The notes below the pieces were generated by a model. That model searched no databases. It had not been told where the DNA came from and saw nothing but the letters and a program-made list of their open reading frames with translations. The translations under genes were made by a program, and so were the position numbers. From the NCBI GenBank assembly GCA_002376845.1, contig DFOS01000026.1, forward strand, positions 66,327 through 130,326: a stretch of 64,000 nucleotides of DNA, given 5' to 3'. Shown here piece by piece: positions 1 through 64,000 of the stretch (within the stretch, counting starts at the first letter, position 1; the number at the start of each line of letters is the position of its first letter). This DNA is from Bdellovibrionaceae bacterium UBA3535 (GTDB lineage: Bacteria > Bdellovibrionota > Bdellovibrionia > Bdellovibrionales > UBA840).

Positions 1-63
1 ACAAATAATACATAAAATACGTAGATCAATGTAATTAGAAACGTACGCAGAAGATAGTCTTTT

Positions 64-1155
64 TTATAAAGCAAAGAGTGACTGACAATAAGCGCCGGCA
101 AATTTGGCCCGCCTACGCTCAGATTTACGCAAAGTAAATTTGTCCAAAGTTTCCCGTATTCTTGGGTCCGTGACGTATTTGTAAACAACAAAACCAGCAG
201 CGCCCAAGCCATACATGCCATACTCGACAAATGGCACTCCAAAGAGCATCAATTGTGCCAAGGAATTAAACGCCACACTAATACCTATGGAGGTTTTAAT
301 ATTGAACAAGTCCATGGGATTGGCATTACGAACATCTTCTAAAACTTTTTGCGCTGTATACTTCAGCTGAGCCCCACGCCAAAAATGCTTCATCGCCAAA
401 CTTTGTGCGGTTACCCAGGCTGTTTCAGCAAATAAATAGCCCCAATGAAAACCATGATTGCCAATGGCGTGTTGCGCTGCCACCTGAATTAAAAAGCCCG
501 CCACCGTTCCCACAGCTAGCTGTTTGCCATAGGTTACGGAATGATTATAAAATTCTTTTAACTTTTCGCTAACCTTGGGCTGCCACTTGTGATGCCCAAT
601 CCACTTAAAATAAGGTTTATTAAAATTCGTCCATACTGCTGAAATGGTGGTGGCCAATATGCCAACATAGGCACTATGAAGCAAATCCGCTCCCATACCA
701 AAAAATACCGTGGTTAATGTAGAGCCACCCGCCAATACGGCGCTAACCACTACCAGACCACGTTTTTTTCTTTCATATTGTTCATCACTAATTGCAGGAA
801 GGGGTGCTTCTAAAAAGCTGGTTCTTTCTTTTGAGTTCTTCACATATTCAAGGGTTTCTAGGGCCTCATCTATATTTTTTGCCTTTGAGGCCTCCCCCAT
901 AACAATGAACTCAACGTTAGCTCCTTGCTGGTGAGCTTCGCGAACTTTTCGCTCTAGCCAAGAGCGATCATATTCCTCACCAATGTTCGCATCGATCTCT
1001 ACTTTTAGCTTTTTGTTAGATTTTCTTCCTAAATCATCTACTAATGGAATCTCAGTAGATATCTTGATGGCTTCGCTACTCACCACCGGGTCTTTGCCTT
1101 GCCCCCAAGAGACGGTCGATATCATCAATATTAGAACAACGATGATTTTTTTCAT
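64..1155 (-). CDS. Signal-peptide membrane protein of unknown function (periplasmic N-domain plus polytopic C-terminal half)
   Basis: Lies in ORF 64..1215. The internal Met at 1155 gives a classic signal peptide, 'MKKIIVVLILMISTVSWGQG'. Several hydrophobic segments occur in the C-terminal half. No family recognised. Confidence 0.5.
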   Translation of the reverse strand: MKKIIVVLILMISTVSWGQGKDPVVSSEAIKISTEIPLVDDLGRKSNKKLKVEIDANIGEEYDRSWLERKVREAHQQGANVEFIVMGEASKAKNIDEALETLEYVKNSKERTSFLEAPLPAISDEQYERKKRGLVVVSAVLAGGSTLTTVFFGMGADLLHSAYVGILATTISAVWTNFNKPYFKWIGHHKWQPKVSEKLKEFYNHSVTYGKQLAVGTVAGFLIQVAAQHAIGNHGFHWGYLFAETAWVTAQSLAMKHFWRGAQLKYTAQKVLEDVRNANPMDLFNIKTSIGISVAFNSLAQLMLFGVPFVEYGMYGLGAAGFVVYKYVTDPRIRETLDKFTLRKSERRRAKFAGAYCQSLFAL

Positions 1156-1425
1156 GTGTGAATAAATTCTATTGGTTCCCATATTTCCCCAAGCAAAGAT
1201 TGCCATCTGCTCCAAGAAAACCGTAGGAAAAAGTAAGTTGCTAGCATTTTTTTGTGGTTATTTTATGTTTTTTACCGTGTAAAAAGTACAATAATTCCTA
1301 TATTTTTTATAATTTGCCTTAGAATAAAGCTATCACCGTAATAACTTATTTGTATAAGTCGCATCATTTTTCTTCGATTGCCTCTCCTCTAGGCGCTCTA
1401 TATATATGGAGGAAAAGGGAGGTTC

Positions 1426-2382
1426 ATGATGGCAAACAGGCAAGTACCGGAGCTCAGCCTACAATCCTACATACATGGAGATGAAAAAGAAAAACAACGC
1501 TTCTCTGAGGATTTATTTCTCGGCTTAAAAGAATATGGTTTTATCATTTTAAAAGATCACCTGGTCAGCACGGATCTTTTGGACGAAGCCTATCTTAAAT
1601 TGGAGCAGTTTTTTTCGCTGAATGAAGAGCAAAAGCGTGCCTATATATCAGAAGCCGGAAGTGGACAGCGAGGTTATACTCCCTTTGGTGAAGAGCATGC
1701 TAAAGATGCCGAGGTACATGATTTAAAAGAATTTTGGCATGTAGGCAGAGAAATCTCTCAAGACCACCCTTTTAAAAAGTATTATCCCGATAATATTTGG
1801 CCTAGCGAAGATTTGGTGCCGAAATTTAAATCCATATTTCACCGGCTTTATACGGAGCTGGATCAGGCGGGACAATACTTATTGGAAGCCCTAACAACGC
1901 CCCTTGAAGTGGAGAAAGACTACTTTGCCAAAATGACCAAAGACGGCAACTCCATACTCCGCCTACTACACTATCCGCCAATTCCCGAAGACGCAGACCC
2001 TCGCTGCGTGCGAGCTGCGGCCCATGAGGATATAAACTTGATCACCATACTTGTTGCGGCCTCCCAGTCTGGTTTACAGCTAAAAGATCGTGATGGCAGT
2101 TGGCTAGATGTAGAGACCGCTAAAAACAATCTCATCGTCGATGCTGGCGACATGCTATCGCGAATTTGCAATGATGTGATCCCCTCCACAACTCATAGGG
2201 TGATCAACCCAGGAGAAGGGGCCAATGTCTCGCGCTACTCCATGCCCTACTTTATGCATCCGCACCCGGAGGCTGTACTGGAGTGCATTCCATCATGCCG
2301 CGGGGCTGGAGAAAAATATGTCCCCATTTCTTCCCATGACTTTTTAATGCAAAGATTAAGAGAAATTGGCCTAACTAAATAG
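1426..2382 (+). CDS. 2OG-Fe(II) oxygenase, isopenicillin-N-synthase-like family
   Basis: 318 aa. HxD...H iron-triad context 'AAHEDINLITIL' ... 'PSTTHRV', plus 'LLHYPPIP'. A GGGAGG Shine-Dalgarno lies just upstream of the ATG. Confidence 0.8.
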   Translation: MMANRQVPELSLQSYIHGDEKEKQRFSEDLFLGLKEYGFIILKDHLVSTDLLDEAYLKLEQFFSLNEEQKRAYISEAGSGQRGYTPFGEEHAKDAEVHDLKEFWHVGREISQDHPFKKYYPDNIWPSEDLVPKFKSIFHRLYTELDQAGQYLLEALTTPLEVEKDYFAKMTKDGNSILRLLHYPPIPEDADPRCVRAAAHEDINLITILVAASQSGLQLKDRDGSWLDVETAKNNLIVDAGDMLSRICNDVIPSTTHRVINPGEGANVSRYSMPYFMHPHPEAVLECIPSCRGAGEKYVPISSHDFLMQRLREIGLTK

Positions 2383-3154
2383 AACACTGTAGAACGGACT
2401 GGCTAAGATGATCTAGCCAGTCCCAAAGATTATTGAACTTCTTGCCATCAATATCTCCATAATACCGATGCACTTTTACTTTACCAACAACCTGCAAAAA
2501 CTTGTTTAGCTGCTGCTCACTAGTATGTTGATCCACCAACAAGCATTTAACATTTTCCTTATCGATGCGATCTTTTACAGACATCAGATGCTGGATGCCA
2601 GGAAAAACCCCGTGTTGCTTTTCTACTCTTAATAAAATTTCTATGTCTTTGTCTGCAGCAAAGGAATCCATAGAACTATGAAAAACTGCTATTTTTTTTC
2701 CTGCTAGCTTTGGTAGGTGTTTACCTTTCCAATGATTTAACTTTTTGAGAAAAGCACTTATATCTTTTTTCTCTTGCCTGGCAATTTCCTCACTCAAGCG
2801 CTGAAGAATGCCCAGGTTAGCTAGGTAATGTGCTTGGCTTGCAACAAACAACCTTTCAGAAACATCCACAACCTTTATTTTTGGCCACTGCTTCTTGATA
2901 TTTTCTATGAAATGCTTCTCTAAATAGTATGACTGAACGTAAATGCGCTCTAAGTTTTGCCAACGAACCAAATCCTTTGCTGTAAGTTGATAATGATGTG
3001 GGTCCGAGCCAGGGGGCAGTATGGCTACAACTTTTTGAAAGCCAAGAGCCTGAAACCAAGCCTTCATCGCCTGATTGCTAACGACCCAGGTCTTGTCAGC
3101 TAAGGCGATGTTTGTAAATAGGAGTAGAATGAATAGACTTGCGCTAAATCTCAC
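2375..3154 (-). CDS. Periplasmic metal-binding protein, ZnuA/TroA (cluster-9 SBP) family, orphan
   Basis: 'PPGSDPHHYQLTAKDLVRW', 'AVFHSSMDSFA' and 'VKCLLVDQHTSEQ' follow the ZnuA/TroA layout. A GTG at 3154 gives the signal peptide '(M)RFSASLFILLLFTNIALA'. The longer track ORF (to 3457) runs into scpB and is rejected. Confidence 0.55.
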   Translation of the reverse strand: MRFSASLFILLLFTNIALADKTWVVSNQAMKAWFQALGFQKVVAILPPGSDPHHYQLTAKDLVRWQNLERIYVQSYYLEKHFIENIKKQWPKIKVVDVSERLFVASQAHYLANLGILQRLSEEIARQEKKDISAFLKKLNHWKGKHLPKLAGKKIAVFHSSMDSFAADKDIEILLRVEKQHGVFPGIQHLMSVKDRIDKENVKCLLVDQHTSEQQLNKFLQVVGKVKVHRYYGDIDGKKFNNLWDWLDHLSQSVLQCSI

Positions 3155-4454
3155 GATCTTTGTTTTCGGCGTCGAAATCAAAAGTGTCAAGCTCCTCCTC
3201 TTCGACAAAGTCAACATCAGTAAGATCTTCACTGGCTGGATGCATCTCTGCAGAATCACTGAAAACAGCCATTTGTGATTGCAGATCTTGAAGATTTTCC
3301 CCTTCCAGCACGGCGGGAGCTTCATTATCCTCTGCACTTTCTGCTTGCGAACCATCTGCCTCGGCAGAAAGCTCTTCTTGCTCTTTCGAGTCTTCAGACT
3401 CTTGCTGATTTGCCTCGGCCTCCTGCGCAGCAGCCTTTTCTGCCATTCGAGCTTCATATTTTTCTAGCCAATTTCTATCTCGACTGGATACCTCTTCTTC
3501 AAACTCGATGGCCTCACGAATTTCACGTGCCTTTATGGCATCCCGGCGCTCTTTTTCTTTCTGCTTTTCTTGCTCAAAAAATTCCGTGGTGGTATCGATC
3601 TCCGCTAGCTTGTCAGAAATCTTACCCAACTCTTCTTCACTTTCCGAATAGGACTCACCTTGTTCAAGACCTAAATTGGCACTAACACTGGCTAAGTCTT
3701 CCTCTTCTTTTTGCTCGCCAATACCTTCAGGAATCAATTCATCTATTTCACTCAAAGAGGGTAGTTCATTCAGGTTGCGCAGACCAAATACTTCAAGAAA
3801 ATATTTGGTGGTACCATAAAGCATGGGTTTACCTGGCAATTCTGATTTGCCCACAAATTTTATCAAACGCTTATCCATAAGAGCACGCATTAAGTGCCCC
3901 GACTCAACACCACGAATTTGGTCCACTTCGTTTTTAATGATGGGTTGCTTGTAAGCCACAATGGCCATAACTTCCAGAGCCGGACCAGATAGTTTAAAAG
4001 GTCGCGCCTTTTGCATACGTTTTAAGTAATCAACATTGTCCACTTTCGTGCGAACTTGATAGCCGCCTTGCACTTCCTCAATGGAAACTCCACGCCGGGC
4101 CCCAGCATATTCTACCATCAAAGCATCCAATGCTTTTCGAATTTTATCTTTTTTGACTTGGGTGCCTTGAAAAGCCTGACGTATATGGTTCAAAGTAATC
4201 GGCTTGTCCGAGGCAAACAAAACGCTCTCGACAATGGATTCAACTTTATCATCATCTAAGAATTCTTTTTCTTCGATCTCAGCCGATTCAAATGTTGCTA
4301 ACTCCGTTCCCTCACTTGCTTGCCCATCTTCGGCTTCGTCAAACTCCATAATGGGATCATCTTCTTCTTCACTATCCGCATAATCCTCTAAAAGCGCCTC
4401 TTCATTGAAGTCTTCATTCTCGTCCATCGCTTTTTTCTCTTCATTTCCCGACAT
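3144..4454 (-). CDS. scpB: Segregation and condensation protein B with long acidic N- and C-terminal extensions
   Basis: The core 'SIVESVLFASDKPITL...GVSIEEVQGGYQVRTK...FKLSGPALEVMAIVAYKQPIIKNEVDQIRGV...LPGKPMLYGTTKYFLEVFGL' is canonical ScpB. It lies directly downstream of scpA. Confidence 0.9.
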   Translation of the reverse strand: MSGNEEKKAMDENEDFNEEALLEDYADSEEEDDPIMEFDEAEDGQASEGTELATFESAEIEEKEFLDDDKVESIVESVLFASDKPITLNHIRQAFQGTQVKKDKIRKALDALMVEYAGARRGVSIEEVQGGYQVRTKVDNVDYLKRMQKARPFKLSGPALEVMAIVAYKQPIIKNEVDQIRGVESGHLMRALMDKRLIKFVGKSELPGKPMLYGTTKYFLEVFGLRNLNELPSLSEIDELIPEGIGEQKEEEDLASVSANLGLEQGESYSESEEELGKISDKLAEIDTTTEFFEQEKQKEKERRDAIKAREIREAIEFEEEVSSRDRNWLEKYEARMAEKAAAQEAEANQQESEDSKEQEELSAEADGSQAESAEDNEAPAVLEGENLQDLQSQMAVFSDSAEMHPASEDLTDVDFVEEEELDTFDFDAENKDREI

Positions 4455-4455
4455 T

Positions 4456-5448
4456 TTAAACCTCTTGGTCTCTTAATTCTTCGTCCGTAATATTCAATTC
4501 TTTTTCCGCCGCCTCGATTTCTTCATCCGTGGCAGCTTCTGTCGATTGCATCATTTCTTCTTCACGGTCACTAAGTGTGGCTTTTAAGGTTTCCACTGGT
4601 TTTTCAGGCAAATCCTCCGACTCTTCTTGCAGATACTTTCTTTCATCCTCACTCAATGCAGAACTTAGTGGTTTGGCAGAGTCTGCTGCTGCTTCCACAC
4701 TGTCATATTCCTCCACTTGTGCGGTGATCTTATCTGTTATTTCTCTGTAGGCATCAATATAAAGTGCCCCGCAAGCCTCTTGTTGGCGAAGCTTCACAAA
4801 GCCAAGCTTTCCTAACTCTAGCGTCGACAAAAAGGTAATGATCAGTCTTCTTACATCATCGGCTTCATTTAATAAGTCTCGCAACTCCACGGAGACGCCC
4901 ACTTTTAGGCGGTCTTTAATTTCTAAAATTCGAGAAGCAATGGTTTGCAATTTGGTGGCTACTTTATGAGTTGCCTTTTCTGCTCGGCGAATCACACTTC
5001 GGTACATTTTAATCAGAGAAAACAATGCCCCTTCTTCCTCCAGCAAGAGTTCCGACTCAACTTCTGGCAAAGACTCTTTGCGGCCGCGCTTAAAAGTATC
5101 CCGCCCCAGTAGTGGGCGATCGTACAAGTTTTGACCTGCTTCTTGATACTTTTGGTACTCTAGCAGTCTTTGTACAAGGGGTTTACGTGGGTCTTCCGTC
5201 TCTTCCTCTTCTCCGTCCTCACCATAGGAGGGCAAAAGCATCTTGGCTTTGATTTGAATCAAAGTAGCCGCCATGGCAATGAAATCCCCAGCCTGCTCCA
5301 GATCGATGGTCTTTAAGCGCTTCACATATTCAAGGTATTGATGGGTAATCTTATGAATCTCAATGTCATAAATATCCATCTCTTCTTTGCGTATAAGATA
5401 AAGCAACAAGGCCATAGGGCCTTCAAATTGTTTGAGATGCACCTGCAT
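4456..5448 (-). CDS. scpA: Segregation and condensation protein A (kleisin)
   Basis: N-terminus 'QFEGPMALLLYLIRKEEMDIYDIEIHKITHQYLEYV' is typical of ScpA. The ATG at 5448 overlaps the trpS stop by 1 nt (TGATG). A TTG at 5463 is the alternative start. Confidence 0.85.
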   Translation of the reverse strand: MQVHLKQFEGPMALLLYLIRKEEMDIYDIEIHKITHQYLEYVKRLKTIDLEQAGDFIAMAATLIQIKAKMLLPSYGEDGEEEETEDPRKPLVQRLLEYQKYQEAGQNLYDRPLLGRDTFKRGRKESLPEVESELLLEEEGALFSLIKMYRSVIRRAEKATHKVATKLQTIASRILEIKDRLKVGVSVELRDLLNEADDVRRLIITFLSTLELGKLGFVKLRQQEACGALYIDAYREITDKITAQVEEYDSVEAAADSAKPLSSALSEDERKYLQEESEDLPEKPVETLKATLSDREEEMMQSTEAATDEEIEAAEKELNITDEELRDQEV

Positions 5449-6464
5449 CACGAATCCCCCCAAGGACTATAATCAGAAAAGCCCATCATTTCTCGCACAT
5501 ATGCCAATGTTTTTTGCGCCTCCGTACGAGCTCTTCTGGAACCCTCTACAATTATAGAATCAAGCTTGCGGGAATCTTTCAACAAGTCTTTCTTTTTCGC
5601 TAAGGCATCGGCCATTTTTTCGTTAATATTTGCTGCCAATTTAAGCTTACAGTCCCCACAACCAATCCCCGCTGTGGTGCAGCCCTTCATAACCCACTGC
5701 AAATCCTCGTTGGTAGAGTAGAGTTTGTGAAAATCATAGACGGGGCAAACCTCAGGATTGCCGGGATCTTCACGGGTAACTCGCTGTGGATCGGTGACCA
5801 TCTTTTTGCAAAGCTTTTCAATTTTTTTGGGCTCTGCTGTTAATGGCAAGACATTACCATAGGATTTTGACATCTTACGGCCATCGGTTCCTGTAATTAA
5901 TGGAGTTTCTGTAAGAAGCGGTTTGGGCTCTGGCAATTTGGCTTTGTATAGGCGATTGAAGCGCCGAACAATTTCCCGCGATATTTCCAAATGCGCCACC
6001 TGATCTTTTCCCACAGGCACCAAAGAGGCCTGATAGATACTAATGTCGGCAGTTTGTAGTACAGGATAAGAAAAACGCCCAAGATTGTAGGCATCGCTTT
6101 GCTGTAGCTCTTCTTTAGCATCCTTCCAAGTTGTCACTCGCTCCAGCCACCCCATGGGAGTGAGATTGGCAAAGATCATGGAAAGCTCAAGGTGCTCCGG
6201 CACCATCGATTGAATGAAGATGACATTTTTTTCTGGGTCCAAGCCCCAAGCTATCCAGTCCGCGATAATGTCTTTGGTATACTCATCTATTTCTTTGGGT
6301 TTTTTATAAGCATTGGTCATCGCATGCCAATCCATCGCACCAAAAAAACATTCGTATTGTTTTTGCAGCTCCAACCAATTCTTTAGAGCACCAAAGTAGT
6401 TACCAATGTGTAGAGACTGCGTGGTACGCATACCACTCATGACTCGCGGCTGTTTTTCACTCAT
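5448..6464 (-). CDS. trpS: Tryptophan--tRNA ligase
   Basis: HIGH-type 'SLHIGNYFGAL' and 'KMSKS' motifs, size about 338 aa. The ATG at 6464 forms an ATGA overlap with the upstream M50 gene stop. Confidence 0.9.
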   Translation of the reverse strand: MSEKQPRVMSGMRTTQSLHIGNYFGALKNWLELQKQYECFFGAMDWHAMTNAYKKPKEIDEYTKDIIADWIAWGLDPEKNVIFIQSMVPEHLELSMIFANLTPMGWLERVTTWKDAKEELQQSDAYNLGRFSYPVLQTADISIYQASLVPVGKDQVAHLEISREIVRRFNRLYKAKLPEPKPLLTETPLITGTDGRKMSKSYGNVLPLTAEPKKIEKLCKKMVTDPQRVTREDPGNPEVCPVYDFHKLYSTNEDLQWVMKGCTTAGIGCGDCKLKLAANINEKMADALAKKKDLLKDSRKLDSIIVEGSRRARTEAQKTLAYVREMMGFSDYSPWGDS

Positions 6465-7126
6465 ATTAAAATCCTCTCCGCAATACCCACTAATAGTTGA
6501 TAACCCCAAAAAATAGGATAGCGAAGTAGAGCCAAAAAGCCACTAATAAATAAAAACAGCAGAGCAAAGCTAAGAATTTGCTGGTTCTCTTCCAATTTAC
6601 GGTTGATATGATAGGGCAAAAACCTAGCAATGACCTTACCACCATCTAAAGGATGAATGGGAATCATATTGAACAATGCTAGGGCTAAATTTAAGGGAAT
6701 AAATACCTCTAAGAATTTGATCGCAGCTGTTTGCATCCCCCAATTGGGTAAATAATGAAAAACTCCCACCAACAAAAATGCGCCAACAATGGCCAAGAGC
6801 ACATTGGAGAGAGGGCCTGCCAAGGCAATCCAAAACATATCTGTACGGGCATTTTTTAGGTTTCGCTCATTTACCGGCACGGGATTGGCCCAACCAAAAA
6901 ACACCGGCACATTCATAACAATCACCATAAGCGGCAACAAAAAGGTGCCTATGGGGTGGGCGTGTGACATGGGGTTCATGGTCAAACGCCCCATGGATTT
7001 GGCAGTATCATCGCCTAATTTTAATGCCACCCAAGCGTGGGCAAATTCGTGAAAACACAAAGAAAATAAAAAAGGTATAAAGAATATTGCGACTTTGGCG
7101 GCCAGTTCCATTACGTCCATAAACAT
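6461..7126 (-). CDS. M50 family (site-2 protease-like) membrane zinc metalloprotease
   Basis: 'HEFAHAW' HExxH motif in a TM helix, 'HPLDGGKV' second motif, polytopic, 221 aa. Confidence 0.8.
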   Translation of the reverse strand: MFMDVMELAAKVAIFFIPFLFSLCFHEFAHAWVALKLGDDTAKSMGRLTMNPMSHAHPIGTFLLPLMVIVMNVPVFFGWANPVPVNERNLKNARTDMFWIALAGPLSNVLLAIVGAFLLVGVFHYLPNWGMQTAAIKFLEVFIPLNLALALFNMIPIHPLDGGKVIARFLPYHINRKLEENQQILSFALLFLFISGFLALLRYPIFWGYQLLVGIAERILI

Positions 7127-7656
7127 GAAATTAGCCTAGGGCGCCAACGGAGTCTAGGTTAGCTTTTGCTTTTCCGCGTGTATTTCTTAGAGGGGTGAAC
7201 AGAAATGCCGCACCAAGTGCTCCCTTTTGATGTTGCTAAAGCCTCCCCTTCCATCGCCATTCCAAGAACTTGCTCGAATTTTCTGAGATTGCCCGAAGCG
7301 GAAAGCAAAAAGGCGCAGAATTTCTAAGAATTTTAAGTGCTTAGAAGCTTTGCTGCGCCAATAACAACAATAAAAGGGAGCAGTTTATAAAGCCCATTGC
7401 TCCTTAAGACTATGCGCCAAATCACTATTGCTAGAATCTATATAGCAATTACAGAGGAAGCGGTAAGATTTTCACCTCCTCCGAATTTCATATTACATAG
7501 TCTTAACTTGCGTTACACTAGCAATTACTTTTTCTGGGAGTGACGATTTTCGGCCTTGCGGAACGCATATTGTACGTATGTTGAGTTCATCTGGATCTGA
7601 TTTGGATCTCACATTGGCCTAAGATTTGCTCTTAGTAATAGTAACCCCCCCAAGAG

Positions 7657-7702
7657 GCGGTCGGTCGTCCCCCCCCCTTTAGACCGGCCGCTTCGACTTT
7701 TT
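7657..7702 (+). terminator. Terminator-like hairpin with a poly-C loop (candidate 3' end of an intergenic transcript)
   Basis: A 10-bp stem, 7657-7666 'GCGGTCGGTC' pairing with 7682-7691 'GACCGGCCGC' (one G-U pair). The loop is 15 nt and contains a C9 run. A T5 run at 7698-7702 is separated from the stem by 6 nt, so the terminator is imperfect. Confidence 0.3.
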
Positions 7703-7775
7703 ATTCCTCGAAAACTTGCCACTAAAGCTTTTCCTTTCTATTCTCTGATCCATTCTAATTATCAAGGAGCAGAAA

Positions 7776-8927
7776 TTGACTGAAAATCGTGCTTTAACCA
7801 GTTTTAGTGAAGATGAAGTAGCCTTTCGTGAAGCCGTTCGTGCTTTTGCCCAAGGAGAAATTGGTCCCTTAAAAACATCCATGGACACCAACGCCGCAAT
7901 GGATGCAAGCATCTTACCCAAATTATTTGAAATGGGACTTATGGGAATTGAAATCCCAGAACAGTATAGTGGCTCGGCAACATCCTTTACCATGGCGTGC
8001 ATTGCCGTAGAAGAAATCTCACGTGTGGATGGAGCCGTTGGGGTTTTATGTGATGTACAAAACACTTTGGTGGCCAATGCATTTTTAAAACATTGTACGG
8101 AAGAGCAAAAACAAAAATTCCTTCCTATGCTTGCGACGGAAAAAGTCGGTGCCTACGCACTATCGGAGTCCTCCTCGGGATCGGACGCTTTTGCACTCAA
8201 ACTTCGTGCGGAGGAGAGAGGCGATCAATACATTTTGAATGGCCATAAACTATGGATCACCAATGCCAATGAAGCTGATATCTTTTTGGTCTTTGCCAAT
8301 ATAAATCCAGATGCAGGCTATAAGGGAATTACAGCATTCATCGTTGAGCGCGGCATGAAAGGTTTTAATATTGGCAAGAAAGAAGACAAATTAGGAATTC
8401 GTGCTAGTTCCACCTGCGAGTTAACCTTTGAAAACTGCGAAGTGCCGAAGGCGAATGTTTTGGGCGAAGTGGGTAAGGGCTATAAGATTGCCATCGAGAC
8501 ATTGAACGAGGGCCGTATTGGCATTGGCGCACAGATGATAGGTATTGCGAGCGGTGCCTATGAAGCCACTTTGGATTATATCAAAGGGCGCGAGCAATTT
8601 GGAAAATCCATTAGCTCCTTTCAAGGCGTACAATTTCAATTGGCAGAAATGCGCATTGAGCTAGAGGCTGCAAGACTGATGGTATACAATGCTGCCCGCT
8701 TAAAGGATGAAGGTAAAAACTTCGTGCAAGAAGCAGCTATGGCAAAATACTATTCTTCGAAGGCGGCAGAGAAGATCACCTCCATGGCGATTGACTTGTT
8801 TGGCGGAAATGGTTTTACCAAAGAATATCCAGTAGAAAAATACTGGCGTGATGCCAAGATTGGTCAAATCTATGAGGGCACCTCCAATATGCAGCTGCAA
8901 ACCATAGCCAAGCTCGAATTGGCTTAG
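7776..8927 (+). CDS. Acyl-CoA dehydrogenase (short/medium-chain type)
   Basis: 383 aa. 'YALSESSSGSDAF', 'GIRASSTCELTFENCEVP' and 'IYEGTSNMQLQTIAK' are typical ACAD motifs. TTG start is preceded by AAGGAG with a 6-nt spacer. Confidence 0.9.
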   Translation: MTENRALTSFSEDEVAFREAVRAFAQGEIGPLKTSMDTNAAMDASILPKLFEMGLMGIEIPEQYSGSATSFTMACIAVEEISRVDGAVGVLCDVQNTLVANAFLKHCTEEQKQKFLPMLATEKVGAYALSESSSGSDAFALKLRAEERGDQYILNGHKLWITNANEADIFLVFANINPDAGYKGITAFIVERGMKGFNIGKKEDKLGIRASSTCELTFENCEVPKANVLGEVGKGYKIAIETLNEGRIGIGAQMIGIASGAYEATLDYIKGREQFGKSISSFQGVQFQLAEMRIELEAARLMVYNAARLKDEGKNFVQEAAMAKYYSSKAAEKITSMAIDLFGGNGFTKEYPVEKYWRDAKIGQIYEGTSNMQLQTIAKLELA

Positions 8928-8932
8928 CTTTT

Positions 8933-9589
8933 ATGCTGGAAATTCTCTACCAAGATGACTTTATCTGTGTAGTGAATAAACCCAGTGGATATGTTGTTCA
9001 CCGAACTGCGGGAGCGGAAAAGGCTCCCGTTTTAGTTCAAAGCCTCAGAGATCAAGTCGGCAAAAAAGTTTACCCTGTGCATCGATTGGATCGCGCCACT
9101 TCTGGCTGTGTAGCATTTGCCTTTGATTCGGACTCCGCCAGGCTACTACAAACCGCATTGAGCCAAGGTAAGAAAAAATACTATGCTCTATGCTTAGGAA
9201 ACACCGAAGAGCATATGCGAATTGATAGACCTTTGAAAAATGAAAATAAAATTCCACAAGCAGCACTAAGTGAATTTAAAAAGCTAGAAAGCTTGGGCGA
9301 ATATTCACTTTTGGAAGCACAAATCTTTACTGGCCGCAAACATCAAATCCGGCGGCACTTATCACATTTGGGACATCATGTCGTGGGCGATGTGAATCAC
9401 GGGAAGGGCTGGTTAAACCGGCGCTTTCGCGAAAAATATAATTTTCACCGCATGTTTTTGCATGCCCATTTGCTAGAGTTTGAGCACCCCGTTTACATGA
9501 AAAGCCTTAATGTGAGTGCCGCCATGCCAAGTGAATTCGAGCACTTAATTTCTAAAATACGCGATGATATCCCATCAGTAGATAATTAA
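8933..9589 (+). CDS. truC: tRNA pseudouridine synthase C (RluA family)
   Basis: The N-terminus 'MLEILYQDDFICVVNKPSG' closely parallels my recollection of E. coli TruC ('MLEILYQDEWLVAVNKPSG'). Catalytic 'HRLDRATSGCV' is present. Confidence 0.8.
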   Translation: MLEILYQDDFICVVNKPSGYVVHRTAGAEKAPVLVQSLRDQVGKKVYPVHRLDRATSGCVAFAFDSDSARLLQTALSQGKKKYYALCLGNTEEHMRIDRPLKNENKIPQAALSEFKKLESLGEYSLLEAQIFTGRKHQIRRHLSHLGHHVVGDVNHGKGWLNRRFREKYNFHRMFLHAHLLEFEHPVYMKSLNVSAAMPSEFEHLISKIRDDIPSVDN

Positions 9590-9606
9590 TGTTTTTGACA
9601 CAATCA

Positions 9607-11448
9607 TCATCTACATAGCTGAGATTCCACTAGAGAAGAATCTCCGCCCAAACTAGAGTTGCCCCATGTTATTACCGCACCATCCGCACGCAATGCTGCA
9701 AAAGCTTTATCATTCGAGTATATATTTACAATATTATTTAATTCACCGGCTACTCCACTAGCATCTCCTCCAGCACTTAAGTCCCCCCAGGCAACAACAG
9801 TACCATCAGATTTTAAAGCTGCAAAAGCTGCTTGCGAATTACTTTGCGTAGAAAATATCTGACTAACTCCTGAGGTTAAGTCACCAGCAACGGCTGTACT
9901 ATCTCCTCCCAAGGTTGCAACTCCCCAGGTCACGACAGAACCGTCTGACTTCAAAGCAGCAAAAGCTTTTTTCGTGCTATAAACGGCCGTAACACCAGAC
10001 ATTAGGAAGCTGGAAACAGAAGATGTATCACCACCAAAGGCGGCACTCCCCCAGACAACTAAAGAGCCATCATTTTTTAAAGCTGCAAAGCTATACCCGT
10101 TTGCAAATAACTGAGTGACATCTGAAGAAATTAAGCCGCTGACAGAAGAGTAATCTCCTCCCCCAAATGAGTTATCACCCCAAGCAACCGCCGCACCAGA
10201 TGCGTTAAGTGCGGCAAAACCCTTATCCGTATTCGCTAGGCTAACGACACCACTTCCAAGAAAAACACTTTCACTAGCAGAGTCTCCGCCATTTAAATTA
10301 TTTCCCCACGTTACCACAGAGCCATCTGCTTTTAAGGCTGCAAAAGCATAGGGGTTGGAGTGAATGCTGACTACTCCAGAACTTATTAAAGGGGATACTG
10401 ATGAGGAATCACCGCCATTTGTACTACTTCCCCAGGTAACCACGGAACCATCCGACTTTAAGGCCGCAAAAGCATATATTGTTGAATGCAAACTACTCAC
10501 TCCACTCGCAAGATCCGCACTCACGGAGGAGGAATCACCACCATAGGTTGAATTTCCCCAAGTAACCACGGAACCATCCGATTTTAAAGCTGCCATTGCA
10601 CCAAGGTTACCAGTCACTGAAACCACGCCACTAGATAAGGCGCCGGACACGGCAGAAGAGTCGCCGCCAAATGTTAACTCTCCCCAGGTAACCACGGAAC
10701 CATCCGATTTTAAAGCTGCAAAAGCTCTATATCCAGAAAAAACATCTACCACCCCGCTAGATAAGGCCCCTGACACGGCAGAGGAGTCACCACCATAGGT
10801 TGAATTCCCCCAGGTAACCACGGAGCCATCAGATTTCAATCCTGCAAAAGCGGATTGGGTACTCACTACTTTTGTAATTGGACTGCAATAAGGCTCTACC
10901 CCTGTTGATGTAAGCCAAAAGCTCCCCGCACTAGAATTACATGTACTGAGTTCATGATTAGCATCAAAACTTACATTCAACTCGATATTTATTTCCCCAC
11001 CTGCAGGCAAATTAACCGTACTGCTAGCTAAATGAATTGGAGCGGAAAGATTTGAGGGAGAAGTAGCAAATGTATCACAGTCAGAAGTACTTGCAGCATG
11101 AATGCCTATCAAATGAAAGGAAACATTCGGTGCTGATTTCGTCACCAAAGTAATTTCTTCACCAGCTAAATATGGGCCATGCACTTGTTCATACCAATAT
11201 GCTTGGCTATTATTTAAATTCTGGCATGTATAATTCGCGCCAGCAGAACCAACCAATATTGCATAACAACTAACTTCACTCGTAGCACTGGGCGTCGAGT
11301 ATCCCCAAGCACTGCTCATTGAGCTAATTCTTTCATTCGTAGAAAACGAAGAGGAACTTGGCAGCTTAATACTTACCGTGCTTTTTTCATCTTCTAAACC
11401 GCAAGCAGAAAGAGTGAATATAATTGATAAAATCGCTATGATTTTCAT
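9607..11448 (-). CDS. Lipoprotein with N-terminal ~190-aa domain and ten ~39-aa RCC1-like (beta-propeller type) repeats
   Basis: Lipobox 'FTLSACG'. There are ten units of the form 'FAALKSDGSVVTWG-x5-GGDSS-x3-S-x-L-x-SGV'. Confidence 0.8.
   Translation of the reverse strand: MKIIAILSIIFTLSACGLEDEKSTVSIKLPSSSSFSTNERISSMSSAWGYSTPSATSEVSCYAILVGSAGANYTCQNLNNSQAYWYEQVHGPYLAGEEITLVTKSAPNVSFHLIGIHAASTSDCDTFATSPSNLSAPIHLASSTVNLPAGGEINIELNVSFDANHELSTCNSSAGSFWLTSTGVEPYCSPITKVVSTQSAFAGLKSDGSVVTWGNSTYGGDSSAVSGALSSGVVDVFSGYRAFAALKSDGSVVTWGELTFGGDSSAVSGALSSGVVSVTGNLGAMAALKSDGSVVTWGNSTYGGDSSSVSADLASGVSSLHSTIYAFAALKSDGSVVTWGSSTNGGDSSSVSPLISSGVVSIHSNPYAFAALKADGSVVTWGNNLNGGDSASESVFLGSGVVSLANTDKGFAALNASGAAVAWGDNSFGGGDYSSVSGLISSDVTQLFANGYSFAALKNDGSLVVWGSAAFGGDTSSVSSFLMSGVTAVYSTKKAFAALKSDGSVVTWGVATLGGDSTAVAGDLTSGVSQIFSTQSNSQAAFAALKSDGTVVAWGDLSAGGDASGVAGELNNIVNIYSNDKAFAALRADGAVITWGNSSLGGDSSLVESQLCR
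9610..10865. repeat. Intragenic tandem repeat, period ~117-120 bp, 10 copies
   Basis: Near-identical DNA cores recur around 10431, 10555, 10681 and 10808, for example 'cc(c/a)aggtaaccacggaaccatccgattttaaagctgc'. Confidence 0.8.
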
Positions 11449-11457
11449 TACTCTATC

Positions 11458-11485
11458 TTATCGGGCTTTGGTCGAATAAGTTGAG
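11458..11485 (-). promoter_or_regulatory. Sigma-28 (FliA)-type promoter
   Basis: The minus strand reads CTCAACTT-N11-CCCGATAA, against the consensus TAAAGTTT-N11-GCCGATAA. The -10 element ends 9 nt before the ATG at 11448. Confidence 0.5.
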
Positions 11486-11598
11486 CTCATTGTATTGTAA
11501 CGATACACTTAAAAGTAAATTAAAGTGCCCAAGCTAAGACTTGGTAGCAATTAAAGGCTATTCTATAAAGCGCAGCTCATTATGAGATAAGAGCCAAT

Positions 11599-13173
11599 CT
11601 ACTTGTTCCAAACCACCGAGTATAGATCGTGCCGGCGATCACGCAAATTGCGAACTGCACCATTGGCGCGGGCCTCTATCAATGTATCCAATCTTAAATC
11701 TGCTATGGCAACCATTTCCACATTTGGTGTAGTGTCCGCTGCGATTCCATCGCGAGCAAAAGGGTAATCACAAGGTGTAAGAATACAGCTTTGTGAATAC
11801 TGAATGTCCAAATTGGAAACTCTAGGCAAATTACCAACATTGCCGGCCATGGCCACATAGATTTGGTTTTCCACTGCACGCGCTTGGCAACAGTATTTTA
11901 CCCGGCAAAAGGCCTGACGATTGTCCGTAAGAAATGGTACAAAAAGAAAATAGATTCCCTGGTTGATCAAGTGCCTAGTTAACTCTGGAAACTCACTATC
12001 ATAGCAAATCAATACACCTATAGGCCCACAATCGGTTTCAATGACTTTTACCTCATTGCCACCTTGAATCTTCCACCAATACTTTTCATCAGGAGTAGGA
12101 TGAATTTTTGCCTGCTCATGCAAAGTGCCGTCTCGCAAACATATATAGGATACATTGCGCACTTCACTGCCCACATGCGTAGGGTGAGAACCTGCAATAA
12201 TATTCACATTGTATTTCACTGCCAAACGTTTGAATAAAGACTTAATGTTCTTGGTATATTTGGACATTTTGGCAATGGCAACATCCGGCGGGACTTCAGC
12301 ATTCTCAATCGAAAGAAGCTGCATGGTAAACAATTCCGGAAATAATAAAAAGTCGGCTCGGTAATCACCTGCCACATCGACGTAGTACTCTACGATTTGT
12401 GCAAATTCCTTAAAACTTTTTACCGGTCGCAATTGATATTGTACACTCACCACACGAACCGAATTGGGCCGCAAAGGGGCTTTGTCTTTCTCGGTAAACA
12501 ATGCCTTATACTCAGGGTTGTCCCACTTTAAATGAACCGCAAAGCCGGCACTCTCTTTATCATTGGGCAAATAGTTTTCTAGCACTCCTATCACTTGAAA
12601 CCCCGAGCGCAGGTGAAAGCCCAAGGTAGGGTCTTTGATTTTCTTGGCTTGCACCTTTTTAATATAATCTTTGGCGTCTTTTACTTGATCGGCATACTTA
12701 TGATAGTTTGGGATACGTCCACCAAAAACAATCCCCCTTAGCTTCATGTACTTCGCTAAACGCTTTCTAGCACTATAGATCCGCTGTCCTAAGCGGCGTC
12801 CCCTAACATCAGGGTCGACACAAGTTTCATAGCCGTATAAGTAATCGCCATCGACTTTATGGGTAGCCGCAAAACCACCTCCCGTGATCTCCTTCCAAGT
12901 GTGTTGCCTTAAGGCACTATCGGCATCGGTTAGTAAGGAAGCCGAATAGGCTACGATCTTTCCATTTAGTAGAATCACAAAGCAGCCCTCCGGGAAGTGA
13001 ACGATTTGCCCCCGTAACATTTCGTCCTTATAAGGCTCCATATTATGATACACCTTGCGAATTAAATCCTGTATCCCAGGTATATCCTTTGATGTGGCGT
13101 TGCGAATTTCTAATGGACTTTTTGCTGCTGTCATAACTACCCCGCTTGACTGATTATACTTAGGCAAAAACAA
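11599..13173 (-). CDS. Bifunctional GNAT N-acetyltransferase / carbon-nitrogen hydrolase (nitrilase superfamily) protein
   Basis: The N-terminal half has a GNAT-like 'VDPDVRGRRLGQRIYSARKRLA'. The C-terminal half has CN-hydrolase signatures 'LLFPELF' and 'IGVLICYDSEFPE'. The start may be Met14 (13134). Confidence 0.75.
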   Translation of the reverse strand: MFLPKYNQSSGVVMTAAKSPLEIRNATSKDIPGIQDLIRKVYHNMEPYKDEMLRGQIVHFPEGCFVILLNGKIVAYSASLLTDADSALRQHTWKEITGGGFAATHKVDGDYLYGYETCVDPDVRGRRLGQRIYSARKRLAKYMKLRGIVFGGRIPNYHKYADQVKDAKDYIKKVQAKKIKDPTLGFHLRSGFQVIGVLENYLPNDKESAGFAVHLKWDNPEYKALFTEKDKAPLRPNSVRVVSVQYQLRPVKSFKEFAQIVEYYVDVAGDYRADFLLFPELFTMQLLSIENAEVPPDVAIAKMSKYTKNIKSLFKRLAVKYNVNIIAGSHPTHVGSEVRNVSYICLRDGTLHEQAKIHPTPDEKYWWKIQGGNEVKVIETDCGPIGVLICYDSEFPELTRHLINQGIYFLFVPFLTDNRQAFCRVKYCCQARAVENQIYVAMAGNVGNLPRVSNLDIQYSQSCILTPCDYPFARDGIAADTTPNVEMVAIADLRLDTLIEARANGAVRNLRDRRHDLYSVVWNK

Positions 13174-13232
13174 AATGATAGATACTTTGCATTAGATTTT
13201 TAAATATGACTATAATTGATCAAGGAGAAAGC

Positions 13233-14015
13233 ATGGGACGGCTACATTTATTCGAATTGGAGGACCAAACCTGGTTGCCCTCAGCAATTCGAGATGGAGT
13301 TACCGATTTTTTAGAGTTTGCCGTAGTAAAAGGGGAGATTTATAAAAATATAGAGCCACAACTTATGCAGGCAATTGCCGACTCCAATGAGAAGCAAGTT
13401 GTGGATCTTTGCTCAGGTGGCGGCGGCGCTTGGGCCAGTCTTGCGGCAAAGCTACCCGCCTCCGTAGAGAAAGTTCTACTTACAGATCTTTACCCTAATA
13501 CCTCTGCCCTTGAACAGCGAAGCAAAGATAGCGGCGGTAAAATTCTCTATAGCAAGGAAGCCGTTAACGCCATGCAAGTGCCCCATTCCATGCAGGGCTT
13601 TCGCACTCTATTTTCTTCCTTTCATCACTTCCGCCCCGAAGCGGCCACAAAAATCTTACAAGACGCGGTAAAGCAAAATGCTCCCATTGCAATACTGGAG
13701 TCCACCCAAAGGCACCCCCTGCTTATCCTCTATATGTTTTTCACTCCGATTTTGGCTATGTTATCGACGCCGATGATTCGGCCGCTACGTGCATCTCGCT
13801 TTATTTTTACTTACCTTCTTCCGCTTATACCTCTGGTGATTTTATTTGATGGAATTGTTTCGTGTTTAAGGACTTACACTCCGAAAGAATTAATTGCATT
13901 AACAGATAAATTGGAGGCAAATGATTACCAGTGGCAAGCTGGTGTCGCCAAGATGGGAAAGCTTCCTGTGGGCGTTACCTATTTGATTGGTCTACCGAAA
14001 AAAAGAGGAGACTAA
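13233..14015 (+). CDS. Class I SAM-dependent methyltransferase-like protein with C-terminal hydrophobic segments
   Basis: Motif I-like 'VVDLCSGGGGAW' and post-I 'LLTDLYPN'. Two hydrophobic stretches near the C-terminus. AAGGAG lies 5 nt upstream of the ATG at 13233. Confidence 0.5.
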   Translation: MGRLHLFELEDQTWLPSAIRDGVTDFLEFAVVKGEIYKNIEPQLMQAIADSNEKQVVDLCSGGGGAWASLAAKLPASVEKVLLTDLYPNTSALEQRSKDSGGKILYSKEAVNAMQVPHSMQGFRTLFSSFHHFRPEAATKILQDAVKQNAPIAILESTQRHPLLILYMFFTPILAMLSTPMIRPLRASRFIFTYLLPLIPLVILFDGIVSCLRTYTPKELIALTDKLEANDYQWQAGVAKMGKLPVGVTYLIGLPKKRGD

Positions 14016-14030
14016 GTCTCCCCTTTAAGC

Positions 14031-14312
14031 TCAAGCGCCTTCGGCATAATGCTGCCGACACCTTTGGCGTATGGTTTTGTAGCGTTTTACTTGCTTTAAA
14101 ATGGCGTCTTGTGCCTTTGCCAAGGCAAGGCTTTTCTCAACAGCTTGTTTTTTTGCAAACAAACGTTTTTTCTTTGGCAACAAGACCCGCACCATAGCAG
14201 TAGCCAAGTTGCCATTCTTATTTTTTATCTTTACATCCACCTCTGTAGCCTCGGGCACAATGTGCAGAATCTCTTTTTTCACACAATCCAATTGACTAGA
14301 AAGCAAAGTCAT
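14031..14312 (-). CDS. Small basic protein, possibly HPF/RaiA (S30AE)-like
   Basis: 93 aa. An alpha-beta-beta-alpha pattern, 'EVDVKIKNKNGNLATAMVRVLL...SLALAKAQDAILKQVKRYK', resembles ribosome hibernation factors. The assignment is tentative. Confidence 0.3.
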   Translation of the reverse strand: MTLLSSQLDCVKKEILHIVPEATEVDVKIKNKNGNLATAMVRVLLPKKKRLFAKKQAVEKSLALAKAQDAILKQVKRYKTIRQRCRQHYAEGA

Positions 14313-14328
14313 AATCCCCTCCTATATA

Positions 14329-14667
14329 CTAAGAAACAGATTTTCTTACCAAGCCTGCAAAACGTTGTTCTCGCCAGACCAAGATTTGCTGTTGCACTTC
14401 CACATAAGCAGAACGTACGGCTTCCAATAAAGCCTCATGCTGTTTAACAGCATAAAAGGTCGCGGAAACAGAGTTGATCGATATGGTGGCCTTATAAGCT
14501 CTTGGAAGCTTATGGACTTTCAAAGCCACATGACTGAGATAGGGAACTTGGTCACGAAGGTCTTCCAACCATTCGTCCACTTTCTTTTTTTCTTGGGTCA
14601 GCATTTCGACCCCGTATGCATTTTGCCTTCTATTGGAAAAGAAGGCAGTGGTATTTGTTTTAAACAT
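14329..14667 (-). CDS. Small protein, possibly HPF/RaiA (S30AE)-like
   Basis: 112 aa. 'KKKVDEWLEDLRDQV...HVALKVHK...YKATISINS...TFYAVKQHEALLEAVRSAYVEVQQQI' follows the HPF secondary-structure order. It lies 16 nt upstream of the 93-aa gene. Confidence 0.35.
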   Translation of the reverse strand: MFKTNTTAFFSNRRQNAYGVEMLTQEKKKVDEWLEDLRDQVPYLSHVALKVHKLPRAYKATISINSVSATFYAVKQHEALLEAVRSAYVEVQQQILVWREQRFAGLVRKSVS

Positions 14668-14828
14668 CTTACCTCCTTAAAAATAGATTGTTGTTAAAAT
14701 CTCGGTGAATACGATAGATCTTGTTTGATTTTGAAACAGGGGTCTCAACATCCTAACAAAAACTATCGAACATCGAGATATATTAATATTTTAAAACAAA
14801 AAGATTTTTCGTCAAGATCCACAAGGGC

Positions 14829-14851
14829 AAAAAAAGGGGCCATAAGGCCCC
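14829..14851 (-). terminator. Rho-independent terminator
   Basis: The minus strand reads GGGGCC-TTAT-GGCCCC followed by T7, 13 nt after the stop of the 14865..15419 gene. Confidence 0.8.
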
Positions 14852-14864
14852 GAAAACACTAGAC

Positions 14865-15419
14865 TTATTGCTTATTAAAATCTGTTAGAACAGCTTTTAC
14901 TTCGCCCATTTGGCTTTGTGTAAGCATTTTTACAAGACCTACAACCGCCACGCTGTAAGGATCTGCCCATTGCTCCATAATGGAGTTTTGGCGAGTCTCT
15001 TTGGCCTTGATATAGGTAGTATTAAAAGTACCAGCAGGAACCGTTACTTCTTCCGAGCGAGTTTCAATCACTTCGATGTTTCCACCGCTAGTGTCTTGTG
15101 CTTGACCATTGCAAACCAAAGACTTTGTCTCTCCTGTAGTAATATCAATTACCATGGTGCAATCTTGCTGCATGATCTGTAGATCTAGCTTTTGATTGAT
15201 TTCTAGCTCCGTACCATCAAAGCGCATTACTTCCATGCTCATAGTTCCATTTAAAAAAGAACCTATGCTCATTTTATAATTGGCATAATCACCAACGGTC
15301 CAATTTGCTGGAGCATTTGCCGTGATCATGGACTGCATATCTACCATGGGTGCGTTAATAAATGCTTGGGCTGTGTTTAGCGAGAATATCGCTGCGATAA
15401 AAATAAATATTTTTTTCAT
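14865..15419 (-). CDS. Secreted protein of unknown function
   Basis: 184 aa, signal peptide 'MKKIFIFIAAIFSLNTAQA', own terminator. Confidence 0.6.
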   Translation of the reverse strand: MKKIFIFIAAIFSLNTAQAFINAPMVDMQSMITANAPANWTVGDYANYKMSIGSFLNGTMSMEVMRFDGTELEINQKLDLQIMQQDCTMVIDITTGETKSLVCNGQAQDTSGGNIEVIETRSEEVTVPAGTFNTTYIKAKETRQNSIMEQWADPYSVAVVGLVKMLTQSQMGEVKAVLTDFNKQ

Positions 15420-15741
15420 TCTTCCTCCTTGAATGCTTAACCATAATCAGAGAACGATTTGAACAAGATGTCAAAAGCCAAGGCGAAATGCTTAGTTTTT
15501 AGGATGAAAACAAACTTAAAGCTTCACTTCATCTATAAGAGAAACAGCCGCGCCCATTGTAGATACTTATACGACCATTACTTTCTTACAAAGGCGTAAG
15601 CAGCTGTTTCTCCTAATTTTTTAACAATTAGCTATAGAAATTACAATTTACCATAAATTTTCTATAGGCTTTTACATCCAGCATTTTCTTGCCTATGAAG
15701 CTCTTATGGTGCGGGGGCACCAGAAAAACAAAGGGGGAAGT

Positions 15742-17163
15742 ATGCAAAAGCTTTTACAGCTTTTCTTTGTGCTGGCAATCAGTGGTGCCTGCTCATTTCA
15801 AGAAGAACTAAATGACCAAGAAACGAATTTTCCAAATACGGGACACCCCGTATTTGAAGCCGCATTGAGCCCGGAAGCGAAAAATGGCGACGTATTAAAC
15901 ACGCAGGAAACTTACTATGTTTATGCTACCCGCTTAAACGTTCGCGTAGGTCCAAGTACGGAGGCCGAGATTGCTACTGTGTTGAATATGAATGATGAAG
16001 TGCTGGTTCTTAGTGAGGAGGACATGGGCTTTGTTGAAATTGAAATTGTAGATAGCTATGCAGAAATAAAGCCGGGTTATGAAGATGCCAAACTTTATGT
16101 GGCAGCAAAGTATCTAAGTAAATCCACCAATCCAGACGAGCGGATCGCGAAGGCGCAAAAATATTTTATGATACAAAATATTGCCAGCGAGAAATTGCGC
16201 ATTTATGAAAAAATGTGTGATGACGGCAACTGCCAACACAAACTCGTGCTGGAAACAGACGTCGCAGTAGGTGAGCCCGGTAAACACGCTTCCGCCTTAG
16301 GTTATTATCATATTTCGAGTTGGCACAAGTTTTACCAAGATGGCGCCGGCAGATACCCTTCTTGGTATCATCCGAACTACCCCATGCCGCCCGAGCCAGG
16401 AGCTGGAATTTTTAAATGGATGGATGATAAATTCCTACCCTATGAAGGAGCGGAACTGCGAGGTGCATTTGGTTGGTTTACGGCCAAGGTAGCTCCCAAC
16501 TCCTACTACCAATGGACCCACGGCACGATGGGCTGGGGATCCGATAAAAAGAAATTCATCGATGCCACCCGCGGTATATGGGCCAACTTATTTGCCGATC
16601 CAAGGAGCCATGGCTGCACCAGAACCGACAATGAAAGCATTGCGTACATTCGCGAACTGTTGGAAGTCGGCACACCGATCATAAAAGTCTATGCTCGTGA
16701 AGCCTACGAAGATCCGAGCCGCATGCAATACTCCGAACAAGCAGAGCCATGGGAATACATTCTTACGAAAAATGGTGCGCAACGTGATGGACAAAAAGCT
16801 GATGCTGAGACTGTATTAGAATCTGGTACACCAAGCTCGGAGATTTTAGAACATGGCCGCTATATGGTAGACCGCTACCCGAATGCGAAAGCCTTCCTTG
16901 GAGGTAATGGCGGCGCAAAATCCGGCAGCGCAGCCAATGTCTATGGCCTAAAGCACGAAGATATGCGGGGCGTATTCTTTGTGGATAGCGGCAAGTTGGC
17001 CAACTACGCACACCCCAGAGTGCTACGAATAGGCGGTTATCAATCCGTAGACTTACCTGTTTATGTGAAGACTCGCTATTATGGCAAAGTATTCCTACCA
17101 GAATGCCCACCCAATAGTGAAGGTAGATGCGCTGAAGATATTATTTACCGTGAAAGAAACTAG
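15742..17163 (+). CDS. Lipoprotein with SH3b-like domain and YkuD-type L,D-transpeptidase catalytic domain
   Basis: Lipobox 'LAISGAC' after the ATG at 15742 (SD AAGGGGGA). SH3b-like 'YVYATRLNVRVGPSTEAEIATVLNMNDEVLVL'. YkuD motifs 'WTHGT' and 'RSHGCTRTDNESIAYI'. Confidence 0.7.
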   Translation: MQKLLQLFFVLAISGACSFQEELNDQETNFPNTGHPVFEAALSPEAKNGDVLNTQETYYVYATRLNVRVGPSTEAEIATVLNMNDEVLVLSEEDMGFVEIEIVDSYAEIKPGYEDAKLYVAAKYLSKSTNPDERIAKAQKYFMIQNIASEKLRIYEKMCDDGNCQHKLVLETDVAVGEPGKHASALGYYHISSWHKFYQDGAGRYPSWYHPNYPMPPEPGAGIFKWMDDKFLPYEGAELRGAFGWFTAKVAPNSYYQWTHGTMGWGSDKKKFIDATRGIWANLFADPRSHGCTRTDNESIAYIRELLEVGTPIIKVYAREAYEDPSRMQYSEQAEPWEYILTKNGAQRDGQKADAETVLESGTPSSEILEHGRYMVDRYPNAKAFLGGNGGAKSGSAANVYGLKHEDMRGVFFVDSGKLANYAHPRVLRIGGYQSVDLPVYVKTRYYGKVFLPECPPNSEGRCAEDIIYRERN

Positions 17164-17170
17164 TTTACTT

Positions 17171-17200
17171 GCCGCCTGTGATAGCAGGCGGCATTCTTTT
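17171..17200 (+). terminator. Rho-independent terminator
   Basis: GCCGCCTG-tgatag-CAGGCGGC followed by ATTCTTTT, 8 nt after the stop at 17163. Confidence 0.7.
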
Positions 17201-17204
17201 GCCA

Positions 17205-18302
17205 CTAGTTCGCATCATTTAAACGCAATAAATATGAAAAAACTGGGCTACGGCGATTTATTAAATCTAAGAGATAATTTCGAATCTTTGTATGCTTGCT
17301 TAAAAACAAACAAATATCGACAAAAAATTTATATTTTCTGTACATTATGGCTATCTTCATATGATCAAGAAATGAAAAACGGTAAAAACGATCACAAACA
17401 ATCTTAGCACTAGATAAACCCAGAGCAACCCCCTCACCCGTGATACCATCCAAAAAACGATAGGCATCTCCAATAAAAAAACATCTGCCTACCTGCATCT
17501 TATTCGAAACTTTAGCAAAAGGGCCATAGCCTCGAAAATCATTTGCTAACAAAGACCCTTCCATTTTTCTCTCTAAACTAGGAAACCGAGAGAGCAAGTC
17601 TTGTAACAAATTCTTTTTATCGAAGTTTTTGTGTGTAAACCATAAAAAAGCCACCTCAATTTTACTTTCGGAAATAGGAGTGACATAAGCCTCAACTCCA
17701 TCATTCCAATAAACTTGTACACAATCCGACCAGGGCTTTTGATTTACATGCACCCGAGCTCCCATTCTAAGTGGACCTGCACGTTTGTTTGCATTCGCTA
17801 GCTTTTCACGAGTTTTAGAATGCAGTCCGTCGCAGGCAAATATATACTTATATCTACTAATTACTGCAGTATTATCTTTTCCATTTTTTACTTTAATATC
17901 TACGTAGGAGTCATGCATATCTATATTTGATACCAAAGAGTTTTCATATATGGTTAGCCCCGAACAAGATAAGGCTTTCTCATATAACTTACTAGACAAC
18001 ACCTTTCTCTCTACACCTAATGCTTTACCATGCAAGTTTCCCTTTACATAATGTTGCGCAGAGAAATACTCTACCCCTTGGAAGGAAAATGCCTCTTTTT
18101 TTTCATCGAAAATAATACCCGCCTCTTCTAGAATACGAACTCCTGCCGGCATGATTCCCTGCCCGCATACTTTGTCTTTTGGCAATTGATCTCGTTCGAA
18201 CAAATCTACCTTATAACCCAATCTACTTAAACGTATTGCCGTATAAAGACCAATAGGCCCGCCACCAATCACTGCCAATTTATTTGCATTATTGTATGCC
18301 AT
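17205..18302 (-). CDS. FAD-dependent monooxygenase (class A flavoprotein hydroxylase, SrsC-like position)
   Basis: Rossmann 'VIGGGPIGLYTAIRLSRLGYKVDLFER', DG motif 'ACDGLHS', GD motif 'FIGDAYRFLDGITGEGV'. The start at 18302 or 18308 overlaps the upstream gene. Confidence 0.75.
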   Translation of the reverse strand: MAYNNANKLAVIGGGPIGLYTAIRLSRLGYKVDLFERDQLPKDKVCGQGIMPAGVRILEEAGIIFDEKKEAFSFQGVEYFSAQHYVKGNLHGKALGVERKVLSSKLYEKALSCSGLTIYENSLVSNIDMHDSYVDIKVKNGKDNTAVISRYKYIFACDGLHSKTREKLANANKRAGPLRMGARVHVNQKPWSDCVQVYWNDGVEAYVTPISESKIEVAFLWFTHKNFDKKNLLQDLLSRFPSLERKMEGSLLANDFRGYGPFAKVSNKMQVGRCFFIGDAYRFLDGITGEGVALGLSSAKIVCDRFYRFSFLDHMKIAIMYRKYKFFVDICLFLSKHTKIRNYLLDLINRRSPVFSYLLRLNDAN

Positions 18303-18840
18303 AAACATCTCTATAGTTATTGTTCTCAATTAAATACTTTTCTTCCAATCGAATTCTAAAAAATAAAATTAAAAAATTTAAAAGACTAAAAAGTAGGGCC
18401 GCCGGCAATAAACCCACCGCATAGGGCAATGCGAATATTTCCAATATGACTCCTAAATAGTTTGGGTGACGCGTAATACGAAATATTCCTTTCTTGATCG
18501 CATCTACTTGTGGCAAAATCATGATTCTTGTTGACCACCGAGAACCTAAAGTAAATATAGCAGATAGACGAAAAACTTGCCCTAAAAAGAATAGAGTGAT
18601 TCCTATAATAAACTGCGGAACTTGAATCACATATCCCTTATAAAAAGCTACGTACGAAAGATAAAACAACCAAGACGCATGCAGCACCACCATGAAGAAG
18701 TAATTTACCTCTGGTATTACCTTGGCTCCCTTTGCCTTTAGCAGTTTCTCGTTTCGCTTTGCCCAAAATAGCTCCGCTATTCTTTGCAAAACAGTAAAGC
18801 CAACTACGAACTGAAAAATATTTTCTAAATTTATATCCAC
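18289..18840 (-). CDS. Isoprenylcysteine carboxyl methyltransferase (ICMT) family membrane methyltransferase (SrsB/BpsB-like position)
   Basis: 183 aa, polytopic. 'GIFRITRHPNYLGVILEIFALP' followed by 'RIRLEEKYL' is the ICMT/PEMT signature. It overlaps the PKS gene end by 10 nt. Confidence 0.75.
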   Translation of the reverse strand: MDINLENIFQFVVGFTVLQRIAELFWAKRNEKLLKAKGAKVIPEVNYFFMVVLHASWLFYLSYVAFYKGYVIQVPQFIIGITLFFLGQVFRLSAIFTLGSRWSTRIMILPQVDAIKKGIFRITRHPNYLGVILEIFALPYAVGLLPAALLFSLLNFLILFFRIRLEEKYLIENNNYRDVYGIQ

Positions 18841-19892
18841 TGAAATAACCCCACTTCTGCACTAAATGCAGGGCCCATAGCTATCGCCAATGCATAGTCT
18901 CCACTTTCGTGCTCTTCTTGTAGAGATCGATTGATAATATCTAAAACAGAAACAGAGCTCATATTTCCATTTTCGGCAAGACTCTGCCAACTTTTCTTAA
19001 GACCACCTTGCGGCATATCCAAAGCCTTTTCCATTGCAAGCAAAACCTTTGGACCACCAGGATGCGCTAAGTATGTAGACACATCACTGCGGTGTAAATT
19101 GTGTTCTTTTAAAAAACTGTCTACTACTTTTGGTATTTCACTTTCTGTTAGCTCAGGCACCCCTTTGCTTAAAATTATTTTGAGCCCTTCTTGCCCTACT
19201 TGCCATCCCATAACATCTGGTGTATCCGGGAAAAAAGCACTCTTCGCATCTATGAAACGCATCTTTGCTTTTGCCTTAAGAGGGTGTTTATCGCCAACCA
19301 ACAATACTGCCGCAGCGCCATCGCCAAAGAGTCCCGTAGAAACAATATTGGCAGCGCTTATATCTTTATTTTGAAATGTAAGTGAGCATAACTCTACTGA
19401 AAAATAAATTATAGCCTCATGGGGATGTCCCTTTAAATATTCTGCTGCCCGATTTATACCTGCTACACCTGCCATGCAGCCCAAGCCCATTAGTGGCATT
19501 CTTTTTACCGATCTATTAAAAGGCAATACATTCATTACGCGCGCTTCTAAACTCGGTATGGCAAAGCCCGTTACAGTATTACTCCATAAGCTATTTATTT
19601 CATTGTAATCGATTTTATATTTTGCAACCAATTGCTCAATTGCCTTTGTGGCCAATTTTACTGCATTGTCTATAAAGTGCTGGTTCTTTTCATCAAAATT
19701 CATCTCTTGTAGATAGCTCTCTACTGGTAGAGCTAAATGCCGACCTTTTACTAGTACATTTTGATGAATGCTTTCTAATCTATCCAAATTTTTAAGTTTT
19801 TCACTCCAAGACTTTTTCATCACATCAATTAAATCTTTTTGAGTATAATAGTTATCTGGAAAAGCCGTTTGAATATCTACTAAATAAGTCAT
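18831..19892 (-). CDS. Type III polyketide synthase (chalcone synthase superfamily)
   Basis: Cys-His-Asn triad contexts 'GLGCMAGVAG', 'YLAHPGGPKVL' and 'ENGNMSSVSVL', plus 'GDGAAAVLL'. 353 aa. Confidence 0.9.
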   Translation of the reverse strand: MTYLVDIQTAFPDNYYTQKDLIDVMKKSWSEKLKNLDRLESIHQNVLVKGRHLALPVESYLQEMNFDEKNQHFIDNAVKLATKAIEQLVAKYKIDYNEINSLWSNTVTGFAIPSLEARVMNVLPFNRSVKRMPLMGLGCMAGVAGINRAAEYLKGHPHEAIIYFSVELCSLTFQNKDISAANIVSTGLFGDGAAAVLLVGDKHPLKAKAKMRFIDAKSAFFPDTPDVMGWQVGQEGLKIILSKGVPELTESEIPKVVDSFLKEHNLHRSDVSTYLAHPGGPKVLLAMEKALDMPQGGLKKSWQSLAENGNMSSVSVLDIINRSLQEEHESGDYALAIAMGPAFSAEVGLFQWI

Positions 19893-20482
19893 ATAGACTC
19901 CTTGTTTATATTATAATGAAGCTTAATATTAAGCTGTATTTCATCTGACAATCTCGCTACTGCAATGCTGGGATCTGGTATCTCCATGCCACTAAGTGTC
20001 CAGGTGCTGTGAGCCACAACATCTAAATCACCACTATCTTCGTTGGCATGCATTTTTATTTTAAATGTCTTTTTCTTTCCGAACATCATAACCCAGCCTT
20101 CAAGCTCATGCTCTTTTGCATCAATAACTAAAGGCCCTGGTATATGAATTACTAACTTTGGGTAGTCTTTGTATTGCATACATTTATTATGTAGCTTTTC
20201 ATCCCGAGACTTATTATCAGTATCCATATCCTTGGCATAGAATGTCACCTCCATATCGCGTAACTTCCCGTCTTTTTCTTCTGCCTTGTACCTAAAGTGC
20301 TTTACATAACCGTCGACATCACTTGAAAACAACCCTACTTTTGTACTCACTACGGTAAACTTCAATTGATTTTCTGCCTCTGCAGCACTGTCATAATCGT
20401 TATAGTCACATTCCCCACTTATATTTCCTGCATGCGCCAATACATAAAATAGTAATATAAAAACAAATAATATTCTTCTCAT
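19889..20482 (-). CDS. YceI-like (polyisoprenoid/lipid-binding) periplasmic protein
   Basis: Signal peptide 'MRRILFVFILLFYVLAHA'. 'DMDTDNKSRDEKLHNKCMQYKDYPKLVI' matches the YceI core (T-x-N-x-x-RD-x-x-L...YP). ATGA overlap with the PKS gene. Confidence 0.6.
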   Translation of the reverse strand: MRRILFVFILLFYVLAHAGNISGECDYNDYDSAAEAENQLKFTVVSTKVGLFSSDVDGYVKHFRYKAEEKDGKLRDMEVTFYAKDMDTDNKSRDEKLHNKCMQYKDYPKLVIHIPGPLVIDAKEHELEGWVMMFGKKKTFKIKMHANEDSGDLDVVAHSTWTLSGMEIPDPSIAVARLSDEIQLNIKLHYNINKESI

Positions 20483-21249
20483 ATATATCTCCCTATTTTT
20501 TGAAAAATAAAATTATCAATACTTACTTTTGAAAAAGGAAAAACGGGCACTTTATGTGTGTATTCAATATACTTTTTATTCGTAGATAGTATTTTTTCCT
20601 TTCGTGCAATTCCATATAAAATATAAGAAGACCAAACAATGCTAAGAAAAAGATGATCTAGTGACATATAAGGCGTGGTCCATATCATCCCAAGAAATCC
20701 AATATAGATGGGGTGCCGGGTAATTAAAAATGGGCCGTGTCTTGGCATTCTATGTTGTAATTTTTTATTTTGTAGACTTCTCAGCCAATCTTCTACTCCG
20801 TTTTGCTTACCCAATCCTACAGCGACCATGGCCCAAAACATGAACAGCCAACTAAGACCATAGAAAATTAAGAAAAAGCTTTCCTGGTGCCCTTTAAGAC
20901 TATACAGATGAAAATTAGACGATTGCCAATATGTATCCAATAAAATGATCGCTAATGAAGCATGCAAAGAGTAAAAACTATAGTACAATCCCTTAGGTAT
21001 GTACCTGTACAAAAACACTTTCGTTTTTGCCCTCAAAAGTAGGCTATGGGGAATAATAAAAAAAGCGACTAGCAACAAATTCGACAATATTTTGTATGTA
21101 TCATTATGGAGCACTACCCTTGGCTGCATATACAAAAGAAAGAACCAAAGCCGAAAAATTGCGTAGGAGAAAATGGCTATATTAATTAAACCCACCAGCG
21201 CAAATACTGGCTTTTTGTTTAATGTTCGGTAACATATGGTTTGACTCAT
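20479..21249 (-). CDS. Polytopic membrane methyltransferase-like protein (ICMT/PEMT/NnrU-like superfamily)
   Basis: 256 aa. 'GPFLITRHPIYIGFLGMIWTTP' plus a C-terminal 'ARKEKILS..KYIEYTHKVPVFPF'. 4-nt overlap with the YceI gene. Confidence 0.55.
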   Translation of the reverse strand: MSQTICYRTLNKKPVFALVGLINIAIFSYAIFRLWFFLLYMQPRVVLHNDTYKILSNLLLVAFFIIPHSLLLRAKTKVFLYRYIPKGLYYSFYSLHASLAIILLDTYWQSSNFHLYSLKGHQESFFLIFYGLSWLFMFWAMVAVGLGKQNGVEDWLRSLQNKKLQHRMPRHGPFLITRHPIYIGFLGMIWTTPYMSLDHLFLSIVWSSYILYGIARKEKILSTNKKYIEYTHKVPVFPFSKVSIDNFIFQKIGRYI

Positions 21250-21274
21250 TACTTTGCCCCCGTGCTATGATTAA

Positions 21275-21319
21275 CTATAGGTATTTTTCTTAGTTTTCTA
21301 TATAGGCAAAATTCCTATA
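21275..21319. promoter_or_regulatory. Candidate operator: three TATAGG/CCTATA half-sites in a divergent promoter region
   Basis: CTATAGG at 21275-21281. An inverted repeat TATAGG-caaaatt-CCTATA at 21301-21319. It lies between the PKS operon start (21249) and the LuxR gene (21345). Confidence 0.3.
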
Positions 21320-21344
21320 GCGAGTATTATCAATTAGTTACGGG

Positions 21345-21905
21345 GTGATTTTAGGCAAAATGCATTACTTCAAACTGAGAAAATATGAGCGCATATATAC
21401 CGTTGTCATCTTATTTGCCATTGGATTGCTCACTACCATTGATATTATTGAAGACCTTGCTGATGGTTACCACCTAAGGCACTTAGGTTTAGATATAGGC
21501 ATCGCTGTTTTCTCGTTTTTAGCGGTGATTATTCTTTTTCGGCAATTACTATTAAGTAAACAAAAAATTAGTCTCTTAGAAAAAGAGCGTCTCATTTTGA
21601 GTCAACTGGCAGAGGAATTAAAAATGCGGTCCCAAACATTTCTAGAGGGCTTATCCGTGGTGATTGATCAGTCCTTTGAGGTGTGGAATTTGACTCCATC
21701 AGAGCGAGAAATTGGCCTCTTCCTACTAAAAGGATTAAGTGTAGAAGAGATATCCGAAATCCGAGGCTCTTCGGAAAAGACGATTCGCAATCAAACTAAT
21801 TCCATCTATAAAAAATCCAATTTAAAAGGACGCCAGGAATTTCAAGCTTATTTCCTAGAAGATCTACTACCCCCTGCCAATGAAATACATGAAAAAGACT
21901 ACTAA
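21345..21905 (+). CDS. Membrane-anchored LuxR-family (HTH) transcriptional regulator
   Basis: Two N-terminal TM segments. The C-terminal 'LTPSEREIGLFLLKGLSVEEISEIRGSSEKTIRNQTNSIYKKSNL' is a LuxR_C-type HTH. Start is GTG at 21345 or ATG at 21360. Confidence 0.75.
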   Translation: MILGKMHYFKLRKYERIYTVVILFAIGLLTTIDIIEDLADGYHLRHLGLDIGIAVFSFLAVIILFRQLLLSKQKISLLEKERLILSQLAEELKMRSQTFLEGLSVVIDQSFEVWNLTPSEREIGLFLLKGLSVEEISEIRGSSEKTIRNQTNSIYKKSNLKGRQEFQAYFLEDLLPPANEIHEKDY

Positions 21906-23883
21906 TGCGATAACCTTAGTTTTACTCTTCTTAACCTGTTTGGGCTGTTTACTTTATTCTAATGACCTCAAGCAAAATAATAAAGAAACAGTCTTTTTAA
22001 CACAATCTGGAATTCGATCTTATGACAGTTTCAAGATCAGCCACGGCGAAAAAAACCTAGTCGTAGCCAAAAAAGAATTTGCCCACACAATACAAGGTGA
22101 AGATCGAAAGCTTTTTTTCGAACAAGTTCAGACTTTAAGAAGTCTATGCGAAGAAAGCTGCGAGATCATTTCCAGTGATATCGGGACAAAAAATATTGGC
22201 GATCTATTCACCCTTGAAGGTTCCAATTATTTTGGGCTAATACTAATTGGCCATCAGCAAGGCGCAGCCGTAAAAAAAGTGATTCAATACATGCAGAAAG
22301 ACAAATACTGGAAGGATAGCATCTTCTCTGGCGTATCATATACCAATTTATTATTAGACAAATACTCTGAATCAATTAAGAAAATTCTTTTTCCCTTACT
22401 ATTTGCTGGAATTTTTATTTTTCTTATCATTCTAAGCGGCAGTTTTATAACTGGAGCTCTTCTATTTATTCCATGCCTATTTGGCGCAGCCGTATCACTA
22501 GCTTTAATTAAGAGCCTGCTCAGCTATTCGAATCTGATTACTTCCATCATTCCTGTATTAATATTTGTATTAAGCCTTTCCTTAGTTTTGCATATTTATT
22601 ATACAGCCTGCGAATTCGGCGGCATGAGAGAAGCCATAGCCGAAAAACGAAAGCCACTATTACTAATGGTACTAACTACATTCATAGGTTTTTCCTCTTT
22701 GTATTTTTCGGATCTCAATGCCATACAAGAATTTGGCATTTTAACTGCTAGCTTAATACTTATCAGTGCCATCATATCTCTAATGTGGTTAATACAATTA
22801 GATAACCTCATTGATTTCAATAAAAAAGAAAGCTTTCTAGAAAGAAAATTAGGGGGATTAAAAAACTTTTTTTCCTATGCTTTTTCATTTCGCAAGATAA
22901 TCATTTCTTCTTTTTTACTACTTATAATTGGCGGTTACTTTCTGAATAAAATACCAATTATAACTGATGCCAACCAATATTTTCCAAAAAAATCGAACGT
23001 TGAAACCAATATTAATGATATAAGCAAGAATGTCGCTGGCGTTCCACTGTTAGAAATCATAATCCAAACAAGCGATGATTCCTCGGATAAAATACTCGCT
23101 GCAGAAAATGACCTAAAAGAATTCATAAGCAAAAATACCTATCATATGAATTTGTTATCTAAGAATACGCTGAATTTTATTGCCATGCAAAATATGCTGG
23201 AATTGCAACAATCAGAGCCCATAAGGGAAGTATTTCAAACCTTAATGCATGATTATGAAAATCAAAATACAACTAGACTAACGATTCTATCAACTCAAAT
23301 GAATGTAGATGAATTTGAGTCTTTTACAGCAGATGCCGGCGAGATATTAGATCAATATGACCTTAAATACGATTTTAATGGTCTCTATTACCACCTGATG
23401 GTCGCACAAAAAAATATGATTATTACCTTGTTTAAAAGCTTTTTTATTAGCTTGATAATAATCTCACTACTTGCCTTTATATTTTTTAAAAAAATTCGCC
23501 TGTTTTTTATATTTATAGCCGTTAATGTCATACCTGTATTTGCTTCATTTATTGTTTTAAAAACATTGGGCATATCTTTTAATATTGCGACCGTAATGAC
23601 CTATAGCATTTCTTTAGGCTTAATCGTCGACAGTTCCTTTCATATCATTCATGCACTAGAAAAAATGCCAATGAATAGTAAACTTTATTTTCAATCAGTA
23701 GTTCTCCCTATTATTGGCAGCACTTTAGTGCTTTGCATCAGCTTTGCCTTATTTGCCGTACATGATTTTTTACCTATCAAAGAGTTTGGTATGTGCTTAG
23801 CGATAATACTGTTTATTGGCATGATCTATGACTTAAAAATTCTCCCCAGGCTTTTTTTAATGGGTGAGAAAACAAAGTGTTAA
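21880..23883 (+). CDS. MMPL/RND-superfamily exporter
   Basis: 667 aa. Two blocks of about 5-6 TM helices, each preceded by a soluble loop, which is the MMPL-type architecture. It overlaps the LuxR gene end by 26 nt. Confidence 0.6.
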   Translation: MKYMKKTTNAITLVLLFLTCLGCLLYSNDLKQNNKETVFLTQSGIRSYDSFKISHGEKNLVVAKKEFAHTIQGEDRKLFFEQVQTLRSLCEESCEIISSDIGTKNIGDLFTLEGSNYFGLILIGHQQGAAVKKVIQYMQKDKYWKDSIFSGVSYTNLLLDKYSESIKKILFPLLFAGIFIFLIILSGSFITGALLFIPCLFGAAVSLALIKSLLSYSNLITSIIPVLIFVLSLSLVLHIYYTACEFGGMREAIAEKRKPLLLMVLTTFIGFSSLYFSDLNAIQEFGILTASLILISAIISLMWLIQLDNLIDFNKKESFLERKLGGLKNFFSYAFSFRKIIISSFLLLIIGGYFLNKIPIITDANQYFPKKSNVETNINDISKNVAGVPLLEIIIQTSDDSSDKILAAENDLKEFISKNTYHMNLLSKNTLNFIAMQNMLELQQSEPIREVFQTLMHDYENQNTTRLTILSTQMNVDEFESFTADAGEILDQYDLKYDFNGLYYHLMVAQKNMIITLFKSFFISLIIISLLAFIFFKKIRLFFIFIAVNVIPVFASFIVLKTLGISFNIATVMTYSISLGLIVDSSFHIIHALEKMPMNSKLYFQSVVLPIIGSTLVLCISFALFAVHDFLPIKEFGMCLAIILFIGMIYDLKILPRLFLMGEKTKC

Positions 23884-25709
23884 AAGTGATACCGAATCGA
23901 CATCGAACTGCGATAGCCTTCTGACTTCGTTGACTTAAGCATTTCCTGCCACTCATTTTCCTGCAAAAGACTTAAGTTTTTGCTAATAGCATAACGCCAA
24001 TCCACACGAGCCCGAATAAAATTTGTATCACTTGAGGCCAATAGATCTTGACCATACCGCAACCTAGCCTGCAACTTCCATTTGTGAAAAGACAGTATGG
24101 CTCCTATTTGAGGGCCTAGATCCAAATCCCCTAAGACCTCCGATTTCCCCCAATTTATCTCCCCCACTAACAAAGAAAAGAGACTAAGATTCGAATAATC
24201 CTTAGTAAAACCATAGGATGCTTTTGTGTACCACCTTTTGTCGCTGACTCTTTCTGTTAGTATGTTTTCTTTTAATGCCAAATTGATGCCCCAAGAGTAG
24301 GAAGAACGATAGGATTGGAAGGATCGAAAATTCTCAATATTTATTAAAGAAAAATCGCGCACCCACACTTCCTCATCATTTGCGCTCAAGCGCAGGTGAA
24401 AGAACTCAACACTTGAGTTCTTTATATAGCCGGGCTCGCGGTCCATCAGGTTATGTGTAGCAAAACGGTAGGAAACATTTCCCACCATTTCATCATTTAG
24501 AATCGAAAACCCCGCAGAACTTGCCTGGGAGCGATGAGCCAAATGTGGAGCTTCATTGGGCGCCCCCTCATATTTAGCAGAATCGGCGATTTCTGCAAAT
24601 TTAGCGCGGCGAATGTAAACTTGCTTTTCCAGTGCTTGAAAAGCTTGCGGCAATTCTCCTTGATTTTTGTGTCTTTCATAAGCCAAATACTCGATAACGG
24701 CGTCCAAAGTCTTTGCAGAGACATCTTGTGGCAACGGCGCTTTGGGCTCGTAGATGATTTGTAAAAAATCTGATTTCTGCTGCTTAGTTAAAATTGATAC
24801 ACTATAATCCAATTTGCTCGATTGAGAGGGAACCACACGCAGCTCCCCTATTCGGCCCACATCTTCTAGCTTTGTTATTATTTCGATGGGATGCACATAA
24901 AAATCCAATTGATTTTCATCTCGCATATCCTCCAGAACCGCAGCAAAAGTTCGAAGCAATACCCCGGCACAGTTTTCATCCAAAAAATAATAGGTAAAGC
25001 CGCCGGTATGTACAATTTCCCACAGGTGTTTGATTAAAAAATCCTTTTCTTTTTTTGATAGACGAATTTCATAAAGCCAAAGATCACGGTTTTCTATACT
25101 GCCATACTGAAAAATACGATGATAAAACGGCATGACCGAATAATCTCCTGGATACCAACCCGTTAGGCCACCAAAAACATAGGAAAAACCATTTACATCG
25201 GAGGGTATATTGCCGGCGTAATTGTAGGTCAGCCAAAAGCTTTGCACCTGTCTGGGAGACTCTAAAAGTAAAAACGAATGCCCAAAAACCGAGGCGGGGT
25301 TGGCAATAAACTGAGAAGCATATACCAAATAGATTTTGCTGGGAGCATAGGAGCGCATCCACTCGTTGAACTTACTACAGTTTACCTTTGCAGCTAATGG
25401 AAAATAATCTTTTAAAAATTCATAGCGAGCGGGAAATAGACACTGAGGATGGCTTTCGTTTATAGGGTGAGTGGCTTGAAAAACTTGAATCGAAGCTTGT
25501 AGCTCCTTTTTTGGATCATGTGCCCCATTTTCGCGGTCTATGAAGTATTTCTCATCTAGGACTAGACTTTTATAAGCACTGCCCTCTTTTTCGTAATAAA
25601 GTAGGTTCAACCAAGCTTGAGAATTTGCCACTTGGTGAATCCTATCCTCTTGCGCAAAGGCGGCCGTAGAAAAAAAACTGATAAGCAAGATTGTGAGCCA
25701 ATTCTTCAT
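23880..25709 (-). CDS. DUF4105 (Lnb N-terminal domain)-containing outer-membrane protein
   Basis: Signal peptide 'MKNWLTILLISFFSTAAFA'. The 'NPASVFGHSFLLLE' region is typical of DUF4105. The beta-rich C-terminal half ends '...IRYHF'. Confidence 0.55.
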   Translation of the reverse strand: MKNWLTILLISFFSTAAFAQEDRIHQVANSQAWLNLLYYEKEGSAYKSLVLDEKYFIDRENGAHDPKKELQASIQVFQATHPINESHPQCLFPARYEFLKDYFPLAAKVNCSKFNEWMRSYAPSKIYLVYASQFIANPASVFGHSFLLLESPRQVQSFWLTYNYAGNIPSDVNGFSYVFGGLTGWYPGDYSVMPFYHRIFQYGSIENRDLWLYEIRLSKKEKDFLIKHLWEIVHTGGFTYYFLDENCAGVLLRTFAAVLEDMRDENQLDFYVHPIEIITKLEDVGRIGELRVVPSQSSKLDYSVSILTKQQKSDFLQIIYEPKAPLPQDVSAKTLDAVIEYLAYERHKNQGELPQAFQALEKQVYIRRAKFAEIADSAKYEGAPNEAPHLAHRSQASSAGFSILNDEMVGNVSYRFATHNLMDREPGYIKNSSVEFFHLRLSANDEEVWVRDFSLINIENFRSFQSYRSSYSWGINLALKENILTERVSDKRWYTKASYGFTKDYSNLSLFSLLVGEINWGKSEVLGDLDLGPQIGAILSFHKWKLQARLRYGQDLLASSDTNFIRARVDWRYAISKNLSLLQENEWQEMLKSTKSEGYRSSMSIRYHF

Positions 25710-25850
25710 TTATATTCCACTAGTTACTTAACTGAAGAGGTAAATGCGCCCACCCCTCCTGCCCTATGGTAGTACTGCAATCGCAATCGCCTTGACAGCA
25801 ACAAGGTTAGCACTTGTACTAATAGAAACAATCATTTCAAGGATAAAAAC

Positions 25851-26417
25851 ATGAAGCAAATTACATTCTTTATCGCAGCTTTAGTATTTTCCAACTTTGC
25901 CATGGCCAATGCCTATAAATGCGCCAAAATGGTGTACAGTGATGGCTGGTTGATAGACTATGAATATTTAGGAAATACTTGGGGTGCCAACACGAAAAAA
26001 CACGGAGCCCTGAGCTCAACCTTTGGCTCCTCCATTGAAAAAACAACCAGTAGTGTGGACCCAGGAGTCTATACAGGACAAGCCATGTCCTCCATGCAAT
26101 ACAGTTCCTCCTGGGGGGATTGCTCCATGCTGGACTACCATATTACAAAAAAGATTCGTAAAGACTATATCGAGCAGAATATCCACGAAATTAGAAAGCA
26201 GATTGCTTTAGGTCATGGCATTCATATTGATTCTTTGGCCTTTCTATCTGGCTGTAAGGGAATCGAACAAAATCGCTGGTTGCACAATCTTCGCCAGAAC
26301 ACCGAAATTTTTTATGAGGCTGAAAACGCTGATGGTTTTGTTCTTGGTTTGGATTCCATGATTCAATCTGACAGGAATTTAAATCGTAAATGTCAAATGC
26401 CCCAAGAATTATCTTAA
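25851..26417 (+). CDS. Secreted protein of unknown function
   Basis: 188 aa, signal peptide 'MKQITFFIAALVFSNFAMA'. Confidence 0.55.
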   Translation: MKQITFFIAALVFSNFAMANAYKCAKMVYSDGWLIDYEYLGNTWGANTKKHGALSSTFGSSIEKTTSSVDPGVYTGQAMSSMQYSSSWGDCSMLDYHITKKIRKDYIEQNIHEIRKQIALGHGIHIDSLAFLSGCKGIEQNRWLHNLRQNTEIFYEAENADGFVLGLDSMIQSDRNLNRKCQMPQELS

Positions 26418-26430
26418 TTTCATGCGGCGG

Positions 26431-27588
26431 CTAATATTTTTTGGCCGCCACCTTTGTAGACAAAATCTCCATCACATCTTCTTCACTCACGGCATGCTCT
26501 TCATCGTCGATATTTACAACGTATAGCAAACCATGAAGTTTTGTTTCATTCTCATACTTTGGTTCTAAACCACTAGCTAGCATCAAAGTATCTAGCAGCC
26601 TTCTTTGATCCTTGTATTTTTGATCCCCGTACTTTCCTTCACGCGTGGCCACACAGCCGCGCGTTGCTACAAAAGGATGGTGCTTTGAAAAAGGGTTCCA
26701 GTTTTTTTGCCCGGTACCGTGGATACGCAAATAGGCCCGTCCAATATCCCTAGCCACTACGGCCTCCTGCCACCAAGTATGATCATGACTACTCTCGGGC
26801 AAAACCATGCTTTCCGTATTTTTAGGTACAAAATTCAATATCAAACGGCGATAGTCACCAAAACGAAAGTTTTTATCCGCATAGGGCATGACTCCATCAA
26901 TAGTATGCACACCCGCTGGAGTGTGACCATCTGTTTTGTAAGAAGGTCTACCTTTTTTAGAAAGACCTAGGCTTGGCATGGTCCACAAACTGCCATCTTC
27001 TCGACTATAAAAATTGCCCCACTTATCTTTTAACAAGAATAAACAAGGATATTTGCGGTTTTGTCGACATAGCATAAATAGACGAATGCCCTCTTTGTAT
27101 TTACCGCCCTGAAATTCATCTGCGCTTGGCGTGTGAAAGACTAAATCCTTTAAGGTTCCCATGTCCGGCATTTGGGAGCCATACACAGTAGCTCGGCATT
27201 CCGTGGACAAATACAAACAAGCGGTAAGCTCATCTCGCTCGCTTTGTAGAGCTAGGTCAAACCTATCCGGAAGCTTATTGTATGCATTGTCCTGAAGATA
27301 GTACTGCAGTCGAATAATGTCTGCGGAAGCAATCTTGTCATGGGGTAGGCTCTGCCATAATTTATCAATATCGGCTTGCTGCATATACTGTTTGTCTATT
27401 AATTCGATCCAAGCATCTATCAAGATTTTGTAATCACATAGACTTGCTGTCCACTTGTGGCAGACACTGGGAACTTTCATGTTTTTTAAGGACTGTTGAT
27501 AGGCTAGAAAAGTTTTTTCCTTGTCGTAGTTTGTTAGAGCATATGAGTTAATTGGCAAAATAATGATGAAAAATAAGAAATAACGCAT
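26431..27588 (-). CDS. Secreted protein with degenerate L,D-transpeptidase-like C-terminal region
   Basis: Signal peptide 'MRYFLFFIIILPINSYA'. 'LRIHGTGQKNW...FVATRGCVATRE' resembles the YkuD H-G...G-C motif but lacks the canonical GC[IV]R. Confidence 0.4.
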   Translation of the reverse strand: MRYFLFFIIILPINSYALTNYDKEKTFLAYQQSLKNMKVPSVCHKWTASLCDYKILIDAWIELIDKQYMQQADIDKLWQSLPHDKIASADIIRLQYYLQDNAYNKLPDRFDLALQSERDELTACLYLSTECRATVYGSQMPDMGTLKDLVFHTPSADEFQGGKYKEGIRLFMLCRQNRKYPCLFLLKDKWGNFYSREDGSLWTMPSLGLSKKGRPSYKTDGHTPAGVHTIDGVMPYADKNFRFGDYRRLILNFVPKNTESMVLPESSHDHTWWQEAVVARDIGRAYLRIHGTGQKNWNPFSKHHPFVATRGCVATREGKYGDQKYKDQRRLLDTLMLASGLEPKYENETKLHGLLYVVNIDDEEHAVSEEDVMEILSTKVAAKKY

Positions 27589-27712
27589 GCTGATTCCTTC
27601 CTTGCAACCAAGATGTATGCGTTTAGTTTACATGAGTGCGCGTAAAAGCAATTCCCTTGTCTATGATTTTGGTTCAATGTCGATACAAATCTCGACCAAA
27701 GCACAATATAAT

Positions 27713-30700
27713 CTAGACATTTCTTCGATACTGTCCCCCAACCTCATAAAGAGCATTGGACATTTGCCCTAAGGTTAATGAGCGGGAAACCTGAATAAGG
27801 GCAGCAAAAATATTCTCTCCTCGCAGAGCCACCGCTTTTAAATACTCCAAATCCTTTTCTGCCTGCTTGGCGTGTTCTTGTTGGTATGTAATGCGATTAT
27901 TTAATTGCTGCTGCTTTTCCTCTGGTGCGGCTCGGGCCAATTCAATTTGTGGTGGTTGATAGCCCTCTTCCATAGTTTGGGGATTTTGATAGGTATTGAC
28001 GCCAATAATAGGCAGCTCACCTGAGTGTTTCAGATGCTCGTAGTACATAGACTCATCTTGTATTTTGGATCTTTGGTACTGCGTCTCCATAGCACCTAGT
28101 ACGCCGCCACGCTCATGCAAACGACCAAACTCTTTTAAAACTGCTTCCTCAACTAGATCGGTAAGCTCCTCGACAATATAGGAACCTTGTAAATTGTTTT
28201 CACATTTAGACAAACCGAACTCTTTGCTTATGATCATCTGAATGGCCATGGCACGCCGAACGGACTCTTCTGTAGGTGTAGTAATTGCCTCATCATAGGC
28301 GTTGGTATGCAGAGAATTGCAATTGTCATTCAGCGCCAGCAAAGCCTGCAAGGTAGTTCGAATGTCATTAAAATCAATCTCTTGTGCATGCAAAGAACGT
28401 CCTGATGTTTGGATGTGGTACTTTAACTTCTGTGAACGCTCGCCGGCTCCATATAAATCGCGCATGGCAATGGCCCATATTCTTCGCGCTACCCGTCCTA
28501 TAACGGAGTATTCAGGGTCTAAACCGTTAGAAAAGAAAAAAGATAGGTTCGGTGCAATTTGGTCTATATTGAGGCCTCGTGACAAATAATATTCTACATA
28601 AGTGAAACCGTTTGCTAGCGTAAATGCCAATTGTGTAATGGGATTCGCCCCAGCCTCAGCGATATGATAACCCGATATACTTACGGAATAAAAATTCCGC
28701 ACCTTGTTTGCCACAAAAAACTCTTGAATATCGCCCATCATTTTTAAGGCAAAATCTAAGGAAAAAATACAGGTGTTTTGCGCTTGGTCTTCTTTTAAGA
28801 TATCCGCCTGTACGGTTCCGCGCACATTTTGCAAGGCATAAGCCCTAGCTTCTTGCACTTCCTCTTCCGTCAAATCTCTACCAAGTTCTTTTTGTTTTTT
28901 CTCAATAACCTGATCCATAGCTGTATTAAAAAAGTAAGCCAAAATCATCGGTGCCGGGCCATTGATGGTCATGCTCACACTCGTAGTAGGAGAAGTAAGA
29001 TCAAAGCCTGCATAGAGCTTTTTCATATCGTTTAAAGAGCAAATGCTAACTCCAGATTCTCCTACCTTGCCGTAAATATCTGGACGCTCATCAGGGTCCT
29101 CCCCGTATAAAGTCACAGAATCAAAAGCTGTCGATAAACGCTTTGCCTCATCATTTTTAGACAAGTAATGAAAGCGTCGGTTTGTTTTCTCTGGGGAACC
29201 TTCCCCTGCAAACTGACGCTTCGGATCTTCTCCCGCTCGTTTTAATGGAAAAACACCCGCAGTAAATGGAAAGCGCCCCGGCACATTCTCCAATCGCAAA
29301 TAACGAAAACGGTCGCCCCAATCACTTAGCTTTGGAATGGCGACCTTTTTAATCTTATTACCACTTAAAGATTCTGTCACAAGATCTTGCTCAATGGTTT
29401 TATCGCGCACCTGATAGGAGAATTTATCTTGTGAATAAATTTTTTGAATTTCCTCGTAGGTATCCAACAAGTTTTGGTCCTCCGAGGTAATTTCACTAGC
29501 ATACTTTTTCTTTACATCTGTAAGATCTAAGCCCTCAGACTCTAAGTTATTTGCAGCACCAAGCTTTGAGAATGCAATAGATTTTTTGTCCGTAATTTGC
29601 TTATACTTACTTACCGTCTGCGAAATCTCCATAAGATAGTGAGCTCGATCACTGGGAATAATGATTTGCTGCGCATGATCTACCATATTATCAACAAAGC
29701 TTTGCGGGACTTCAAAATGCCCACCAGCAAATTCTTTTAACTTTTGATTCATTCCCAAGAACAAACGGTTAACACCAGCATCATTGAATTTTGAAGCCTG
29801 ACAAAGGTACACTGGCAAGTCCTCATCCTTTGCCTGAAAGGCCTTGTGCGAACGTTTGTACTGCTTGCGCACATCATGAAGGGCATCCAAGGAGCCGCGA
29901 CGATCTGACTTATTGATTACCAACAAGTCTGCATAATCAATCATATCAATTTTTTCCAATTGTGATTGCGCACCAAAATCAGAAGTCATCACATACATGG
30001 AGATATCGGAAACACTGGTAATGTTCGAGGCTGCCTGGCCAATCCCAGAGGTTTCCGCAATTAAATACGAGAAGCCCATATTTTTTAACTGACCAATCAC
30101 ATCGGGTAAAGCGGCGGCCATCTCGTTACCTGAGCCACGTGAAGCCATGGAGCGCATAAAGATGCCTTTGCGAGACAAAGAGTTCATCCGAATGCGATCT
30201 CCAAGAAGTCCTCCCCCACTTTTGCGCTTGGAGGGGTCCACACAAACCACAGCAACAGCATCCTCTGGAAATGCATTTTTATTTCGGTGTAAAAGTTCAT
30301 CAATCAAGCTGGACTTACCTGCACCGCCGGTGCCAGTAATACCAAGTACTGGCACTTTATGACCTACCTTCGCGATGGCCTCCACCTTTTCGTCTAAAGA
30401 CTCTCCCAACTCCGTTGCAGTAAGTGCCAAGCCAATTTTTCGCGATTGATCCAACCAAGGGTCATAGTACTTATGCTGACGGTCTGGCGCTTGCTTTTTT
30501 GCCGCCTGCAAGACGTTATAATCAGCTCCTCGAACCACCATTTCAATCATACCCTCTAGACCAAGCTTTGCGCCATCGTCTGGGTGAAAGATTTGGCTAA
30601 TTCCATAATCCTCCAACTCGCGCTTTTCCTCATGGATAATGACGCCGCCGCCGCCGCCATAAAGCTTTACATAATCGGCACCATGAACTTTTAAAAGATC

Positions 30701-30943
30701 GTAGGCATATTTAAAAAACTCCATATGCCCACCCTGATAGGAGGAAATACAAATAGCTTGTGCCGATTCCTGCAAAGCCGTTAAAACAATATCGTATACC
30801 GAGCGATTGTGCCCAAGATGAATCACCTCCGCACCAAAATCTTGCAAAATTCTGCGCATGATATTGATACTCGCATCATGACCGTCAAATAAAGAGGCCG
30901 CCGTTACTATGCGAATCGGATTTTGGGGTTTGTAGCTATTCAT
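27713..30943 (-). CDS. icmF: Fused isobutyryl-CoA mutase (B12-binding domain + MeaB-type GTPase + mutase catalytic domain)
   Basis: 1076 aa. N-terminal B12 domain 'IRIVTAASLFDGHDASINIMRRIL', P-loop 'GITGTGGAGKSSL', NKxD 'INKSD', and a long C-terminal acyl-CoA mutase domain. Confidence 0.9.
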   Translation of the reverse strand: MNSYKPQNPIRIVTAASLFDGHDASINIMRRILQDFGAEVIHLGHNRSVYDIVLTALQESAQAICISSYQGGHMEFFKYAYDLLKVHGADYVKLYGGGGGVIIHEEKRELEDYGISQIFHPDDGAKLGLEGMIEMVVRGADYNVLQAAKKQAPDRQHKYYDPWLDQSRKIGLALTATELGESLDEKVEAIAKVGHKVPVLGITGTGGAGKSSLIDELLHRNKNAFPEDAVAVVCVDPSKRKSGGGLLGDRIRMNSLSRKGIFMRSMASRGSGNEMAAALPDVIGQLKNMGFSYLIAETSGIGQAASNITSVSDISMYVMTSDFGAQSQLEKIDMIDYADLLVINKSDRRGSLDALHDVRKQYKRSHKAFQAKDEDLPVYLCQASKFNDAGVNRLFLGMNQKLKEFAGGHFEVPQSFVDNMVDHAQQIIIPSDRAHYLMEISQTVSKYKQITDKKSIAFSKLGAANNLESEGLDLTDVKKKYASEITSEDQNLLDTYEEIQKIYSQDKFSYQVRDKTIEQDLVTESLSGNKIKKVAIPKLSDWGDRFRYLRLENVPGRFPFTAGVFPLKRAGEDPKRQFAGEGSPEKTNRRFHYLSKNDEAKRLSTAFDSVTLYGEDPDERPDIYGKVGESGVSICSLNDMKKLYAGFDLTSPTTSVSMTINGPAPMILAYFFNTAMDQVIEKKQKELGRDLTEEEVQEARAYALQNVRGTVQADILKEDQAQNTCIFSLDFALKMMGDIQEFFVANKVRNFYSVSISGYHIAEAGANPITQLAFTLANGFTYVEYYLSRGLNIDQIAPNLSFFFSNGLDPEYSVIGRVARRIWAIAMRDLYGAGERSQKLKYHIQTSGRSLHAQEIDFNDIRTTLQALLALNDNCNSLHTNAYDEAITTPTEESVRRAMAIQMIISKEFGLSKCENNLQGSYIVEELTDLVEEAVLKEFGRLHERGGVLGAMETQYQRSKIQDESMYYEHLKHSGELPIIGVNTYQNPQTMEEGYQPPQIELARAAPEEKQQQLNNRITYQQEHAKQAEKDLEYLKAVALRGENIFAALIQVSRSLTLGQMSNALYEVGGQYRRNV

Positions 30944-31717
30944 TTATTCTCCAAGAAATTCAGGTTTTTGTTTTTGCAAAAACGCTTCCACACCGATCTT
31001 CATATCCTGTGAGCGAAAGAGCTCGCCAAAAAGCGTGCGCTCCAAATGCATGCCAGAATCTATGCTAATATCATAACCTTGGTTGATGGAGCCCTTGGCT
31101 GCACCAATGGCAATGGGAGCAAGTTTGGCAATTTTCTGAGCGCTTTCCCTTGCACTTGCCATAAGCTGCTCAGCACCACAGACTTGGTTAACAAGCCCGT
31201 ATTCTAAAGCTTGTGTGGCATCAATTTTGGCAGCCGTATAAGTCATTTCTTTTGCCCGCGCTATGCCAACGTATTTTGCCAAACGAACGGTGCCGCCAAA
31301 GCCGGGCATCAAACCCAAACTTACTTCTGGCAAACCAAAAAGCGCCTTTTCTGAAGCATAAATAAAATCGCATGCCATGGCGAGCTCCAGACCTCCACCC
31401 AAAGCAAAACCATTGACGGCAGCAATCACGGGATAGGAAGTGGTTTCCAAACGTCTAAAAACTTTTTGTCCTAGCTCCGCAAATGCCTGTGCTTCACTAC
31501 TAGAAAGCGCTTGCATTTCTTTGATATCCGCCCCAGCGACAAAGGCTTTGCCTTTGCCCGTAAGAATGAGGCAACGTAGATCCTTTTGTTTCTCGAGCTC
31601 ATCCAGCGCCTGATTCAGCTCATTTAAAACTTGCCGATTCAAAGCATTCAAAGAGGCTTCCTTATCAATTGTTATTTGGGCAATTTTGTTTTCAACGTCT
31701 ATTTTGATAAAATCCAT
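30944..31717 (-). CDS. Enoyl-CoA hydratase (crotonase family)
   Basis: 257 aa. 'KAFVAGADIKEM' and 'AAVNGFALGGGLELAMACDF'. The stop abuts the icmF ATG. Confidence 0.9.
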   Translation of the reverse strand: MDFIKIDVENKIAQITIDKEASLNALNRQVLNELNQALDELEKQKDLRCLILTGKGKAFVAGADIKEMQALSSSEAQAFAELGQKVFRRLETTSYPVIAAVNGFALGGGLELAMACDFIYASEKALFGLPEVSLGLMPGFGGTVRLAKYVGIARAKEMTYTAAKIDATQALEYGLVNQVCGAEQLMASARESAQKIAKLAPIAIGAAKGSINQGYDISIDSGMHLERTLFGELFRSQDMKIGVEAFLQKQKPEFLGE

Positions 31718-31732
31718 TTTTATATCCCTTCT

Positions 31733-32587
31733 TTACGAATCGTAAGAATAAAATCCTTTGCCAGTTTTTCTTCCTAGCCAGCCGGCTTCTACATACTTAA
31801 CTAGTAGTGGACATGGTCGATATTTGCTATCCCCCAATCCTTCATGCAGAACCTGCATAATCGCCAAACAAGTATCCAAACCGATAAAATCCGCTAGGGT
31901 CAATGGACCCATGGGTTGGTTGGTACCCAGTTTCATAGCTTGGTCAATCCCCTCCACATCGGCAACTCCCTCATATAGTGCATAAACAGCTTCGTTGATC
32001 ATCGGCATTAAGATGCGATTAACAATAAAGCCGGGCATATCACGTCCCTCAATAAAAACTTTACCCATCTTTTCTGCCACAGTTTTTACGGCAGTAAAAG
32101 TTGCATCTGAGGTTTGCAAACCGCGAATTCCTTCCACTAGTTGCATTAGCGGAACGGGATTCATAAAGTGCATGCCCGCAACTTGCTCGGCTCGCTGAGT
32201 TACTCCCGCAATTTTGGTAATGGAAATGGAGGAAGTGTTGGAACAAAGCAAGGCATCGGCTTTACAAATTTCATCTAGATTGCGAAATATTTCCAGTTTT
32301 ATATTTAGATCCTCAGTGGCGGCTTCAACAGCCAAATCCACATTTTTAAAATCATGTAGATCTGTAGTTGTTTGAATTCTATCGAGGATGGCTTGCTTGC
32401 CCTTTTCATCTAACTTTTCTTTTTTAATTAAGCGATCACATGATTTGGTAATTGTAGCCATACCTTTATCAAGGGCTTCCTTGTTGATATCGTACAAGTA
32501 CACATCGTAGGAACTTGCGGCGGCAACCTGTGCGATTCCATTGCCCATTTGTCCTGCACCAATAACTCCCAGTGTTTTCACTGTCAT
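31733..32587 (-). CDS. hbd: 3-hydroxybutyryl-CoA dehydrogenase
   Basis: 284 aa. '[16 protein letters not shown]', 'SNTSSISIT', '[13 protein letters not shown]'. Confidence 0.85.
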
Positions 32588-32735
32588 AGCGTCCTCCTCG
32601 ACGAAAATATAGTCATTATCTATAGTACAGATTGGATTTGCTGGAAACCTGTTTTTAGCTAGCGAACTAAGTACCTAGCCCTTGCCTAGAAACTAGTCTT
32701 GTCGAGAGCCTACATTCACGAAAAAATAGAAAGAT

Positions 32736-33944
32736 ATGGGTCTAATATTCTGCATCGTGGTAAAACTTTTCCCCCTACATGCCGCTTACTTTTATAAAGC
32801 TATCGATTCCCAGTACCCATCGGGCTATATGGACAGTGAAGCTTTGCAGAAAAAAACCAATCAACAAAAAATCAAACGAACTTTTGTGATTCAAAAAAAG
32901 GACCAATCTGTACTACAAGTAAAGGAAGAGGATATATATTTTAAATCCCATTTTTTTACACATGCTAAGAGTTTGGATTTTACTTTCACTCATGAGCAGC
33001 CAAACTTTACCGCTAGTCGCAGCCCACTTGAGGTAGGGGATTATAAAATCTGTGAACAAAACGGAGCTTGGTTAAGGCTATGTGGTAAGGGTTGGCTTCA
33101 CCGCAGTGTAAGAATTGAGTTCCACAACCCCAACTCTCTTGGCTACGCTTTCTGTAAAAAAGAATGCCGCATCTACTTAGAGCCAAATATTATGCGGCCC
33201 GTAAGTAGTCTTGCGGCCAGAACTCGCTTTATTATAAATAAGGCGAATAAAAACTTTTACCAAGTTCAATGGAAAGGCAAAAAACATTTTGTATATGCCG
33301 GAGATGTTCTTGTTTCTAAAGACCTTAAGCAAGAGCAAGCCTTGTATTTTTATAAAAATAACAAGTTAGAGGAAAAGCAAGCCATAGCAGTAGAAAAGGT
33401 GGCCATCCTGGAACAAAAAGAGCAGCATTGGCTACGCTCTTATATACGTGGACATGGTAATGTTTGGTGGAAAGCCAGCAAACAAACGCCTAAATCTCAG
33501 ACCATTATTACTACAGCCGAACTATTGAAAAATAAAATTTTTGATATAGCAAAATCCAAATCAAGCAAGCTACAGATCGCCTCTGCTGGCGGTATTTATC
33601 GCAGCTTTGATGGGGAAAATTGGCAAAAAATCGATCTTTTTGGCCAGCAAGATTACCCTGTAGATATCGATCAAAATGGAGACATTTATATTGGGGAATA
33701 TCGCAGCCAAGACAATGGCAATCATTTTCATAAGTTTGTACGCTGGCCCGATATCATCCACGCTGTTCCTGATTTAAAAAATAAAAAGCTTGTTATCCAG
33801 GATATCTTTTTGGCTCCACAAAAAGTACATTTTCAGGTCTTAGCAAACCAGCAAGTTTACGGCTTGGCAAAAGATAAGAAAACCTACAGATGGCAAGCTA
33901 TGCATTTTCCTGACAAGATTGATTTAGTTCGTTACGGTCTCTAA
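32736..33944 (+). CDS. Hypothetical protein (start uncertain)
   Basis: 402-aa ORF with a weakly signal-like N-terminus. The C-terminal 'GGIYRSFDGENWQKI' and 'YRSQDNGNHF' are loosely BNR/propeller-like. No confident family. Confidence 0.4.
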   Translation: MGLIFCIVVKLFPLHAAYFYKAIDSQYPSGYMDSEALQKKTNQQKIKRTFVIQKKDQSVLQVKEEDIYFKSHFFTHAKSLDFTFTHEQPNFTASRSPLEVGDYKICEQNGAWLRLCGKGWLHRSVRIEFHNPNSLGYAFCKKECRIYLEPNIMRPVSSLAARTRFIINKANKNFYQVQWKGKKHFVYAGDVLVSKDLKQEQALYFYKNNKLEEKQAIAVEKVAILEQKEQHWLRSYIRGHGNVWWKASKQTPKSQTIITTAELLKNKIFDIAKSKSSKLQIASAGGIYRSFDGENWQKIDLFGQQDYPVDIDQNGDIYIGEYRSQDNGNHFHKFVRWPDIIHAVPDLKNKKLVIQDIFLAPQKVHFQVLANQQVYGLAKDKKTYRWQAMHFPDKIDLVRYGL

Positions 33945-34901
33945 CCATTCTTTTAAACTAAGCCTTCTTGTCCATAAAGTTTTAGAGTTTCGCGAGTCAA
34001 TAAGATCCGGAACAATGGCATAGGCCGGCATCCCTCGAAGTGAGCCCCACTCTAAATTTTCCTGAATGCCCAGTTTGAGATCTTCCTTAGACTCTCGCAC
34101 TGCCAGCAAAGTTAAAGATGCTAAACGCGGATTTCTAGCATGTTTCCATATAAAATGTTTGGCAACATGGGAGGGAATAATGCCCAAACGATCCCGCACA
34201 GCTCGAATCTCTGCCGCCTTCGGATAATGCTCTAGCCACTTTTCAGAAAAAACAGAACTGCAAGCACCTGCGCAAGATTCTTCCGTTAAGGTGGCTTTTC
34301 TTGGGTGAAATTTTGGCCAAATCACCTCGCCCTCTTTTGGACCACGCCGAACATTTTTTAGCGCAACGATGCCTTCCGCTCGATCTTCAAAAAACTTCTG
34401 CAAGACACGTAATTCTTTTTTACTAACCAAAAAAGTAGCCTCTGTATAGCCCTCGTAGTAAGTATCAAATAGGGCTTCTTTTGCCGATACGGGCGGGTCT
34501 CCTTTTTGTATTTGGTCATAATAATACATCTTGTTGCCAAGACGAAGATAAGAAGTTTTGGGATTGTTCTCGGGCAAGCCATGCATCCCTAAACCGATGG
34601 ATTTTTCACCAATTGCTCGCATCCAGGCGTTTGCTTTTTGGGATCTAACTGCCACCACCGGCATCTCCCCTCGCCGAGGAAATGGGCCCTGATACTTTTT
34701 ATTTCTAACATGCCATTGGCTAATATAGGCATCTAGCCCCAAACGCGAAACTCGCTTCAAATAAGCCAGTCTTTCTTGCCACACATTTTCATCTCGCTGA
34801 CGTTCTTTAAATATATCTCGGCAAAAGGCGGAAGCATGCAAAGATCCCGCAGCAAAAATAAAAGTAAGAAAAATAAGGGTTTTTAAAATAACGCGCGACA
34901 C
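33924..34901 (-). CDS. Secreted protein of unknown function
   Basis: 325 aa, signal peptide 'LIFLTFIFAAGSLHA'. The start overlaps the end of the upstream 643-aa gene by 19 nt. Confidence 0.55.
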   Translation of the reverse strand: MSRVILKTLIFLTFIFAAGSLHASAFCRDIFKERQRDENVWQERLAYLKRVSRLGLDAYISQWHVRNKKYQGPFPRRGEMPVVAVRSQKANAWMRAIGEKSIGLGMHGLPENNPKTSYLRLGNKMYYYDQIQKGDPPVSAKEALFDTYYEGYTEATFLVSKKELRVLQKFFEDRAEGIVALKNVRRGPKEGEVIWPKFHPRKATLTEESCAGACSSVFSEKWLEHYPKAAEIRAVRDRLGIIPSHVAKHFIWKHARNPRLASLTLLAVRESKEDLKLGIQENLEWGSLRGMPAYAIVPDLIDSRNSKTLWTRRLSLKEWLETVTN

Positions 34902-36814
34902 ACGCCTCCTTTAGTCTTTAAAGGCTGGGACGACAAGTTTTTTATTCTTTCCATAAAAGACTTATACTCTTTTGATCCCACTGCCTCTAAGACGGCAAAG
35001 CCAATGGTTGGATCTTTCGGGCCATGCTCATAGGCGCTTCTCGCCTCAATAAAAATAGCACCATCTGGTGCTTGGTGATAAACATAGTAAGTGGACTGTC
35101 CAATGCTGCGGCGTAGGGCTGAGCGCCGCTCTTGCTTTTCTAGACGCGCCCACTCTTTGGCAAGCAAGTCTTGCAAACTTTTGTGCTGCCTTTGTTTTTC
35201 TTCGACACTTTGGCTTAAAAGGCTACGGTAATGCATCAAAATTCGACTCAAACCTTTGTCTTTGCCATAGCCAAATTCTGACTCACGAATGGAAATGTCG
35301 GTGATACGCTCCGCCTCTTGCATGGCTATTTGATCAAAGACTTTCTGAATCCGATCTTTGTTCCATCTACTACGGGGCTCCAATTCTTTTAGTACACGCA
35401 ACATATAGGCTGACAAGGTTTCAAAACCATTCACATTACGAATCAATTTATAGTACCAAGCTCCTAGAAAGGGAATGCCATCACCGCCCTTGCCTATGGT
35501 ATTGCTATACTTTCCCCATACAAATGGCTTATCAAATTTAGCAAAATCATTCAGATTGCGCCCCTGCCTCAGTGCCAACTCTGTATCAAAGCGAAAACCA
35601 TCATTGTCTTTTAACAGAAGGCGGCCACTGGGCACCCAAGCCTTTCCTTGCTTTTTTAATTCAAAATAAAAATTTTGTGTGTGTAGCTCACCAGGCAAAC
35701 CTTCCAACATTCCTAATTGTAAATACGCGCGCAGCAAGGGGCGAATGATGTGCTCGGCAACGAAATCCTTTGCGCGCATATCCATGGCCTCTGACAGATC
35801 GCGAACATTCATTCCCTCGATGGCATAATCCCCTGTGTTTTGCAAAATGAATGCGGGGATCCATCGTTTTGTTGAAGAGGGTCTTAAAAACTCCGCCGGA
35901 ATCTCCCGATGAATGGTAGAGGAAATCATCCCCTTTGGTGTAAAAGCTGCTGGCTCAGCCATAAATGCCAATTGATACGTTTTCCATATCTTTTTTGGAA
36001 TTTGCATCAAGGCCTCGCTCATCATAATGGCTCGATGCGCTTTTTTTTCAGAATTGATTCTGACAGACCCCTCAATCTTACGATGCAAACTTACTTTTAC
36101 CCAATGGGGGCGTTTGGTATTATTGGGATCTACCAATATCAGTGAGCGAGGTGAAGAAGTGGTCATCGCATGGTAGTGATAAACAATGCCGTGTTTTTGA
36201 ATCAATTTCTCATAGGCCTTGACATAATTGGGATGAATAAAAAAACGTATATAATTCTCCCCCTTATGACGAAACCTTAATAGCTTTTTGGTCTCTTTAT
36301 TCGCGTATTCGGAGATGTGGCTAAAACCCAGTTCTTTTTCTGGTATGGGAATATAAGGCAACTCAAAGCTAGTAAATTCGCCTGGCGCAAACTTACCCAA
36401 AGATCTGAGGTCTGCATTTTCTTGCGCATGTCGATTGGCCGCTTTTTCTAAAAACAAGACATCACTCAAAGCCTTAGGTAGATCCAAAAAGAAATGCGCA
36501 GAATCTTTAATATCTGATGCAACAATCGTGTCTTGCGCCGACTTTGCCGCAGACAAAACATTGTGCGAGCCAATTTTTTTGGTAATTTTAGGTTCTGACT
36601 TTTGTACAAAGTAATTCGGGCTGCGCAACTTCTCCGGCGGCTCCTGCATAGCTATGGGCAAAAGCCAACGCTGCCCAGCTCTATCCACCACAAGGTGCAT
36701 TCCATCTGGCACCTCCACGCTTCCATTTTTAGCAACGATGCGTGGCTCAAAAGACTCGGCATGAAGCCCTAATGCGTATAGTACTAGCCATAACGCCAAC
36801 AACGAACGCCACAT
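34883..36814 (-). CDS. Secreted protein with motifs of an ATP-dependent enzyme fold (kinase-like or IucA/IucC-like; unresolved)
   Basis: 643 aa, signal peptide 'MWRSLLALWLVLYALGLHA'. 'PGELHTQNFYF...LLLKDNDGFRFD' resembles both HGDLHxxN...D(F)G of APH/kinase-like folds and the HxQN...RD of NIS synthetases. Confidence 0.5.
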   Translation of the reverse strand: MWRSLLALWLVLYALGLHAESFEPRIVAKNGSVEVPDGMHLVVDRAGQRWLLPIAMQEPPEKLRSPNYFVQKSEPKITKKIGSHNVLSAAKSAQDTIVASDIKDSAHFFLDLPKALSDVLFLEKAANRHAQENADLRSLGKFAPGEFTSFELPYIPIPEKELGFSHISEYANKETKKLLRFRHKGENYIRFFIHPNYVKAYEKLIQKHGIVYHYHAMTTSSPRSLILVDPNNTKRPHWVKVSLHRKIEGSVRINSEKKAHRAIMMSEALMQIPKKIWKTYQLAFMAEPAAFTPKGMISSTIHREIPAEFLRPSSTKRWIPAFILQNTGDYAIEGMNVRDLSEAMDMRAKDFVAEHIIRPLLRAYLQLGMLEGLPGELHTQNFYFELKKQGKAWVPSGRLLLKDNDGFRFDTELALRQGRNLNDFAKFDKPFVWGKYSNTIGKGGDGIPFLGAWYYKLIRNVNGFETLSAYMLRVLKELEPRSRWNKDRIQKVFDQIAMQEAERITDISIRESEFGYGKDKGLSRILMHYRSLLSQSVEEKQRQHKSLQDLLAKEWARLEKQERRSALRRSIGQSTYYVYHQAPDGAIFIEARSAYEHGPKDPTIGFAVLEAVGSKEYKSFMERIKNLSSQPLKTKGGVCRALF

Positions 36815-36923
36815 AATCCCCCCTCGAGGGGAAGACTAATACTCGACGAATCAGCTCGCAATTTTTAGAGGAGGCTTAGAAATCTTTCGGTGATGGTGGC
36901 ATTTTGCACCTTATTAAAAGGTA

Positions 36924-37997
36924 TTAGTGTTTTGCCGAGGCGAAGACGCGCTTTAAGGCAGCTTGCCTTTGACGCTTTTTGTATTCCCCGTGTGCAGCAA
37001 TCCCCTTTGTATTTAGCTCATGGGTATGCTTATCAATGATCTGTACTTCGTAAGGAAAAAAGAAACGGAGATTCTTTTTTCCAATGGGAATATTTACCAT
37101 ATGCCGTGCTATAAATTTTATGGACCTATATTCACCGGCGGAATAGTCGTTTTCTTTGAAAGTATACCCAAGATCTTCATCCGACCACTTTTCCAAACTT
37201 TTCCAAAGCAGAGCGTCGATCTCCTCTTCCGAATGACTGCGCTCTTGCAAGGACAACTTATCCATCACATCAAAAAAAACATTCAATGGGAACAATGTAT
37301 TTTTAGACTGATCCGGAGTGATGTTGGGCACGCTAATAATGTGCTCACTAATAAGATAGTCGAGTACACGAAAACAATCATAAAGTGAATGGGTAACGAT
37401 TCGAACCCCCATTCTGTCCAGTATGTTCATAGCAAAAGCGTCTTTTTTTGCTAGCAACTTAATGGCTGCAGATGAGCGCGACTTGTACTTCTTAACATGA
37501 AAATCCTCTAAGTGAATGGTTCGGAGCTCATTTCCTAAATAAGGTCTTTGGTTTTCATCTTTATGTATATGGCCATAAAAAAGACCAAATATTTGATTCT
37601 GAATTTTATCAGAAAAGGTACGGAACAAGCCATTGCGCAAGTGATTGATTACATGCAAGACTCGCAAAACGGCACAAGCCCAAACTTGTTCTTCATCATC
37701 AATTTTCGACGATGCCTTGATAAGTAAATCGTAATAATCTTCTGCGCTATGCAAATCCAGAAAGGCTTGCGGTATCTGCTCTTCTTCCACCAGTAGTTCG
37801 GCTTTAAAAAATGCCAAGCCCTTTCTGTATATGCGATTTAGTTCTGCCAAATCCTTTTCATCTTTTAAGTCATAACCATAGGTCCATAAAAAATCGTAGG
37901 CTTGCTTGCGGTCTCGAATATGCAAACGCGGTATATCCAAAATGGAGAGACCGCCAATCACGGATACAAATAAGTCTTCTGGAAATTGATACTGCAT
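36924..37997 (-). CDS. RelA/SpoT-domain (alarmone-synthetase-like nucleotidyltransferase) protein, divergent
   Basis: 'VKKYKSRSSAAIKLLAKK...ILDRMGVRIVTHSLYDCFRVLDYL...GEYRSIKFI...YEVQIIDKHTHELN...HGEYKK' parallels the RelA_SpoT synthetase motif order RxKxxxS..K, DxxGxR, YxSxH, ExQxRT..H..YK. There are substitutions in the last two motifs. Confidence 0.55.
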   Translation of the reverse strand: MQYQFPEDLFVSVIGGLSILDIPRLHIRDRKQAYDFLWTYGYDLKDEKDLAELNRIYRKGLAFFKAELLVEEEQIPQAFLDLHSAEDYYDLLIKASSKIDDEEQVWACAVLRVLHVINHLRNGLFRTFSDKIQNQIFGLFYGHIHKDENQRPYLGNELRTIHLEDFHVKKYKSRSSAAIKLLAKKDAFAMNILDRMGVRIVTHSLYDCFRVLDYLISEHIISVPNITPDQSKNTLFPLNVFFDVMDKLSLQERSHSEEEIDALLWKSLEKWSDEDLGYTFKENDYSAGEYRSIKFIARHMVNIPIGKKNLRFFFPYEVQIIDKHTHELNTKGIAAHGEYKKRQRQAALKRVFASAKH

Positions 37998-38211
37998 AGA
38001 TGAATCTCAGTCGTAATAGCTTTAATACACACCAATTCTACTGATGGGGAAACAGCAAAGCAAGTGCCAATCTTGATTCTGCAGCAATCAAAAAACCTAG
38101 TGGTTTAGGTGACTTAAATCGTTAGCTGTCAAAGATTTTTACAGCTCAAATACAATATAAGAGCTGTATAGGTGGCCCTGAGCTTGCTCTTATAATGGCT
38201 AGGAGAGAAAA

Positions 38212-38880
38212 ATGAAAAAAGCATTACTTCTAATACTATTAAGCTTATCCTTGATTGCCTGCGGCAGCGATGAGGATGCTAGGTCCAATTCCCCTGCCAA
38301 CAGCCCTACTGGTGACTCCAGTGCCAATGCGGGCTCAGAGGTTAGCACCAATCCCGTAGCGGCAGTTTACGTTAGCCCTACATACCTAAAAAATGCCTCC
38401 AATGAAGAGCTGGAAATGGCCGTTCGTAAGTTTATGACCATTGAAAACTTAGACGGTAAAAATGATGCCGACATTCAGCGAATTTTAGACAGCCAATATC
38501 TAGGTAGCATGATCAACGCCAAAGGCGCGGGTCAGGCAATACATATCGAACTCTTTATGGCCGAAGGCTCCTTATCAAGGCCAGATCTGGTAAAAGAAAA
38601 CGGAATCACCTTGCAGTTAACTATATATGATTCTTATGTAAAAGATTTTGGTTTTGCCCCCATGGTTTATACTTTTGGCAAAAATAAAGAGGGTGGCTTA
38701 CAGCAAAGTGTGGACTTTCAGTATAGTGGAAACAATATCAGCATTAAGTTTCGCGACAGTCTTAGTGAAATTATCATAAGCGGTAAAGTACAAAATGATC
38801 GCTTCATAGGTGAGCTAAGATTTCAACATAATACCAATTCCCTAGGCGACAAACTTGCCGATATCGACCTTCGAATTTAA
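38212..38880 (+). CDS. Lipoprotein of unknown function
   Basis: 222 aa, lipobox 'LSLIACG', Ser/Ala/Asn-rich linker. Confidence 0.6.
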   Translation: MKKALLLILLSLSLIACGSDEDARSNSPANSPTGDSSANAGSEVSTNPVAAVYVSPTYLKNASNEELEMAVRKFMTIENLDGKNDADIQRILDSQYLGSMINAKGAGQAIHIELFMAEGSLSRPDLVKENGITLQLTIYDSYVKDFGFAPMVYTFGKNKEGGLQQSVDFQYSGNNISIKFRDSLSEIIISGKVQNDRFIGELRFQHNTNSLGDKLADIDLRI

Positions 38881-39686
38881 ACCTGACACTGCGGGCAGTA
38901 AAAACTAGATCTACCTGCCTGCACGATTTTTTTTATTCTATGGCCGCAATGCTTGCATTCACATTCTGCCTTACCATAAACATACAATTGTCTTTGAAAA
39001 CTAGCCGCTCCCTCAATGTTTAGAAAGTCACGTATGTAAGAGCCGCCAGCCTGAATCGCCTTCTTTAGCACAACTTTTATATTTTCCACCAAGGCCTGGC
39101 TTTGCTTACGTGTTAGCTTAAAAGCTCTTTTGCTTGGACGTATACCACTTAAAAACAAAGCTTCGCTAGCATATATGTTCCCCACTCCAACGACAATTTT
39201 TTGATCCATGATAAAATTCTTTATAGCCTGCTGTTTTTTTCTTGTTTTAGCATATAAGTAATCCGCGCTAAAATCTTTACCCAAAGGCTCAGGCCCTAGA
39301 TGAGAAAAGAACTTGTGTTTTTGCCAATCTTTTTTGGGCAGCAAGCAAATGTAGCCAAATCGCCTAGGATCGTGAAAGGTGAAGACTTTGCCATTAGAAA
39401 ATTCAATTTGAATATGATCATGCTTTTGATTTCTCACACCTTCTCGCCAAGTGCCTGACATTCCCAGATGCGAAACCAATATATAGTCTTCAAACTCAAA
39501 CATTAAATACTTTGCTCTTCTTGAAATTCCCTTAAGGCTTTGGCGCTTTAACTTTTTGCCAATATTATCGGGCTCCGAAAAGCGCAGTGGGTACGGCGAT
39601 TGCCAATAATTGGACACACTAAGTCCTTGCTCTAAATTTTGCAAAAATCCATTTTTGACGGTTTCTACCTCGGGTAGTTCGGGCAT
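38877..39686 (-). CDS. mutM: Formamidopyrimidine-DNA glycosylase
   Basis: N-terminal 'MPELPEVETV', and a C-terminal zinc finger 'CKHCGHRIKKIVQAGRSSFYCPQCQ'. Confidence 0.9.
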   Translation of the reverse strand: MPELPEVETVKNGFLQNLEQGLSVSNYWQSPYPLRFSEPDNIGKKLKRQSLKGISRRAKYLMFEFEDYILVSHLGMSGTWREGVRNQKHDHIQIEFSNGKVFTFHDPRRFGYICLLPKKDWQKHKFFSHLGPEPLGKDFSADYLYAKTRKKQQAIKNFIMDQKIVVGVGNIYASEALFLSGIRPSKRAFKLTRKQSQALVENIKVVLKKAIQAGGSYIRDFLNIEGAASFQRQLYVYGKAECECKHCGHRIKKIVQAGRSSFYCPQCQV

Positions 39687-39835
39687 CTTCTTATTCTTCT
39701 TTCTAAATTGGCTTAAAGCCTACGGTATACTCGCTACCTATAAAACTTACAATGGTAATAATGCATTATAAGCAATCTATAGTTGCTATATAAATGGCCT
39801 GCTGCTACGCAAGTTTCAAATAGAACAGGGGAATC

Positions 39836-40552
39836 ATGAAATATTTTATTATACTTTTTGGCTTAGGCCTATTGCCACTCAGTGCAAAAGCAAATACCTG
39901 CCAAGATGTTTTTCGCGGCAAAACGACAAAGTGGGCGACAATAAAGGATTTTTTTAACGACAATAAAGGCCTTTATGACAAAACCAACGATGCTACTACC
40001 TTTTATCTAGGTGGGCATCTGAAGATTAAAACTAGCAGTAGAAAAATATATGATTCAAAACCTTTTGATGTAATAGAAGCCGAAATTCCCTATGCGTCTT
40101 TGAACTTTCAGTTTTTTACTAAAAAACCTGTAGCCATTGGAAACCAATGGCAATCGATGCCCGGATTGAGAGTCATGACCGAGGCTAGTTGGGGCAAATT
40201 TGAATTCGAAGTAAATGATAGTCATAACATAAACCAGGCCTCGCCATTTAAAGAGTCCATGAAGCGAGATCTGGAGATACTTAAAAAAGAATATGATGGT
40301 ATCGCAGATTTAAACGCGCATACCAGCATCACGGCCTTAGAGCAAAAACTATCCGGAGCATGGGAGATTCGCAGAGAAGACAATCTGTTAATCATTTCAG
40401 GATTTGAAGGTAGCCGCAGTTTGGAAATCTTACTAAGACGTGATCCAGAATCCGGCAATATTGTATCCGCCTATGCAGTAGAGAAAAATACGATAGAAAC
40501 AGACCTTGGAAAAATCGCGGAAGAATCTATTCTCGACTATTCATTTAAGTAA
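39836..40552 (+). CDS. Secreted protein of unknown function
   Basis: 238 aa, signal peptide 'MKYFIILFGLGLLPLSAKA'. Confidence 0.55.
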   Translation: MKYFIILFGLGLLPLSAKANTCQDVFRGKTTKWATIKDFFNDNKGLYDKTNDATTFYLGGHLKIKTSSRKIYDSKPFDVIEAEIPYASLNFQFFTKKPVAIGNQWQSMPGLRVMTEASWGKFEFEVNDSHNINQASPFKESMKRDLEILKKEYDGIADLNAHTSITALEQKLSGAWEIRREDNLLIISGFEGSRSLEILLRRDPESGNIVSAYAVEKNTIETDLGKIAEESILDYSFK

Positions 40553-40811
40553 ATTGTGTAGAGTTCATAACATAATTATACCCCCAATGAGAAGCAGATG
40601 ACTCATTACGATTCACTAAAAAAATATTTTTTGTCTTCCCTAATCTATTTTTTTAGATGAATCGTTCAGACTTTTTACAACCAGTGCCTATATCTTTCTT
40701 CACATACAAAGTTGTTGGCATCGTCAATATTTTTACCAATTAAATTCATAACTTATACTTTCTGCCTCTATGTCTAGTTGCTATACTAATAGCTAGTTAC
40801 AGGAGGACAAC

Positions 40812-41144
40812 ATGAGAAAACTATTGATCGCATTTGTATTATTCAACATTGGCTGTGCATCGGAGATTGAAACGATAAAGGCAACAGGCAGTGAAAAAGC
40901 AGCAAAAGCTTGCGTTGGTGAGTGTAGCGATAGCCCGCAAGAAGTTGTCGTGGTGGAATGCCCGGCAGGTTTTATGGAAGGAATCTATGTAGATGAACAA
41001 GACCTAGTAGATACCTTTGAAAGCATTCAAAATTACCAACAGTGTGTGCATCTGGATGGCAAGATGGTTACTAAGGAGCGCCTGCGACTTAGCCCAGCTC
41101 CAGCATGCATTGAATGCGAAAGCGTCGTTACATATTTAGAATAA
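40812..41144 (+). CDS. Small Cys-rich lipoprotein of unknown function
   Basis: 110 aa, lipobox 'LFNIGCA', and seven further Cys residues. AGGAGG lies 6 nt upstream of the ATG. Confidence 0.55.
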   Translation: MRKLLIAFVLFNIGCASEIETIKATGSEKAAKACVGECSDSPQEVVVVECPAGFMEGIYVDEQDLVDTFESIQNYQQCVHLDGKMVTKERLRLSPAPACIECESVVTYLE

Positions 41145-41156
41145 TGGACATCCCCA

Positions 41157-41208
41157 GGTTTTAGAAGAGAGGCTAATAAATTCAGGCCTCTGTTCTAAAA
41201 CCTTTTTT
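41157..41208. terminator. Long hairpin terminator between convergent genes
   Basis: GGTTTTAGAAGAGAGGC-loop-GCCTCTGTTCTAAAACC (about 16 paired positions) followed by T6 on the + strand. It sits between the stops at 41144 (+) and 41258 (-). Confidence 0.75.
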
Positions 41209-41257
41209 GTCTTCTTTGCAAAAACCTAGGCTCTATCTGACGGTTTTGAATATCAGA

Positions 41258-41683
41258 TTACTTATCAGTGGATTGACAAAGGGCTCTTGCGCTCAAAGCT
41301 GCATCGACACGTTTAGCCCCTTGCACGGGATTTATAACCATATAAGAGGTGCCTTTGATCTCTACTTTTTGAAGAGGTGCAAAAATGCAACTCCAAGTTT
41401 GAGAGCTAGTGTCTAGTGATGGCGCTGATTTTGATATTGTTAGCCAATTGGGGCCTAAACATCCACCTGTAATAAGAAGATCTCCCTTTAAGCACTTTGC
41501 ATCTACGCTTGCGCTAGATTTTAGATTTACATATCTAACGATAGCCAGATAACGGCCATTTTCATCCACGTCTGTATAAATACTTTGCGGTTCGAATGCC
41601 AAGGAATCTGTCGCCAAAACACTAACTGAGTAAACAAGGGAAGCAGAAAATGAAATTAAAATTTTCACGAATATTTTTTTCAT
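41258..41683 (-). CDS. Small secreted Cys-containing protein of unknown function
   Basis: 141 aa, signal peptide 'MKKIFVKILISFSASLVYSVSVLA'. Confidence 0.5.
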   Translation of the reverse strand: MKKIFVKILISFSASLVYSVSVLATDSLAFEPQSIYTDVDENGRYLAIVRYVNLKSSASVDAKCLKGDLLITGGCLGPNWLTISKSAPSLDTSSQTWSCIFAPLQKVEIKGTSYMVINPVQGAKRVDAALSARALCQSTDK

Positions 41684-41995
41684 CTTTATTTCCTATCTTA
41701 AAAATTAAAGCAACTGTACTTCTTGGTTAGCATTATATGTGTAAAAGTGTGCCAAAATCTGTCACTTGTAATTTATGCACGACTGTCAAAAATGAATACA
41801 TCGAAACCGAATGTCTAAGTCCTAAGTTTTAGTGAAAAGACTCTATAGAAACGAGTAAATACCTCAAATAACGCTCAAACCCCTCGATTTTTGGCTTTAT
41901 GAAAGGGACCCATTCTTTGAGACAGTTGGACCTGTCAGATCAAGTCAAAACGAGCTTTTGAATTTACCAGATCAGGTCTAGGTTTTTACATCTTA

Positions 41996-42436
41996 TTACT
42001 GAATGGCTATAATGGGTTGCCCAATACTTAAAAACAAACGAAACCATAAAACCAATAAGATTAGCGTCGACAAAGCAAATGGTATCAAGCGATGCATGAC
42101 ATGGTTGTAGGATAGATGAATGATACTATGTAGTAGTCGCATTGCTACATAAGCCCAAGCCAATTGTAGAAAAATTGTATCCACCGTATTGGTCAACATA
42201 ATCAATATGGACACAATATAAAACAAAATCGGCATTTGAAATAAATTATTGTAGTGATTGGATAACGCCATAACAGAAGCCGGGACTTCGTACCTAGTTT
42301 CGTAATACTTAAAATACCTTAAATCTACCTTCTCACTTTTGACTGCGCGGAACCGTATCAATGGCATAGCTAAGGTAACTCCAAAGGTTAAAAACACCAG
42401 AACAAAAGTAGGATATAGTATCTGCAAATCATACAT
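41996..42436 (-). CDS. MAPEG family membrane protein
   Basis: 146 aa with 4 TM helices. 'NHYNNLFQMPILFY' and 'MRLLHSIIHLSYNHVMHR' match the MAPEG layout. Confidence 0.6.
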   Translation of the reverse strand: MYDLQILYPTFVLVFLTFGVTLAMPLIRFRAVKSEKVDLRYFKYYETRYEVPASVMALSNHYNNLFQMPILFYIVSILIMLTNTVDTIFLQLAWAYVAMRLLHSIIHLSYNHVMHRLIPFALSTLILLVLWFRLFLSIGQPIIAIQ

Positions 42437-42492
42437 AATAAACTCCTTCCCTAGCCGTCACGCTCGCTCTTGTTGCAGCGGCAGTATGAATC

Positions 42493-43233
42493 TTAAATTA
42501 AGTGCTGAATGCGGGCGCGATATTGGTTTTCCAGTTCCTTATTGCGCTCTTCGCCCCCCTCGGTGTTGGCACTCTGGTAAACCGGCGGCGTCTTACCGTT
42601 TTCCGCATACAGCTCGCATATGCGCACCACCAATAATTCCGCTATCAATACATTCATCAAAGTTGATAAGGGGGCCACTTTTACATCCAAATTTGCAATT
42701 TTCACGCAAGCATCGCCATAGGGGGTTCCCGTATCAATAACATAATCGCAAATGCTATAAAGCTTTGGTACGCCACGATCGGGGCTTTGCTTAGAGTGGG
42801 TCAAAGAGGTAAAGGCAATGGTAGTCAGCCCTTTTTCGTTTGCCAATTGTGCTAGCTCCGATGTCACGGCATTCATACCAGAGTTAGAAGATAGCAAAAT
42901 GCACTCCCCTTCACGTAGATCGTGAGCATGAAAAATGGTGCTAGCGATACCTTTAGTACGCTCTAGTTTACTGACTCGCGAAGGTCCTTTGTGCGGCATC
43001 AAGTAGTCTTCTAATATTGCGTTCACAGGAACCAAGCCACCGGCACGGTGAAAAAGTTCTTCCGCAAGTGTATGGGAGTGTCCACTGCCAAAAACATGCA
43101 ACACTCCCCCGTTGTTTAAAGAACGATATATACTTGTCGCTATTTTTTCTAAAACAATGGATTGTTGATCTAATAACTCTTGGCAGCGATTAAATTCAGA
43201 AAAATAGCTTCTTTGGCCTTCACTAAAAGTCAT
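42493..43233 (-). CDS. SIS (sugar isomerase) domain protein, UPF0309-like
   Basis: 246 aa. 'LHVFGSGHSHTLAEELFHRAGGLVPVNAI' and 'ILLSSNSGMNAV'. Confidence 0.65.
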   Translation of the reverse strand: MTFSEGQRSYFSEFNRCQELLDQQSIVLEKIATSIYRSLNNGGVLHVFGSGHSHTLAEELFHRAGGLVPVNAILEDYLMPHKGPSRVSKLERTKGIASTIFHAHDLREGECILLSSNSGMNAVTSELAQLANEKGLTTIAFTSLTHSKQSPDRGVPKLYSICDYVIDTGTPYGDACVKIANLDVKVAPLSTLMNVLIAELLVVRICELYAENGKTPPVYQSANTEGGEERNKELENQYRARIQHLI

Positions 43234-43276
43234 AACTCAAGCTTAGGCACAAAGAAGCAAAAAGAAAAGTCCAGGA

Positions 43277-45451
43277 CTAGCTAGATTTTATATGCTGAAG
43301 CAGCGCCTCTGATGGCTGAAAACGTTTACCATAATTGTTGGAAAAGACTGCCAAATCATCTGCAATGCGATTAAAGCCAAGGCTTTCCGCATACTTTAAC
43401 AATCCACCGCGAAATGGAGGAAAGCCAGTTCCCATGATCATCGCCAAATCCACCGCATCAAAGGAATCTACAATGCCCTCATCCAGTGCAATCATCGCTT
43501 CATTGACCATGGCAAATACGCCCCGATGAACAAAGTCATCTTTGTTTTCAATTCTCTTACTTGGCTTGTTTAAACCTACAAAATCATAAACCGAGGAGTC
43601 TACACTTTCCTGCTTGCCTTTCTCATCGTAGGTATAAAAACCTTTACCAGTTTTAGTACCAAGACGCTTTGGATCTTGAGTTAACTTGGCCATCAACTCA
43701 CAAGGAGTGGCCCTGTCGCCAAAAGCTTCATGAAAGATCTTGGCAACCTTGACGCCAACATCCCAGCCTACTTCATCCATTAGACGCAGCGGCCCCATGG
43801 GCATTCCAAAATCAACATAGGCCTTATCGATGTCCTCTATGCTATAACCTTCCGACAATTGATAAACGGCTTCATTGAGATAAGGTAAAAGCAAACGGTT
43901 TACTATAAAACCTGGTCCATCCTTTACCACCACTGGGATTTTTCCCATGCGCTTGGATAATTCGTAAATCGTTGCCGTAACTTCATCGGAGGTTTTTTCT
44001 CCCCGAATCACTTCAATCAAAGGCATTTTGTGCACGGGATTAAAAAAGTGCATGCCTACAAAATTTTCGGGTCGAGGATGAGCCGTTGCCATCTCTGTAA
44101 CACTTAAGGAAGAAGTGTTGGTGGCGATAATGGTATTCTCGCCAGCATTGGCCGCGGTTTCGGCAATAACTTTCTTCTTGATATTCATATCTTCTACAAT
44201 GGCCTCAATCACCAAGTCCATGCGCTTAAACCCAGAATAGTCCAAGGTGCCGCTAATACGATCCATACGACGTGTGAATTCATAGCGATTGATCTTACGG
44301 CGCTGCTTTAACTTGTCCCAAATCTTTTTTGCCGCAACAAAGGCTTTGGATAAAGCGTCTTGGTTAAGATCCTTCACACGCACTTCTACGCCCTTATCTG
44401 CCGCTAACTGGGCGATGCCGCCGCCCATGGTACCGGCACCAAGAACCCCCATATGATGGATGGTGCGAGCCTTTACGTTGGGATCACTAACCCCATTTTG
44501 CTTCTTTATGTCCTCTGTTAAAAAGAATAAGCGAATCAAATTCTTTGATACATCCGTAATGGCGACTTCCGAAAAATACTTGGCCTCAATTTCTAAGGCT
44601 TTCAAAGTATTGGACATGCCGTATGTCTTTTTCACCGCATCTATGGCTTTAAGAGGAGCGGGATAATGACCTTTTGTAAGCTTCATCACCTGTTTGCGAG
44701 CCCCCGAGTAGACCAAGGGACGTCCTGCCACAGATTCTAAAAAGACATTCATCGCGCCTTTTGCCTTATAGTATTTCTTTCTTTTGCCCTTTGCGGCCGC
44801 TTCTTTTGCCAACTTCAAAGCACGCTCTCGAAGTAAATTGCTGGGTACGACTTCATCTACTAGGCCAATCTTAAATGCCTTTTTCCCATCCACGGCTTTG
44901 CCAGCCAGTATGATATCAAAAGCCGCTTGCAAGCCCACCACTCTGGGTAAACGCACGCAACCACCGAAACCAGGAATGATTCCCAGCTTCGTTTCTGGCA
45001 AACCAATCTTTGTGGCACTATCATCCGTTGCAATTCGGTAATCACAAGCTAGAATCATTTCACAGCCACCACCTAGGCAAGCTCCATGTACGGCAGCCAC
45101 CACAGGAATTGGCAGCTCTTCAAACTTATGAATGATCAATTGGCCACCGTGAGCTTTGTCGTAAGCATCTTCTTTGGTTGTAATATCTTTGATTTCATTG
45201 ATATCCGCGCCCGCAATAAAGATTTTTTCTTTCTTGGACATTAATACCACAGCTTTGAAATCCGAGCTTTTTAAGGTGTCTAATAGCTCCTCTAATTTTT
45301 TCATCACCGGAGAAGAAAGTTTGTTCACCTTCTCGCCTGGCAAATCCAGCTCCACAATTGCAACTTCACCTTCATGACTTAAGTGAATTCCCACATCTTG
45401 CAAGGCACTTCCCCCTGTTTCACTTTTAATACGATCTAATGACTCTGACAT
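43277..45451 (-). CDS. fadJ: Fatty-acid oxidation complex alpha subunit (enoyl-CoA hydratase / 3-hydroxyacyl-CoA dehydrogenase)
   Basis: 724 aa. Crotonase N-domain 'IFIAGADINEI...AAVHGACLGGGCEM'. HAD domain 'MGVLGAGTMGGGIAQ' and 'TNTSSLSV'. Confidence 0.85.
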   Translation of the reverse strand: MSESLDRIKSETGGSALQDVGIHLSHEGEVAIVELDLPGEKVNKLSSPVMKKLEELLDTLKSSDFKAVVLMSKKEKIFIAGADINEIKDITTKEDAYDKAHGGQLIIHKFEELPIPVVAAVHGACLGGGCEMILACDYRIATDDSATKIGLPETKLGIIPGFGGCVRLPRVVGLQAAFDIILAGKAVDGKKAFKIGLVDEVVPSNLLRERALKLAKEAAAKGKRKKYYKAKGAMNVFLESVAGRPLVYSGARKQVMKLTKGHYPAPLKAIDAVKKTYGMSNTLKALEIEAKYFSEVAITDVSKNLIRLFFLTEDIKKQNGVSDPNVKARTIHHMGVLGAGTMGGGIAQLAADKGVEVRVKDLNQDALSKAFVAAKKIWDKLKQRRKINRYEFTRRMDRISGTLDYSGFKRMDLVIEAIVEDMNIKKKVIAETAANAGENTIIATNTSSLSVTEMATAHPRPENFVGMHFFNPVHKMPLIEVIRGEKTSDEVTATIYELSKRMGKIPVVVKDGPGFIVNRLLLPYLNEAVYQLSEGYSIEDIDKAYVDFGMPMGPLRLMDEVGWDVGVKVAKIFHEAFGDRATPCELMAKLTQDPKRLGTKTGKGFYTYDEKGKQESVDSSVYDFVGLNKPSKRIENKDDFVHRGVFAMVNEAMIALDEGIVDSFDAVDLAMIMGTGFPPFRGGLLKYAESLGFNRIADDLAVFSNNYGKRFQPSEALLQHIKSS

Positions 45452-46747
45452 CTACGCCTCTCTTTCCACGACCATAGCGCCGCCCTGACCGCCACCGATA
45501 CATAGGGTGGCTAAGCCAAACTGCACATCACGGCGTTGCATCTCTTTAATCAATGTAAGTACAATTCTTGTTCCTGTAGTGCCAACAGGGTGTCCCAATG
45601 CAATGGCACCACCGTTTACATTTAAAATTTCAGGATCGATTTCTCCCAATGCTTTATCCAAGCCCAATTCGCGCTCGGCAAAAACATCCGAACCAAAAGC
45701 CTTTAAGCAAGCCAGTACCTGTGCGGCAAAAGCTTCATTCAGCTCCACCAAACCAATATCTTTCATACTTAAGCCGGCTCGCTTTAGTGCAATGGGAGTA
45801 GAGTAAACCGGCCCTAGCCCCATCTCTTTTGGATCCAAGCCGGCAAAGCCATAAGAACGAATCTTGGCAATGGGCTTGTAACCCAAGGCCTCCGCCTTTT
45901 CACGTGACATCAACAGAAGCATGGCGGCCCCGTCGGTGATGGGACAAGAATTTCCTGGTGTGATGGTCCCATATTTTTTATCAAAAAATGGCTTCAGCTT
46001 TTGCAGGGCCTCCATACTCTGCCCTTCCCGCGGTCCAATGTCCTCATCCAAAGATTCCTTGTAGTCCGGCGGCAAAAATACGGGGGTCATCTCCTCGTGC
46101 AATTTTTCTTTTCCCGCAATGGCGCGCTGATGCGACCGAAGAGCGTATTCGTCTTGCTCTTTTCGACTAATTTCGAATTTTTTAGCCAGAACCTCTGCCG
46201 TTTGCCCCATATTCAAGCCGCAAAAAGGATCTGTCAGACCTTCCAAAATGGCGACTCTAGGAGCAAAAAAATCGGTAAATTTGAATTCACTTAAAACCGC
46301 AAGCTTTGCTGCAGGAGTTTTTGCCGCCATCAATTTACCAAAAGAATCTTGCAAAGCTTTTGAGTAAATAAGGGGCATGTTCGACATGGACTCTGTACCA
46401 CCTGCTACAATTACATCCATCGTGCCGGATTTGATTTTCTCATAACCATTGCTCACGCTCTGCAATGCGGAGGCGCAATTTCGATGGACTGTGTAGGCAC
46501 TAGTTTTTTGCGGAAAACCAGATTTTAGAGCCACCACTCGCGCAATGTTCACCGCATCGGAGGGGCTGCCTGTATTCCCAATGATTACCTCATCCACCAA
46601 GTCCACATCTAGGTTTGCCTTGGCTACTAAATCCGTAAGCGCAGCCTTGCCGAGATCCGCTGCATGTACATTTTTTAACTTGGTGCCGGCTTTGGCAAAG
46701 GGGGTTCGAACTCCCTCTACGATCACCACATCTCTTGGACTAGTCAT
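45452..46747 (-). CDS. fadI: Acetyl-CoA C-acyltransferase (thiolase, FadI-like)
   Basis: 'VHRNCASALQS' holds the active Cys. The C-terminal 'NVNGGAIALGHPVGTTG' and 'ATLCIGGGQG' are thiolase motifs. AAGGAG lies 5 nt upstream of the ATG at 46747, and the stop abuts fadJ. Confidence 0.85.
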   Translation of the reverse strand: MTSPRDVVIVEGVRTPFAKAGTKLKNVHAADLGKAALTDLVAKANLDVDLVDEVIIGNTGSPSDAVNIARVVALKSGFPQKTSAYTVHRNCASALQSVSNGYEKIKSGTMDVIVAGGTESMSNMPLIYSKALQDSFGKLMAAKTPAAKLAVLSEFKFTDFFAPRVAILEGLTDPFCGLNMGQTAEVLAKKFEISRKEQDEYALRSHQRAIAGKEKLHEEMTPVFLPPDYKESLDEDIGPREGQSMEALQKLKPFFDKKYGTITPGNSCPITDGAAMLLLMSREKAEALGYKPIAKIRSYGFAGLDPKEMGLGPVYSTPIALKRAGLSMKDIGLVELNEAFAAQVLACLKAFGSDVFAERELGLDKALGEIDPEILNVNGGAIALGHPVGTTGTRIVLTLIKEMQRRDVQFGLATLCIGGGQGGAMVVEREA

Positions 46748-46930
46748 TTCAACTCCTTGTTTTGAAAACCACATAAATGTAACGCAGAACTTTTTATCTT
46801 TGCACGAGTTTTTAGTTAATCATCCTAGAAACTAAGCATGTACAATGCAGTCCATTAATTCGTAGAAGAAGGTCTTTACCGCCATAAGACTAAGTTTTAT
46901 CTTTAACGGATATCACAGCAGGAGGTGCGT

Positions 46931-49222
46931 ATGAGCACGTTGGATAAAGAAGCACTGGAATACCATTCCAAGGGCCGGCCAGGCAAAATCGAGGTTCAAT
47001 CTACCAAGCCAACCGGTAGCCAACGCAACCTATCACTCGCTTACTCTCCTGGAGTTGCAGCCCCTTGTACAGCTATCGCCAAAGACCCCGCAAAGGTTTA
47101 TGATTATACCGCAAAAGGTAACTTGGTTGCGGTGATCTCTAATGGCACTGCCGTTTTAGGCTTGGGCAATATAGGAGCGGAAGCCAGCAAACCTGTTATG
47201 GAAGGTAAGGGCATACTCTTTAAACGCTTTGCCGACATTGATGTTTTTGACATTGAAATTCGAACCACCGATGTGGATGAGTTTATCAACACCGTGAAAA
47301 ACCTAGAGCCAACATTTGGCGGCATCAATCTTGAGGATATTAAGGCACCTGAGTGCTTTGAAATAGAAAGTCGTTTAAAAAAAGAACTGAACATCCCCGT
47401 TTTTCATGACGATCAACATGGTACGGCGATCATTACAGGGGCCGCCCTATTAAACGCTTGCGAAATTGGAAATAAAAAACTGGAAGACCTAAAAGTCGTG
47501 ATGAATGGTGCCGGAGCGGCCTCGGTGGCCTGTGCCGAAATCATCAAGTCCTTAGGAGTGAAAAAAGAAAACATCATTATGTGTGACTCTCGCGGTGTTA
47601 TTTATGAAGGCCGCAAAGATGGTATGAATGAATACAAACAGCGATTCGCTGTAAATACCAAAGCTCGTACTTTGGCCGATGCCTTTCAGGGTGCCGACTG
47701 CTTCATCGGTCTTAGTGTTGCCGGTGCTGTGAATGCCGATATGATTCGTTCCATGGCAGACTCTCCCATCGTTTTTGCCATGGCCAATCCAGAGCCTGAA
47801 ATTTTACCAAGTGAAGCACAAAAGGTGCGAGATGATATCATCATGGCAACGGGCCGAACCGACTTTCCCAATCAAGTAAACAATGTACTCGGCTTTCCTT
47901 TCATTTTTCGCGGTGCTCTAGATGTACGTGCCACTTCTATCAATGAAGAAATGAAGCTTGCTGCTGTACATGCTCTGGCAAGATTGGCAAAAGAAGATGT
48001 TCCCGAAAATGTATCGCAAGCTTATGCGGGCGAAAGCTTTCGCTTTGGACCTGATTATATTATTCCCAAACCTTTTGATTCCCGTGCGCTCTTATGGGTT
48101 GCCCCAGCTGTGGCAAAGGCTGCCATGGAATCGGGCGTAGCACAAAAGCCTATTGAGGATTTTGATGCTTACCGCGACCGGCTAGAGGCCATGCAAGGCA
48201 CTTCCCGCTCTTTTATCCGCTCGGCCATCAACCGAGTGAAATCTGCCTCCGTAAAAGACCAATCCCTACCTAAAATTTTGTTTCCTGACGGCTCTAGCTC
48301 GCGAATCCTAAAGGCCGCCAACATCATACAAGAAGAGGGCATTGCTACGCCAATTTTACTTGGCTATCCCGATGTGATCGAAGAGCGCATTAAGGGTCTG
48401 GAACTGCAAAATTTAGAGAATATAGAAATCATTCACCCTTCTCGTGACCCTCGGTATGAATCTTATAGTAAATCCTTTTACGAAAGGAAAAAGCGCAAGG
48501 GCGTCACCCATAATGAAGCCTTACGCCTGATGACAGACCCCTCTTATTTTGCAGCCATGGCTGTTGAAATGAACGACTATGATGCGGTCATTAGTGGTGC
48601 CTCACAAAATTATGCCGATGCCGTTCGGCCCATCTTGCGTACCATTGGTACCATTGAAGACGGCATTGCGGGCGGACTGATCATTATGGTATTCAAGGAC
48701 AAGGTACTATTTTTTGCCGACACTACCGTAAACATAGACCCTACTGCCGAGCAAATAGCTACCCTTTCCTTTTACGCAGCCGAGGTGGCCAATTACTTTG
48801 GTATTGCACCAAAAGTTTCCATGCTAAGCTTTTCCAATTTCACAGGTATGTATTCCAGCCCCCGAAAAATGAAAATGGCTGCTAAAATTGTTCAAGAACG
48901 CTGGCCAGAGATCATTGTGGATGGCGAGATGCAGGCAGACACGGCCGTAAACTCTGATATATCACAAAAGTTTTTCCCCTTTAATAACGTTAGTGACGGA
49001 GCTAATATTTTGATGTTCCCCAATCTAGACGCTGGGAACATCGCTTATAAACTGGTGCAACAGCTTAGTGATGGGGAAGTGCTCGGGCCATTCCTTATGG
49101 GTGCCAGAAGACCAGCCCACGTTTTGCAGCGTTCTTGCAGTGTGGAAGACATTGTAAATACAACGGCCGTTACAGCCCTACACGTGCAGTCGATTAAAAA
49201 TCTGCAAAAACGAGTCGAATGA
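46931..49222 (+). CDS. maeB: NADP-dependent malic enzyme (malic enzyme + phosphate acetyltransferase-like domain)
   Basis: About 763 aa. '[13 protein letters not shown]', '[15 protein letters not shown]', 'MNGAGAAS', and a PTA-like C-terminal half. AGGAGG lies 5 nt upstream of the ATG at 46931. Confidence 0.9.
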
Positions 49223-50508
49223 AAGGCGAACCACGCGATCAACTCGCAATTGAGAGAAAAAAACATGAACAACAACGAGCCATAGTTGTTGGGGTTGGCC
49301 TTAAAAAAGAAGATTCCAAGGAATACAAAGAAAGCCTACTCGAGTTGATAGAGCTCACCGAAACTGCAGGAGCTAAAGTTGTGGGTTCTACCTCACAGGT
49401 ATTAGAAAAATTTTCTGCACGGACTTTAATTGGCAAAGGCAAATTAATAGACATTCGAAAGCTTGTAGAAGATGCCGACGCCAACTTGGTGGTAATCGAT
49501 CACCAACTTTCTGGTTCGCAAAGCATGAATCTTGAAAAAGAACTAAAGGTTGCGGTAATCGATAGAACCCAAGTTATTTTGGATATATTTGCCAAACGAG
49601 CGCAAAGTCATGAGGGGAAATTACAAGTAGAATTGGCGCAAATATTGGACCAACTCCCCCGCATGGTTGGTGCTTGGATGGGCTCTTTGTCTCGACAAGG
49701 CGGTGGAATTGGCACGCAGGGGCCTGGGGAAACGGCATTGGAATTAGATCGCCGCCGTATCCGCAAAAGAGTGGACCAATTGCGCAAGCAGCTCAAAGAA
49801 GTACAAAAACGCCGTAGTCAGCACCGGCAAAGCCGACGTAAAAACCGTATTCCCACTTTTGCTTTGATTGGCTATACCAATGCTGGCAAAAGTGCTTTGA
49901 TGAACGCTCTTACAAATGCAGAGACTTTCACGGAAAACCAAGTATTTGCCACCCTGGACCCAACAACTCGTAAAGTTTATTTAGAAGGCGGTCCAGAAGC
50001 GGTAATCACCGATACCGTGGGCTTTATACGCCGTTTACCTACAAAACTCATCGAGGCCTTTAAAGCCACCTTAGAAGAAAGTGCTGAGGCCGACGTGCTC
50101 TTGCATGTCATTGATCTTTCAAGTGATAATATGCAACGCCACCAGGAGGTAGTAGACAACTTAATACTTGAATTTAAGTGGACCAATAAACCCATTATAT
50201 ATGTCTACAACAAAGTCGATTTATGCAGTGAGAAACAAAAACTACTCGCCAATGGCTATCCCCGCGTTTTTGTTAGCGCCCTGGAAAATACAGGACTAGA
50301 GGATTTAAAGACTGCTATGCGCATGGCTCTTGAGTCCAACAAAAAAGATGTGGAATTATTCATCCCATTGAATGAATCCCATTTAATCTATGATTTAAGC
50401 CGAGAAATTGACATCAAAAAGCAAGAAGAGGGCACAACAGGCACCATTATAAAAGCTAAACTAACCGAAGCACAAATTCAAAAATGGGGTATCTACATTC
50501 AATCTTAG
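49219..50508 (+). CDS. hflX: GTPase HflX
   Basis: 429 aa. The HflX N-domain has '[12 protein letters not shown]' and '[14 protein letters not shown]'. G1 is '[16 protein letters not shown]' and G3 is 'DTVGFI'. 4-nt overlap with the maeB stop. Confidence 0.9.
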
Positions 50509-51728
50509 TTATTCAATTCTTGCCTGCGCGGTCTAGAACCAGCAAAATAGAGAACTGAGGGAACTTCCAGGTTTATAAATTCTCCCACAAAATCTACTTC
50601 TTCATTTAGGTCAGGATCAATTACAAACAAGCGTATTCGATGCGTATCTTTATTAAAGTTACCTTTCGCAACGGCAGCACGTTCGCCTCCAGGATCATCC
50701 ACAAGCTCCGGAATCTCTACACCCCATTCCAATTGATATACAATTTTTCCCAAACGATTGTACCAGTAATAAACCTCAAGACTTCCTAAATGATATTCAT
50801 AATCTCGGTTATCCCAACGCACGGACAAATTACCATATTTTACACCATTGCGATTATTGATAATCAGCCGCATGTCCATGGGACTACGAATGGTCTCCTG
50901 CAAGACAAAGGTCTCCTCAGGATTGAGAAGATAGGTTTGCAAGAACGCTAGGGCTTCTCCTTGCATATCACTATTGTTTAGAATTTTTAAATTTTGATGT
51001 AGATATAAGGATCTTAAAAACTGCGTTTCTTCATCTTCTGGCATACGCTGTTTGAACATAACACCAGCAGACATTAAGCCGCTTTGCATTCGGTTGGTCC
51101 AAACCGCTCCCGAGGAATACAATAAATATTGTGGCATATAAAATTCACTAGTGCGCCACTCTCGAATGAGCCATATCTCCTCATCTTGATTTGAATAAAT
51201 CAAAATCGATGGGTACTTGCACTTGCCAATTTTGTTTTTCTGATAGCCTTTTTTAAAAGAAAAGACCTTACGCTCTGGATAGCTTATCATTAGTTTGTTT
51301 GAGGCAAATGCAACTTGCTGCTCAAAGGCATGCATATTGTAAAAGTAGGTAATTCTAGATTCATGGTTAGGCTTTACCAGTTCCAAGGGCTGGTGCTCTT
51401 CAATATAAGCTCGCCAATCTGGAATATTGGAATCTTTCGGATAGTATTCACACTCGCTCGTGGGATCAAACATATCTTCTTTTTTTTGATCCGCAATAAG
51501 TTCCAAGCGACGAGTCGACTTCGTATCCACCAATTCCTCATGACTTTGAAAATCTTGACTCTTTAAAGAGGAATTGGGTTTAGACATATCACTTTCTTTT
51601 GCAGCCTTGTCCTGGCTAGATATTTCTTTCTGCCGCTCCTTATAGGACTCTTCTTGCCCAGGTCTGTATTCTGGCCCTTGCCTAGAACATGCCATACACA
51701 ATAATATTATGCTAAGACGCTTGATCAT
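50505..51728 (-). CDS. Lipoprotein of unknown function (third gene of envelope operon)
   Basis: 407 aa, lipobox 'LLCMACS'. The start overlaps the end of the 904-aa gene by 17 nt. Confidence 0.6.
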   Translation of the reverse strand: MIKRLSIILLCMACSRQGPEYRPGQEESYKERQKEISSQDKAAKESDMSKPNSSLKSQDFQSHEELVDTKSTRRLELIADQKKEDMFDPTSECEYYPKDSNIPDWRAYIEEHQPLELVKPNHESRITYFYNMHAFEQQVAFASNKLMISYPERKVFSFKKGYQKNKIGKCKYPSILIYSNQDEEIWLIREWRTSEFYMPQYLLYSSGAVWTNRMQSGLMSAGVMFKQRMPEDEETQFLRSLYLHQNLKILNNSDMQGEALAFLQTYLLNPEETFVLQETIRSPMDMRLIINNRNGVKYGNLSVRWDNRDYEYHLGSLEVYYWYNRLGKIVYQLEWGVEIPELVDDPGGERAAVAKGNFNKDTHRIRLFVIDPDLNEEVDFVGEFINLEVPSVLYFAGSRPRRQELNN

Positions 51729-54426
51729 TGATAAACCTCTCTAAGAAAGCCTCATAGGCTTGGATTCGCTCTTGCAATTGCTGATCAGATTTTAATGTCC
51801 ACCAAGGAAATCGGCTTTGCGAGTTTCCACATTCATAAAAACCCTCTGAATCTTTGCAAATACTTTTTCTTAAGTTTTTTAAAGCCATTAATATTTCGCT
51901 GGCCTCGTAATAGGTAAAATTTTTGTTTTTAATTTTATACAAGCCTGTATCCTTATCCACTAAGTGATTATTGGCTGCATAGTATAAATCAAAGGATAAC
52001 CACAAAAATATTCTCGCATCCCACATCTTGTAAATTTCTCTTGTCACTTGCATCCATTTCATTTGGCCTAACAAAGAAACTTCCCCCGTTTCTGAAAGAG
52101 AGGAATCAATATTATGACTGGCCTCTACCAGCCCTTCTTCATTCACCATATTGTTTGCAAAATACAATCCTAGTCCGTACAAAAACTTCTTCAAAATGGG
52201 AATTGTCTCCACAAGCGTTTGCCTGTCCCTAGGCTCGCCATCGATCAATACAGAAAGCAATCCAGATTTTGCGTACTGCAAACGGTCGGTTTCCGCGATA
52301 AACTCTTGCATAGCTATGCCAAAATCTGCCAGCTCTTCACTTGTCACAATAGATATCAAACCATTTTTTTTGCGTGAATAAGGAACCACGGCTCGAGCCC
52401 CATCTGAGGCCTCAATGATATCATCATTATGAATTTGTGCACGATCCATATTTTTATCAATAAACAATAGACCATTTTTTGTTAGATTTTCTAAGACAAT
52501 GATGGCAGAGCCTAAAGACAAATCAAACAATGGCACTTTAGGAAAAACATGAAAGTCCATGAACGCATAAGAGGTAAAGCGCCGATCATAAGAATTAACA
52601 TTGTAGTCAGCAAAGAATGATAACTGCTTCGTTGCGGCCCTTAACAAAGAAGCCATTCCACCAACGGATTGCATATAAGACTTACTAGGATAAGCCTTAT
52701 AGCCTTGTTCAATTTTTATATTGTCCGGGATAGCAAAAACACCCGATTCTTGCCGGTAAGTATAAATATCCATATAAGGGGTCTCTGTAGGGGTAAAGGG
52801 CCGATGAAGGTTGGGGTAAAGTTGCCCCTCCATATTACGATAGCCAAAAGCCGCAACCAAACGATTGATAAAAGAAAAAGCCATATAATTGTACTGCTTC
52901 TGTTGCGGCTTGTTGTATTTATCTACATTCTCCAACCAGAGAATATTGCTAATAATACCCTGGCCGATTTCTTTACCGCCAGTATGAAACTCATATAGAT
53001 CACTTTTGGCATCAATGGGCCAAGTCATTTGCTTGGATTCAAAGCCGGACAAATGGGAGTGACCATGCATGAAATCTTCTTGAATCTTTTCTGCAGCCAA
53101 TTCATAGACTTCCTGTTTAAAATTTGTATACAGATTGTCATTAAAAGAGCGAAAGCCTCCCAATGCCAAATTACCTATAAGATCTGGAAGCTTTAAATAA
53201 AAAGTCTCCAACTGTTCTGTGATGGCTTGATCCGCTATTTGCGTAATGTTCTTTTCCCAATCCTTGGTGGTTTTCGGTTTTATAAAGTAAAAAGCACCAT
53301 CTGAGAGCCACCTAAGAGTAGACCCACTCCAAGACTCTGGGTTTTCATTTCCAAGAGTTCTTACTAGATTGTATCTCTTCACCGCAGCCCGCAAATAACT
53401 ATGGTATTCTTCCGGAATATTTTCGACAAATTGTGGAAAATAAAACTCAAATGTGGCCTTATGCTTCCAATCAGCTGCAAGTAAGCCTTGCTCGGCATTG
53501 AACTTATTAAAAATATAAGAAAAAGCATTTGCCAAAAACAAACGGTAGTTTTTCGCTGTAGGTTCATTTTTATAGGAAATCAAATCCTTCGGAATATCCA
53601 ATACATTCGTTAATTCTTGTTTTTGAACTTCATCGATAAAATTTAAATCCATAAGAATCGCTATCATTCGCTCAAGTCTTCGAACAAGCTCTTCCACTGC
53701 CATATTCTCTTGATCAAAATCAACTAAGTCGAGCACTTCATCAAAAGAGGCTTGTTTTTCTTGTAGCAAGACTTCAAAGGTCTCTACGACCGTATCCGAA
53801 ATCCCATAATCGCGCATATTGCCCGGCAGTTCATTCACTTGTTTCAACATTGCTAAGACCGCTTGCTTAGCATTGCTAAACTCATGTCTTGTGGGTTTTA
53901 CTGAGGATAAATACTGCTGCATTCCACTTAATGCTGATAGCTCCGTGCTTTGACTTGCAAGCCGATTCAAAACCTCATATTTTTCTAGATCGTTATGCTT
54001 AAGGTTCCATTTGTAGAAAAACTCTTCCATTAGTTTTTCTTGTTTCCTACCATTTTCCATAAAAGCATTCATTACATCAGCACTAAAGAGAGCTATTGCA
54101 GCTTTCACATAAGCAGCATTCTGAATTTCTACCTGTGTAACGGAATCTGACTTAGTATAAAAATCATAGAGCATTTTAGTTGTTTTTTCATTTTCTGGAT
54201 ACAAGACCAAAAGATTTTCAATGGTTTTTAGAAACTCAAAAGTATCGATATACTTGAAGTCATTTAATTGTGGAGATTCTAGGTTCGGTGACTTAATCTC
54301 GCTATAATACTTGTCGTTATTAACCGGACCAAAGATTTCTTTTTTTGAGCTCTTTGAATAAGGTTCCGGCTCCTTCGAGCAGGACACTAAGACGAAAATG
54401 CAAGAAAGAAAAACTATACGCATCAT
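51712..54426 (-). CDS. Large lipoprotein of unknown function (904 aa)
   Basis: Lipobox 'VLVSCSK'. The ATG overlaps the stop of the upstream barrel gene by 1 nt (TAATG). No family motif recognised. Confidence 0.6.
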   Translation of the reverse strand: MMRIVFLSCIFVLVSCSKEPEPYSKSSKKEIFGPVNNDKYYSEIKSPNLESPQLNDFKYIDTFEFLKTIENLLVLYPENEKTTKMLYDFYTKSDSVTQVEIQNAAYVKAAIALFSADVMNAFMENGRKQEKLMEEFFYKWNLKHNDLEKYEVLNRLASQSTELSALSGMQQYLSSVKPTRHEFSNAKQAVLAMLKQVNELPGNMRDYGISDTVVETFEVLLQEKQASFDEVLDLVDFDQENMAVEELVRRLERMIAILMDLNFIDEVQKQELTNVLDIPKDLISYKNEPTAKNYRLFLANAFSYIFNKFNAEQGLLAADWKHKATFEFYFPQFVENIPEEYHSYLRAAVKRYNLVRTLGNENPESWSGSTLRWLSDGAFYFIKPKTTKDWEKNITQIADQAITEQLETFYLKLPDLIGNLALGGFRSFNDNLYTNFKQEVYELAAEKIQEDFMHGHSHLSGFESKQMTWPIDAKSDLYEFHTGGKEIGQGIISNILWLENVDKYNKPQQKQYNYMAFSFINRLVAAFGYRNMEGQLYPNLHRPFTPTETPYMDIYTYRQESGVFAIPDNIKIEQGYKAYPSKSYMQSVGGMASLLRAATKQLSFFADYNVNSYDRRFTSYAFMDFHVFPKVPLFDLSLGSAIIVLENLTKNGLLFIDKNMDRAQIHNDDIIEASDGARAVVPYSRKKNGLISIVTSEELADFGIAMQEFIAETDRLQYAKSGLLSVLIDGEPRDRQTLVETIPILKKFLYGLGLYFANNMVNEEGLVEASHNIDSSLSETGEVSLLGQMKWMQVTREIYKMWDARIFLWLSFDLYYAANNHLVDKDTGLYKIKNKNFTYYEASEILMALKNLRKSICKDSEGFYECGNSQSRFPWWTLKSDQQLQERIQAYEAFLERFINDQAS

Positions 54427-55649
54427 TAGAAAAACACCATCATTGTCAATTCATGGGATTTTTGTTTGTCCACATTTCGGCCTGAAATTATATCACTATA
54501 GCGATATGTGATCCCATAAGGAAAAGCCGCGGCTTTATTTAAAAAAGCCTCAACGCTAGAATACGAAAGACCCAGTTCTATCTTGTGAAATAATGTATCC
54601 GAATTTTCTGACAGCAAGGCGTAATCATATCCTCTATCGCCATTGTAGTAATCAGCAGCTTTGTATTCACCAATATATGCTGCGGCTGTTGACCAAGAAG
54701 AGGTCCACTTAGTTCTATAGCTAGTTTCCCATCGGAAGGCATCGCCTCGGTCTCGCTCCACCCGCTCTTTGCGCTCTTCTGCAGGAAGATAATCACCCGA
54801 GTAACTGGGAACACGTTTATTAATATCATCAGCAATGTTCCACTGATAGGTCAGCGCAGTGCCAATGGTATTTCGCGCATCCAAGTGAAAATCCTGAACC
54901 TGTGTGAATTCAATATAACGGCGGTGAAAAATAGGAATGTCTATGAGAGAGTCCGGATCATCTTCTGGTCCTGTTGGCAAATTGAATAAAACTTTATTTA
55001 ACAGGGTCCATTTTGGCGAATCATAATAGCGGTACTTACTGATAACTTGCAAATCTCCTATCTGCCAGGATTCATCTGCTTGCAAGGGTTTGTAATTACG
55101 ATCCTGCAGAAAATCCTTAAAACTTTGTACCAAATCAATATCTAGGAGCTTCTCAAATTCCTTCCGGTCCGCTTCTTCAAGTATGCCGCTGCCCATAGAC
55201 TGATAAATTTCTTTTGCATTATTATAGCCGCCGCTTCGAACCACTATATCTGCTTTTAACTGGGTTATTGGCGCACCAACACCAAGGGTCCATTTATCCG
55301 AGATACCATAAGCAAAAATAGGAGCTGAATAATTGACATAGGCATCACCACTGAAGCGCAGCTCACCAAGCTGTAATTTCTGGCCCATTGCGTACTTTTG
55401 TACCAAGGAGTTGTTCAAGCCATTGATCAGCTCGGGGGCACGCGGGTGAACTTTCAGTATTTCGGTAGCATCGAAATTTCTAGAAAGTCGAGAGTCCAAA
55501 CTATAAAGCGCGTTATCATCACCAAATTTATTGGTGATGCCGCCAACACGTCCCTGCTTCCACATAAACGAGCGCACACCCTTGGGCAGGACCTGTGTAT
55601 CTTCAATGGCAAAACTAAATAAGCTAATAAACAGCAGAATAACTAACAT
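54426..55649 (-). CDS. Putative outer-membrane beta-barrel protein of unknown family
   Basis: 407 aa. Hydrophobic N-terminus 'MLVILLFISLFSFA', alternating-polarity beta-strand-like segments rich in Y/G/S/T, and a C-terminal '...HELTMMVFF' (aromatic terminal residue). Confidence 0.5.
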   Translation of the reverse strand: MLVILLFISLFSFAIEDTQVLPKGVRSFMWKQGRVGGITNKFGDDNALYSLDSRLSRNFDATEILKVHPRAPELINGLNNSLVQKYAMGQKLQLGELRFSGDAYVNYSAPIFAYGISDKWTLGVGAPITQLKADIVVRSGGYNNAKEIYQSMGSGILEEADRKEFEKLLDIDLVQSFKDFLQDRNYKPLQADESWQIGDLQVISKYRYYDSPKWTLLNKVLFNLPTGPEDDPDSLIDIPIFHRRYIEFTQVQDFHLDARNTIGTALTYQWNIADDINKRVPSYSGDYLPAEERKERVERDRGDAFRWETSYRTKWTSSWSTAAAYIGEYKAADYYNGDRGYDYALLSENSDTLFHKIELGLSYSSVEAFLNKAAAFPYGITYRYSDIISGRNVDKQKSHELTMMVFF

Positions 55650-56032
55650 AACGAACCCTAGGGGTGAGGCATCTCTAAAAAAACTGAAAAAATATTATAA
55701 GTCAGACTGCCACCCTATTCGAAAACACTTCCCAAACAGACTGCCCAGTAGGCGCTAAGAAGGCAATGTTGATGCTAGCGAAGAGTAAAAATTGTAGCGT
55801 CTTCTAGCGCACTTTTTCTAATGAGATTTTCCATAAAGATTTCAATGCCTTACAAGCCCTTCCTAATGATGAAAAACTACGATTTTGTGTATTTTTTGCC
55901 TAATTCCACTAGGATTAGCAAAATATGAGTTTTTTTTACATTTTTCCCGACCAAAGCAGGGCTCAGCATTTGCCCAATGGCATGCCAGAAGGGCAAAATA
56001 TCATTAAGAAAAACAAGCATCTAGGAGTTCGC

Positions 56033-56863
56033 GTGTTGAAAGTTATAAGTATTATTCTTTGTATTCTATTCCTTCAATCCGAGGCATGGGCCGGCAAGAT
56101 TTTACGCAAAAAAGGTCGCACCGTGATTGTGGATGTTCGAGGTAAAAGCGTGCAGCAAGGTGATAAACTTTCTGTTTTCTTCCGCGGAAAAAAGCGTGGT
56201 GTTCTGCGCGTAAGTAAAATCAATCGCAGCGGCAGCAAGGCCATGGCAAAAGTTATCATGGGCAAAGCTAATAAGGGCTGGATGGCAGAGTTAGAAAACG
56301 AAATGATGTATGAACCGCAACAAGCAGCTAGTAAAAAAAGAGATGCTGGTAAAAAAATGCATTGGGGGGCCATGTTTGGAATATCCCAAGATAGCGCCAG
56401 CGTCAGTACCCTTGAAGAGGATCTTAGCGGAAGCGGCTTAAGCCTTTTAGGCACTTTGGATTATGGCTTTACCAGTAGCATACAATTGCGTGCTAAAGCC
56501 GGTTTAAAACAGTTTAAAACCGAAGGCACCACCAGTACCTCCAATTGTTCGGGAGAATCTAACTGCGTTCTGGATATTAATTATTTAAATTTTGAGGGAA
56601 TGGGACAGTACTACTTGAACGATTCACGTTACGCATTTTGGTTAGGTGCAGGAGCTGTTATTTCCCACCCCATCTCGGATGATACAAATGTCGTTGACAG
56701 TGACACCATCGAAACCACAAGCGGTTTTCAATTGGGCGGCGGAGTTGATATTGGCATGCAAAAGGGTGCTTATATTCCTGTAGAAATCTCGTATGTAATG
56801 ATGAATACCTCAGATGATGTAGAGCCCAGTTATTTAAGTATTACTTTTGGCTATATGTTTTAA
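56033..56863 (+). CDS. Outer-membrane beta-barrel protein (OmpA-like/porin-family barrel) with basic N-terminal domain
   Basis: A GTG at 56033 (AGGAG 5 nt upstream) gives the signal peptide '(M)LKVISIILCILFLQSEAWA'. The C-terminal '...YLSITFGYMF' is a typical barrel terminus. The track ORF start at 55925 is probably too long. Confidence 0.55.
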   Translation: MLKVISIILCILFLQSEAWAGKILRKKGRTVIVDVRGKSVQQGDKLSVFFRGKKRGVLRVSKINRSGSKAMAKVIMGKANKGWMAELENEMMYEPQQAASKKRDAGKKMHWGAMFGISQDSASVSTLEEDLSGSGLSLLGTLDYGFTSSIQLRAKAGLKQFKTEGTTSTSNCSGESNCVLDINYLNFEGMGQYYLNDSRYAFWLGAGAVISHPISDDTNVVDSDTIETTSGFQLGGGVDIGMQKGAYIPVEISYVMMNTSDDVEPSYLSITFGYMF

Positions 56864-58698
56864 CCCATTACCAATTGTGAGATCAGTTGGCGAATAGAAT
56901 TGAGCATACGTCGTTTATGCTCGGTAAACTGGATACCATATTTTTTACCACCATCGGACCAAACCACTTTACCCTTCACTTCTACTTCGCCACTACCATC
57001 AGGTTTTTGAATGCACATAGTTACAACAGAGCCACTATTGATTAGCTCATCCACATCAATGCCGGCTCCGCCAAGTGATAAAGACTCCATGGCACCAACC
57101 AATTCCTTATTACCAACTTTCACTTTCATATTGGATTGCACTTCAAATCGCTCGTATTGGCGTCTATAAGTATCTTGTCTAAGAACAAATAAAATCACTA
57201 ACGGCAATAAAAGTAGACCTAGCAAAACCATACTACCAAAGCCCTTACCATTACTTCCGCCTTTGCCCAACTTTGATACCATTCCACAACCGCCTGCGGA
57301 TGTTTCAGCTGAGGCTGGACCACGATCAAACGCCGAATAATTGACCGAGTAACTTGGTTGCGACGAGGCAACACTGACCCCCTGAGAGGTTAAGACAGCA
57401 CCATTGGCATTCAAACGTTTGCCAGAAATTGTATAGTTACTTAAAGAAGAAATATTATTGGAAGCATCAGTAATCACTTCTTTTAACTGAAAGGAATTCA
57501 TCGAAGGCTGCTCTCTTAAAATCATGGCGGCAACCCCAGATACAAAAGGAGCTGCCATGGAAGTGCCACTCATATAAGTATAGAAATTACCCGGATAAGT
57601 GGAATAAATAGCGGAGCCTGGTGCCGCCATATGCACCGTGCTCGAACCATAATTTGAAAAATATGAGATCTGGTCATTGGATTGGGTCGAGGCCACACTT
57701 ATCACATTAGGCGCATCATAGTTTGCAGGAAACATGGGGTAAACATCATTATTGGAAGCCGCGTTTCCTGCAGCGGCTACCACAGGTATACTACGGTTGT
57801 AGGCATACGCAATGGCATCATGAAGTGATCTTGAGTAGGAACCGCCACCCCAAGAATTATTTAAAACCGATGCGCCATTGTTGATGGCATAATAGATTCC
57901 CTTAATCGCATCAGAAGTGGTACCATTGCCATCTGCACCTAAAAATTTAACTGCCATGATTCTTACGCGCGATTCATAACCATCAGCACAATCTCCTCCA
58001 CTCGGAGCCACCTCAGGTGACGCAAGAATGTCTTGAGTAGCACCTAACGCAATTCCTGCCACATGGGTTCCATGTCCATCATCATCATAGGGAGCACCAT
58101 CATTGTTGTAAAAATCATAACCATGAATATCGTCAACATATCCATTGCCATCGTCATCAACTCCAGCGCTACCATTTTTCTCTAAAGTATTCTCCCACAT
58201 CGCACACCAGCGAGTAAATGCCGTATGGGTATAATCGACACCCGTATCAATCACTGCAATAATAGGTCTTACCGAAGTATCGCTTAAGTTGTCCCATGCC
58301 TCATCGGCTTGTATGGGAGCAGAGGTCTGCGAGAAGCTGCCATCAATTGTGGAGCTCGCAAGGGATGAAAACTCCAGCTCTGTAAGCAACTCCCCTCGCA
58401 CACCCACTTGCTCGGTTTTACTAACTATATAATTGGGTTCTACATATTCTACGCTAGGGTCATTGGCCATTTCTGCAATCATCTCATCCACAGACTGCCC
58501 CGCTGCGGCTTTGTAATGGTGCATTTTCATGGAAGTCCATGCCCCCTTCATTCTTACCTTGGCTTTCGAAGACAGGCGCTTGTTAAAACTCGACATGGTG
58601 GTCTTTGAGGTTTGGTTCTTAAACTTCACAATAACTTCACCTGGCACATAATTTTGCGCCATAAGAAAAGATGAATATAGTATGGTGAGAAAGACCAA
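56860..58698 (-). CDS. Subtilisin-like S8 serine protease with Cys-containing sorting-signal-like segment, TM helix and C-terminal PilZ-like domain
   Basis: Catalytic motifs 'AVIDTGVDYTH', 'HGTHVAGIA' and 'SGTSMAAPFVSG'. These are followed by '...SAGGCGMVSKLGKGGSNGKGFGS', the TM helix 'MVLLGLLLLPLVILFVL', and a 106-aa tail with 'RRQYER' and 'SLSLGGAG'. TTG start with an AAGGGG SD. Confidence 0.8.
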   Translation of the reverse strand: MVFLTILYSSFLMAQNYVPGEVIVKFKNQTSKTTMSSFNKRLSSKAKVRMKGAWTSMKMHHYKAAAGQSVDEMIAEMANDPSVEYVEPNYIVSKTEQVGVRGELLTELEFSSLASSTIDGSFSQTSAPIQADEAWDNLSDTSVRPIIAVIDTGVDYTHTAFTRWCAMWENTLEKNGSAGVDDDGNGYVDDIHGYDFYNNDGAPYDDDGHGTHVAGIALGATQDILASPEVAPSGGDCADGYESRVRIMAVKFLGADGNGTTSDAIKGIYYAINNGASVLNNSWGGGSYSRSLHDAIAYAYNRSIPVVAAAGNAASNNDVYPMFPANYDAPNVISVASTQSNDQISYFSNYGSSTVHMAAPGSAIYSTYPGNFYTYMSGTSMAAPFVSGVAAMILREQPSMNSFQLKEVITDASNNISSLSNYTISGKRLNANGAVLTSQGVSVASSQPSYSVNYSAFDRGPASAETSAGGCGMVSKLGKGGSNGKGFGSMVLLGLLLLPLVILFVLRQDTYRRQYERFEVQSNMKVKVGNKELVGAMESLSLGGAGIDVDELINSGSVVTMCIQKPDGSGEVEVKGKVVWSDGGKKYGIQFTEHKRRMLNSIRQLISQLVMG

Positions 58699-58724
58699 AA
58701 AATACCCCTTGCTTGACCTAAGTC

Positions 58725-58752
58725 TTATCGGCTTTGGTCCAGGGAACTTGAG
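58725..58752 (-). promoter_or_regulatory. Sigma-28 (FliA)-type promoter
   Basis: The minus strand reads CTCAAGTT-N11-GCCGATAA (perfect -10), about 26 nt upstream of the TTG start at 58698. Confidence 0.55.
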
Positions 58753-58898
58753 ATATTTTTTCCTGCCTAATCTTATTAGATTTCTTCTGACAAGTTTTTT
58801 CGAATGATTATGATACGTTTTGGGGGTGTATCAATTTGAGAAAAGATTATGATTTTTCTTTGCTTTACTCTCTGTAAAAGGCTCGAAAAAATAGATCT

Positions 58899-59489
58899 AT
58901 GCTTTGGTGGATACTCGCTTATTTTACTTATTCCTATTTTTTGCATAGCCACCTGGAGTCCTATTGGGCCTATTCCTCCTACCTTATTGATATTCTATTT
59001 GTTATTGGCTTTGCTTTAATTTTCCATATACGGCCGCATTTCCGTATAGCCTACTCCTGGCAACATCTTCTTGCCATTGCACTTGGTGCACTACTTTGTT
59101 TTGTCATATTTTTTACACCGAGCATTCAATCACCAATGATTATGGACCAGTGGCAAAGTATATTGCTGCTTTGCTTATTTGGCCCCCTACTTGAAGAACT
59201 TCTATACCGCTTTATGTTGATGGAATCCTTATTACGTTTGCAGTTTTCTAAAAAAATAGTGGTACTTGTATCTGCCCTAGCCTTTGCGGCAAGCCACCTC
59301 AAAGCTTACGGCCTTGTTAGTCCGAATTATGAGACTTTTATATTATTCCAAGGAGCCTATACCTTTATGCTAGGTCTTTGGTGGGCCAATGAATATTGTA
59401 AAACGCGCAACCTCTATCACGTTACAATTCTGCATATACTATTTAACTTTGGCTATTGGCTAACTACTTACTATGGTTTCGGCGTTTAA
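58899..59489 (+). CDS. CPBP family (Rce1/CAAX-protease-type) intramembrane glutamic endopeptidase
   Basis: 196 aa, polytopic. Motifs 'LLEELLYR' (EExxxR), 'FAASH' (FxxxH) and 'HILFN' (HxxxN). Confidence 0.8.
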   Translation: MLWWILAYFTYSYFLHSHLESYWAYSSYLIDILFVIGFALIFHIRPHFRIAYSWQHLLAIALGALLCFVIFFTPSIQSPMIMDQWQSILLLCLFGPLLEELLYRFMLMESLLRLQFSKKIVVLVSALAFAASHLKAYGLVSPNYETFILFQGAYTFMLGLWWANEYCKTRNLYHVTILHILFNFGYWLTTYYGFGV

Positions 59490-60293
59490 TTTTTTTAACA
59501 AATCACGATTGTTATGCTTCAAAGCACCTTGCTCCAAAATATAATATTTATGGGCATAGACCTGCTTCAACTTGGCCTTTTCTGCCAAACTAAGATGTTT
59601 CGAGTTCATAAATGGTTTCATGGCCTTTAAGCGCCAAAAGTCCATGGCGTAATACTTTCTTGAAAGTTGATCATCATGACCGCCATACTTTTTAATACAA
59701 GGAGCATCGATAAAACCTACCGAGTGCTTTTCTAAAATACGCAGCCACATTTCGTAATCTTCACAGACCGGAAAATCCTCTCGAAACAAACCAATTTCAT
59801 CAAAAATATCTTTGTGGATCAAAATGCTGGATGGGCTCATCAAACAAAGCTCTAGACTTTGCATAAATATACGCCCCCCCATTTTTTTGTGCTTTTTATG
59901 GGGATTCACTCTTACCCCATTACGTATCCATATCTCTTCGGTATGCAAAACTCGGCAATCTGGATGGGCAATCAAATACTCATCTTGTTTGTCTAGTTTT
60001 CCTTTTAACCACTCATCATCCGAGTCCAAAAAAGCAATCCACTGACTACGAGCACAACGTATCCCCGTATTTCTGGCTGCCGATACTCCTTGATTTTCTG
60101 TACGAAAGTATACAATCCTAGGATCTTTGCTTCTTTTGCGCTCCACCAAATCTCCGGTACCATCGGTAGAGCCATCGTCAATGATGATCAATTCTAAATC
60201 ATGAAAACTTTGTTGCAAAACTGAATCGATGGCTCGTTCTATGGTGTGGGCACGATTGTAAGTGGGGATAATTACCGAAACAAAATCAAGCAT
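59460..60293 (-). CDS. Family 2 glycosyltransferase
   Basis: 'VSVIIPTYNRAHTIERAIDSVLQQSFHDLELIIIDDGSTDGT' and 'FLDSDDEW'. The ATG at 60293 overlaps the upstream gene by 8 nt. Confidence 0.85.
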   Translation of the reverse strand: MLDFVSVIIPTYNRAHTIERAIDSVLQQSFHDLELIIIDDGSTDGTGDLVERKRSKDPRIVYFRTENQGVSAARNTGIRCARSQWIAFLDSDDEWLKGKLDKQDEYLIAHPDCRVLHTEEIWIRNGVRVNPHKKHKKMGGRIFMQSLELCLMSPSSILIHKDIFDEIGLFREDFPVCEDYEMWLRILEKHSVGFIDAPCIKKYGGHDDQLSRKYYAMDFWRLKAMKPFMNSKHLSLAEKAKLKQVYAHKYYILEQGALKHNNRDLLKKLNAETIVSS

Positions 60294-61242
60294 GAACAAT
60301 TGCCTCCGAGTAACCTTGCTCTCGCCACCTTTTTTCAATTTCCGCTAAAGTCTCTTTTGTCACATTTTTGTTGATGGACTTTACCACACCCTCCAACTGC
60401 TCGATATTTCGAGCTCCAACTAGGGGCAAGTCGATAAAATCGTATTTGTTACGAGAAAAATGCAAAGCAAAATCGAGGAGATTTAAATCATAGTCGAACA
60501 AAATACTTTTTAGTTTTTTGACTAATTCAAATTTGGGGTAGTGATTTTGGTTTTTCCACCAAGGCGCCCAAGAGCGGCAATCCTCATCATCAAATTGCCT
60601 CGTTTCATCTACTCGGCCTGTTAAAATGCCTTTGTCCAGTGTAGCATAACCCATTTTCCAAATCTTACGTTCCCCTAAAAACTCGTATCGCTTGGCGGTT
60701 TCAAAATAGGAGAAGGCATTCCAAGAATCTTGAATGGCTTCTATCGAGCATACCTCTTCTGCCCTTTGAAAGTCTTCGGCAAACGTATTGCAAAGACCGA
60801 TATGCCGTATGTCGCCTTTTTCTTTTCTTCTGGCTAAGACCTCCATAGCACTACGAATATCATTTCTAGGGTCCGGCCAATGAATCATATACAAGTCAAT
60901 GGAGTCGCCAGCTAGATCTTGCAAGGATTGATCTAGCATTTTTTCGACCACATCGGGAGCATTGCATTTATCTACGCGCCGGTTTCGATCCCATGTCACC
61001 CCTGCTTTTGAGACAATGAAAGCATCACCGCGAACTTCCTTCAAAGCTTTTGCCAAACGCTTCTCTGAGAGACCAAAACCGTATATTGGTGCGGTATCAA
61101 ATACGCGAAAGCCCAGCTCGAAAGCCTTTTGCACCAAGCGGATCGCATCCTGCTCAGAAATCTTTCCAAATCCATAGCCTCGCCCCTCTCCACTTATGGA
61201 GGCTGCGCCAAAGCCTAAAGGAAAATCCGGAAAATCTTGCAT
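60286..61242 (-). CDS. Aldo/keto reductase
   Basis: 318 aa. 'FDTAPIYGFGLSEKRL', 'IDLYMIHWPD', 'IRHIGLCN'. Confidence 0.85.
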   Translation of the reverse strand: MQDFPDFPLGFGAASISGEGRGYGFGKISEQDAIRLVQKAFELGFRVFDTAPIYGFGLSEKRLAKALKEVRGDAFIVSKAGVTWDRNRRVDKCNAPDVVEKMLDQSLQDLAGDSIDLYMIHWPDPRNDIRSAMEVLARRKEKGDIRHIGLCNTFAEDFQRAEEVCSIEAIQDSWNAFSYFETAKRYEFLGERKIWKMGYATLDKGILTGRVDETRQFDDEDCRSWAPWWKNQNHYPKFELVKKLKSILFDYDLNLLDFALHFSRNKYDFIDLPLVGARNIEQLEGVVKSINKNVTKETLAEIEKRWREQGYSEAIVHA

Positions 61243-61312
61243 ATTTAGGAATTAGCACAAAAAAAATCAGGAAACACTGCATTTTCCGACAAAAATGGCA
61301 TATAGAGGAGGC

Positions 61313-62311
61313 ATGAAAGCTCTAATTTTTGCGCACCGTATGGAAGCCATTGCTTTTTTGGATCATTTGCAACCACGAAGCTGCGAAAAGAACATCTATC
61401 GAAGTGATGATCTTTTCATCACCTACAGTGGTGAGGGGCTGTTTTCAGCCCTCTATCATATACAAAACCTATTGCTGCAATATCCAGAAATTGAAGAGGT
61501 TTGGAACTACGGCCTTGCCGCCTCTTTGAATGGGCAGCAAGAGCTGCATACTATTCAAAGCATCGGCAATATCTACCGCCAAAAAGATCAAGAAAATATG
61601 GATTTTCAAAGCTTTGCTCTCAGTGGAGAAATGGATTTGGTAACAAGTATTGACCGTGTTAATGACGCAAAAACCAAGACCTACCTCTCGCGCTTTGCCA
61701 GCTTGGTGGACCGAGAAGCCTGGGCCTATGCCTACGCATGCCAGAGAACTCATAAAACGTTTCGGGCTTTTAAATTGGTATCCGACTTTGCAGAAGATCT
61801 TGAATGTAGCCAAATTCGCTCGCGTGCAGAGGCGCTTTCATTGATGATGTGGGAAGACTATTTACAGCGTCATTCCAATCCTAGTTTGCCGGCCAAAACT
61901 ATCTCACTGCCAAAAGGATTTTATTTTACCGCAAGCCTTGCGCACCGCTATCGTGAATTAAATAAAAAATTACAAAAAAAACGAGGTTGCAACAGCGAAG
62001 AGCTATTATGCAGTTTAGAAACTAAGAAAATCTTAGAGCTAAAAATATTACCCAAGGAAAAAACAAAAATCTTGTTAGAAAAAATGGAAGAAGCTCTTGA
62101 TCCCGATTTTTTTACATTCAAAAAAAAGCTGCAAGCTAACCTTACCCCATGGAAAGAACAAGAAATTTACTTTGATTTCGGCCCTTATCTAGAGCCCAAC
62201 GAGGGGCAATTACAGATGCGCTTTCAGAACGACAAAGACTTCTTAACAAAGCTACAACGCTTACAAAACATGAAACCTTCTAGCATTTTTCCGGACCCCA
62301 ATGAAAGTTAA
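61313..62311 (+). CDS. Protein with N-terminal PNP_UDP_1 (MTA/SAH-nucleosidase-like) domain and uncharacterised C-terminal half
   Basis: 'MKALIFAHRMEAIAF' and 'LVDREAWAYAYACQRTHKTFRAFKLVSDFAED' match the phosphorylase/nucleosidase family pattern (vdMEgaa...iR.iSD). The start is either 61295 or 61313. Confidence 0.5.
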   Translation: MKALIFAHRMEAIAFLDHLQPRSCEKNIYRSDDLFITYSGEGLFSALYHIQNLLLQYPEIEEVWNYGLAASLNGQQELHTIQSIGNIYRQKDQENMDFQSFALSGEMDLVTSIDRVNDAKTKTYLSRFASLVDREAWAYAYACQRTHKTFRAFKLVSDFAEDLECSQIRSRAEALSLMMWEDYLQRHSNPSLPAKTISLPKGFYFTASLAHRYRELNKKLQKKRGCNSEELLCSLETKKILELKILPKEKTKILLEKMEEALDPDFFTFKKKLQANLTPWKEQEIYFDFGPYLEPNEGQLQMRFQNDKDFLTKLQRLQNMKPSSIFPDPNES

Positions 62312-63305
62312 TAAAATTTTTGTCGAAGAAAATTTGCAGGGACATGAAAGTGTTTCTAGGTTTTGTGAGTCCTTCCCCAAGGCGGAACTACATATTATCG
62401 ACCAATATGAAAACTACTTTCAAAAAGTAAAAAAACCTTATCTGCAAAAACACAATAACAATTCCATATTTTTAGCAGAAAAACGCGGGAACTTGGTGAA
62501 GGCAGCCCCGGACGCCTATGGACTTAGTGGTGAGCCTCACTATTATTATATTCATGCCTATAATTGTATGTATGAATGCCAGTACTGTTACCTTCAAGGC
62601 TACTTTCAGTCGCCCGACTTGGTATTTTTTCTCAATCATGAAGACATTGTTGAATCGATTCGCAGAACTTACAGCGAGCATCCCGAAGGTCGTATGTGGT
62701 TTCACGCCGGAGAGTTCTCTGATTCTTTGGCACTCTCGCACCTAAGCAAGGAACTGCCAATATACTTTCGTGCTTTTCAAGAGTTACCGCGCGCTTACCT
62801 AGAATTAAGAACCAAGTCTGCTAACACAAAGGAACTAGAGAAACTCGATCCGCTAGAAAACATTATCGTAAGTTTTTCTTTCTCCTCGCATACTGCCGCC
62901 AAAAAATACGACTTAAAAACAGCAAGCATTTCGGCTCGTATCCAAGCCATGTACCGTCTTTATACGAAAGGTTACCGATTGGCATTGCACTTGGACCCTA
63001 TTATAGATTCTCCCAACCTTTTTTCTGACTACCAACAGGCTCTAAAAGAACTTTTTGAGAAAATACCAGCGAATTACTTTTCTTACATCTCCCTAGGAGT
63101 TGTGCGTTTTACCAAAGATGTTTTCGAACAAACAGCTCGCAACTACCCTGAAAGCGATATGTTGGCGGCAAACTTTGTAAAATCCTTTGATAACAAAGTT
63201 CGCTACTCCAAACCCCTAAGAGATAAGATACTGTATAATATGCGCGACATGATTCTTCGCATGGGAATCACGAAAGAAAAAATCTACCTCTGTATGGAAG
63301 ATTAG
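62301..63305 (+). CDS. Radical SAM protein, spore-photoproduct-lyase (SplB)-like family
   Basis: CxxxCxxC cluster motif in 'YNCMYECQYCYLQGYF', in the same C-M-x-x-C-x-Y-C-Y-L-Q context I recall for SP lyases. 334 aa. 11-nt overlap with the upstream gene. Confidence 0.65.
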   Translation: MKVNKIFVEENLQGHESVSRFCESFPKAELHIIDQYENYFQKVKKPYLQKHNNNSIFLAEKRGNLVKAAPDAYGLSGEPHYYYIHAYNCMYECQYCYLQGYFQSPDLVFFLNHEDIVESIRRTYSEHPEGRMWFHAGEFSDSLALSHLSKELPIYFRAFQELPRAYLELRTKSANTKELEKLDPLENIIVSFSFSSHTAAKKYDLKTASISARIQAMYRLYTKGYRLALHLDPIIDSPNLFSDYQQALKELFEKIPANYFSYISLGVVRFTKDVFEQTARNYPESDMLAANFVKSFDNKVRYSKPLRDKILYNMRDMILRMGITKEKIYLCMED

Positions 63306-64000
63306 TTCTTAGCAGCCAATTCTTGAATCCTATGAATTCTTTGAATTACCGGCGGATGTGTATATTCAAAAAACACCTTCCAGGGATGTGGATTTAGATT
63401 GGCTAAGGAATCCACACTTAACTTTTTTAAAGCCTCTGCCAAGTCCAAAGGCTTATTGTATGTATCCGCTGCAAATTGATCCGCTTCAAATTCATACTTG
63501 CGGCTCATATGCAGAGACAATAATGAAACCAACGAAGAAATCGGCGAATAAATCATACCAAAAATGATTAGTGACATATAAACACTAGGCTCACTCAAAT
63601 GAAAATCTGCGGCCATAGCTTGATTGTTCATAACCAGAGATAAGAGGTAGAACATAATTCCGCTGCTCATTATCCCGACGAACAATTGTTTATGTATGTG
63701 TTTCAATTTGAAGTGGCCAATTTCATGAGCTAATACGGCAACCAACTCAGAAGTGGAATGCTTATTCACAAGTGTATCAAACAAGACGACCCGGCGCAAT
63801 TTACCAAAACCTGTAAAGTATGCATTGGCCTTAGTAGATCTCTTCGATCCATCCATAGTAAATACACCACTTAGATCAAAGTTTTGCGATTTTGCATAAT
63901 CCTCAATTTCTTTTTTTAGCTCCCCATCTTTAAGCGGCTCAAATTTATTAAATAGTGGCATGATAACTACTGGAGCAAGACTAACTAAGAATATTTGTAT
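63302..64000 (-). CDS. M48 family (Ste24/HtpX-like) zinc metalloprotease, N-terminally truncated by the window edge
   Basis: 'PLFNKFEPL', 'DGSKRSTKANAYFTGFG' and 'HEIGHFKLKH' (HExxH). The frame stays open to position 64000, so the gene continues beyond the window. Confidence 0.8.
   Translation of the reverse strand: MQIFLVSLAPVVIMPLFNKFEPLKDGELKKEIEDYAKSQNFDLSGVFTMDGSKRSTKANAYFTGFGKLRRVVLFDTLVNKHSTSELVAVLAHEIGHFKLKHIHKQLFVGIMSSGIMFYLLSLVMNNQAMAADFHLSEPSVYMSLIIFGMIYSPISSLVSLLSLHMSRKYEFEADQFAADTYNKPLDLAEALKKLSVDSLANLNPHPWKVFFEYTHPPVIQRIHRIQELAAKN

Follow-up and report, generated by a model that had tools for sequence, protein, structure and literature searches.

A conserved seven-gene cassette in Bacteriovorax-like bacteria joins a type III polyketide synthase operon to a YceI-family protein, an RND-like transporter and a membrane-anchored regulator

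Operons encoding a type III polyketide synthase (PKS), a methyltransferase and a hydroxylase give rise to alkylquinones in Streptomyces griseus and to polyketide quinones in Mycobacterium smegmatis (PMC9927152, PMC10896814), and in srsABC of S. griseus as in pkqABC of M. smegmatis and Streptomyces sp. MNU77 the three genes follow one another in a single operon in the order that we find here (PMC9927152). A tryptophan at position 281 of ArsB and 230 of PKS11 is a mark of resorcinol formers (PMC5916927, PMC6274091); it is reportedly needed for resorcinol formation and is kept in the resorcinol-forming FtpA, SrsA, PKS10 and PKS11 (PMC5916927). FtpA, encoded in the ftp operon of Myxococcus xanthus together with the FAAL FtpD and an ACP, uses as its starter an acyl-ACP made by FtpD, and the starters of BpsA from Bacillus subtilis are acyl-ACPs from FAS (PMC5707447). 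Finally, a pentacistronic operon of 'Saltatorellus ferox' Poly30 encodes a lipoprotein, a lipid/isoprenoid-binding protein, two methyltransferases, whose roles like that of the binding protein were left unresolved by the authors, and an alkylresorcinol-forming type III PKS of the methylmalonyl-CoA-using clade that includes SrsA and PKS11 (PMC10896814).

The window, i.e. the whole stretch of 64,000 nucleotides analysed here, comes from an uncultured marine bacterium and contains between positions 17205 and 23883 an A+T-rich cassette of seven genes, five of them on the minus strand (in the order MT2, YceI, type III PKS, ICMT methyltransferase and FAD monooxygenase) and two, for a LuxR-type and an RND-type protein, divergent from these. 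The features are as follows:

17170..17193: G+C-rich hairpin (10-bp stem, 7 G-C pairs) between the convergent YkuD-like and monooxygenase genes
17205..18302, minus strand: class A FAD-dependent monooxygenase, 365 aa, last operon gene, SrsC/PkqC position
18289..18840, minus strand: ICMT-family integral-membrane methyltransferase, 183 aa, GTG start, SrsB/PkqB/BpsB position
18831..19892, minus strand: type III PKS, 353 aa, three Pfam domains (1e-13 to 1e-15)
19889..20482, minus strand: YceI-family periplasmic lipid-binding protein, 197 aa (Pfam YceI 4.3e-7, above the gathering score)
20479..21249, minus strand: MT2, 256-aa integral-membrane protein of the ICMT/PEMT/MddA superfamily, first operon gene
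21300..21320: inverted repeat TATAGG-N7-CCTATA in the 95-bp divergent intergenic region 21250-21344
21345..21905, plus strand: membrane-anchored LuxR/GerE-type regulator, 186 aa, two N-terminal TM helices and a C-terminal helix-turn-helix
21880..23883, plus strand: RND-superfamily (HAE3/MMPL-like, COG1033) transporter, 667 aa, divergent from the operon

All eight ORFs of the initial annotation were recovered at their coordinates, its domain assignments agreed with Pfam and NCBIfam matches (the RND call being weak but consistent), and the four operon overlaps it had claimed proved exact: MT2/YceI at 20479-20482 and YceI/PKS at 19889-19892 (both ATGA, 4 nt), PKS/ICMT at 18831-18840 (10 nt) and ICMT/monooxygenase at 18289-18302 (14 nt, with the monooxygenase ATG at 18302). 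The LuxR and RND genes likewise overlap, at 21880-21905 (26 nt, plus strand). The 10-nt ICMT/PKS overlap recurs in the gene calls of four related loci (L002, L003, L005 and L019), and inside the five-gene operon no terminator signal above chance was found; the operon is tightly coupled. The longest monooxygenase ORF begins at TTG 18329, and its 365 aa are counted from the ATG. The hairpin at 17170..17193 probably terminates transcription from both sides and marks where the module begins on the left. We suggest that 17205-23883 is best explained as a single self-regulated seven-gene cassette.

At least seven further genomes, from Bacteriovoracaceae, Halobacteriovoraceae or Oligoflexia, have the seven genes in the same order with 42-66% identity per protein (Bacteriovorax sp. 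BSW11_IV, L002/L008; Tara, L003/L013; Bacteriovoracaceae UBA3083, L005/L009/L014; an Oligoflexia MAG, L010; also L015, L016 and L019). The flanks differ wherever they can be seen, L010 and L015 being short contigs with little flank. The whole cassette is thus conserved as a unit in Bacteriovorax-like bacteria, and this synteny substantiates the proposal that YceI, the second methyltransferase, LuxR and RND are true co-conserved additions to the core genes, each of them present in the seven or more other genomes. That the genes are correctly identified and that the cassette is conserved we regard as close to certain. The DUF4105/Lnb gene at 23880-25709, which had also been counted as a member of the module, does not belong to it: the gene lies outside the G+C dip with a host-like composition (G+C 0.417, GC3 0.411), and none of the related loci has a counterpart.

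More distant relatives carry other arrangements. L004 and L007 have PKS-ICMT-ACP-FAAL-FMO, and L006 has RND-HK-RR divergent from MT2-YceI-PKS-ICMT-ACP-FAAL-FMO. We take the PKS-ICMT-ACP-FAAL-FMO stretch of these three loci to be the Myxococcus ftp gene order, which is reportedly given in full by Hayashi et al. 2011. Judged from gene order, the arrangements are best explained as an evolutionary series from the L004/L007 form through the L006 form to the window form; unlike ftp, the window cassette is without FAAL and ACP and has MT2, YceI, LuxR and RND.

The PKS retains its catalytic residues, as first annotated (Cys139/His277/Asn310), and these together with Trp230 are invariant in 10 of the 10 loci compared. 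Trp230 occupies the position of ArsB Trp281, which determines resorcinol formation (PMC5916927, PMC6274091). Among solved structures M. tuberculosis Pks11 is the nearest, matched over its full length (7.7e-76, 37% identity, 259 bits) ahead of CylI (3e-64, 221 bits), THNS (142 bits) and Pks18 (107 bits); ArsC is outside the best 60 structure matches. Because Pks11 carries the PDB name alpha-pyrone synthase, the ring type of the product is not certain. The ICMT gene product matches Pfam ICMT (3.3e-23) and PEMT (1.1e-10), and the monooxygenase matches FAD_binding_3 (4.6e-18), GG-reductase/UbiH-type NCBIfam models, all under cut-off, and PDB entries that include p-hydroxybenzoate hydroxylase and flavin halogenases; its orthologues (43-45% identity) close the operon in L002, L003 and L005.

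The resemblance to the srsABC/pkqABC order noted at the outset held up on comparison with the published operons (PMC9927152, PMC10896814), and as in those systems the window PKS is nearest to the Pks11/SrsA/FtpA group with its resorcinol-linked Trp (PMC5916927). The tailoring enzymes are likened to SrsB and SrsC by family and gene position. SrsB and PkqB presumably belong, like the window methyltransferase, to the ICMT family. Unlike the actinobacterial hosts of srs and pkq, the window host appears to be Gram-negative and Bacteriovorax-like, and its operon adds MT2 and YceI upstream as well as the divergent LuxR and RND genes. In B. subtilis a methyltransferase gene follows the type III PKS gene as in the window, and we assume that this bpsA-bpsB pair includes an ICMT-type membrane methyltransferase; unlike the window, it consists of two genes without hydroxylase, carrier, transporter or regulator. 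The 'Saltatorellus ferox' operon, likened by its description, shares with the window a lipid-binding gene, two methyltransferases and a type III PKS, but its PKS gene is last, it has an extra lipoprotein, and a flavin monooxygenase, LuxR and RND are missing from the published account (PMC10896814). A YceI-like gene and two methyltransferases beside a type III PKS are therefore not wholly without precedent.

No family model is matched by MT2 above its curated cut-off. NCBIfam MddA matches best (5.2e-22, with 78 bits where the cut-off is 270), the MT2 profile matches Ma-ICMT 4A2N at 3.4e-5, MT2 has in common with the operon ICMT a conserved RHPIY...KE motif over 61 residues only, and the top Foldseek matches of its AF2 model (pLDDT 88), all weak, are ICMT and steroid-reductase folds. 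Because the superfamily includes reductases (steroid 5-alpha-reductase, DUF1295), methyltransferase is the likeliest, as yet unproven, reading of the MT2 sequence. The YceI protein has an N-terminal signal peptide, with a hydrophobic segment at residues 1-19 and no lipobox, and a profile of five orthologues matches the C. jejuni polyisoprenoid-binding protein 5W2X (1.9e-8) and E. coli YceI 1Y0G (7.6e-5). MT2 and YceI are fused in P0140 (L019) and P0143 (L020); one fusion is a single 501-aa ORF within the cassette, read on three contigs (gene calls from one NCBI genome and one Logan assembly), and the second, independent fusion has 450 aa. Because the MT2-YceI pair lacks an adjacent PKS in L017 and L020, the latter also with LuxR, its substrate need not be the polyketide.

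The LuxR regulator passes the gathering score of Pfam GerE (1.1e-6), stays under the cut-off of the NCBIfam LIC13292 family (5.9e-28; 98 bits, cut-off 200) and has transmembrane segments at residues 17-35 and 47-65, and orthologues with 45-54% identity occupy the same position in seven loci. TATAGG-N7-CCTATA is unique in the window, where 0.05 chance matches are expected; TAGG-N7/8-CC(T/C)A stands at the matching position in L005, L010, L015 and L016, is degenerate in L002 and L003, and is absent from L006, in which a two-component system replaces LuxR. The repeat is a candidate operator for the LuxR-type regulator. For the transporter, matches to TIGR00921 (HAE3, 6e-13) and HpnN (1.3e-6), both under cut-off, to Pfam MMPL in 4 of 5 orthologues (best E 1.9e-4) and, by profile, to the transmembrane region of CmeB (9.4e-6), together with the Tara source annotation COG1033/K07003 and nine hydrophobic segments in two clusters, point weakly but consistently to the RND superfamily. 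Like HpnN/MmpL-type lipid exporters, the protein appears to be a 12-helix-type RND with small periplasmic loops encoded beside genes for a presumed hydrophobic envelope lipid; unlike them, it scores far under the family cut-offs, with HAE3 and HpnN its best weak matches.

The cassette is compositionally foreign in this genome, as had been proposed. Its G+C is 0.358 (35.8%) against 0.425 (42.5%) for the remaining window, the lowest-G+C 6.7-kb sliding window begins at 17201, the island ends at 23883, and the seven genes have GC3 values of 0.31-0.37, below the window mean of ~0.40 (Mann-Whitney p = 5e-5). The shift is real but smaller than hand counts had indicated, and the 50-58% given for icmF and maeB is unsupported at gene scale because 1-kb windows never exceed 0.481. 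The 'icmF' gene itself (27713-30943) encodes B12-binding, MeaB and methylmalonyl-CoA-mutase domains. We take this architecture to be that of a fused isobutyryl-CoA mutase.

A lower-G+C member of the same bacterial group is the probable donor of the cassette. We consider it unlikely that the low G+C arose without horizontal transfer, through the amino-acid composition of membrane proteins or a mutation bias of the region, even though total G+C of the cassette is also 0.5-2 points under the flanks in low-G+C relatives and no integrase, tRNA, flanking repeat or empty site was found for it: the deficit persists at third codon positions, even in the genes of the soluble PKS (0.311) and monooxygenase (0.317), in the window genome and L019, the two hosts with higher G+C, cassette GC3 is 5-8 points under that of the flanks, which it equals or exceeds in low-G+C relatives, and the edges of the dip are those of the conserved cassette.

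Our working hypothesis, to which as a whole we give slightly more credence than doubt, is an srsABC/pkqABC-type route to a methoxy-alkyl(hydro)quinone or alkylresorcinol, followed by second methylation, periplasmic hand-off and export. The PKS would be primed with a long-chain fatty acyl group, extend it with malonyl-CoA and perhaps methylmalonyl-CoA, and form a 5-alkylresorcinol by Trp230-dependent aldol cyclisation; as the cassette lacks the dedicated FAAL and ACP that the ancestral form has, the starter is probably acyl-CoA or FAS acyl-ACP. As for SrsABC/PkqABC, methylation by the ICMT-type enzyme and hydroxylation by the flavin monooxygenase would yield a methoxy-alkyl-hydroquinone or benzoquinone. 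The MddA-like MT2 may add another methyl group at the membrane and hand the amphiphile to periplasmic YceI, and the RND/MMPL-like pump may move it out of the inner membrane to the periplasm or outer membrane; we infer that an envelope lipid is exported. The two-helix membrane LuxR would control both divergent promoters through TATAGG-N7-CCTATA.

Alternatively, a polyketide quinone might remain in the inner membrane and serve there as an alternative carrier of respiratory electrons, like the mycobacterial and Streptomyces PkQ, with YceI and MT2 serving quinone handling and the RND protein not exporting the product. The core trio has the gene order and protein families of pkqABC (PMC9927152), the PKS is nearest to Pks11 and YceI relatives are called polyisoprenoid-binding proteins in the PDB; nevertheless, we think this improbable, since a periplasmic carrier and an RND protein, neither of which an inner-membrane carrier needs, accompany the pathway in at least eight genomes, and the cassette is without respiratory genes. 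We give still less credence to secretion of the phenolic lipid as a bioactive or signalling compound (for example an antibacterial in predation or a diffusible signal), with RND for efflux and self-protection and LuxR sensing the product. Transporter and regulator are closely tied to the biosynthetic genes, the carriers are predatory lineages and alkylresorcinol-containing extracts made inhibition zones in a planctomycete study (PMC10896814). Against this, the RND protein is nearer to the HAE3/MMPL/HpnN lipid-transporter branch than to the tripartite drug-efflux type, and genes for a membrane-fusion protein and an outer-membrane factor are not present. Long-chain phenolic lipids also diffuse poorly. 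That the PKS makes alkylpyrones, the tailoring enzymes then acting on a pyrone or other lipid, draws on the JGI name of its homologues ('alkylresorcinol/alkylpyrone synthase') and is similarly doubtful, given the invariant Trp230 with its reported requirement (PMC5916927) and the better fit of a phenol hydroxylase and O-methyltransferase to an aromatic substrate.

In the envelope-lipid reading that we favour, a known fatty phenol/quinone pathway would here be joined to a further membrane methyltransferase, a periplasmic lipid-binder, a transporter and its own regulator, in a cassette so far undescribed in predatory Bacteriovorax-like bacteria.

The open reading frames computed for the region match those of the initial annotation exactly, and the five minus-strand genes overlap by 4, 4, 10 and 14 nt, as had been proposed. 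Searches against Pfam and NCBIfam also returned the families that had been assigned from the sequence alone, i.e. FAD_binding_3, ICMT/PEMT, three type III PKS domains, YceI and GerE/LuxR. The genes of the region are as follows.

17205-18302, minus strand: FAD monooxygenase (FMO), 365 aa from ATG; the longest ORF begins at TTG 18329
18289-18840, minus strand: ICMT methyltransferase, 183 aa, GTG start
18831-19892, minus strand: type III PKS, 353 aa
19889-20482, minus strand: YceI protein, 197 aa
20479-21249, minus strand: MT2, an MddA-like membrane protein, 256 aa
21345-21905, plus strand: LuxR/GerE regulator, 186 aa
21880-23883, plus strand: putative RND-type transporter, 667 aa
23880-25709, minus strand: Lnb gene, 609 aa, converging on LuxR/RND, with Lnb_N, DUF7840 and DUF7843 domains

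Shine-Dalgarno-like sequences precede the starts of MT2, YceI and PKS. Scans for promoters and terminators inside the cassette (17205-23883) gave chance-level results, with the exception of a G+C-rich hairpin of 10 bp (17170-17193) at its left edge.

The full arrangement, in which RND and LuxR diverge from MT2-YceI-PKS-ICMT-FMO, is also present in Bacteriovorax sp. BSW11_IV (L002/L008), a Tara scaffold (L003/L013), Bacteriovoracaceae UBA3083 (L005/L009/L014), an Oligoflexia MAG (L010) and three metagenomic contigs (L015, L016 and L019). Across the cassette-bearing loci all seven proteins are orthologous (37-66% identity), and the flanking genes differ in every locus for which flanks were seen; a tblastx comparison of the window with the flanks of related loci, aimed at the taxonomic placement of the host, gave a single, uninformative match. 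None of the related loci has the Lnb, YkuD-like or DUF3015 genes that adjoin the cassette in the window. The region had been read as a module of eight genes including the DUF4105 gene, which is the Lnb gene. The kind of module stands; its size does not, in that seven genes recur in relatives and the Lnb gene never does. This gene lies outside the G+C dip, has host-like G+C and has no counterpart by tblastn in the related loci, and we exclude it from the cassette. We conclude that the seven-gene cassette is a real, well-bounded and conserved unit. Of note, scans with the MT2 alignment retrieved four loci from the genome collection and six from metagenomes, and because the patterns derived from it are narrow, the taxonomic range of the cassette is a lower bound. 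One 24-kb contig from a very large assembly at NCBI (L001; GCA_001372055.1, CEWK01133350.1) has the same sequence as the window throughout the cassette, and the cassette proteins also occur under Tara Oceans identifiers of station 132 (SRF, 0.22-3 um; a surface scaffold), indicating that the window is of metagenomic origin.

The initial annotation had suggested horizontal acquisition from counts of 27-42% G+C in the island and 50-58% in icmF and maeB. In a sliding-window profile the shift is present and sharply bounded, and amounts to ~7 points (0.358 in the cassette, 0.425 in the rest of the window); the wide contrast of the original counts was not recovered. The lowest of all 6.7-kb windows starts at 17201. 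G+C at third codon positions (GC3) is 0.31-0.37 in the seven cassette genes and averages about 0.41 in the other 46 ORFs (Mann-Whitney p = 5e-5), and the neighbours on either side, the YkuD-like gene (15706-17163; GC3 0.46) and the Lnb gene (0.41), are host-like. The compositional shift coincides with a discrete gene block, as expected of a horizontally acquired genomic island. As to marks of mobility, the window contains no tRNA gene, no repeat flanks the cassette (those present are short and at chance level), no integrase, transposase or other mobility domain lies within ~10 kb of the cassette, and a metagenome search for an empty site by means of the Lnb protein returned no relatives. An alternative explanation is that low GC3 is a property of the cassette genes themselves. 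Cassette GC3 equals or slightly exceeds that of the flanks in the low-G+C carriers L002, L003, L005 and L016, is the same as in the flanks in L006, a carrier with 45% G+C, and is 5-8 points below the flanks in the window and L019, with hosts of ~41-43% G+C. Such a distribution speaks against a bias that is intrinsic to the genes alone, and the compositional data favour a recent acquisition from a relative of lower G+C. Thus, the cassette was probably acquired horizontally in the UBA3535 genome.

All three type III PKS domains score above the Pfam gathering thresholds (PF00195, 50.8 bits; PF02797, 56 bits; PF08392, 57.9 bits; cut-off 27 each). Cys139, His277 and Asn310 line up with the catalytic triad (Cys, His, Asn) of Pks11, and neither they nor Trp230 vary among ten loci (the window and nine related loci). 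ArsB Trp281, which corresponds to position 230 of PKS11, is needed for aldol cyclisation to resorcinols, and a Trp of this type is reported to be conserved in FtpA, SrsA, PKS10 and PKS11 (PMC5916927, PMC6274091, PMC9927152); the SrsA/FtpA/PKS10-11 group also accepts methylmalonyl-CoA (PMC5916927). The window PKS carries this Trp, which is diagnostic of alkylresorcinol-forming bacterial type III PKSs of the ArsB, SrsA, FtpA and PKS10/11 type. Among solved structures, the closest is Mycobacterium tuberculosis Pks11 (7.7e-76, 37% identity, end to end), followed by the alkylresorcinol-forming CylI (3e-64); THNS, Steely1, Pks18 and plant enzymes rank far lower, and ArsC (3VS8) falls outside the 60 best PDB matches. 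The enzyme has thousands of homologues, of which the nearest (52-66% identity) are from Bacteriovorax, Halobacteriovoraceae or Bacteriovoracaceae where named, and the next (~50% identity) are from Candidatus Uabimicrobium and Myxococcota. The ranking of Pks11 and CylI together with the invariant triad and Trp230 places the window PKS, in predicted function, with the SrsA/FtpA/PKS10-11 group.

More distant relatives of the cassette, in a Bacteriovoracaceae MAG (L004) and Ca. Uabimicrobium (L007), have the order PKS-ICMT-ACP-FAAL-FMO, with an acyl carrier protein (ACP) and a fatty acyl-AMP ligase (FAAL) gene, which we take to be the ftp arrangement of Myxococcus xanthus. In Bacteriovoracaceae EA23-02 (L006/L011), an RND-histidine kinase-response regulator set is divergent from MT2-YceI-PKS-ICMT-ACP-FAAL-FMO. 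This form is intermediate between the five-gene form and that of the window, in which ACP and FAAL have been lost and a membrane LuxR protein replaces the two-component pair. The ancestral form with five genes corresponds to ftp, in which FtpA uses acyl-ACP made by the FAAL FtpD (PMC5707447) and FtpA-type products are oxidised to alkylquinones (PMC10896814). Whereas ftp has a dedicated FAAL and ACP, as do the L004, L006 and L007 operons, the window cassette has no AMP-binding or PP-binding gene in 17205-23883. The ars operon for Azotobacter cyst lipids has paired type III PKSs and a dedicated type I FAS, whereas the window has one PKS and no type I FAS gene.

The likeness to srsABC proposed in the initial annotation fits in gene order: the srsABC/pkqABC operon has the order PKS, methyltransferase, hydroxylase (PMC9927152), and the last three genes of the cassette, by their overlaps and families, follow the same order of PKS, membrane methyltransferase and flavin hydroxylase within one operon. 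The nearest precedent for the added genes is a pentacistronic operon of 'Saltatorellus ferox' encoding a lipoprotein, a lipid/isoprenoid-binding protein, two methyltransferases and an alkylresorcinol-forming PKS, which is mentioned in passing and without a role for its methyltransferases (PMC10896814). In the literature library searched, full-text queries found no paper mentioning both YceI and 'type III polyketide synthase', and none linking Bacteriovorax-like bacteria or YceI to type III PKS.

MT2 has no Pfam match above threshold. Because its score against the NCBIfam model for MddA, a methanethiol S-methyltransferase (NF045656; 5e-22, 78.3 bits, covering positions 47-235 of 238), is below the curated equivalog cut-off of 270, we regard MT2 as a relative and not a member of MddA. 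The RHPxY...E motif in its C-terminal cofactor-binding region is invariant and is the only region in common with the operon ICMT (33% identity over 61 residues); the MT2 profile also matches the Ma-ICMT structure 4A2N (3.4e-5). An AF2 model of MT2 is confident (pLDDT 88), and its best Foldseek matches are ICMT-like and steroid-5-alpha-reductase folds, all weak (E >= 0.12, TM-scores 0.25-0.36), with nothing at E <= 0.001. Word-indexed protein searches with MT2 returned only 5 and then 18 matches; an exhaustive HMMER scan with its profile returned 412 clusters at E <= 1e-30 and 2859 at E <= 1e-10, and showed that MT2 belongs to a broad superfamily. A distant homologue (25% identity) lies in an unrelated context in L018, with an HxlR-SCP2 regulator as neighbour, and a gene for a group II intron reverse transcriptase/maturase (12925-14238) is located near it.

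As far as we know, what YceI proteins do in the cell is not yet well defined, and the cassette offers a direct way to test which cargo they carry. The cassette member scores 30.8 bits against PF04264, above the gathering cut-off of 23.7. Its profile matches the Campylobacter jejuni polyisoprenoid-binding protein 5W2X (1.9e-8) and Escherichia coli YceI 1Y0G (7.6e-5), which were found only by profile; a PDB search with the single sequence gave no match. Among the closest matches to the MT2 profile are two proteins of 501 aa (P0140) and 450 aa (P0143) in which a YceI domain follows the MT2 domain, joined to it by a hydrophobic stretch equivalent to the signal peptide of YceI. P0140 was read on three contigs, with gene calls for one NCBI genome assembly and one assembly from Logan. 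These fusions, and a further gene pair, are located as follows.

L019 8001-9506: MT2-YceI fusion, 501 aa (P0140), inside an otherwise identical cassette
L020 1857-3209 and L021 52-1404: MT2-YceI fusion, 450 aa (P0143 in L020), adjoining a LuxR gene, with no PKS nearby
L017 1018-2404: MT2-YceI gene pair; the genes after it are convergent, and no PKS was detected on this contig of 3.7 kb

The fusions are strong evidence that the two proteins act together at the membrane-periplasm interface. Because MT2-YceI occurs without an adjacent PKS in L017 and L020/L021, it is a sub-module in its own right, and L017 suggests that the pair is able to act independently of an adjacent PKS.

The matches of the RND protein to curated families are sub-threshold (TIGR00921/HAE3, 6e-13, 47.7 bits, cut-off 351.9; HpnN, 1e-6), and the window protein has no Pfam match. 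Its assignment as a putative RND transporter is backed by MMPL matches in four of five orthologues, a match of its profile to the transmembrane region of CmeB (9.4e-6) and the Tara source annotation COG1033/K07003. The hydrophobic segments of this 667-aa protein form two clusters; an AF2 single-sequence model was unusable (pLDDT 39.6).

The LuxR protein has a GerE helix-turn-helix above gathering (28.6 bits, cut-off 23.5) and two predicted N-terminal transmembrane helices; membership of the LIC13292 family was rejected (98 bits, cut-off 200). The 95-bp divergent intergenic region (21250-21344) contains the inverted repeat TATAGG-N7-CCTATA (21300-21320), which occurs once in the window against a chance expectation of 0.05 matches. 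Four other loci with LuxR have the pattern TAGG-N7/8-CC(T/C)A at the matching position, and two more have a degenerate form of it; the locus in which a two-component system replaces LuxR lacks it. The repeat is a plausible candidate operator. A further CTATAGG copy lies at ~21276-21282.

Two genes for proteins with a YkuD (L,D-transpeptidase) domain (15706-17163, plus strand; 26431-27588, minus strand, just below the Pfam cut-off) bracket the cassette and Lnb gene, the right-hand one lying beyond the Lnb gene and a DUF3015 gene (25851-26417); they are envelope-related host genes that are not co-conserved with the cassette. Further right, 'icmF' (27713-30943, minus strand), presumably a fused isobutyryl-CoA mutase by its architecture, encodes a B12-binding, a MeaB GTPase and a methylmalonyl-CoA-mutase domain; the gene, which is not part of the cassette, has a host-like G+C content. 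Genes for an enoyl-CoA hydratase and a 3-hydroxyacyl-CoA dehydrogenase follow it (30944-32587), and that this region supplies acyl-CoA starters is speculation. To the left, a 613-aa RCC1-repeat protein (9607-11448, minus strand) has an unusual composition by codon position (GC1 0.47, GC2 0.55, GC3 0.32).

The core of the pathway is known chemistry, in which alkylresorcinols or alkylquinones are made by a type III PKS with a methyltransferase and a hydroxylase. The cassette extends this phenolic-lipid/quinone operon with a further tailoring enzyme of the membrane, a carrier in the periplasm, a putative RND transporter and a LuxR protein anchored in the membrane, and we infer its chemistry and its role in export from these parts. 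Tentatively, and with more doubt than confidence, we propose that MT2, YceI, RND and membrane LuxR could form a dedicated periplasmic trafficking and tailoring system that brings phenolic lipids or quinones of polyketide origin to the outer envelope in Bacteriovorax-like predators, with YceI acting as the carrier and either docking on the membrane methyltransferase or being fused to it. If so, the YceI family would gain a defined physiological ligand class, and an envelope lipid specific to bacterial predators would be revealed. The loci suggest that a biosynthetic trio gained regulator, carrier and exporter genes and then moved between genomes as one unit. They place the pathway in a new host group, Bacteriovorax-like bacteria, and operon structure and a natural gene fusion connect it both with YceI and with an enzyme of the membrane that resembles MddA. 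A product located at the outer membrane could matter for the envelope properties of the predator, and one that is a quinone could matter for respiration.

What the first reader, a model, noticed from the sequence alone, without database searches (positions are those of the whole stretch)
56860..59489. S8 protease with a MYXO-CTERM-like Cys signal that is not terminal but followed by a PilZ-like tail, paired with a divergent CPBP intramembrane protease
The 612-aa protein has a complete subtilase triad (DTG / HGTH / SGTSMA). After the protease domain comes a tripartite segment. It consists of a Gly/Ser-rich stretch with a single Cys ('SAGGCGMVSKLGKGGSNGKGFGS'), a hydrophobic helix ('MVLLGLLLLPLVILFVL') and a basic cluster ('RQDTYRR'). 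This is the architecture of Cys-containing C-terminal sorting signals such as MYXO-CTERM, which normally end the protein. Here 106 further residues follow. They have PilZ hallmarks: 'RRQYER' (RxxxR), 'SLSLGG' (a degenerate D/NxSxxG with Ser in place of Asp/Asn) and a beta-rich 'VKGKVVWSDGGKKYGIQF'. By the positive-inside rule this tail would be cytoplasmic. The gene 200 bp away on the other strand encodes a CPBP glutamic endopeptidase with EExxxR, FxxxH and HxxxN motifs. As I recall, that enzyme class has been proposed in silico as the sortase ('myxosortase') for such Cys signals. The protease gene also sits behind a near-consensus sigma-28 promoter. The working hypothesis is an extracytoplasmic protease whose anchoring, processing or release is coupled to c-di-GMP sensing on the cytoplasmic side. 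I do not know of a described example of this architecture.
Basis: partly seen in the sequence, partly recalled or inferred. Interest (0 to 1): 0.8.

Follow-up and report, generated by a model that had tools for sequence, protein, structure and literature searches.

The report
Membrane-tethered protease fused to c-di-GMP sensor
A predatory-bacterium (Bdellovibrio-group) gene encodes an exported subtilisin-type protease joined through one membrane helix to a cytoplasmic c-di-GMP-binding (PilZ) domain; this layout is conserved across a whole uncharacterised family, but the neighbouring membrane-protease gene is a chance neighbour rather than its partner.

Summary
ORF 56860-58698(-) encodes a 612-aa protein with a short signal peptide, a fervidolysin-type propeptide and an S8 domain with an intact triad. 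A conserved linker follows, carrying a lone invariant Cys (GCG[LM]V), then a Gly-rich spacer, one TM helix with an invariant Pro, a basic cluster and a canonical PilZ domain (Pfam 63 bits; Foldseek TM 0.73-0.80 to BcsA, Alg44 and MapZ PilZ).

It is not a one-off. All 120 best database relatives, those with names being Bdellovibrionota, share the architecture, the single Cys and the TM Pro. A FliA/sigma-28-type promoter is present, and 8 of 9 orthologous upstream regions carry a similar site, so this looks like an attack-phase gene.

The proposed pairing with the CPBP protease fails. No CPBP gene is adjacent in any of 13 other genomic contexts, and the window's CPBP scores far below the one myxosortase-family model it hits (MrtJ). 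The Cys-TM-basic segment resembles Cys-type sorting signals. Related S8 proteases in Oligoflexia, Thermodesulfovibrionales and Synergistota end in true ones. Here, though, it matches no curated model, is not terminal, and its Cys lies 15-29 residues from the helix.

The Subt-PilZ combination was listed in a 2008 survey, and I found no functional study. Most likely this is an inner-membrane-tethered protease under cytoplasmic c-di-GMP control, with the coupling mechanism unknown.

The parts
56860..58698 (-). Complete S8-TM-PilZ gene (612 aa, TTG start)
   Evidence: ORF list. All 120 best homologs share the PF00082 + PF07238 architecture. The public annotation starts at Met57 (556 aa, P0001), which cuts off the signal peptide and part of the propeptide.
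58725..58751 (-). FliA/sigma-28-type promoter TCAAGTTC-N11-GCCGATAA (that is, TCAAG-N15-CCGATA)
   Evidence: 14 of 16 matches, and the only hit at that score on either strand of the window. In 8 of 9 orthologous upstream regions the best-scoring site has a -10 element with a CCGAT core. It fits the B. bacteriovorus attack-phase consensus TTAAG-N16-CCGATA (PMC3627812).
58705..58710 (-). Shine-Dalgarno AAGGGG, 6 nt upstream of the TTG start
   Evidence: Read directly from the sequence.
58657..58698 (-). Short N-terminal signal peptide (MVFLTILYSSFLMA|QNY), with no basic n-region
   Evidence: It aligns with the clearer signal peptides of relatives, all ending just before the conserved Q-x-YVPGE. 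The cleavage site is inferred, not predicted with a dedicated tool.
58432..58656 (-). Fervidolysin-type N-terminal propeptide (residues 15-89)
   Evidence: Pfam PF22148, 43.6 bits. AF2 gives a beta-alpha-beta fold with pLDDT of about 70-90.
57460..58266 (-). Subtilase (S8) catalytic domain, residues 145-413; D151, H212, S380 and oxyanion N312
   Evidence: Pfam 173 bits. The catalytic residues are invariant. The best Foldseek match is deseasin MCP-01, 3VV3, at 41% identity.
57277..57360 (-). Conserved juxtamembrane linker QPxY...R..AS...[GA][GA]CG[LM]V (residues 447-474); the lone invariant Cys471 is at 57286-57288
   Evidence: P448, R459, C471 and G472 are invariant in 30 sequences. All 120 homologs have exactly one Cys here. 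In 91 of 117 full-length members it is the only Cys in the exported part. AF2 predicts disorder (pLDDT < 50 for 456-487). Translation verified.
57235..57276 (-). Gly-rich spacer of variable length (residues 475-488)
   Evidence: The Cys-to-TM distance is 15-29 residues (median 24) across 120 homologs. Translation verified.
57178..57234 (-). Single transmembrane helix (residues 489-507) with invariant Pro499
   Evidence: AF2 helix at 489-507. A Pro is present in the TM helix of all 120 homologs, and P499 is invariant in the alignment. The Pro aligns with the TM Pro of true Cys-type terminal signals on related S8 proteases.
56878..57165 (-). Cytoplasmic PilZ domain (residues 512-607): R513xxxR517, S539-L-S541-L-G543-G544, six strands plus a C-terminal helix
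   Evidence: Pfam PF07238, 63-68 bits. The tail-only AF2 model has pLDDT 83. Its top 45 Foldseek PDB hits are all PilZ domains: 4I86 at TM 0.75-0.78, 4RT0 (Alg44 with c-di-GMP) at 0.73, 5XLY (MapZ) at 0.80. The RxxxR motif starts a median of 9 residues after the TM helix.
58899..59489 (+). Divergently transcribed CPBP/Rce1-like intramembrane protease. It is adjacent here, but the link is not conserved and it is probably unrelated
   Evidence: PF02517, 60 bits, with EExxxR, FxxxH and HxxxN motifs. MrtJ scores 25 bits against a cut-off of 75. No CPBP gene is adjacent in 13 other contexts.
55925..56863 (+). Convergent OMP beta-barrel gene whose 3' end overlaps the protease gene by 4 bp. It is a recurring neighbour, and a functional link is unproven
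   Evidence: PF13505, 37.6 bits. Orthologs sit in the same position in L086 and L089 (38-40% identity). Other small OMP-like genes occupy this slot in L082, L083 and L090.

Best explanation
This is one member of a conserved Bdellovibrionota family of type-I (N-out, C-in) inner-membrane proteins.

A Sec-exported pro-subtilase with an intact catalytic site is held on the periplasmic face by a flexible linker and one TM helix. Directly behind the helix sits a cytoplasmic PilZ c-di-GMP receptor. The gene is transcribed from a FliA (sigma-28)-type promoter, which in Bdellovibrio marks the attack-phase regulon.

The most likely function is inside-out signalling, in which cytoplasmic c-di-GMP sets what the extracytoplasmic protease does. 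The proposed path is as follows. c-di-GMP wraps the RxxxR loop, which begins only 6-14 residues after the helix. This repositions or oligomerises the Pro-kinked helix. That in turn changes the tethering, processing or release of the protease at the conserved juxtamembrane element: the lone invariant Cys and the invariant TM Pro.

Shown here: the domain composition, the fold, the conservation of the motifs, the topology logic, the promoter motif and its conservation.

Inferred: c-di-GMP binding, the direction of signalling, and what happens at the Cys/Pro element. The possibilities for that element are lipidation or cleavage as in Cys-type sorting signals, or disulfide-linked dimerisation.

The adjacent CPBP gene is not part of the system.
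For: Architecture and fold.

Family-wide conservation of the architecture (120 of 120 hits with PF00082 + PF07238) and of C471, G472, P499, R513, R517, S541, G543 and G544.

The Cys is a lone thiol in 91 of 117 full-length members, so it cannot form a conserved intramolecular disulfide.

The RxxxR motif lies a median of 9 residues from the TM end.

The tail module is found only on this S8 family. The short database hits that I inspected are N-truncated fragments of the same family.

Ser at the D/N position of the second PilZ motif is compatible with c-di-GMP binding, as in PA2989: bioRxiv 10.1101/814665.

The best structural matches are PilZ domains of membrane-embedded proteins, BcsA and Alg44.

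The sigma-28-type promoter is unique at its score in the window, recurs upstream of orthologs, and matches the published Bdellovibrio attack-phase consensus.

Related S8 proteases in other lineages carry true terminal Cys / TM(Pro) / Arg signals at the equivalent place, which shows that this kind of C-terminal element is used on this protease lineage.
Against: [quoted passage not shown]

A single TM helix is a poor conduit for conformational signals, so the coupling may instead work through localisation or partner binding.

The signal peptide of this particular protein is short and lacks a basic n-region.

Nothing shows that the protein is processed at the Cys or the TM helix. The Cys is 15-29 residues from the helix, so a cleavage next to the Cys would lie well outside the membrane, which is hard to square with an intramembrane active site.

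I could not identify the HD100 ortholog's locus tag or find expression or phenotype data for it.
Confidence: 0.6

Rival explanations
1. The Cys-TM-basic segment is a MYXO-CTERM-type sorting signal, the adjacent CPBP protease is its dedicated myxosortase, and PilZ makes the cleavage depend on c-di-GMP.
For: The segment has the tripartite layout with an invariant Cys, and a conserved Pro in the helix as in Synerg-CTERM. CPBP enzymes do process such signals (bioRxiv 10.1101/2023.06.07.544157; PMC11980579). The window's CPBP has intact catalytic motifs, and MrtJ appears among its three NCBIfam hits, at 25 bits.
Against: No CPBP gene is adjacent in any of 13 other genomic contexts, including the nearest relatives at 56-57% identity. 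One context has a CPBP gene about 4 kb away, and it is not detectably similar to the window's. The CPBP scores far below the MrtJ cut-off (25 against 75), and MrtJ is the only myxosortase-family model among its hits at E <= 1. Segments cut just after the basic cluster hit no Cys-CTERM model at E <= 10, while a Synergistota control scores 37.5 bits. The Cys is 15-29 residues from the helix, against about 6-14 in true signals.
Confidence: 0.08
2. The segment is a sorting signal processed by some other enzyme encoded elsewhere in the genome: an unlinked CPBP, a rhomboid or a site-2 protease. The Cys is lipidated and the protease is released from the TM-PilZ stub to the outer membrane or cell surface. 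c-di-GMP gates that step.
For: The lone invariant Cys and the invariant helix-breaking Pro are typical marks of a processed or lipidated signal. MrtX is likewise never encoded next to its substrates. S8 relatives in Oligoflexia (L010), Thermodesulfovibrionales (L018) and Synergistota (L033) end in true signals of this type.
Against: The module occurs only on this one protein family, not on diverse cargo. In the limited sample of loci I scanned, the only proteins ending in such signals were S8 relatives from other lineages (L010, L018, L033), and no other kind of protein carried one. The long, variable Gly-rich spacer separates the Cys from the membrane. There is no direct evidence of cleavage.
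Confidence: 0.22
3. The helix is a static anchor and PilZ acts as an adaptor. The protease stays permanently tethered to the inner membrane, as mycosins are. PilZ mediates c-di-GMP-dependent localisation, for example to the invasive pole, or binding to a partner. The lone Cys forms an intermolecular disulfide that makes a covalent dimer.
For: S8 proteases with a C-terminal TM anchor are well known, and T7SS mycosin is the top NCBIfam hit, though below its cut-off. PilZ domains often work as protein-interaction adaptors through their C-terminal helix. An unpaired periplasmic Cys can form an intermolecular disulfide.
Against: A simple anchor does not explain an invariant Pro in the helix or the conserved QPxY...R..AS...GCG[LM]V linker. 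No conserved partner gene was found.
Confidence: 0.25
4. Outside-in regulated intramembrane proteolysis. The protease domain is shed, by itself or by another enzyme, at the conserved linker. The Pro-containing helix is then cut, which releases the PilZ domain into the cytoplasm as a soluble effector.
For: The layout has a conserved juxtamembrane site plus a helix-destabilising Pro, as in known intramembrane-protease substrates (established knowledge of RseA and rhomboid substrates).
Against: This is speculation only. Stand-alone PilZ proteins are already plentiful in Bdellovibrio, with 15 to more than 18 reported. There is no evidence of cleavage.
Confidence: 0.07
5. The PilZ domain is degenerate and does not sense c-di-GMP. 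It is only a folded cytoplasmic plug or interaction domain.
For: Thr or Ser occupies the canonical D/N position in 115 of the 120 homologs, and Asp or Asn in none. Some PilZ-fold proteins do not bind c-di-GMP (the eponymous PilZ proteins 3DSG and 3CNR are among the weak sequence hits).
Against: Both RxxxR arginines, the Ser and both Gly residues are invariant, which is hard to explain without ligand binding. PA2989, with Ser at this position, binds c-di-GMP. The best fold matches are c-di-GMP-bound PilZ domains.
Confidence: 0.2

Closest known systems
Subt-PilZ architecture of B. bacteriovorus HD100 NP_969350.1 (Tripathi & Sowdhamini 2008, PMC2605481)
   Same: It has the same two-domain combination and comes from the same phylum, so it is presumably the HD100 ortholog of this family.
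   Different: It appears only as a table entry labelled 'Signalling'. The survey says nothing about the TM helix, the Cys motif, the topology, the promoter or the function. I could not resolve its locus tag or find any experimental work on it.
Alg44 (P. aeruginosa alginate co-polymerase) and the BcsA cellulose synthase PilZ
   Same: These are membrane-embedded proteins in which a cytoplasmic PilZ next to a TM helix transmits c-di-GMP status to an extracytoplasmic or membrane process. They are the best structural matches to the tail (4RT0 at TM 0.73; 4I86 at 0.75-0.78).
   Different: Their output is polysaccharide synthesis or export, not a protease. In Alg44 the PilZ is N-terminal, so the orientation is inverted, and BcsA is polytopic. 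In this family the D/N residue is replaced by Ser or Thr.
LapD/LapG (Pseudomonas) inside-out c-di-GMP control of a periplasmic protease
   Same: The logic is the same as proposed here: cytoplasmic c-di-GMP decides what a periplasmic protease does (established knowledge, not tested here).
   Different: LapD senses c-di-GMP through a degenerate EAL domain and sequesters a separate cysteine protease through a HAMP-coupled periplasmic domain. Here the receptor and a serine protease are one polypeptide with a single helix.
[quoted passage not shown]
   Same: They share the tripartite order: a Gly-rich motif with an invariant Cys, then a TM helix, then a basic cluster. A conserved Pro in a Leu-rich helix is also seen in Synerg-CTERM. 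Related S8 proteases carry true signals of this type.
   Different: The segment is not terminal, because a domain of about 105 residues follows it. It matches no curated model. The Cys is 15-29 residues from the helix rather than next to it. It is confined to one protein family. No CPBP gene is conserved nearby.
Mycosins (MycP, type VII secretion S8 proteases)
   Same: They are exported subtilases held at the membrane by a single C-terminal TM helix. Mycosin is the top NCBIfam hit over the catalytic domain (121 bits).
   Different: The score is far below the equivalog cut-off of 278.75. The organism is not an actinobacterium and there is no ESX context. Mycosins have no cytoplasmic sensor domain.
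VesB / GlyGly-CTERM / rhombosortase (Vibrio cholerae)
   Same: A serine protease cargo carries a tripartite C-terminal signal, and an intramembrane protease cleaves it to control surface retention (abstracts).
   Different: The protease class is different (S1), as are the signal (GlyGly, with no Cys) and the processing enzyme (rhomboid). There is no cytoplasmic domain after the basic cluster.

Membership tests
Peptidase S8 (subtilase) | Match to the family HMM above the curated threshold | tested here: met
   PF00082, 173 bits against a cut-off of 21.8.
Peptidase S8 (subtilase) | Asp-His-Ser triad in D-T/S-G, H-G-T-H and G-T-S-M-A contexts, plus the oxyanion Asn | tested here: met
   D151, H212, S380 and N312 are invariant in 30 relatives.
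Peptidase S8 (subtilase) | Subtilisin alpha/beta fold | tested here: met
   In the AF2 model the catalytic core is mostly above pLDDT 90. Foldseek matches 3VV3 (E 3e-29, 41% identity) and hundreds of other subtilases.
PilZ domain (PF07238) | Match to the family HMM above the curated threshold | tested here: met
   63.1 bits in the full protein and 68.2 bits for the tail alone, against a cut-off of 22.5.
PilZ domain (PF07238) | Six-stranded beta-barrel plus a C-terminal helix (canonical PilZ fold) | tested here: met
   DSSP gives six strands and one helix. The top 45 Foldseek PDB hits are all PilZ domains, with TM scores up to 0.80.
PilZ domain (PF07238) | RxxxR c-di-GMP-binding motif | tested here: met
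   R513 and R517 are invariant. The usual form is RRxxxR[FY].
PilZ domain (PF07238) | [D/N]hSxxG c-di-GMP-binding motif | tested here: not met
   The h, S and G positions are conserved, but the first position is Thr in 62 homologs, Ser in 53, Lys or Arg in 3, and never Asp or Asn; in 2 the motif was not found. A Ser variant, PA2989, is reported to bind c-di-GMP, so a working variant is plausible.
PilZ domain (PF07238) | Binds c-di-GMP | not testable with these tools
   This needs ITC, DRaCALA or MST on the purified tail.
Cys-type C-terminal sorting signals (MYXO-, JDVT-, Synerg-, CGP-CTERM) | Tripartite order: signature motif with an invariant Cys, then a TM helix, then a basic cluster | tested here: met
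Cys-type C-terminal sorting signals (MYXO-, JDVT-, Synerg-, CGP-CTERM) | Located at the extreme C-terminus of the protein | tested here: not met
   105-122 residues (the PilZ domain) follow the helix in all 120 homologs.
Cys-type C-terminal sorting signals (MYXO-, JDVT-, Synerg-, CGP-CTERM) | Match to a curated model (TIGR03901, NF033191, TIGR04564, TIGR04288) | tested here: not met
   Truncated segments give no hit at E <= 10. The positive control L033 scores 37.5 bits on TIGR04564. One caveat is that the plausible signal of L018 is also missed, so these models are specific to particular lineages.
Cys-type C-terminal sorting signals (MYXO-, JDVT-, Synerg-, CGP-CTERM) | Shared by unrelated cargo proteins, or in a dedicated pair with an adjacent CPBP sorting enzyme | tested here: not met
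   The module is seen only on this S8 family. No CPBP gene is adjacent in 13 other contexts.
Cys-type C-terminal sorting signals (MYXO-, JDVT-, Synerg-, CGP-CTERM) | Cys-dependent cleavage and lipidation in vivo | not testable with these tools
   This needs tagged-protein blots and mass spectrometry.
Myxosortase-type CPBP (MrtX, MrtC, MrtP, MrtJ, MrtS, MrtA), asked of ORF 58899-59489 | CPBP/Rce1-like fold with EExxxR, FxxxH and HxxxN motifs | tested here: met
   PF02517, 60 bits. The motifs were read in the translation.
Myxosortase-type CPBP (MrtX, MrtC, MrtP, MrtJ, MrtS, MrtA), asked of ORF 58899-59489 | Match to a curated myxosortase model above its cut-off | tested here: not met
   MrtJ (NF033192) scores 25.2 bits against a cut-off of 75. 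It is the only myxosortase-family model among the three NCBIfam hits listed at E <= 1.
Myxosortase-type CPBP (MrtX, MrtC, MrtP, MrtJ, MrtS, MrtA), asked of ORF 58899-59489 | Conserved co-occurrence or adjacency with its substrate | tested here: not met
   No CPBP gene is adjacent in 13 other contexts. tblastn with the window's CPBP hits only the identical contig L001. Genome-wide co-occurrence was not testable.
FliA (sigma-28) attack-phase regulon of Bdellovibrio | A TTAAG-N16-CCGATA-like -35/-10 pair upstream of the gene | tested here: met
   TCAAG-N15-CCGATA lies 27-53 nt upstream of the start codon. In 8 of 9 orthologous upstream regions the best-scoring site has a CCGAT -10 core.
FliA (sigma-28) attack-phase regulon of Bdellovibrio | A mapped transcription start site and attack-phase-specific, FliA-dependent expression | not testable with these tools
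   This needs 5'-end RNA-seq or a fliA mutant.

The most novel reading that the evidence does not exclude
This would be a c-di-GMP-gated sorting signal. In this lineage the short Arg-rich cytoplasmic end of a Cys-type C-terminal sorting signal has been extended into a PilZ receptor. The level of the second messenger would then decide whether an attack-phase subtilase stays tethered to the predator's inner membrane, or is processed at the lone Cys and the Pro-containing helix and handed on, lipid-anchored or free, to the cell surface or the prey. It would be the first sorting signal with a built-in ligand switch, and a direct, single-polypeptide route from c-di-GMP to extracytoplasmic proteolysis.
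Probability: 0.2. Interest if true: 0.85.

Novelty: new variant of a known kind. Interest (0 to 1): 0.55.

Why it matters
c-di-GMP controls the switch between predation and growth in Bdellovibrio, and the DgcB cyclase governs prey invasion. Most of the 15 to more than 18 PilZ receptors in this organism have no known output. A receptor fused through the membrane to an active protease would give a direct effector arm for that signalling, during the phase in which the predator attacks prey.

More generally, it would be a minimal, single-helix example of inside-out second-messenger control of extracytoplasmic proteolysis. If the Cys/Pro element is processed, it would also be a ligand-gated version of a protein-sorting signal.

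The family is large, conserved and easy to test, because the invariant Cys, Pro and Arg residues point to obvious mutants.

The negative result is also useful. The tempting pairing with a putative sortase next door is a coincidence of local gene order.

Tried and rejected
1. The genome-contig scan seeded with the full-length alignment picked generic S8 motifs. It did supply S8 relatives with true terminal Cys signals, which served as controls.

I used protein-by-protein context look-ups instead.

3. Sequence searches of the tail against the PDB gave only weak hits (E > 0.01). The fold comparison was decisive instead.

4. I considered that the short proteins (140-430 aa) matching the tail were new architectures. 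Rejected: the 13 I inspected begin inside the S8 domain or the linker after it, so they are truncated gene calls.

5. I considered that unannotated genes in the CPBP slot of L090 and L089 were diverged CPBPs. Rejected: both are soluble signal-peptide proteins.

6. I considered a lipobox reading of A-G-G-C. Rejected: no hydrophobic region precedes it, and it lies about 470 residues into the protein.

7. I considered a conserved intramolecular disulfide for Cys471. Rejected: it is the only exported Cys in 91 of 117 full-length members.

8. I tried to identify the HD100 locus tag and find published data on it. Bd2692/BspE is excluded, because it has no extra domain. For Bd2269, Bd2321 and Bd2428 I found no domain information. 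Rotem et al. 2016, the c-di-GMP pull-down study, is not in the library.

9. The PilZ review (bioRxiv 10.1101/814665) does not mention proteases, transmembrane fusions or Bdellovibrio.

Full report
**1. What is in the sequence**

The minus-strand ORF 56860-58698 encodes 612 residues. It starts at a TTG that lies 6 nt downstream of an AAGGGG ribosome-binding site.

Pfam finds three domains:
- a fervidolysin-type N-terminal propeptide at residues 15-89;
- Peptidase_S8 at 145-413 (173 bits);
- PilZ at 512-607 (63 bits in context and 68 bits for the tail alone, against a cut-off of 22.5).

The neighbour at 58899-59489(+) is a 196-aa CPBP/Rce1-like protein (PF02517, 60 bits) with EELLYR, FAASH and HILFN motifs.

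The public gene call for the identical protein (P0001, 556 aa) starts at Met57, which removes the signal peptide and part of the propeptide. Homologs align over the whole 612-aa form, so the longer form is the correct one.

**2. It is a conserved family, not a chance fusion**

All 120 best database relatives (42-60% identity) carry PF00082 plus PF07238. Where they are named, they come from Bdellovibrionales, Bdellovibrionaceae or Pseudobdellovibrionaceae MAGs, or from MAGs labelled only Proteobacteria or Pseudomonadota.

The following are invariant in a 30-sequence alignment:
- the catalytic residues D151, H212 and S380, and the oxyanion residue N312;
- P448 and R459 in the linker;
- C471 and G472;
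- P499 inside the TM helix;
- R513 and R517 (RxxxR);
- S541, G543 and G544.

Across all 120 homologs:
- there is exactly one Cys in this region, always in a [GA][GA]CG[LMTIV][VI] context;
- every sequence has a Pro in the helix;
- the Cys-to-helix spacer is Gly-rich and varies from 15 to 29 residues;
- 105-122 residues follow the helix.

In 91 of 117 full-length members this Cys is the only cysteine in the exported part of the protein. It is therefore a conserved lone thiol and not half of an intramolecular disulfide.

A search of 1.84 billion representative proteins with the tail (residues 441-612) found 116 hits at E <= 0.001 and 65 at E <= 1e-10. The full-length hits are 600-680 aa with the match at the C-terminus. 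The 13 shorter hits that I inspected begin inside the S8 domain or the linker after it, so they are truncated gene calls. The module is therefore seen only on this protease family.

**3. Fold and topology**

AlphaFold2 on the 30-sequence alignment gives mean pLDDT 82. The model has a confident subtilase core, a disordered stretch at 456-487 that contains the Cys motif, one helix at 489-507, and then six strands plus a C-terminal helix.

The catalytic domain is closest to deseasin MCP-01 (3VV3, 41% identity).

A separate model of the tail (pLDDT 83) was compared with the PDB. Its top 45 matches are all PilZ domains. They are led by:
- BcsA (4I86, TM 0.75-0.78);
- Alg44 bound to c-di-GMP (4RT0, TM 0.73);
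- MapZ (5XLY, TM 0.80).

The topology follows from an N-terminal signal peptide plus one stop-transfer helix: the S8 domain is outside and the PilZ domain is in the cytoplasm. This is an inference, because I had no dedicated topology predictor. The signal peptide of this particular protein is short and has no basic n-region.

**4. The PilZ motifs**

RxxxR is intact and is usually RRxxxR[FY]. It begins a median of 9 residues after the helix.

The second motif is [ST]-h-S-x-G-G. The canonical Asp or Asn never occurs at its first position: 62 homologs have Thr, 53 have Ser, 3 have Lys or Arg, and in 2 the motif was not found.

Galperin & Chou define the motif as [D/N]hSxxG. They note that P. aeruginosa PA2989, which has Ser at that position, binds c-di-GMP (bioRxiv 10.1101/814665).

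Strictly, then, one defining residue is not met. The invariance of the other ligand-contacting residues still argues for a working variant.

**5. The CPBP neighbour**

CPBP enzymes are now established as the sorting enzymes for MYXO-CTERM, first in silico (bioRxiv 10.1101/2023.06.07.544157) and then experimentally (Guo, Haft & Wall 2025, PMC11980579).

The adjacency is nevertheless not conserved. I examined 13 other genomic contexts of family members, from 34% to 57% identity, including the nearest relatives P0003, P0004 and P0005. None has a CPBP gene next to the protease gene.

One context, L087, has an Rce1-like gene about 4 kb away, at the far end of a syntenic block (SPL, an unknown gene, an aldo-keto reductase, GT2). 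That gene is not detectably similar to the window's CPBP.

Genes in the equivalent slot of L090 and L089 are soluble secreted proteins.

The window's CPBP scores 25 bits on the MrtJ model against a cut-off of 75. MrtJ is the only myxosortase-family model among its three NCBIfam hits at E <= 1.

The pairing is best read as an accident of local gene order.

**6. Is the Cys-TM-basic segment a sorting signal?**

It resembles one. It has the tripartite order, an invariant Cys, and a conserved Pro in a Leu-rich helix, which Haft describes for Synerg-CTERM.

Related S8 proteases fetched do end in true terminal signals of this kind:
- L010, an Oligoflexia MAG from the same phylum: GGGGGCNSKSNPTESSPIALGYLGLPLALGLVLRRRKF;
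- L018, from Thermodesulfovibrionales;
- L033, from Synergistota.

L033 scores 37.5 bits on the Synerg-CTERM model, which shows that the test works. Segments from the window and from a second family member, cut just after the basic cluster, hit no Cys-CTERM model at E <= 10.

In an alignment the TM Pro lines up across all of these proteins. The Cys of the true signals, however, falls within the Gly-rich spacer of the S8-PilZ family, 6-14 residues from the helix. The family's own Cys lies 15-29 residues upstream.

The segment works like, or derives from, such a signal at most. It is not a member of any described family: it is not terminal, it is not recognised by the models, it is not shared by other cargo, and it has no dedicated enzyme nearby.

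**7. Promoter**

TCAAGTTC-N11-GCCGATAA at 58725-58751(-) matches the sigma-28 consensus at 14 of 16 positions. It is the only hit at that score on either strand of the window. In 8 of 9 orthologous upstream regions the best-scoring site has a -10 element with a CCGAT core, 50-130 bp upstream of the start codon.

Karunker et al. mapped 140 attack-phase promoters in B. bacteriovorus. They found TTAAG-N16-CCGATA in 66% of them, and these promoters drive proteases and surface proteins as well as flagellar genes (PMC3627812).

The gene is therefore probably part of the FliA-driven attack-phase programme. This is an inference from sequence.

**8. Mechanism**

The best-supported picture is an inner-membrane-tethered, extracytoplasmic pro-subtilase whose cytoplasmic PilZ domain reports c-di-GMP. 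The nearest functional analogies are:
- Alg44 and BcsA, in which a PilZ next to the membrane controls an envelope process;
- LapD/LapG, in which c-di-GMP controls a periplasmic protease from inside the cell.

The RxxxR loop starts only 6-14 residues after the helix in almost all members. Ligand binding could therefore reposition or oligomerise the helix. The lone Cys and the helix Pro mark a conserved element whose role is open:
- processing or lipidation, as in sorting signals (about 0.2);
- an intermolecular disulfide, with static anchoring (about 0.25);
- regulated intramembrane proteolysis that releases the PilZ domain (below 0.1).

**9. Novelty**

The Subt-PilZ combination was tabulated once, for B. 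bacteriovorus NP_969350.1, in a 2008 survey of domain architectures (PMC2605481). Databases name family members only as 'S8 family serine peptidase'.

In the searchable literature I found no functional, structural or expression study of the family. I also found no description of the invariant Cys, the TM Pro, the [ST]hSxGG variant or the conserved FliA promoter.

It is a new variant of known kinds (PilZ receptors, membrane-anchored subtilases), not a new category. The most exciting reading, a ligand-gated sorting signal, is neither excluded nor demonstrated.

Noticed in passing
window 55925-56863 (+): A 312-aa protein with a signal peptide, a small N-terminal domain and an OMP beta-barrel domain (PF13505) converges on the protease gene, and their 3' ends overlap by 4 bp. 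Orthologs (38-40% identity) sit in the same position in L086 and L089. Unrelated small OMP-like genes occupy the slot in L082, L083 and L090.
   Followed up: partly
window 58531-58698 (-) / P0001: The public gene call for the identical protein starts at Met57 (556 aa). This removes the signal peptide and part of the propeptide. The TTG start with an AAGGGG Shine-Dalgarno sequence gives the form that aligns with homologs along its full length.
   Followed up: yes
window residues C165 and C236 of the protease (about 58204-58206 and 57991-57993, minus strand): The window protein and its closer relatives in alignment A1 (P0002, P0003, P0005, P0006, P0008, P0012, P0013, P0014) share an extra Cys pair: one in the R/K/N/D-[WLT]-C-A-[MLI]-W context, and one in an insertion of about 10 residues (PSGGDCADGYES) that the rest of the family lacks. 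This is probably a clade-specific disulfide, which would fit an oxidising (periplasmic) location.
   Followed up: no
L018:5986-7695 (+): An S8 protease from a Thermodesulfovibrionales MAG ends in ...HGGGGGCSIGTGQNTVTALADLTVMLIPFIFAAVMRRRR. This is a textbook tripartite Cys signal, yet it hits no NCBIfam Cys-CTERM model at E <= 10. It may be an undescribed lineage-specific variant of the signal.
   Followed up: partly
L010 (Oligoflexia MAG), S8 ORF ending about 128 residues after the tblastn match: An S8 paralog from the same phylum ends in GGGGGCNSKSNPTESSPIALGYLGLPLALGLVLRRRKF. Terminal Cys-type signals therefore exist in Bdellovibrionota, which is not among the lineages discussed in the passages of the myxosortase papers that I read.
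   Followed up: partly
window 59460-63305 and L087, L088, L090: A syntenic block lies upstream of the protease gene in the window's wider clade: an SPL-family radical-SAM protein, an unknown protein of about 335-360 aa, an aldo-keto reductase and a GT2 glycosyltransferase. The CPBP gene occupies different positions relative to this block: inside it in the window, and at its far end in L087.
   Followed up: partly
window 18001-24000: The G+C content drops to 0.34-0.38, against about 0.42 for the rest of the window. This may be a foreign or otherwise unusual segment.
   Followed up: no
window 51712-55649 (-): Two large adjacent ORFs (904 aa with a lipoprotein-like N-terminus, and 407 aa with a signal peptide) lie just beyond the OMP gene. 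I did not examine them.
   Followed up: no
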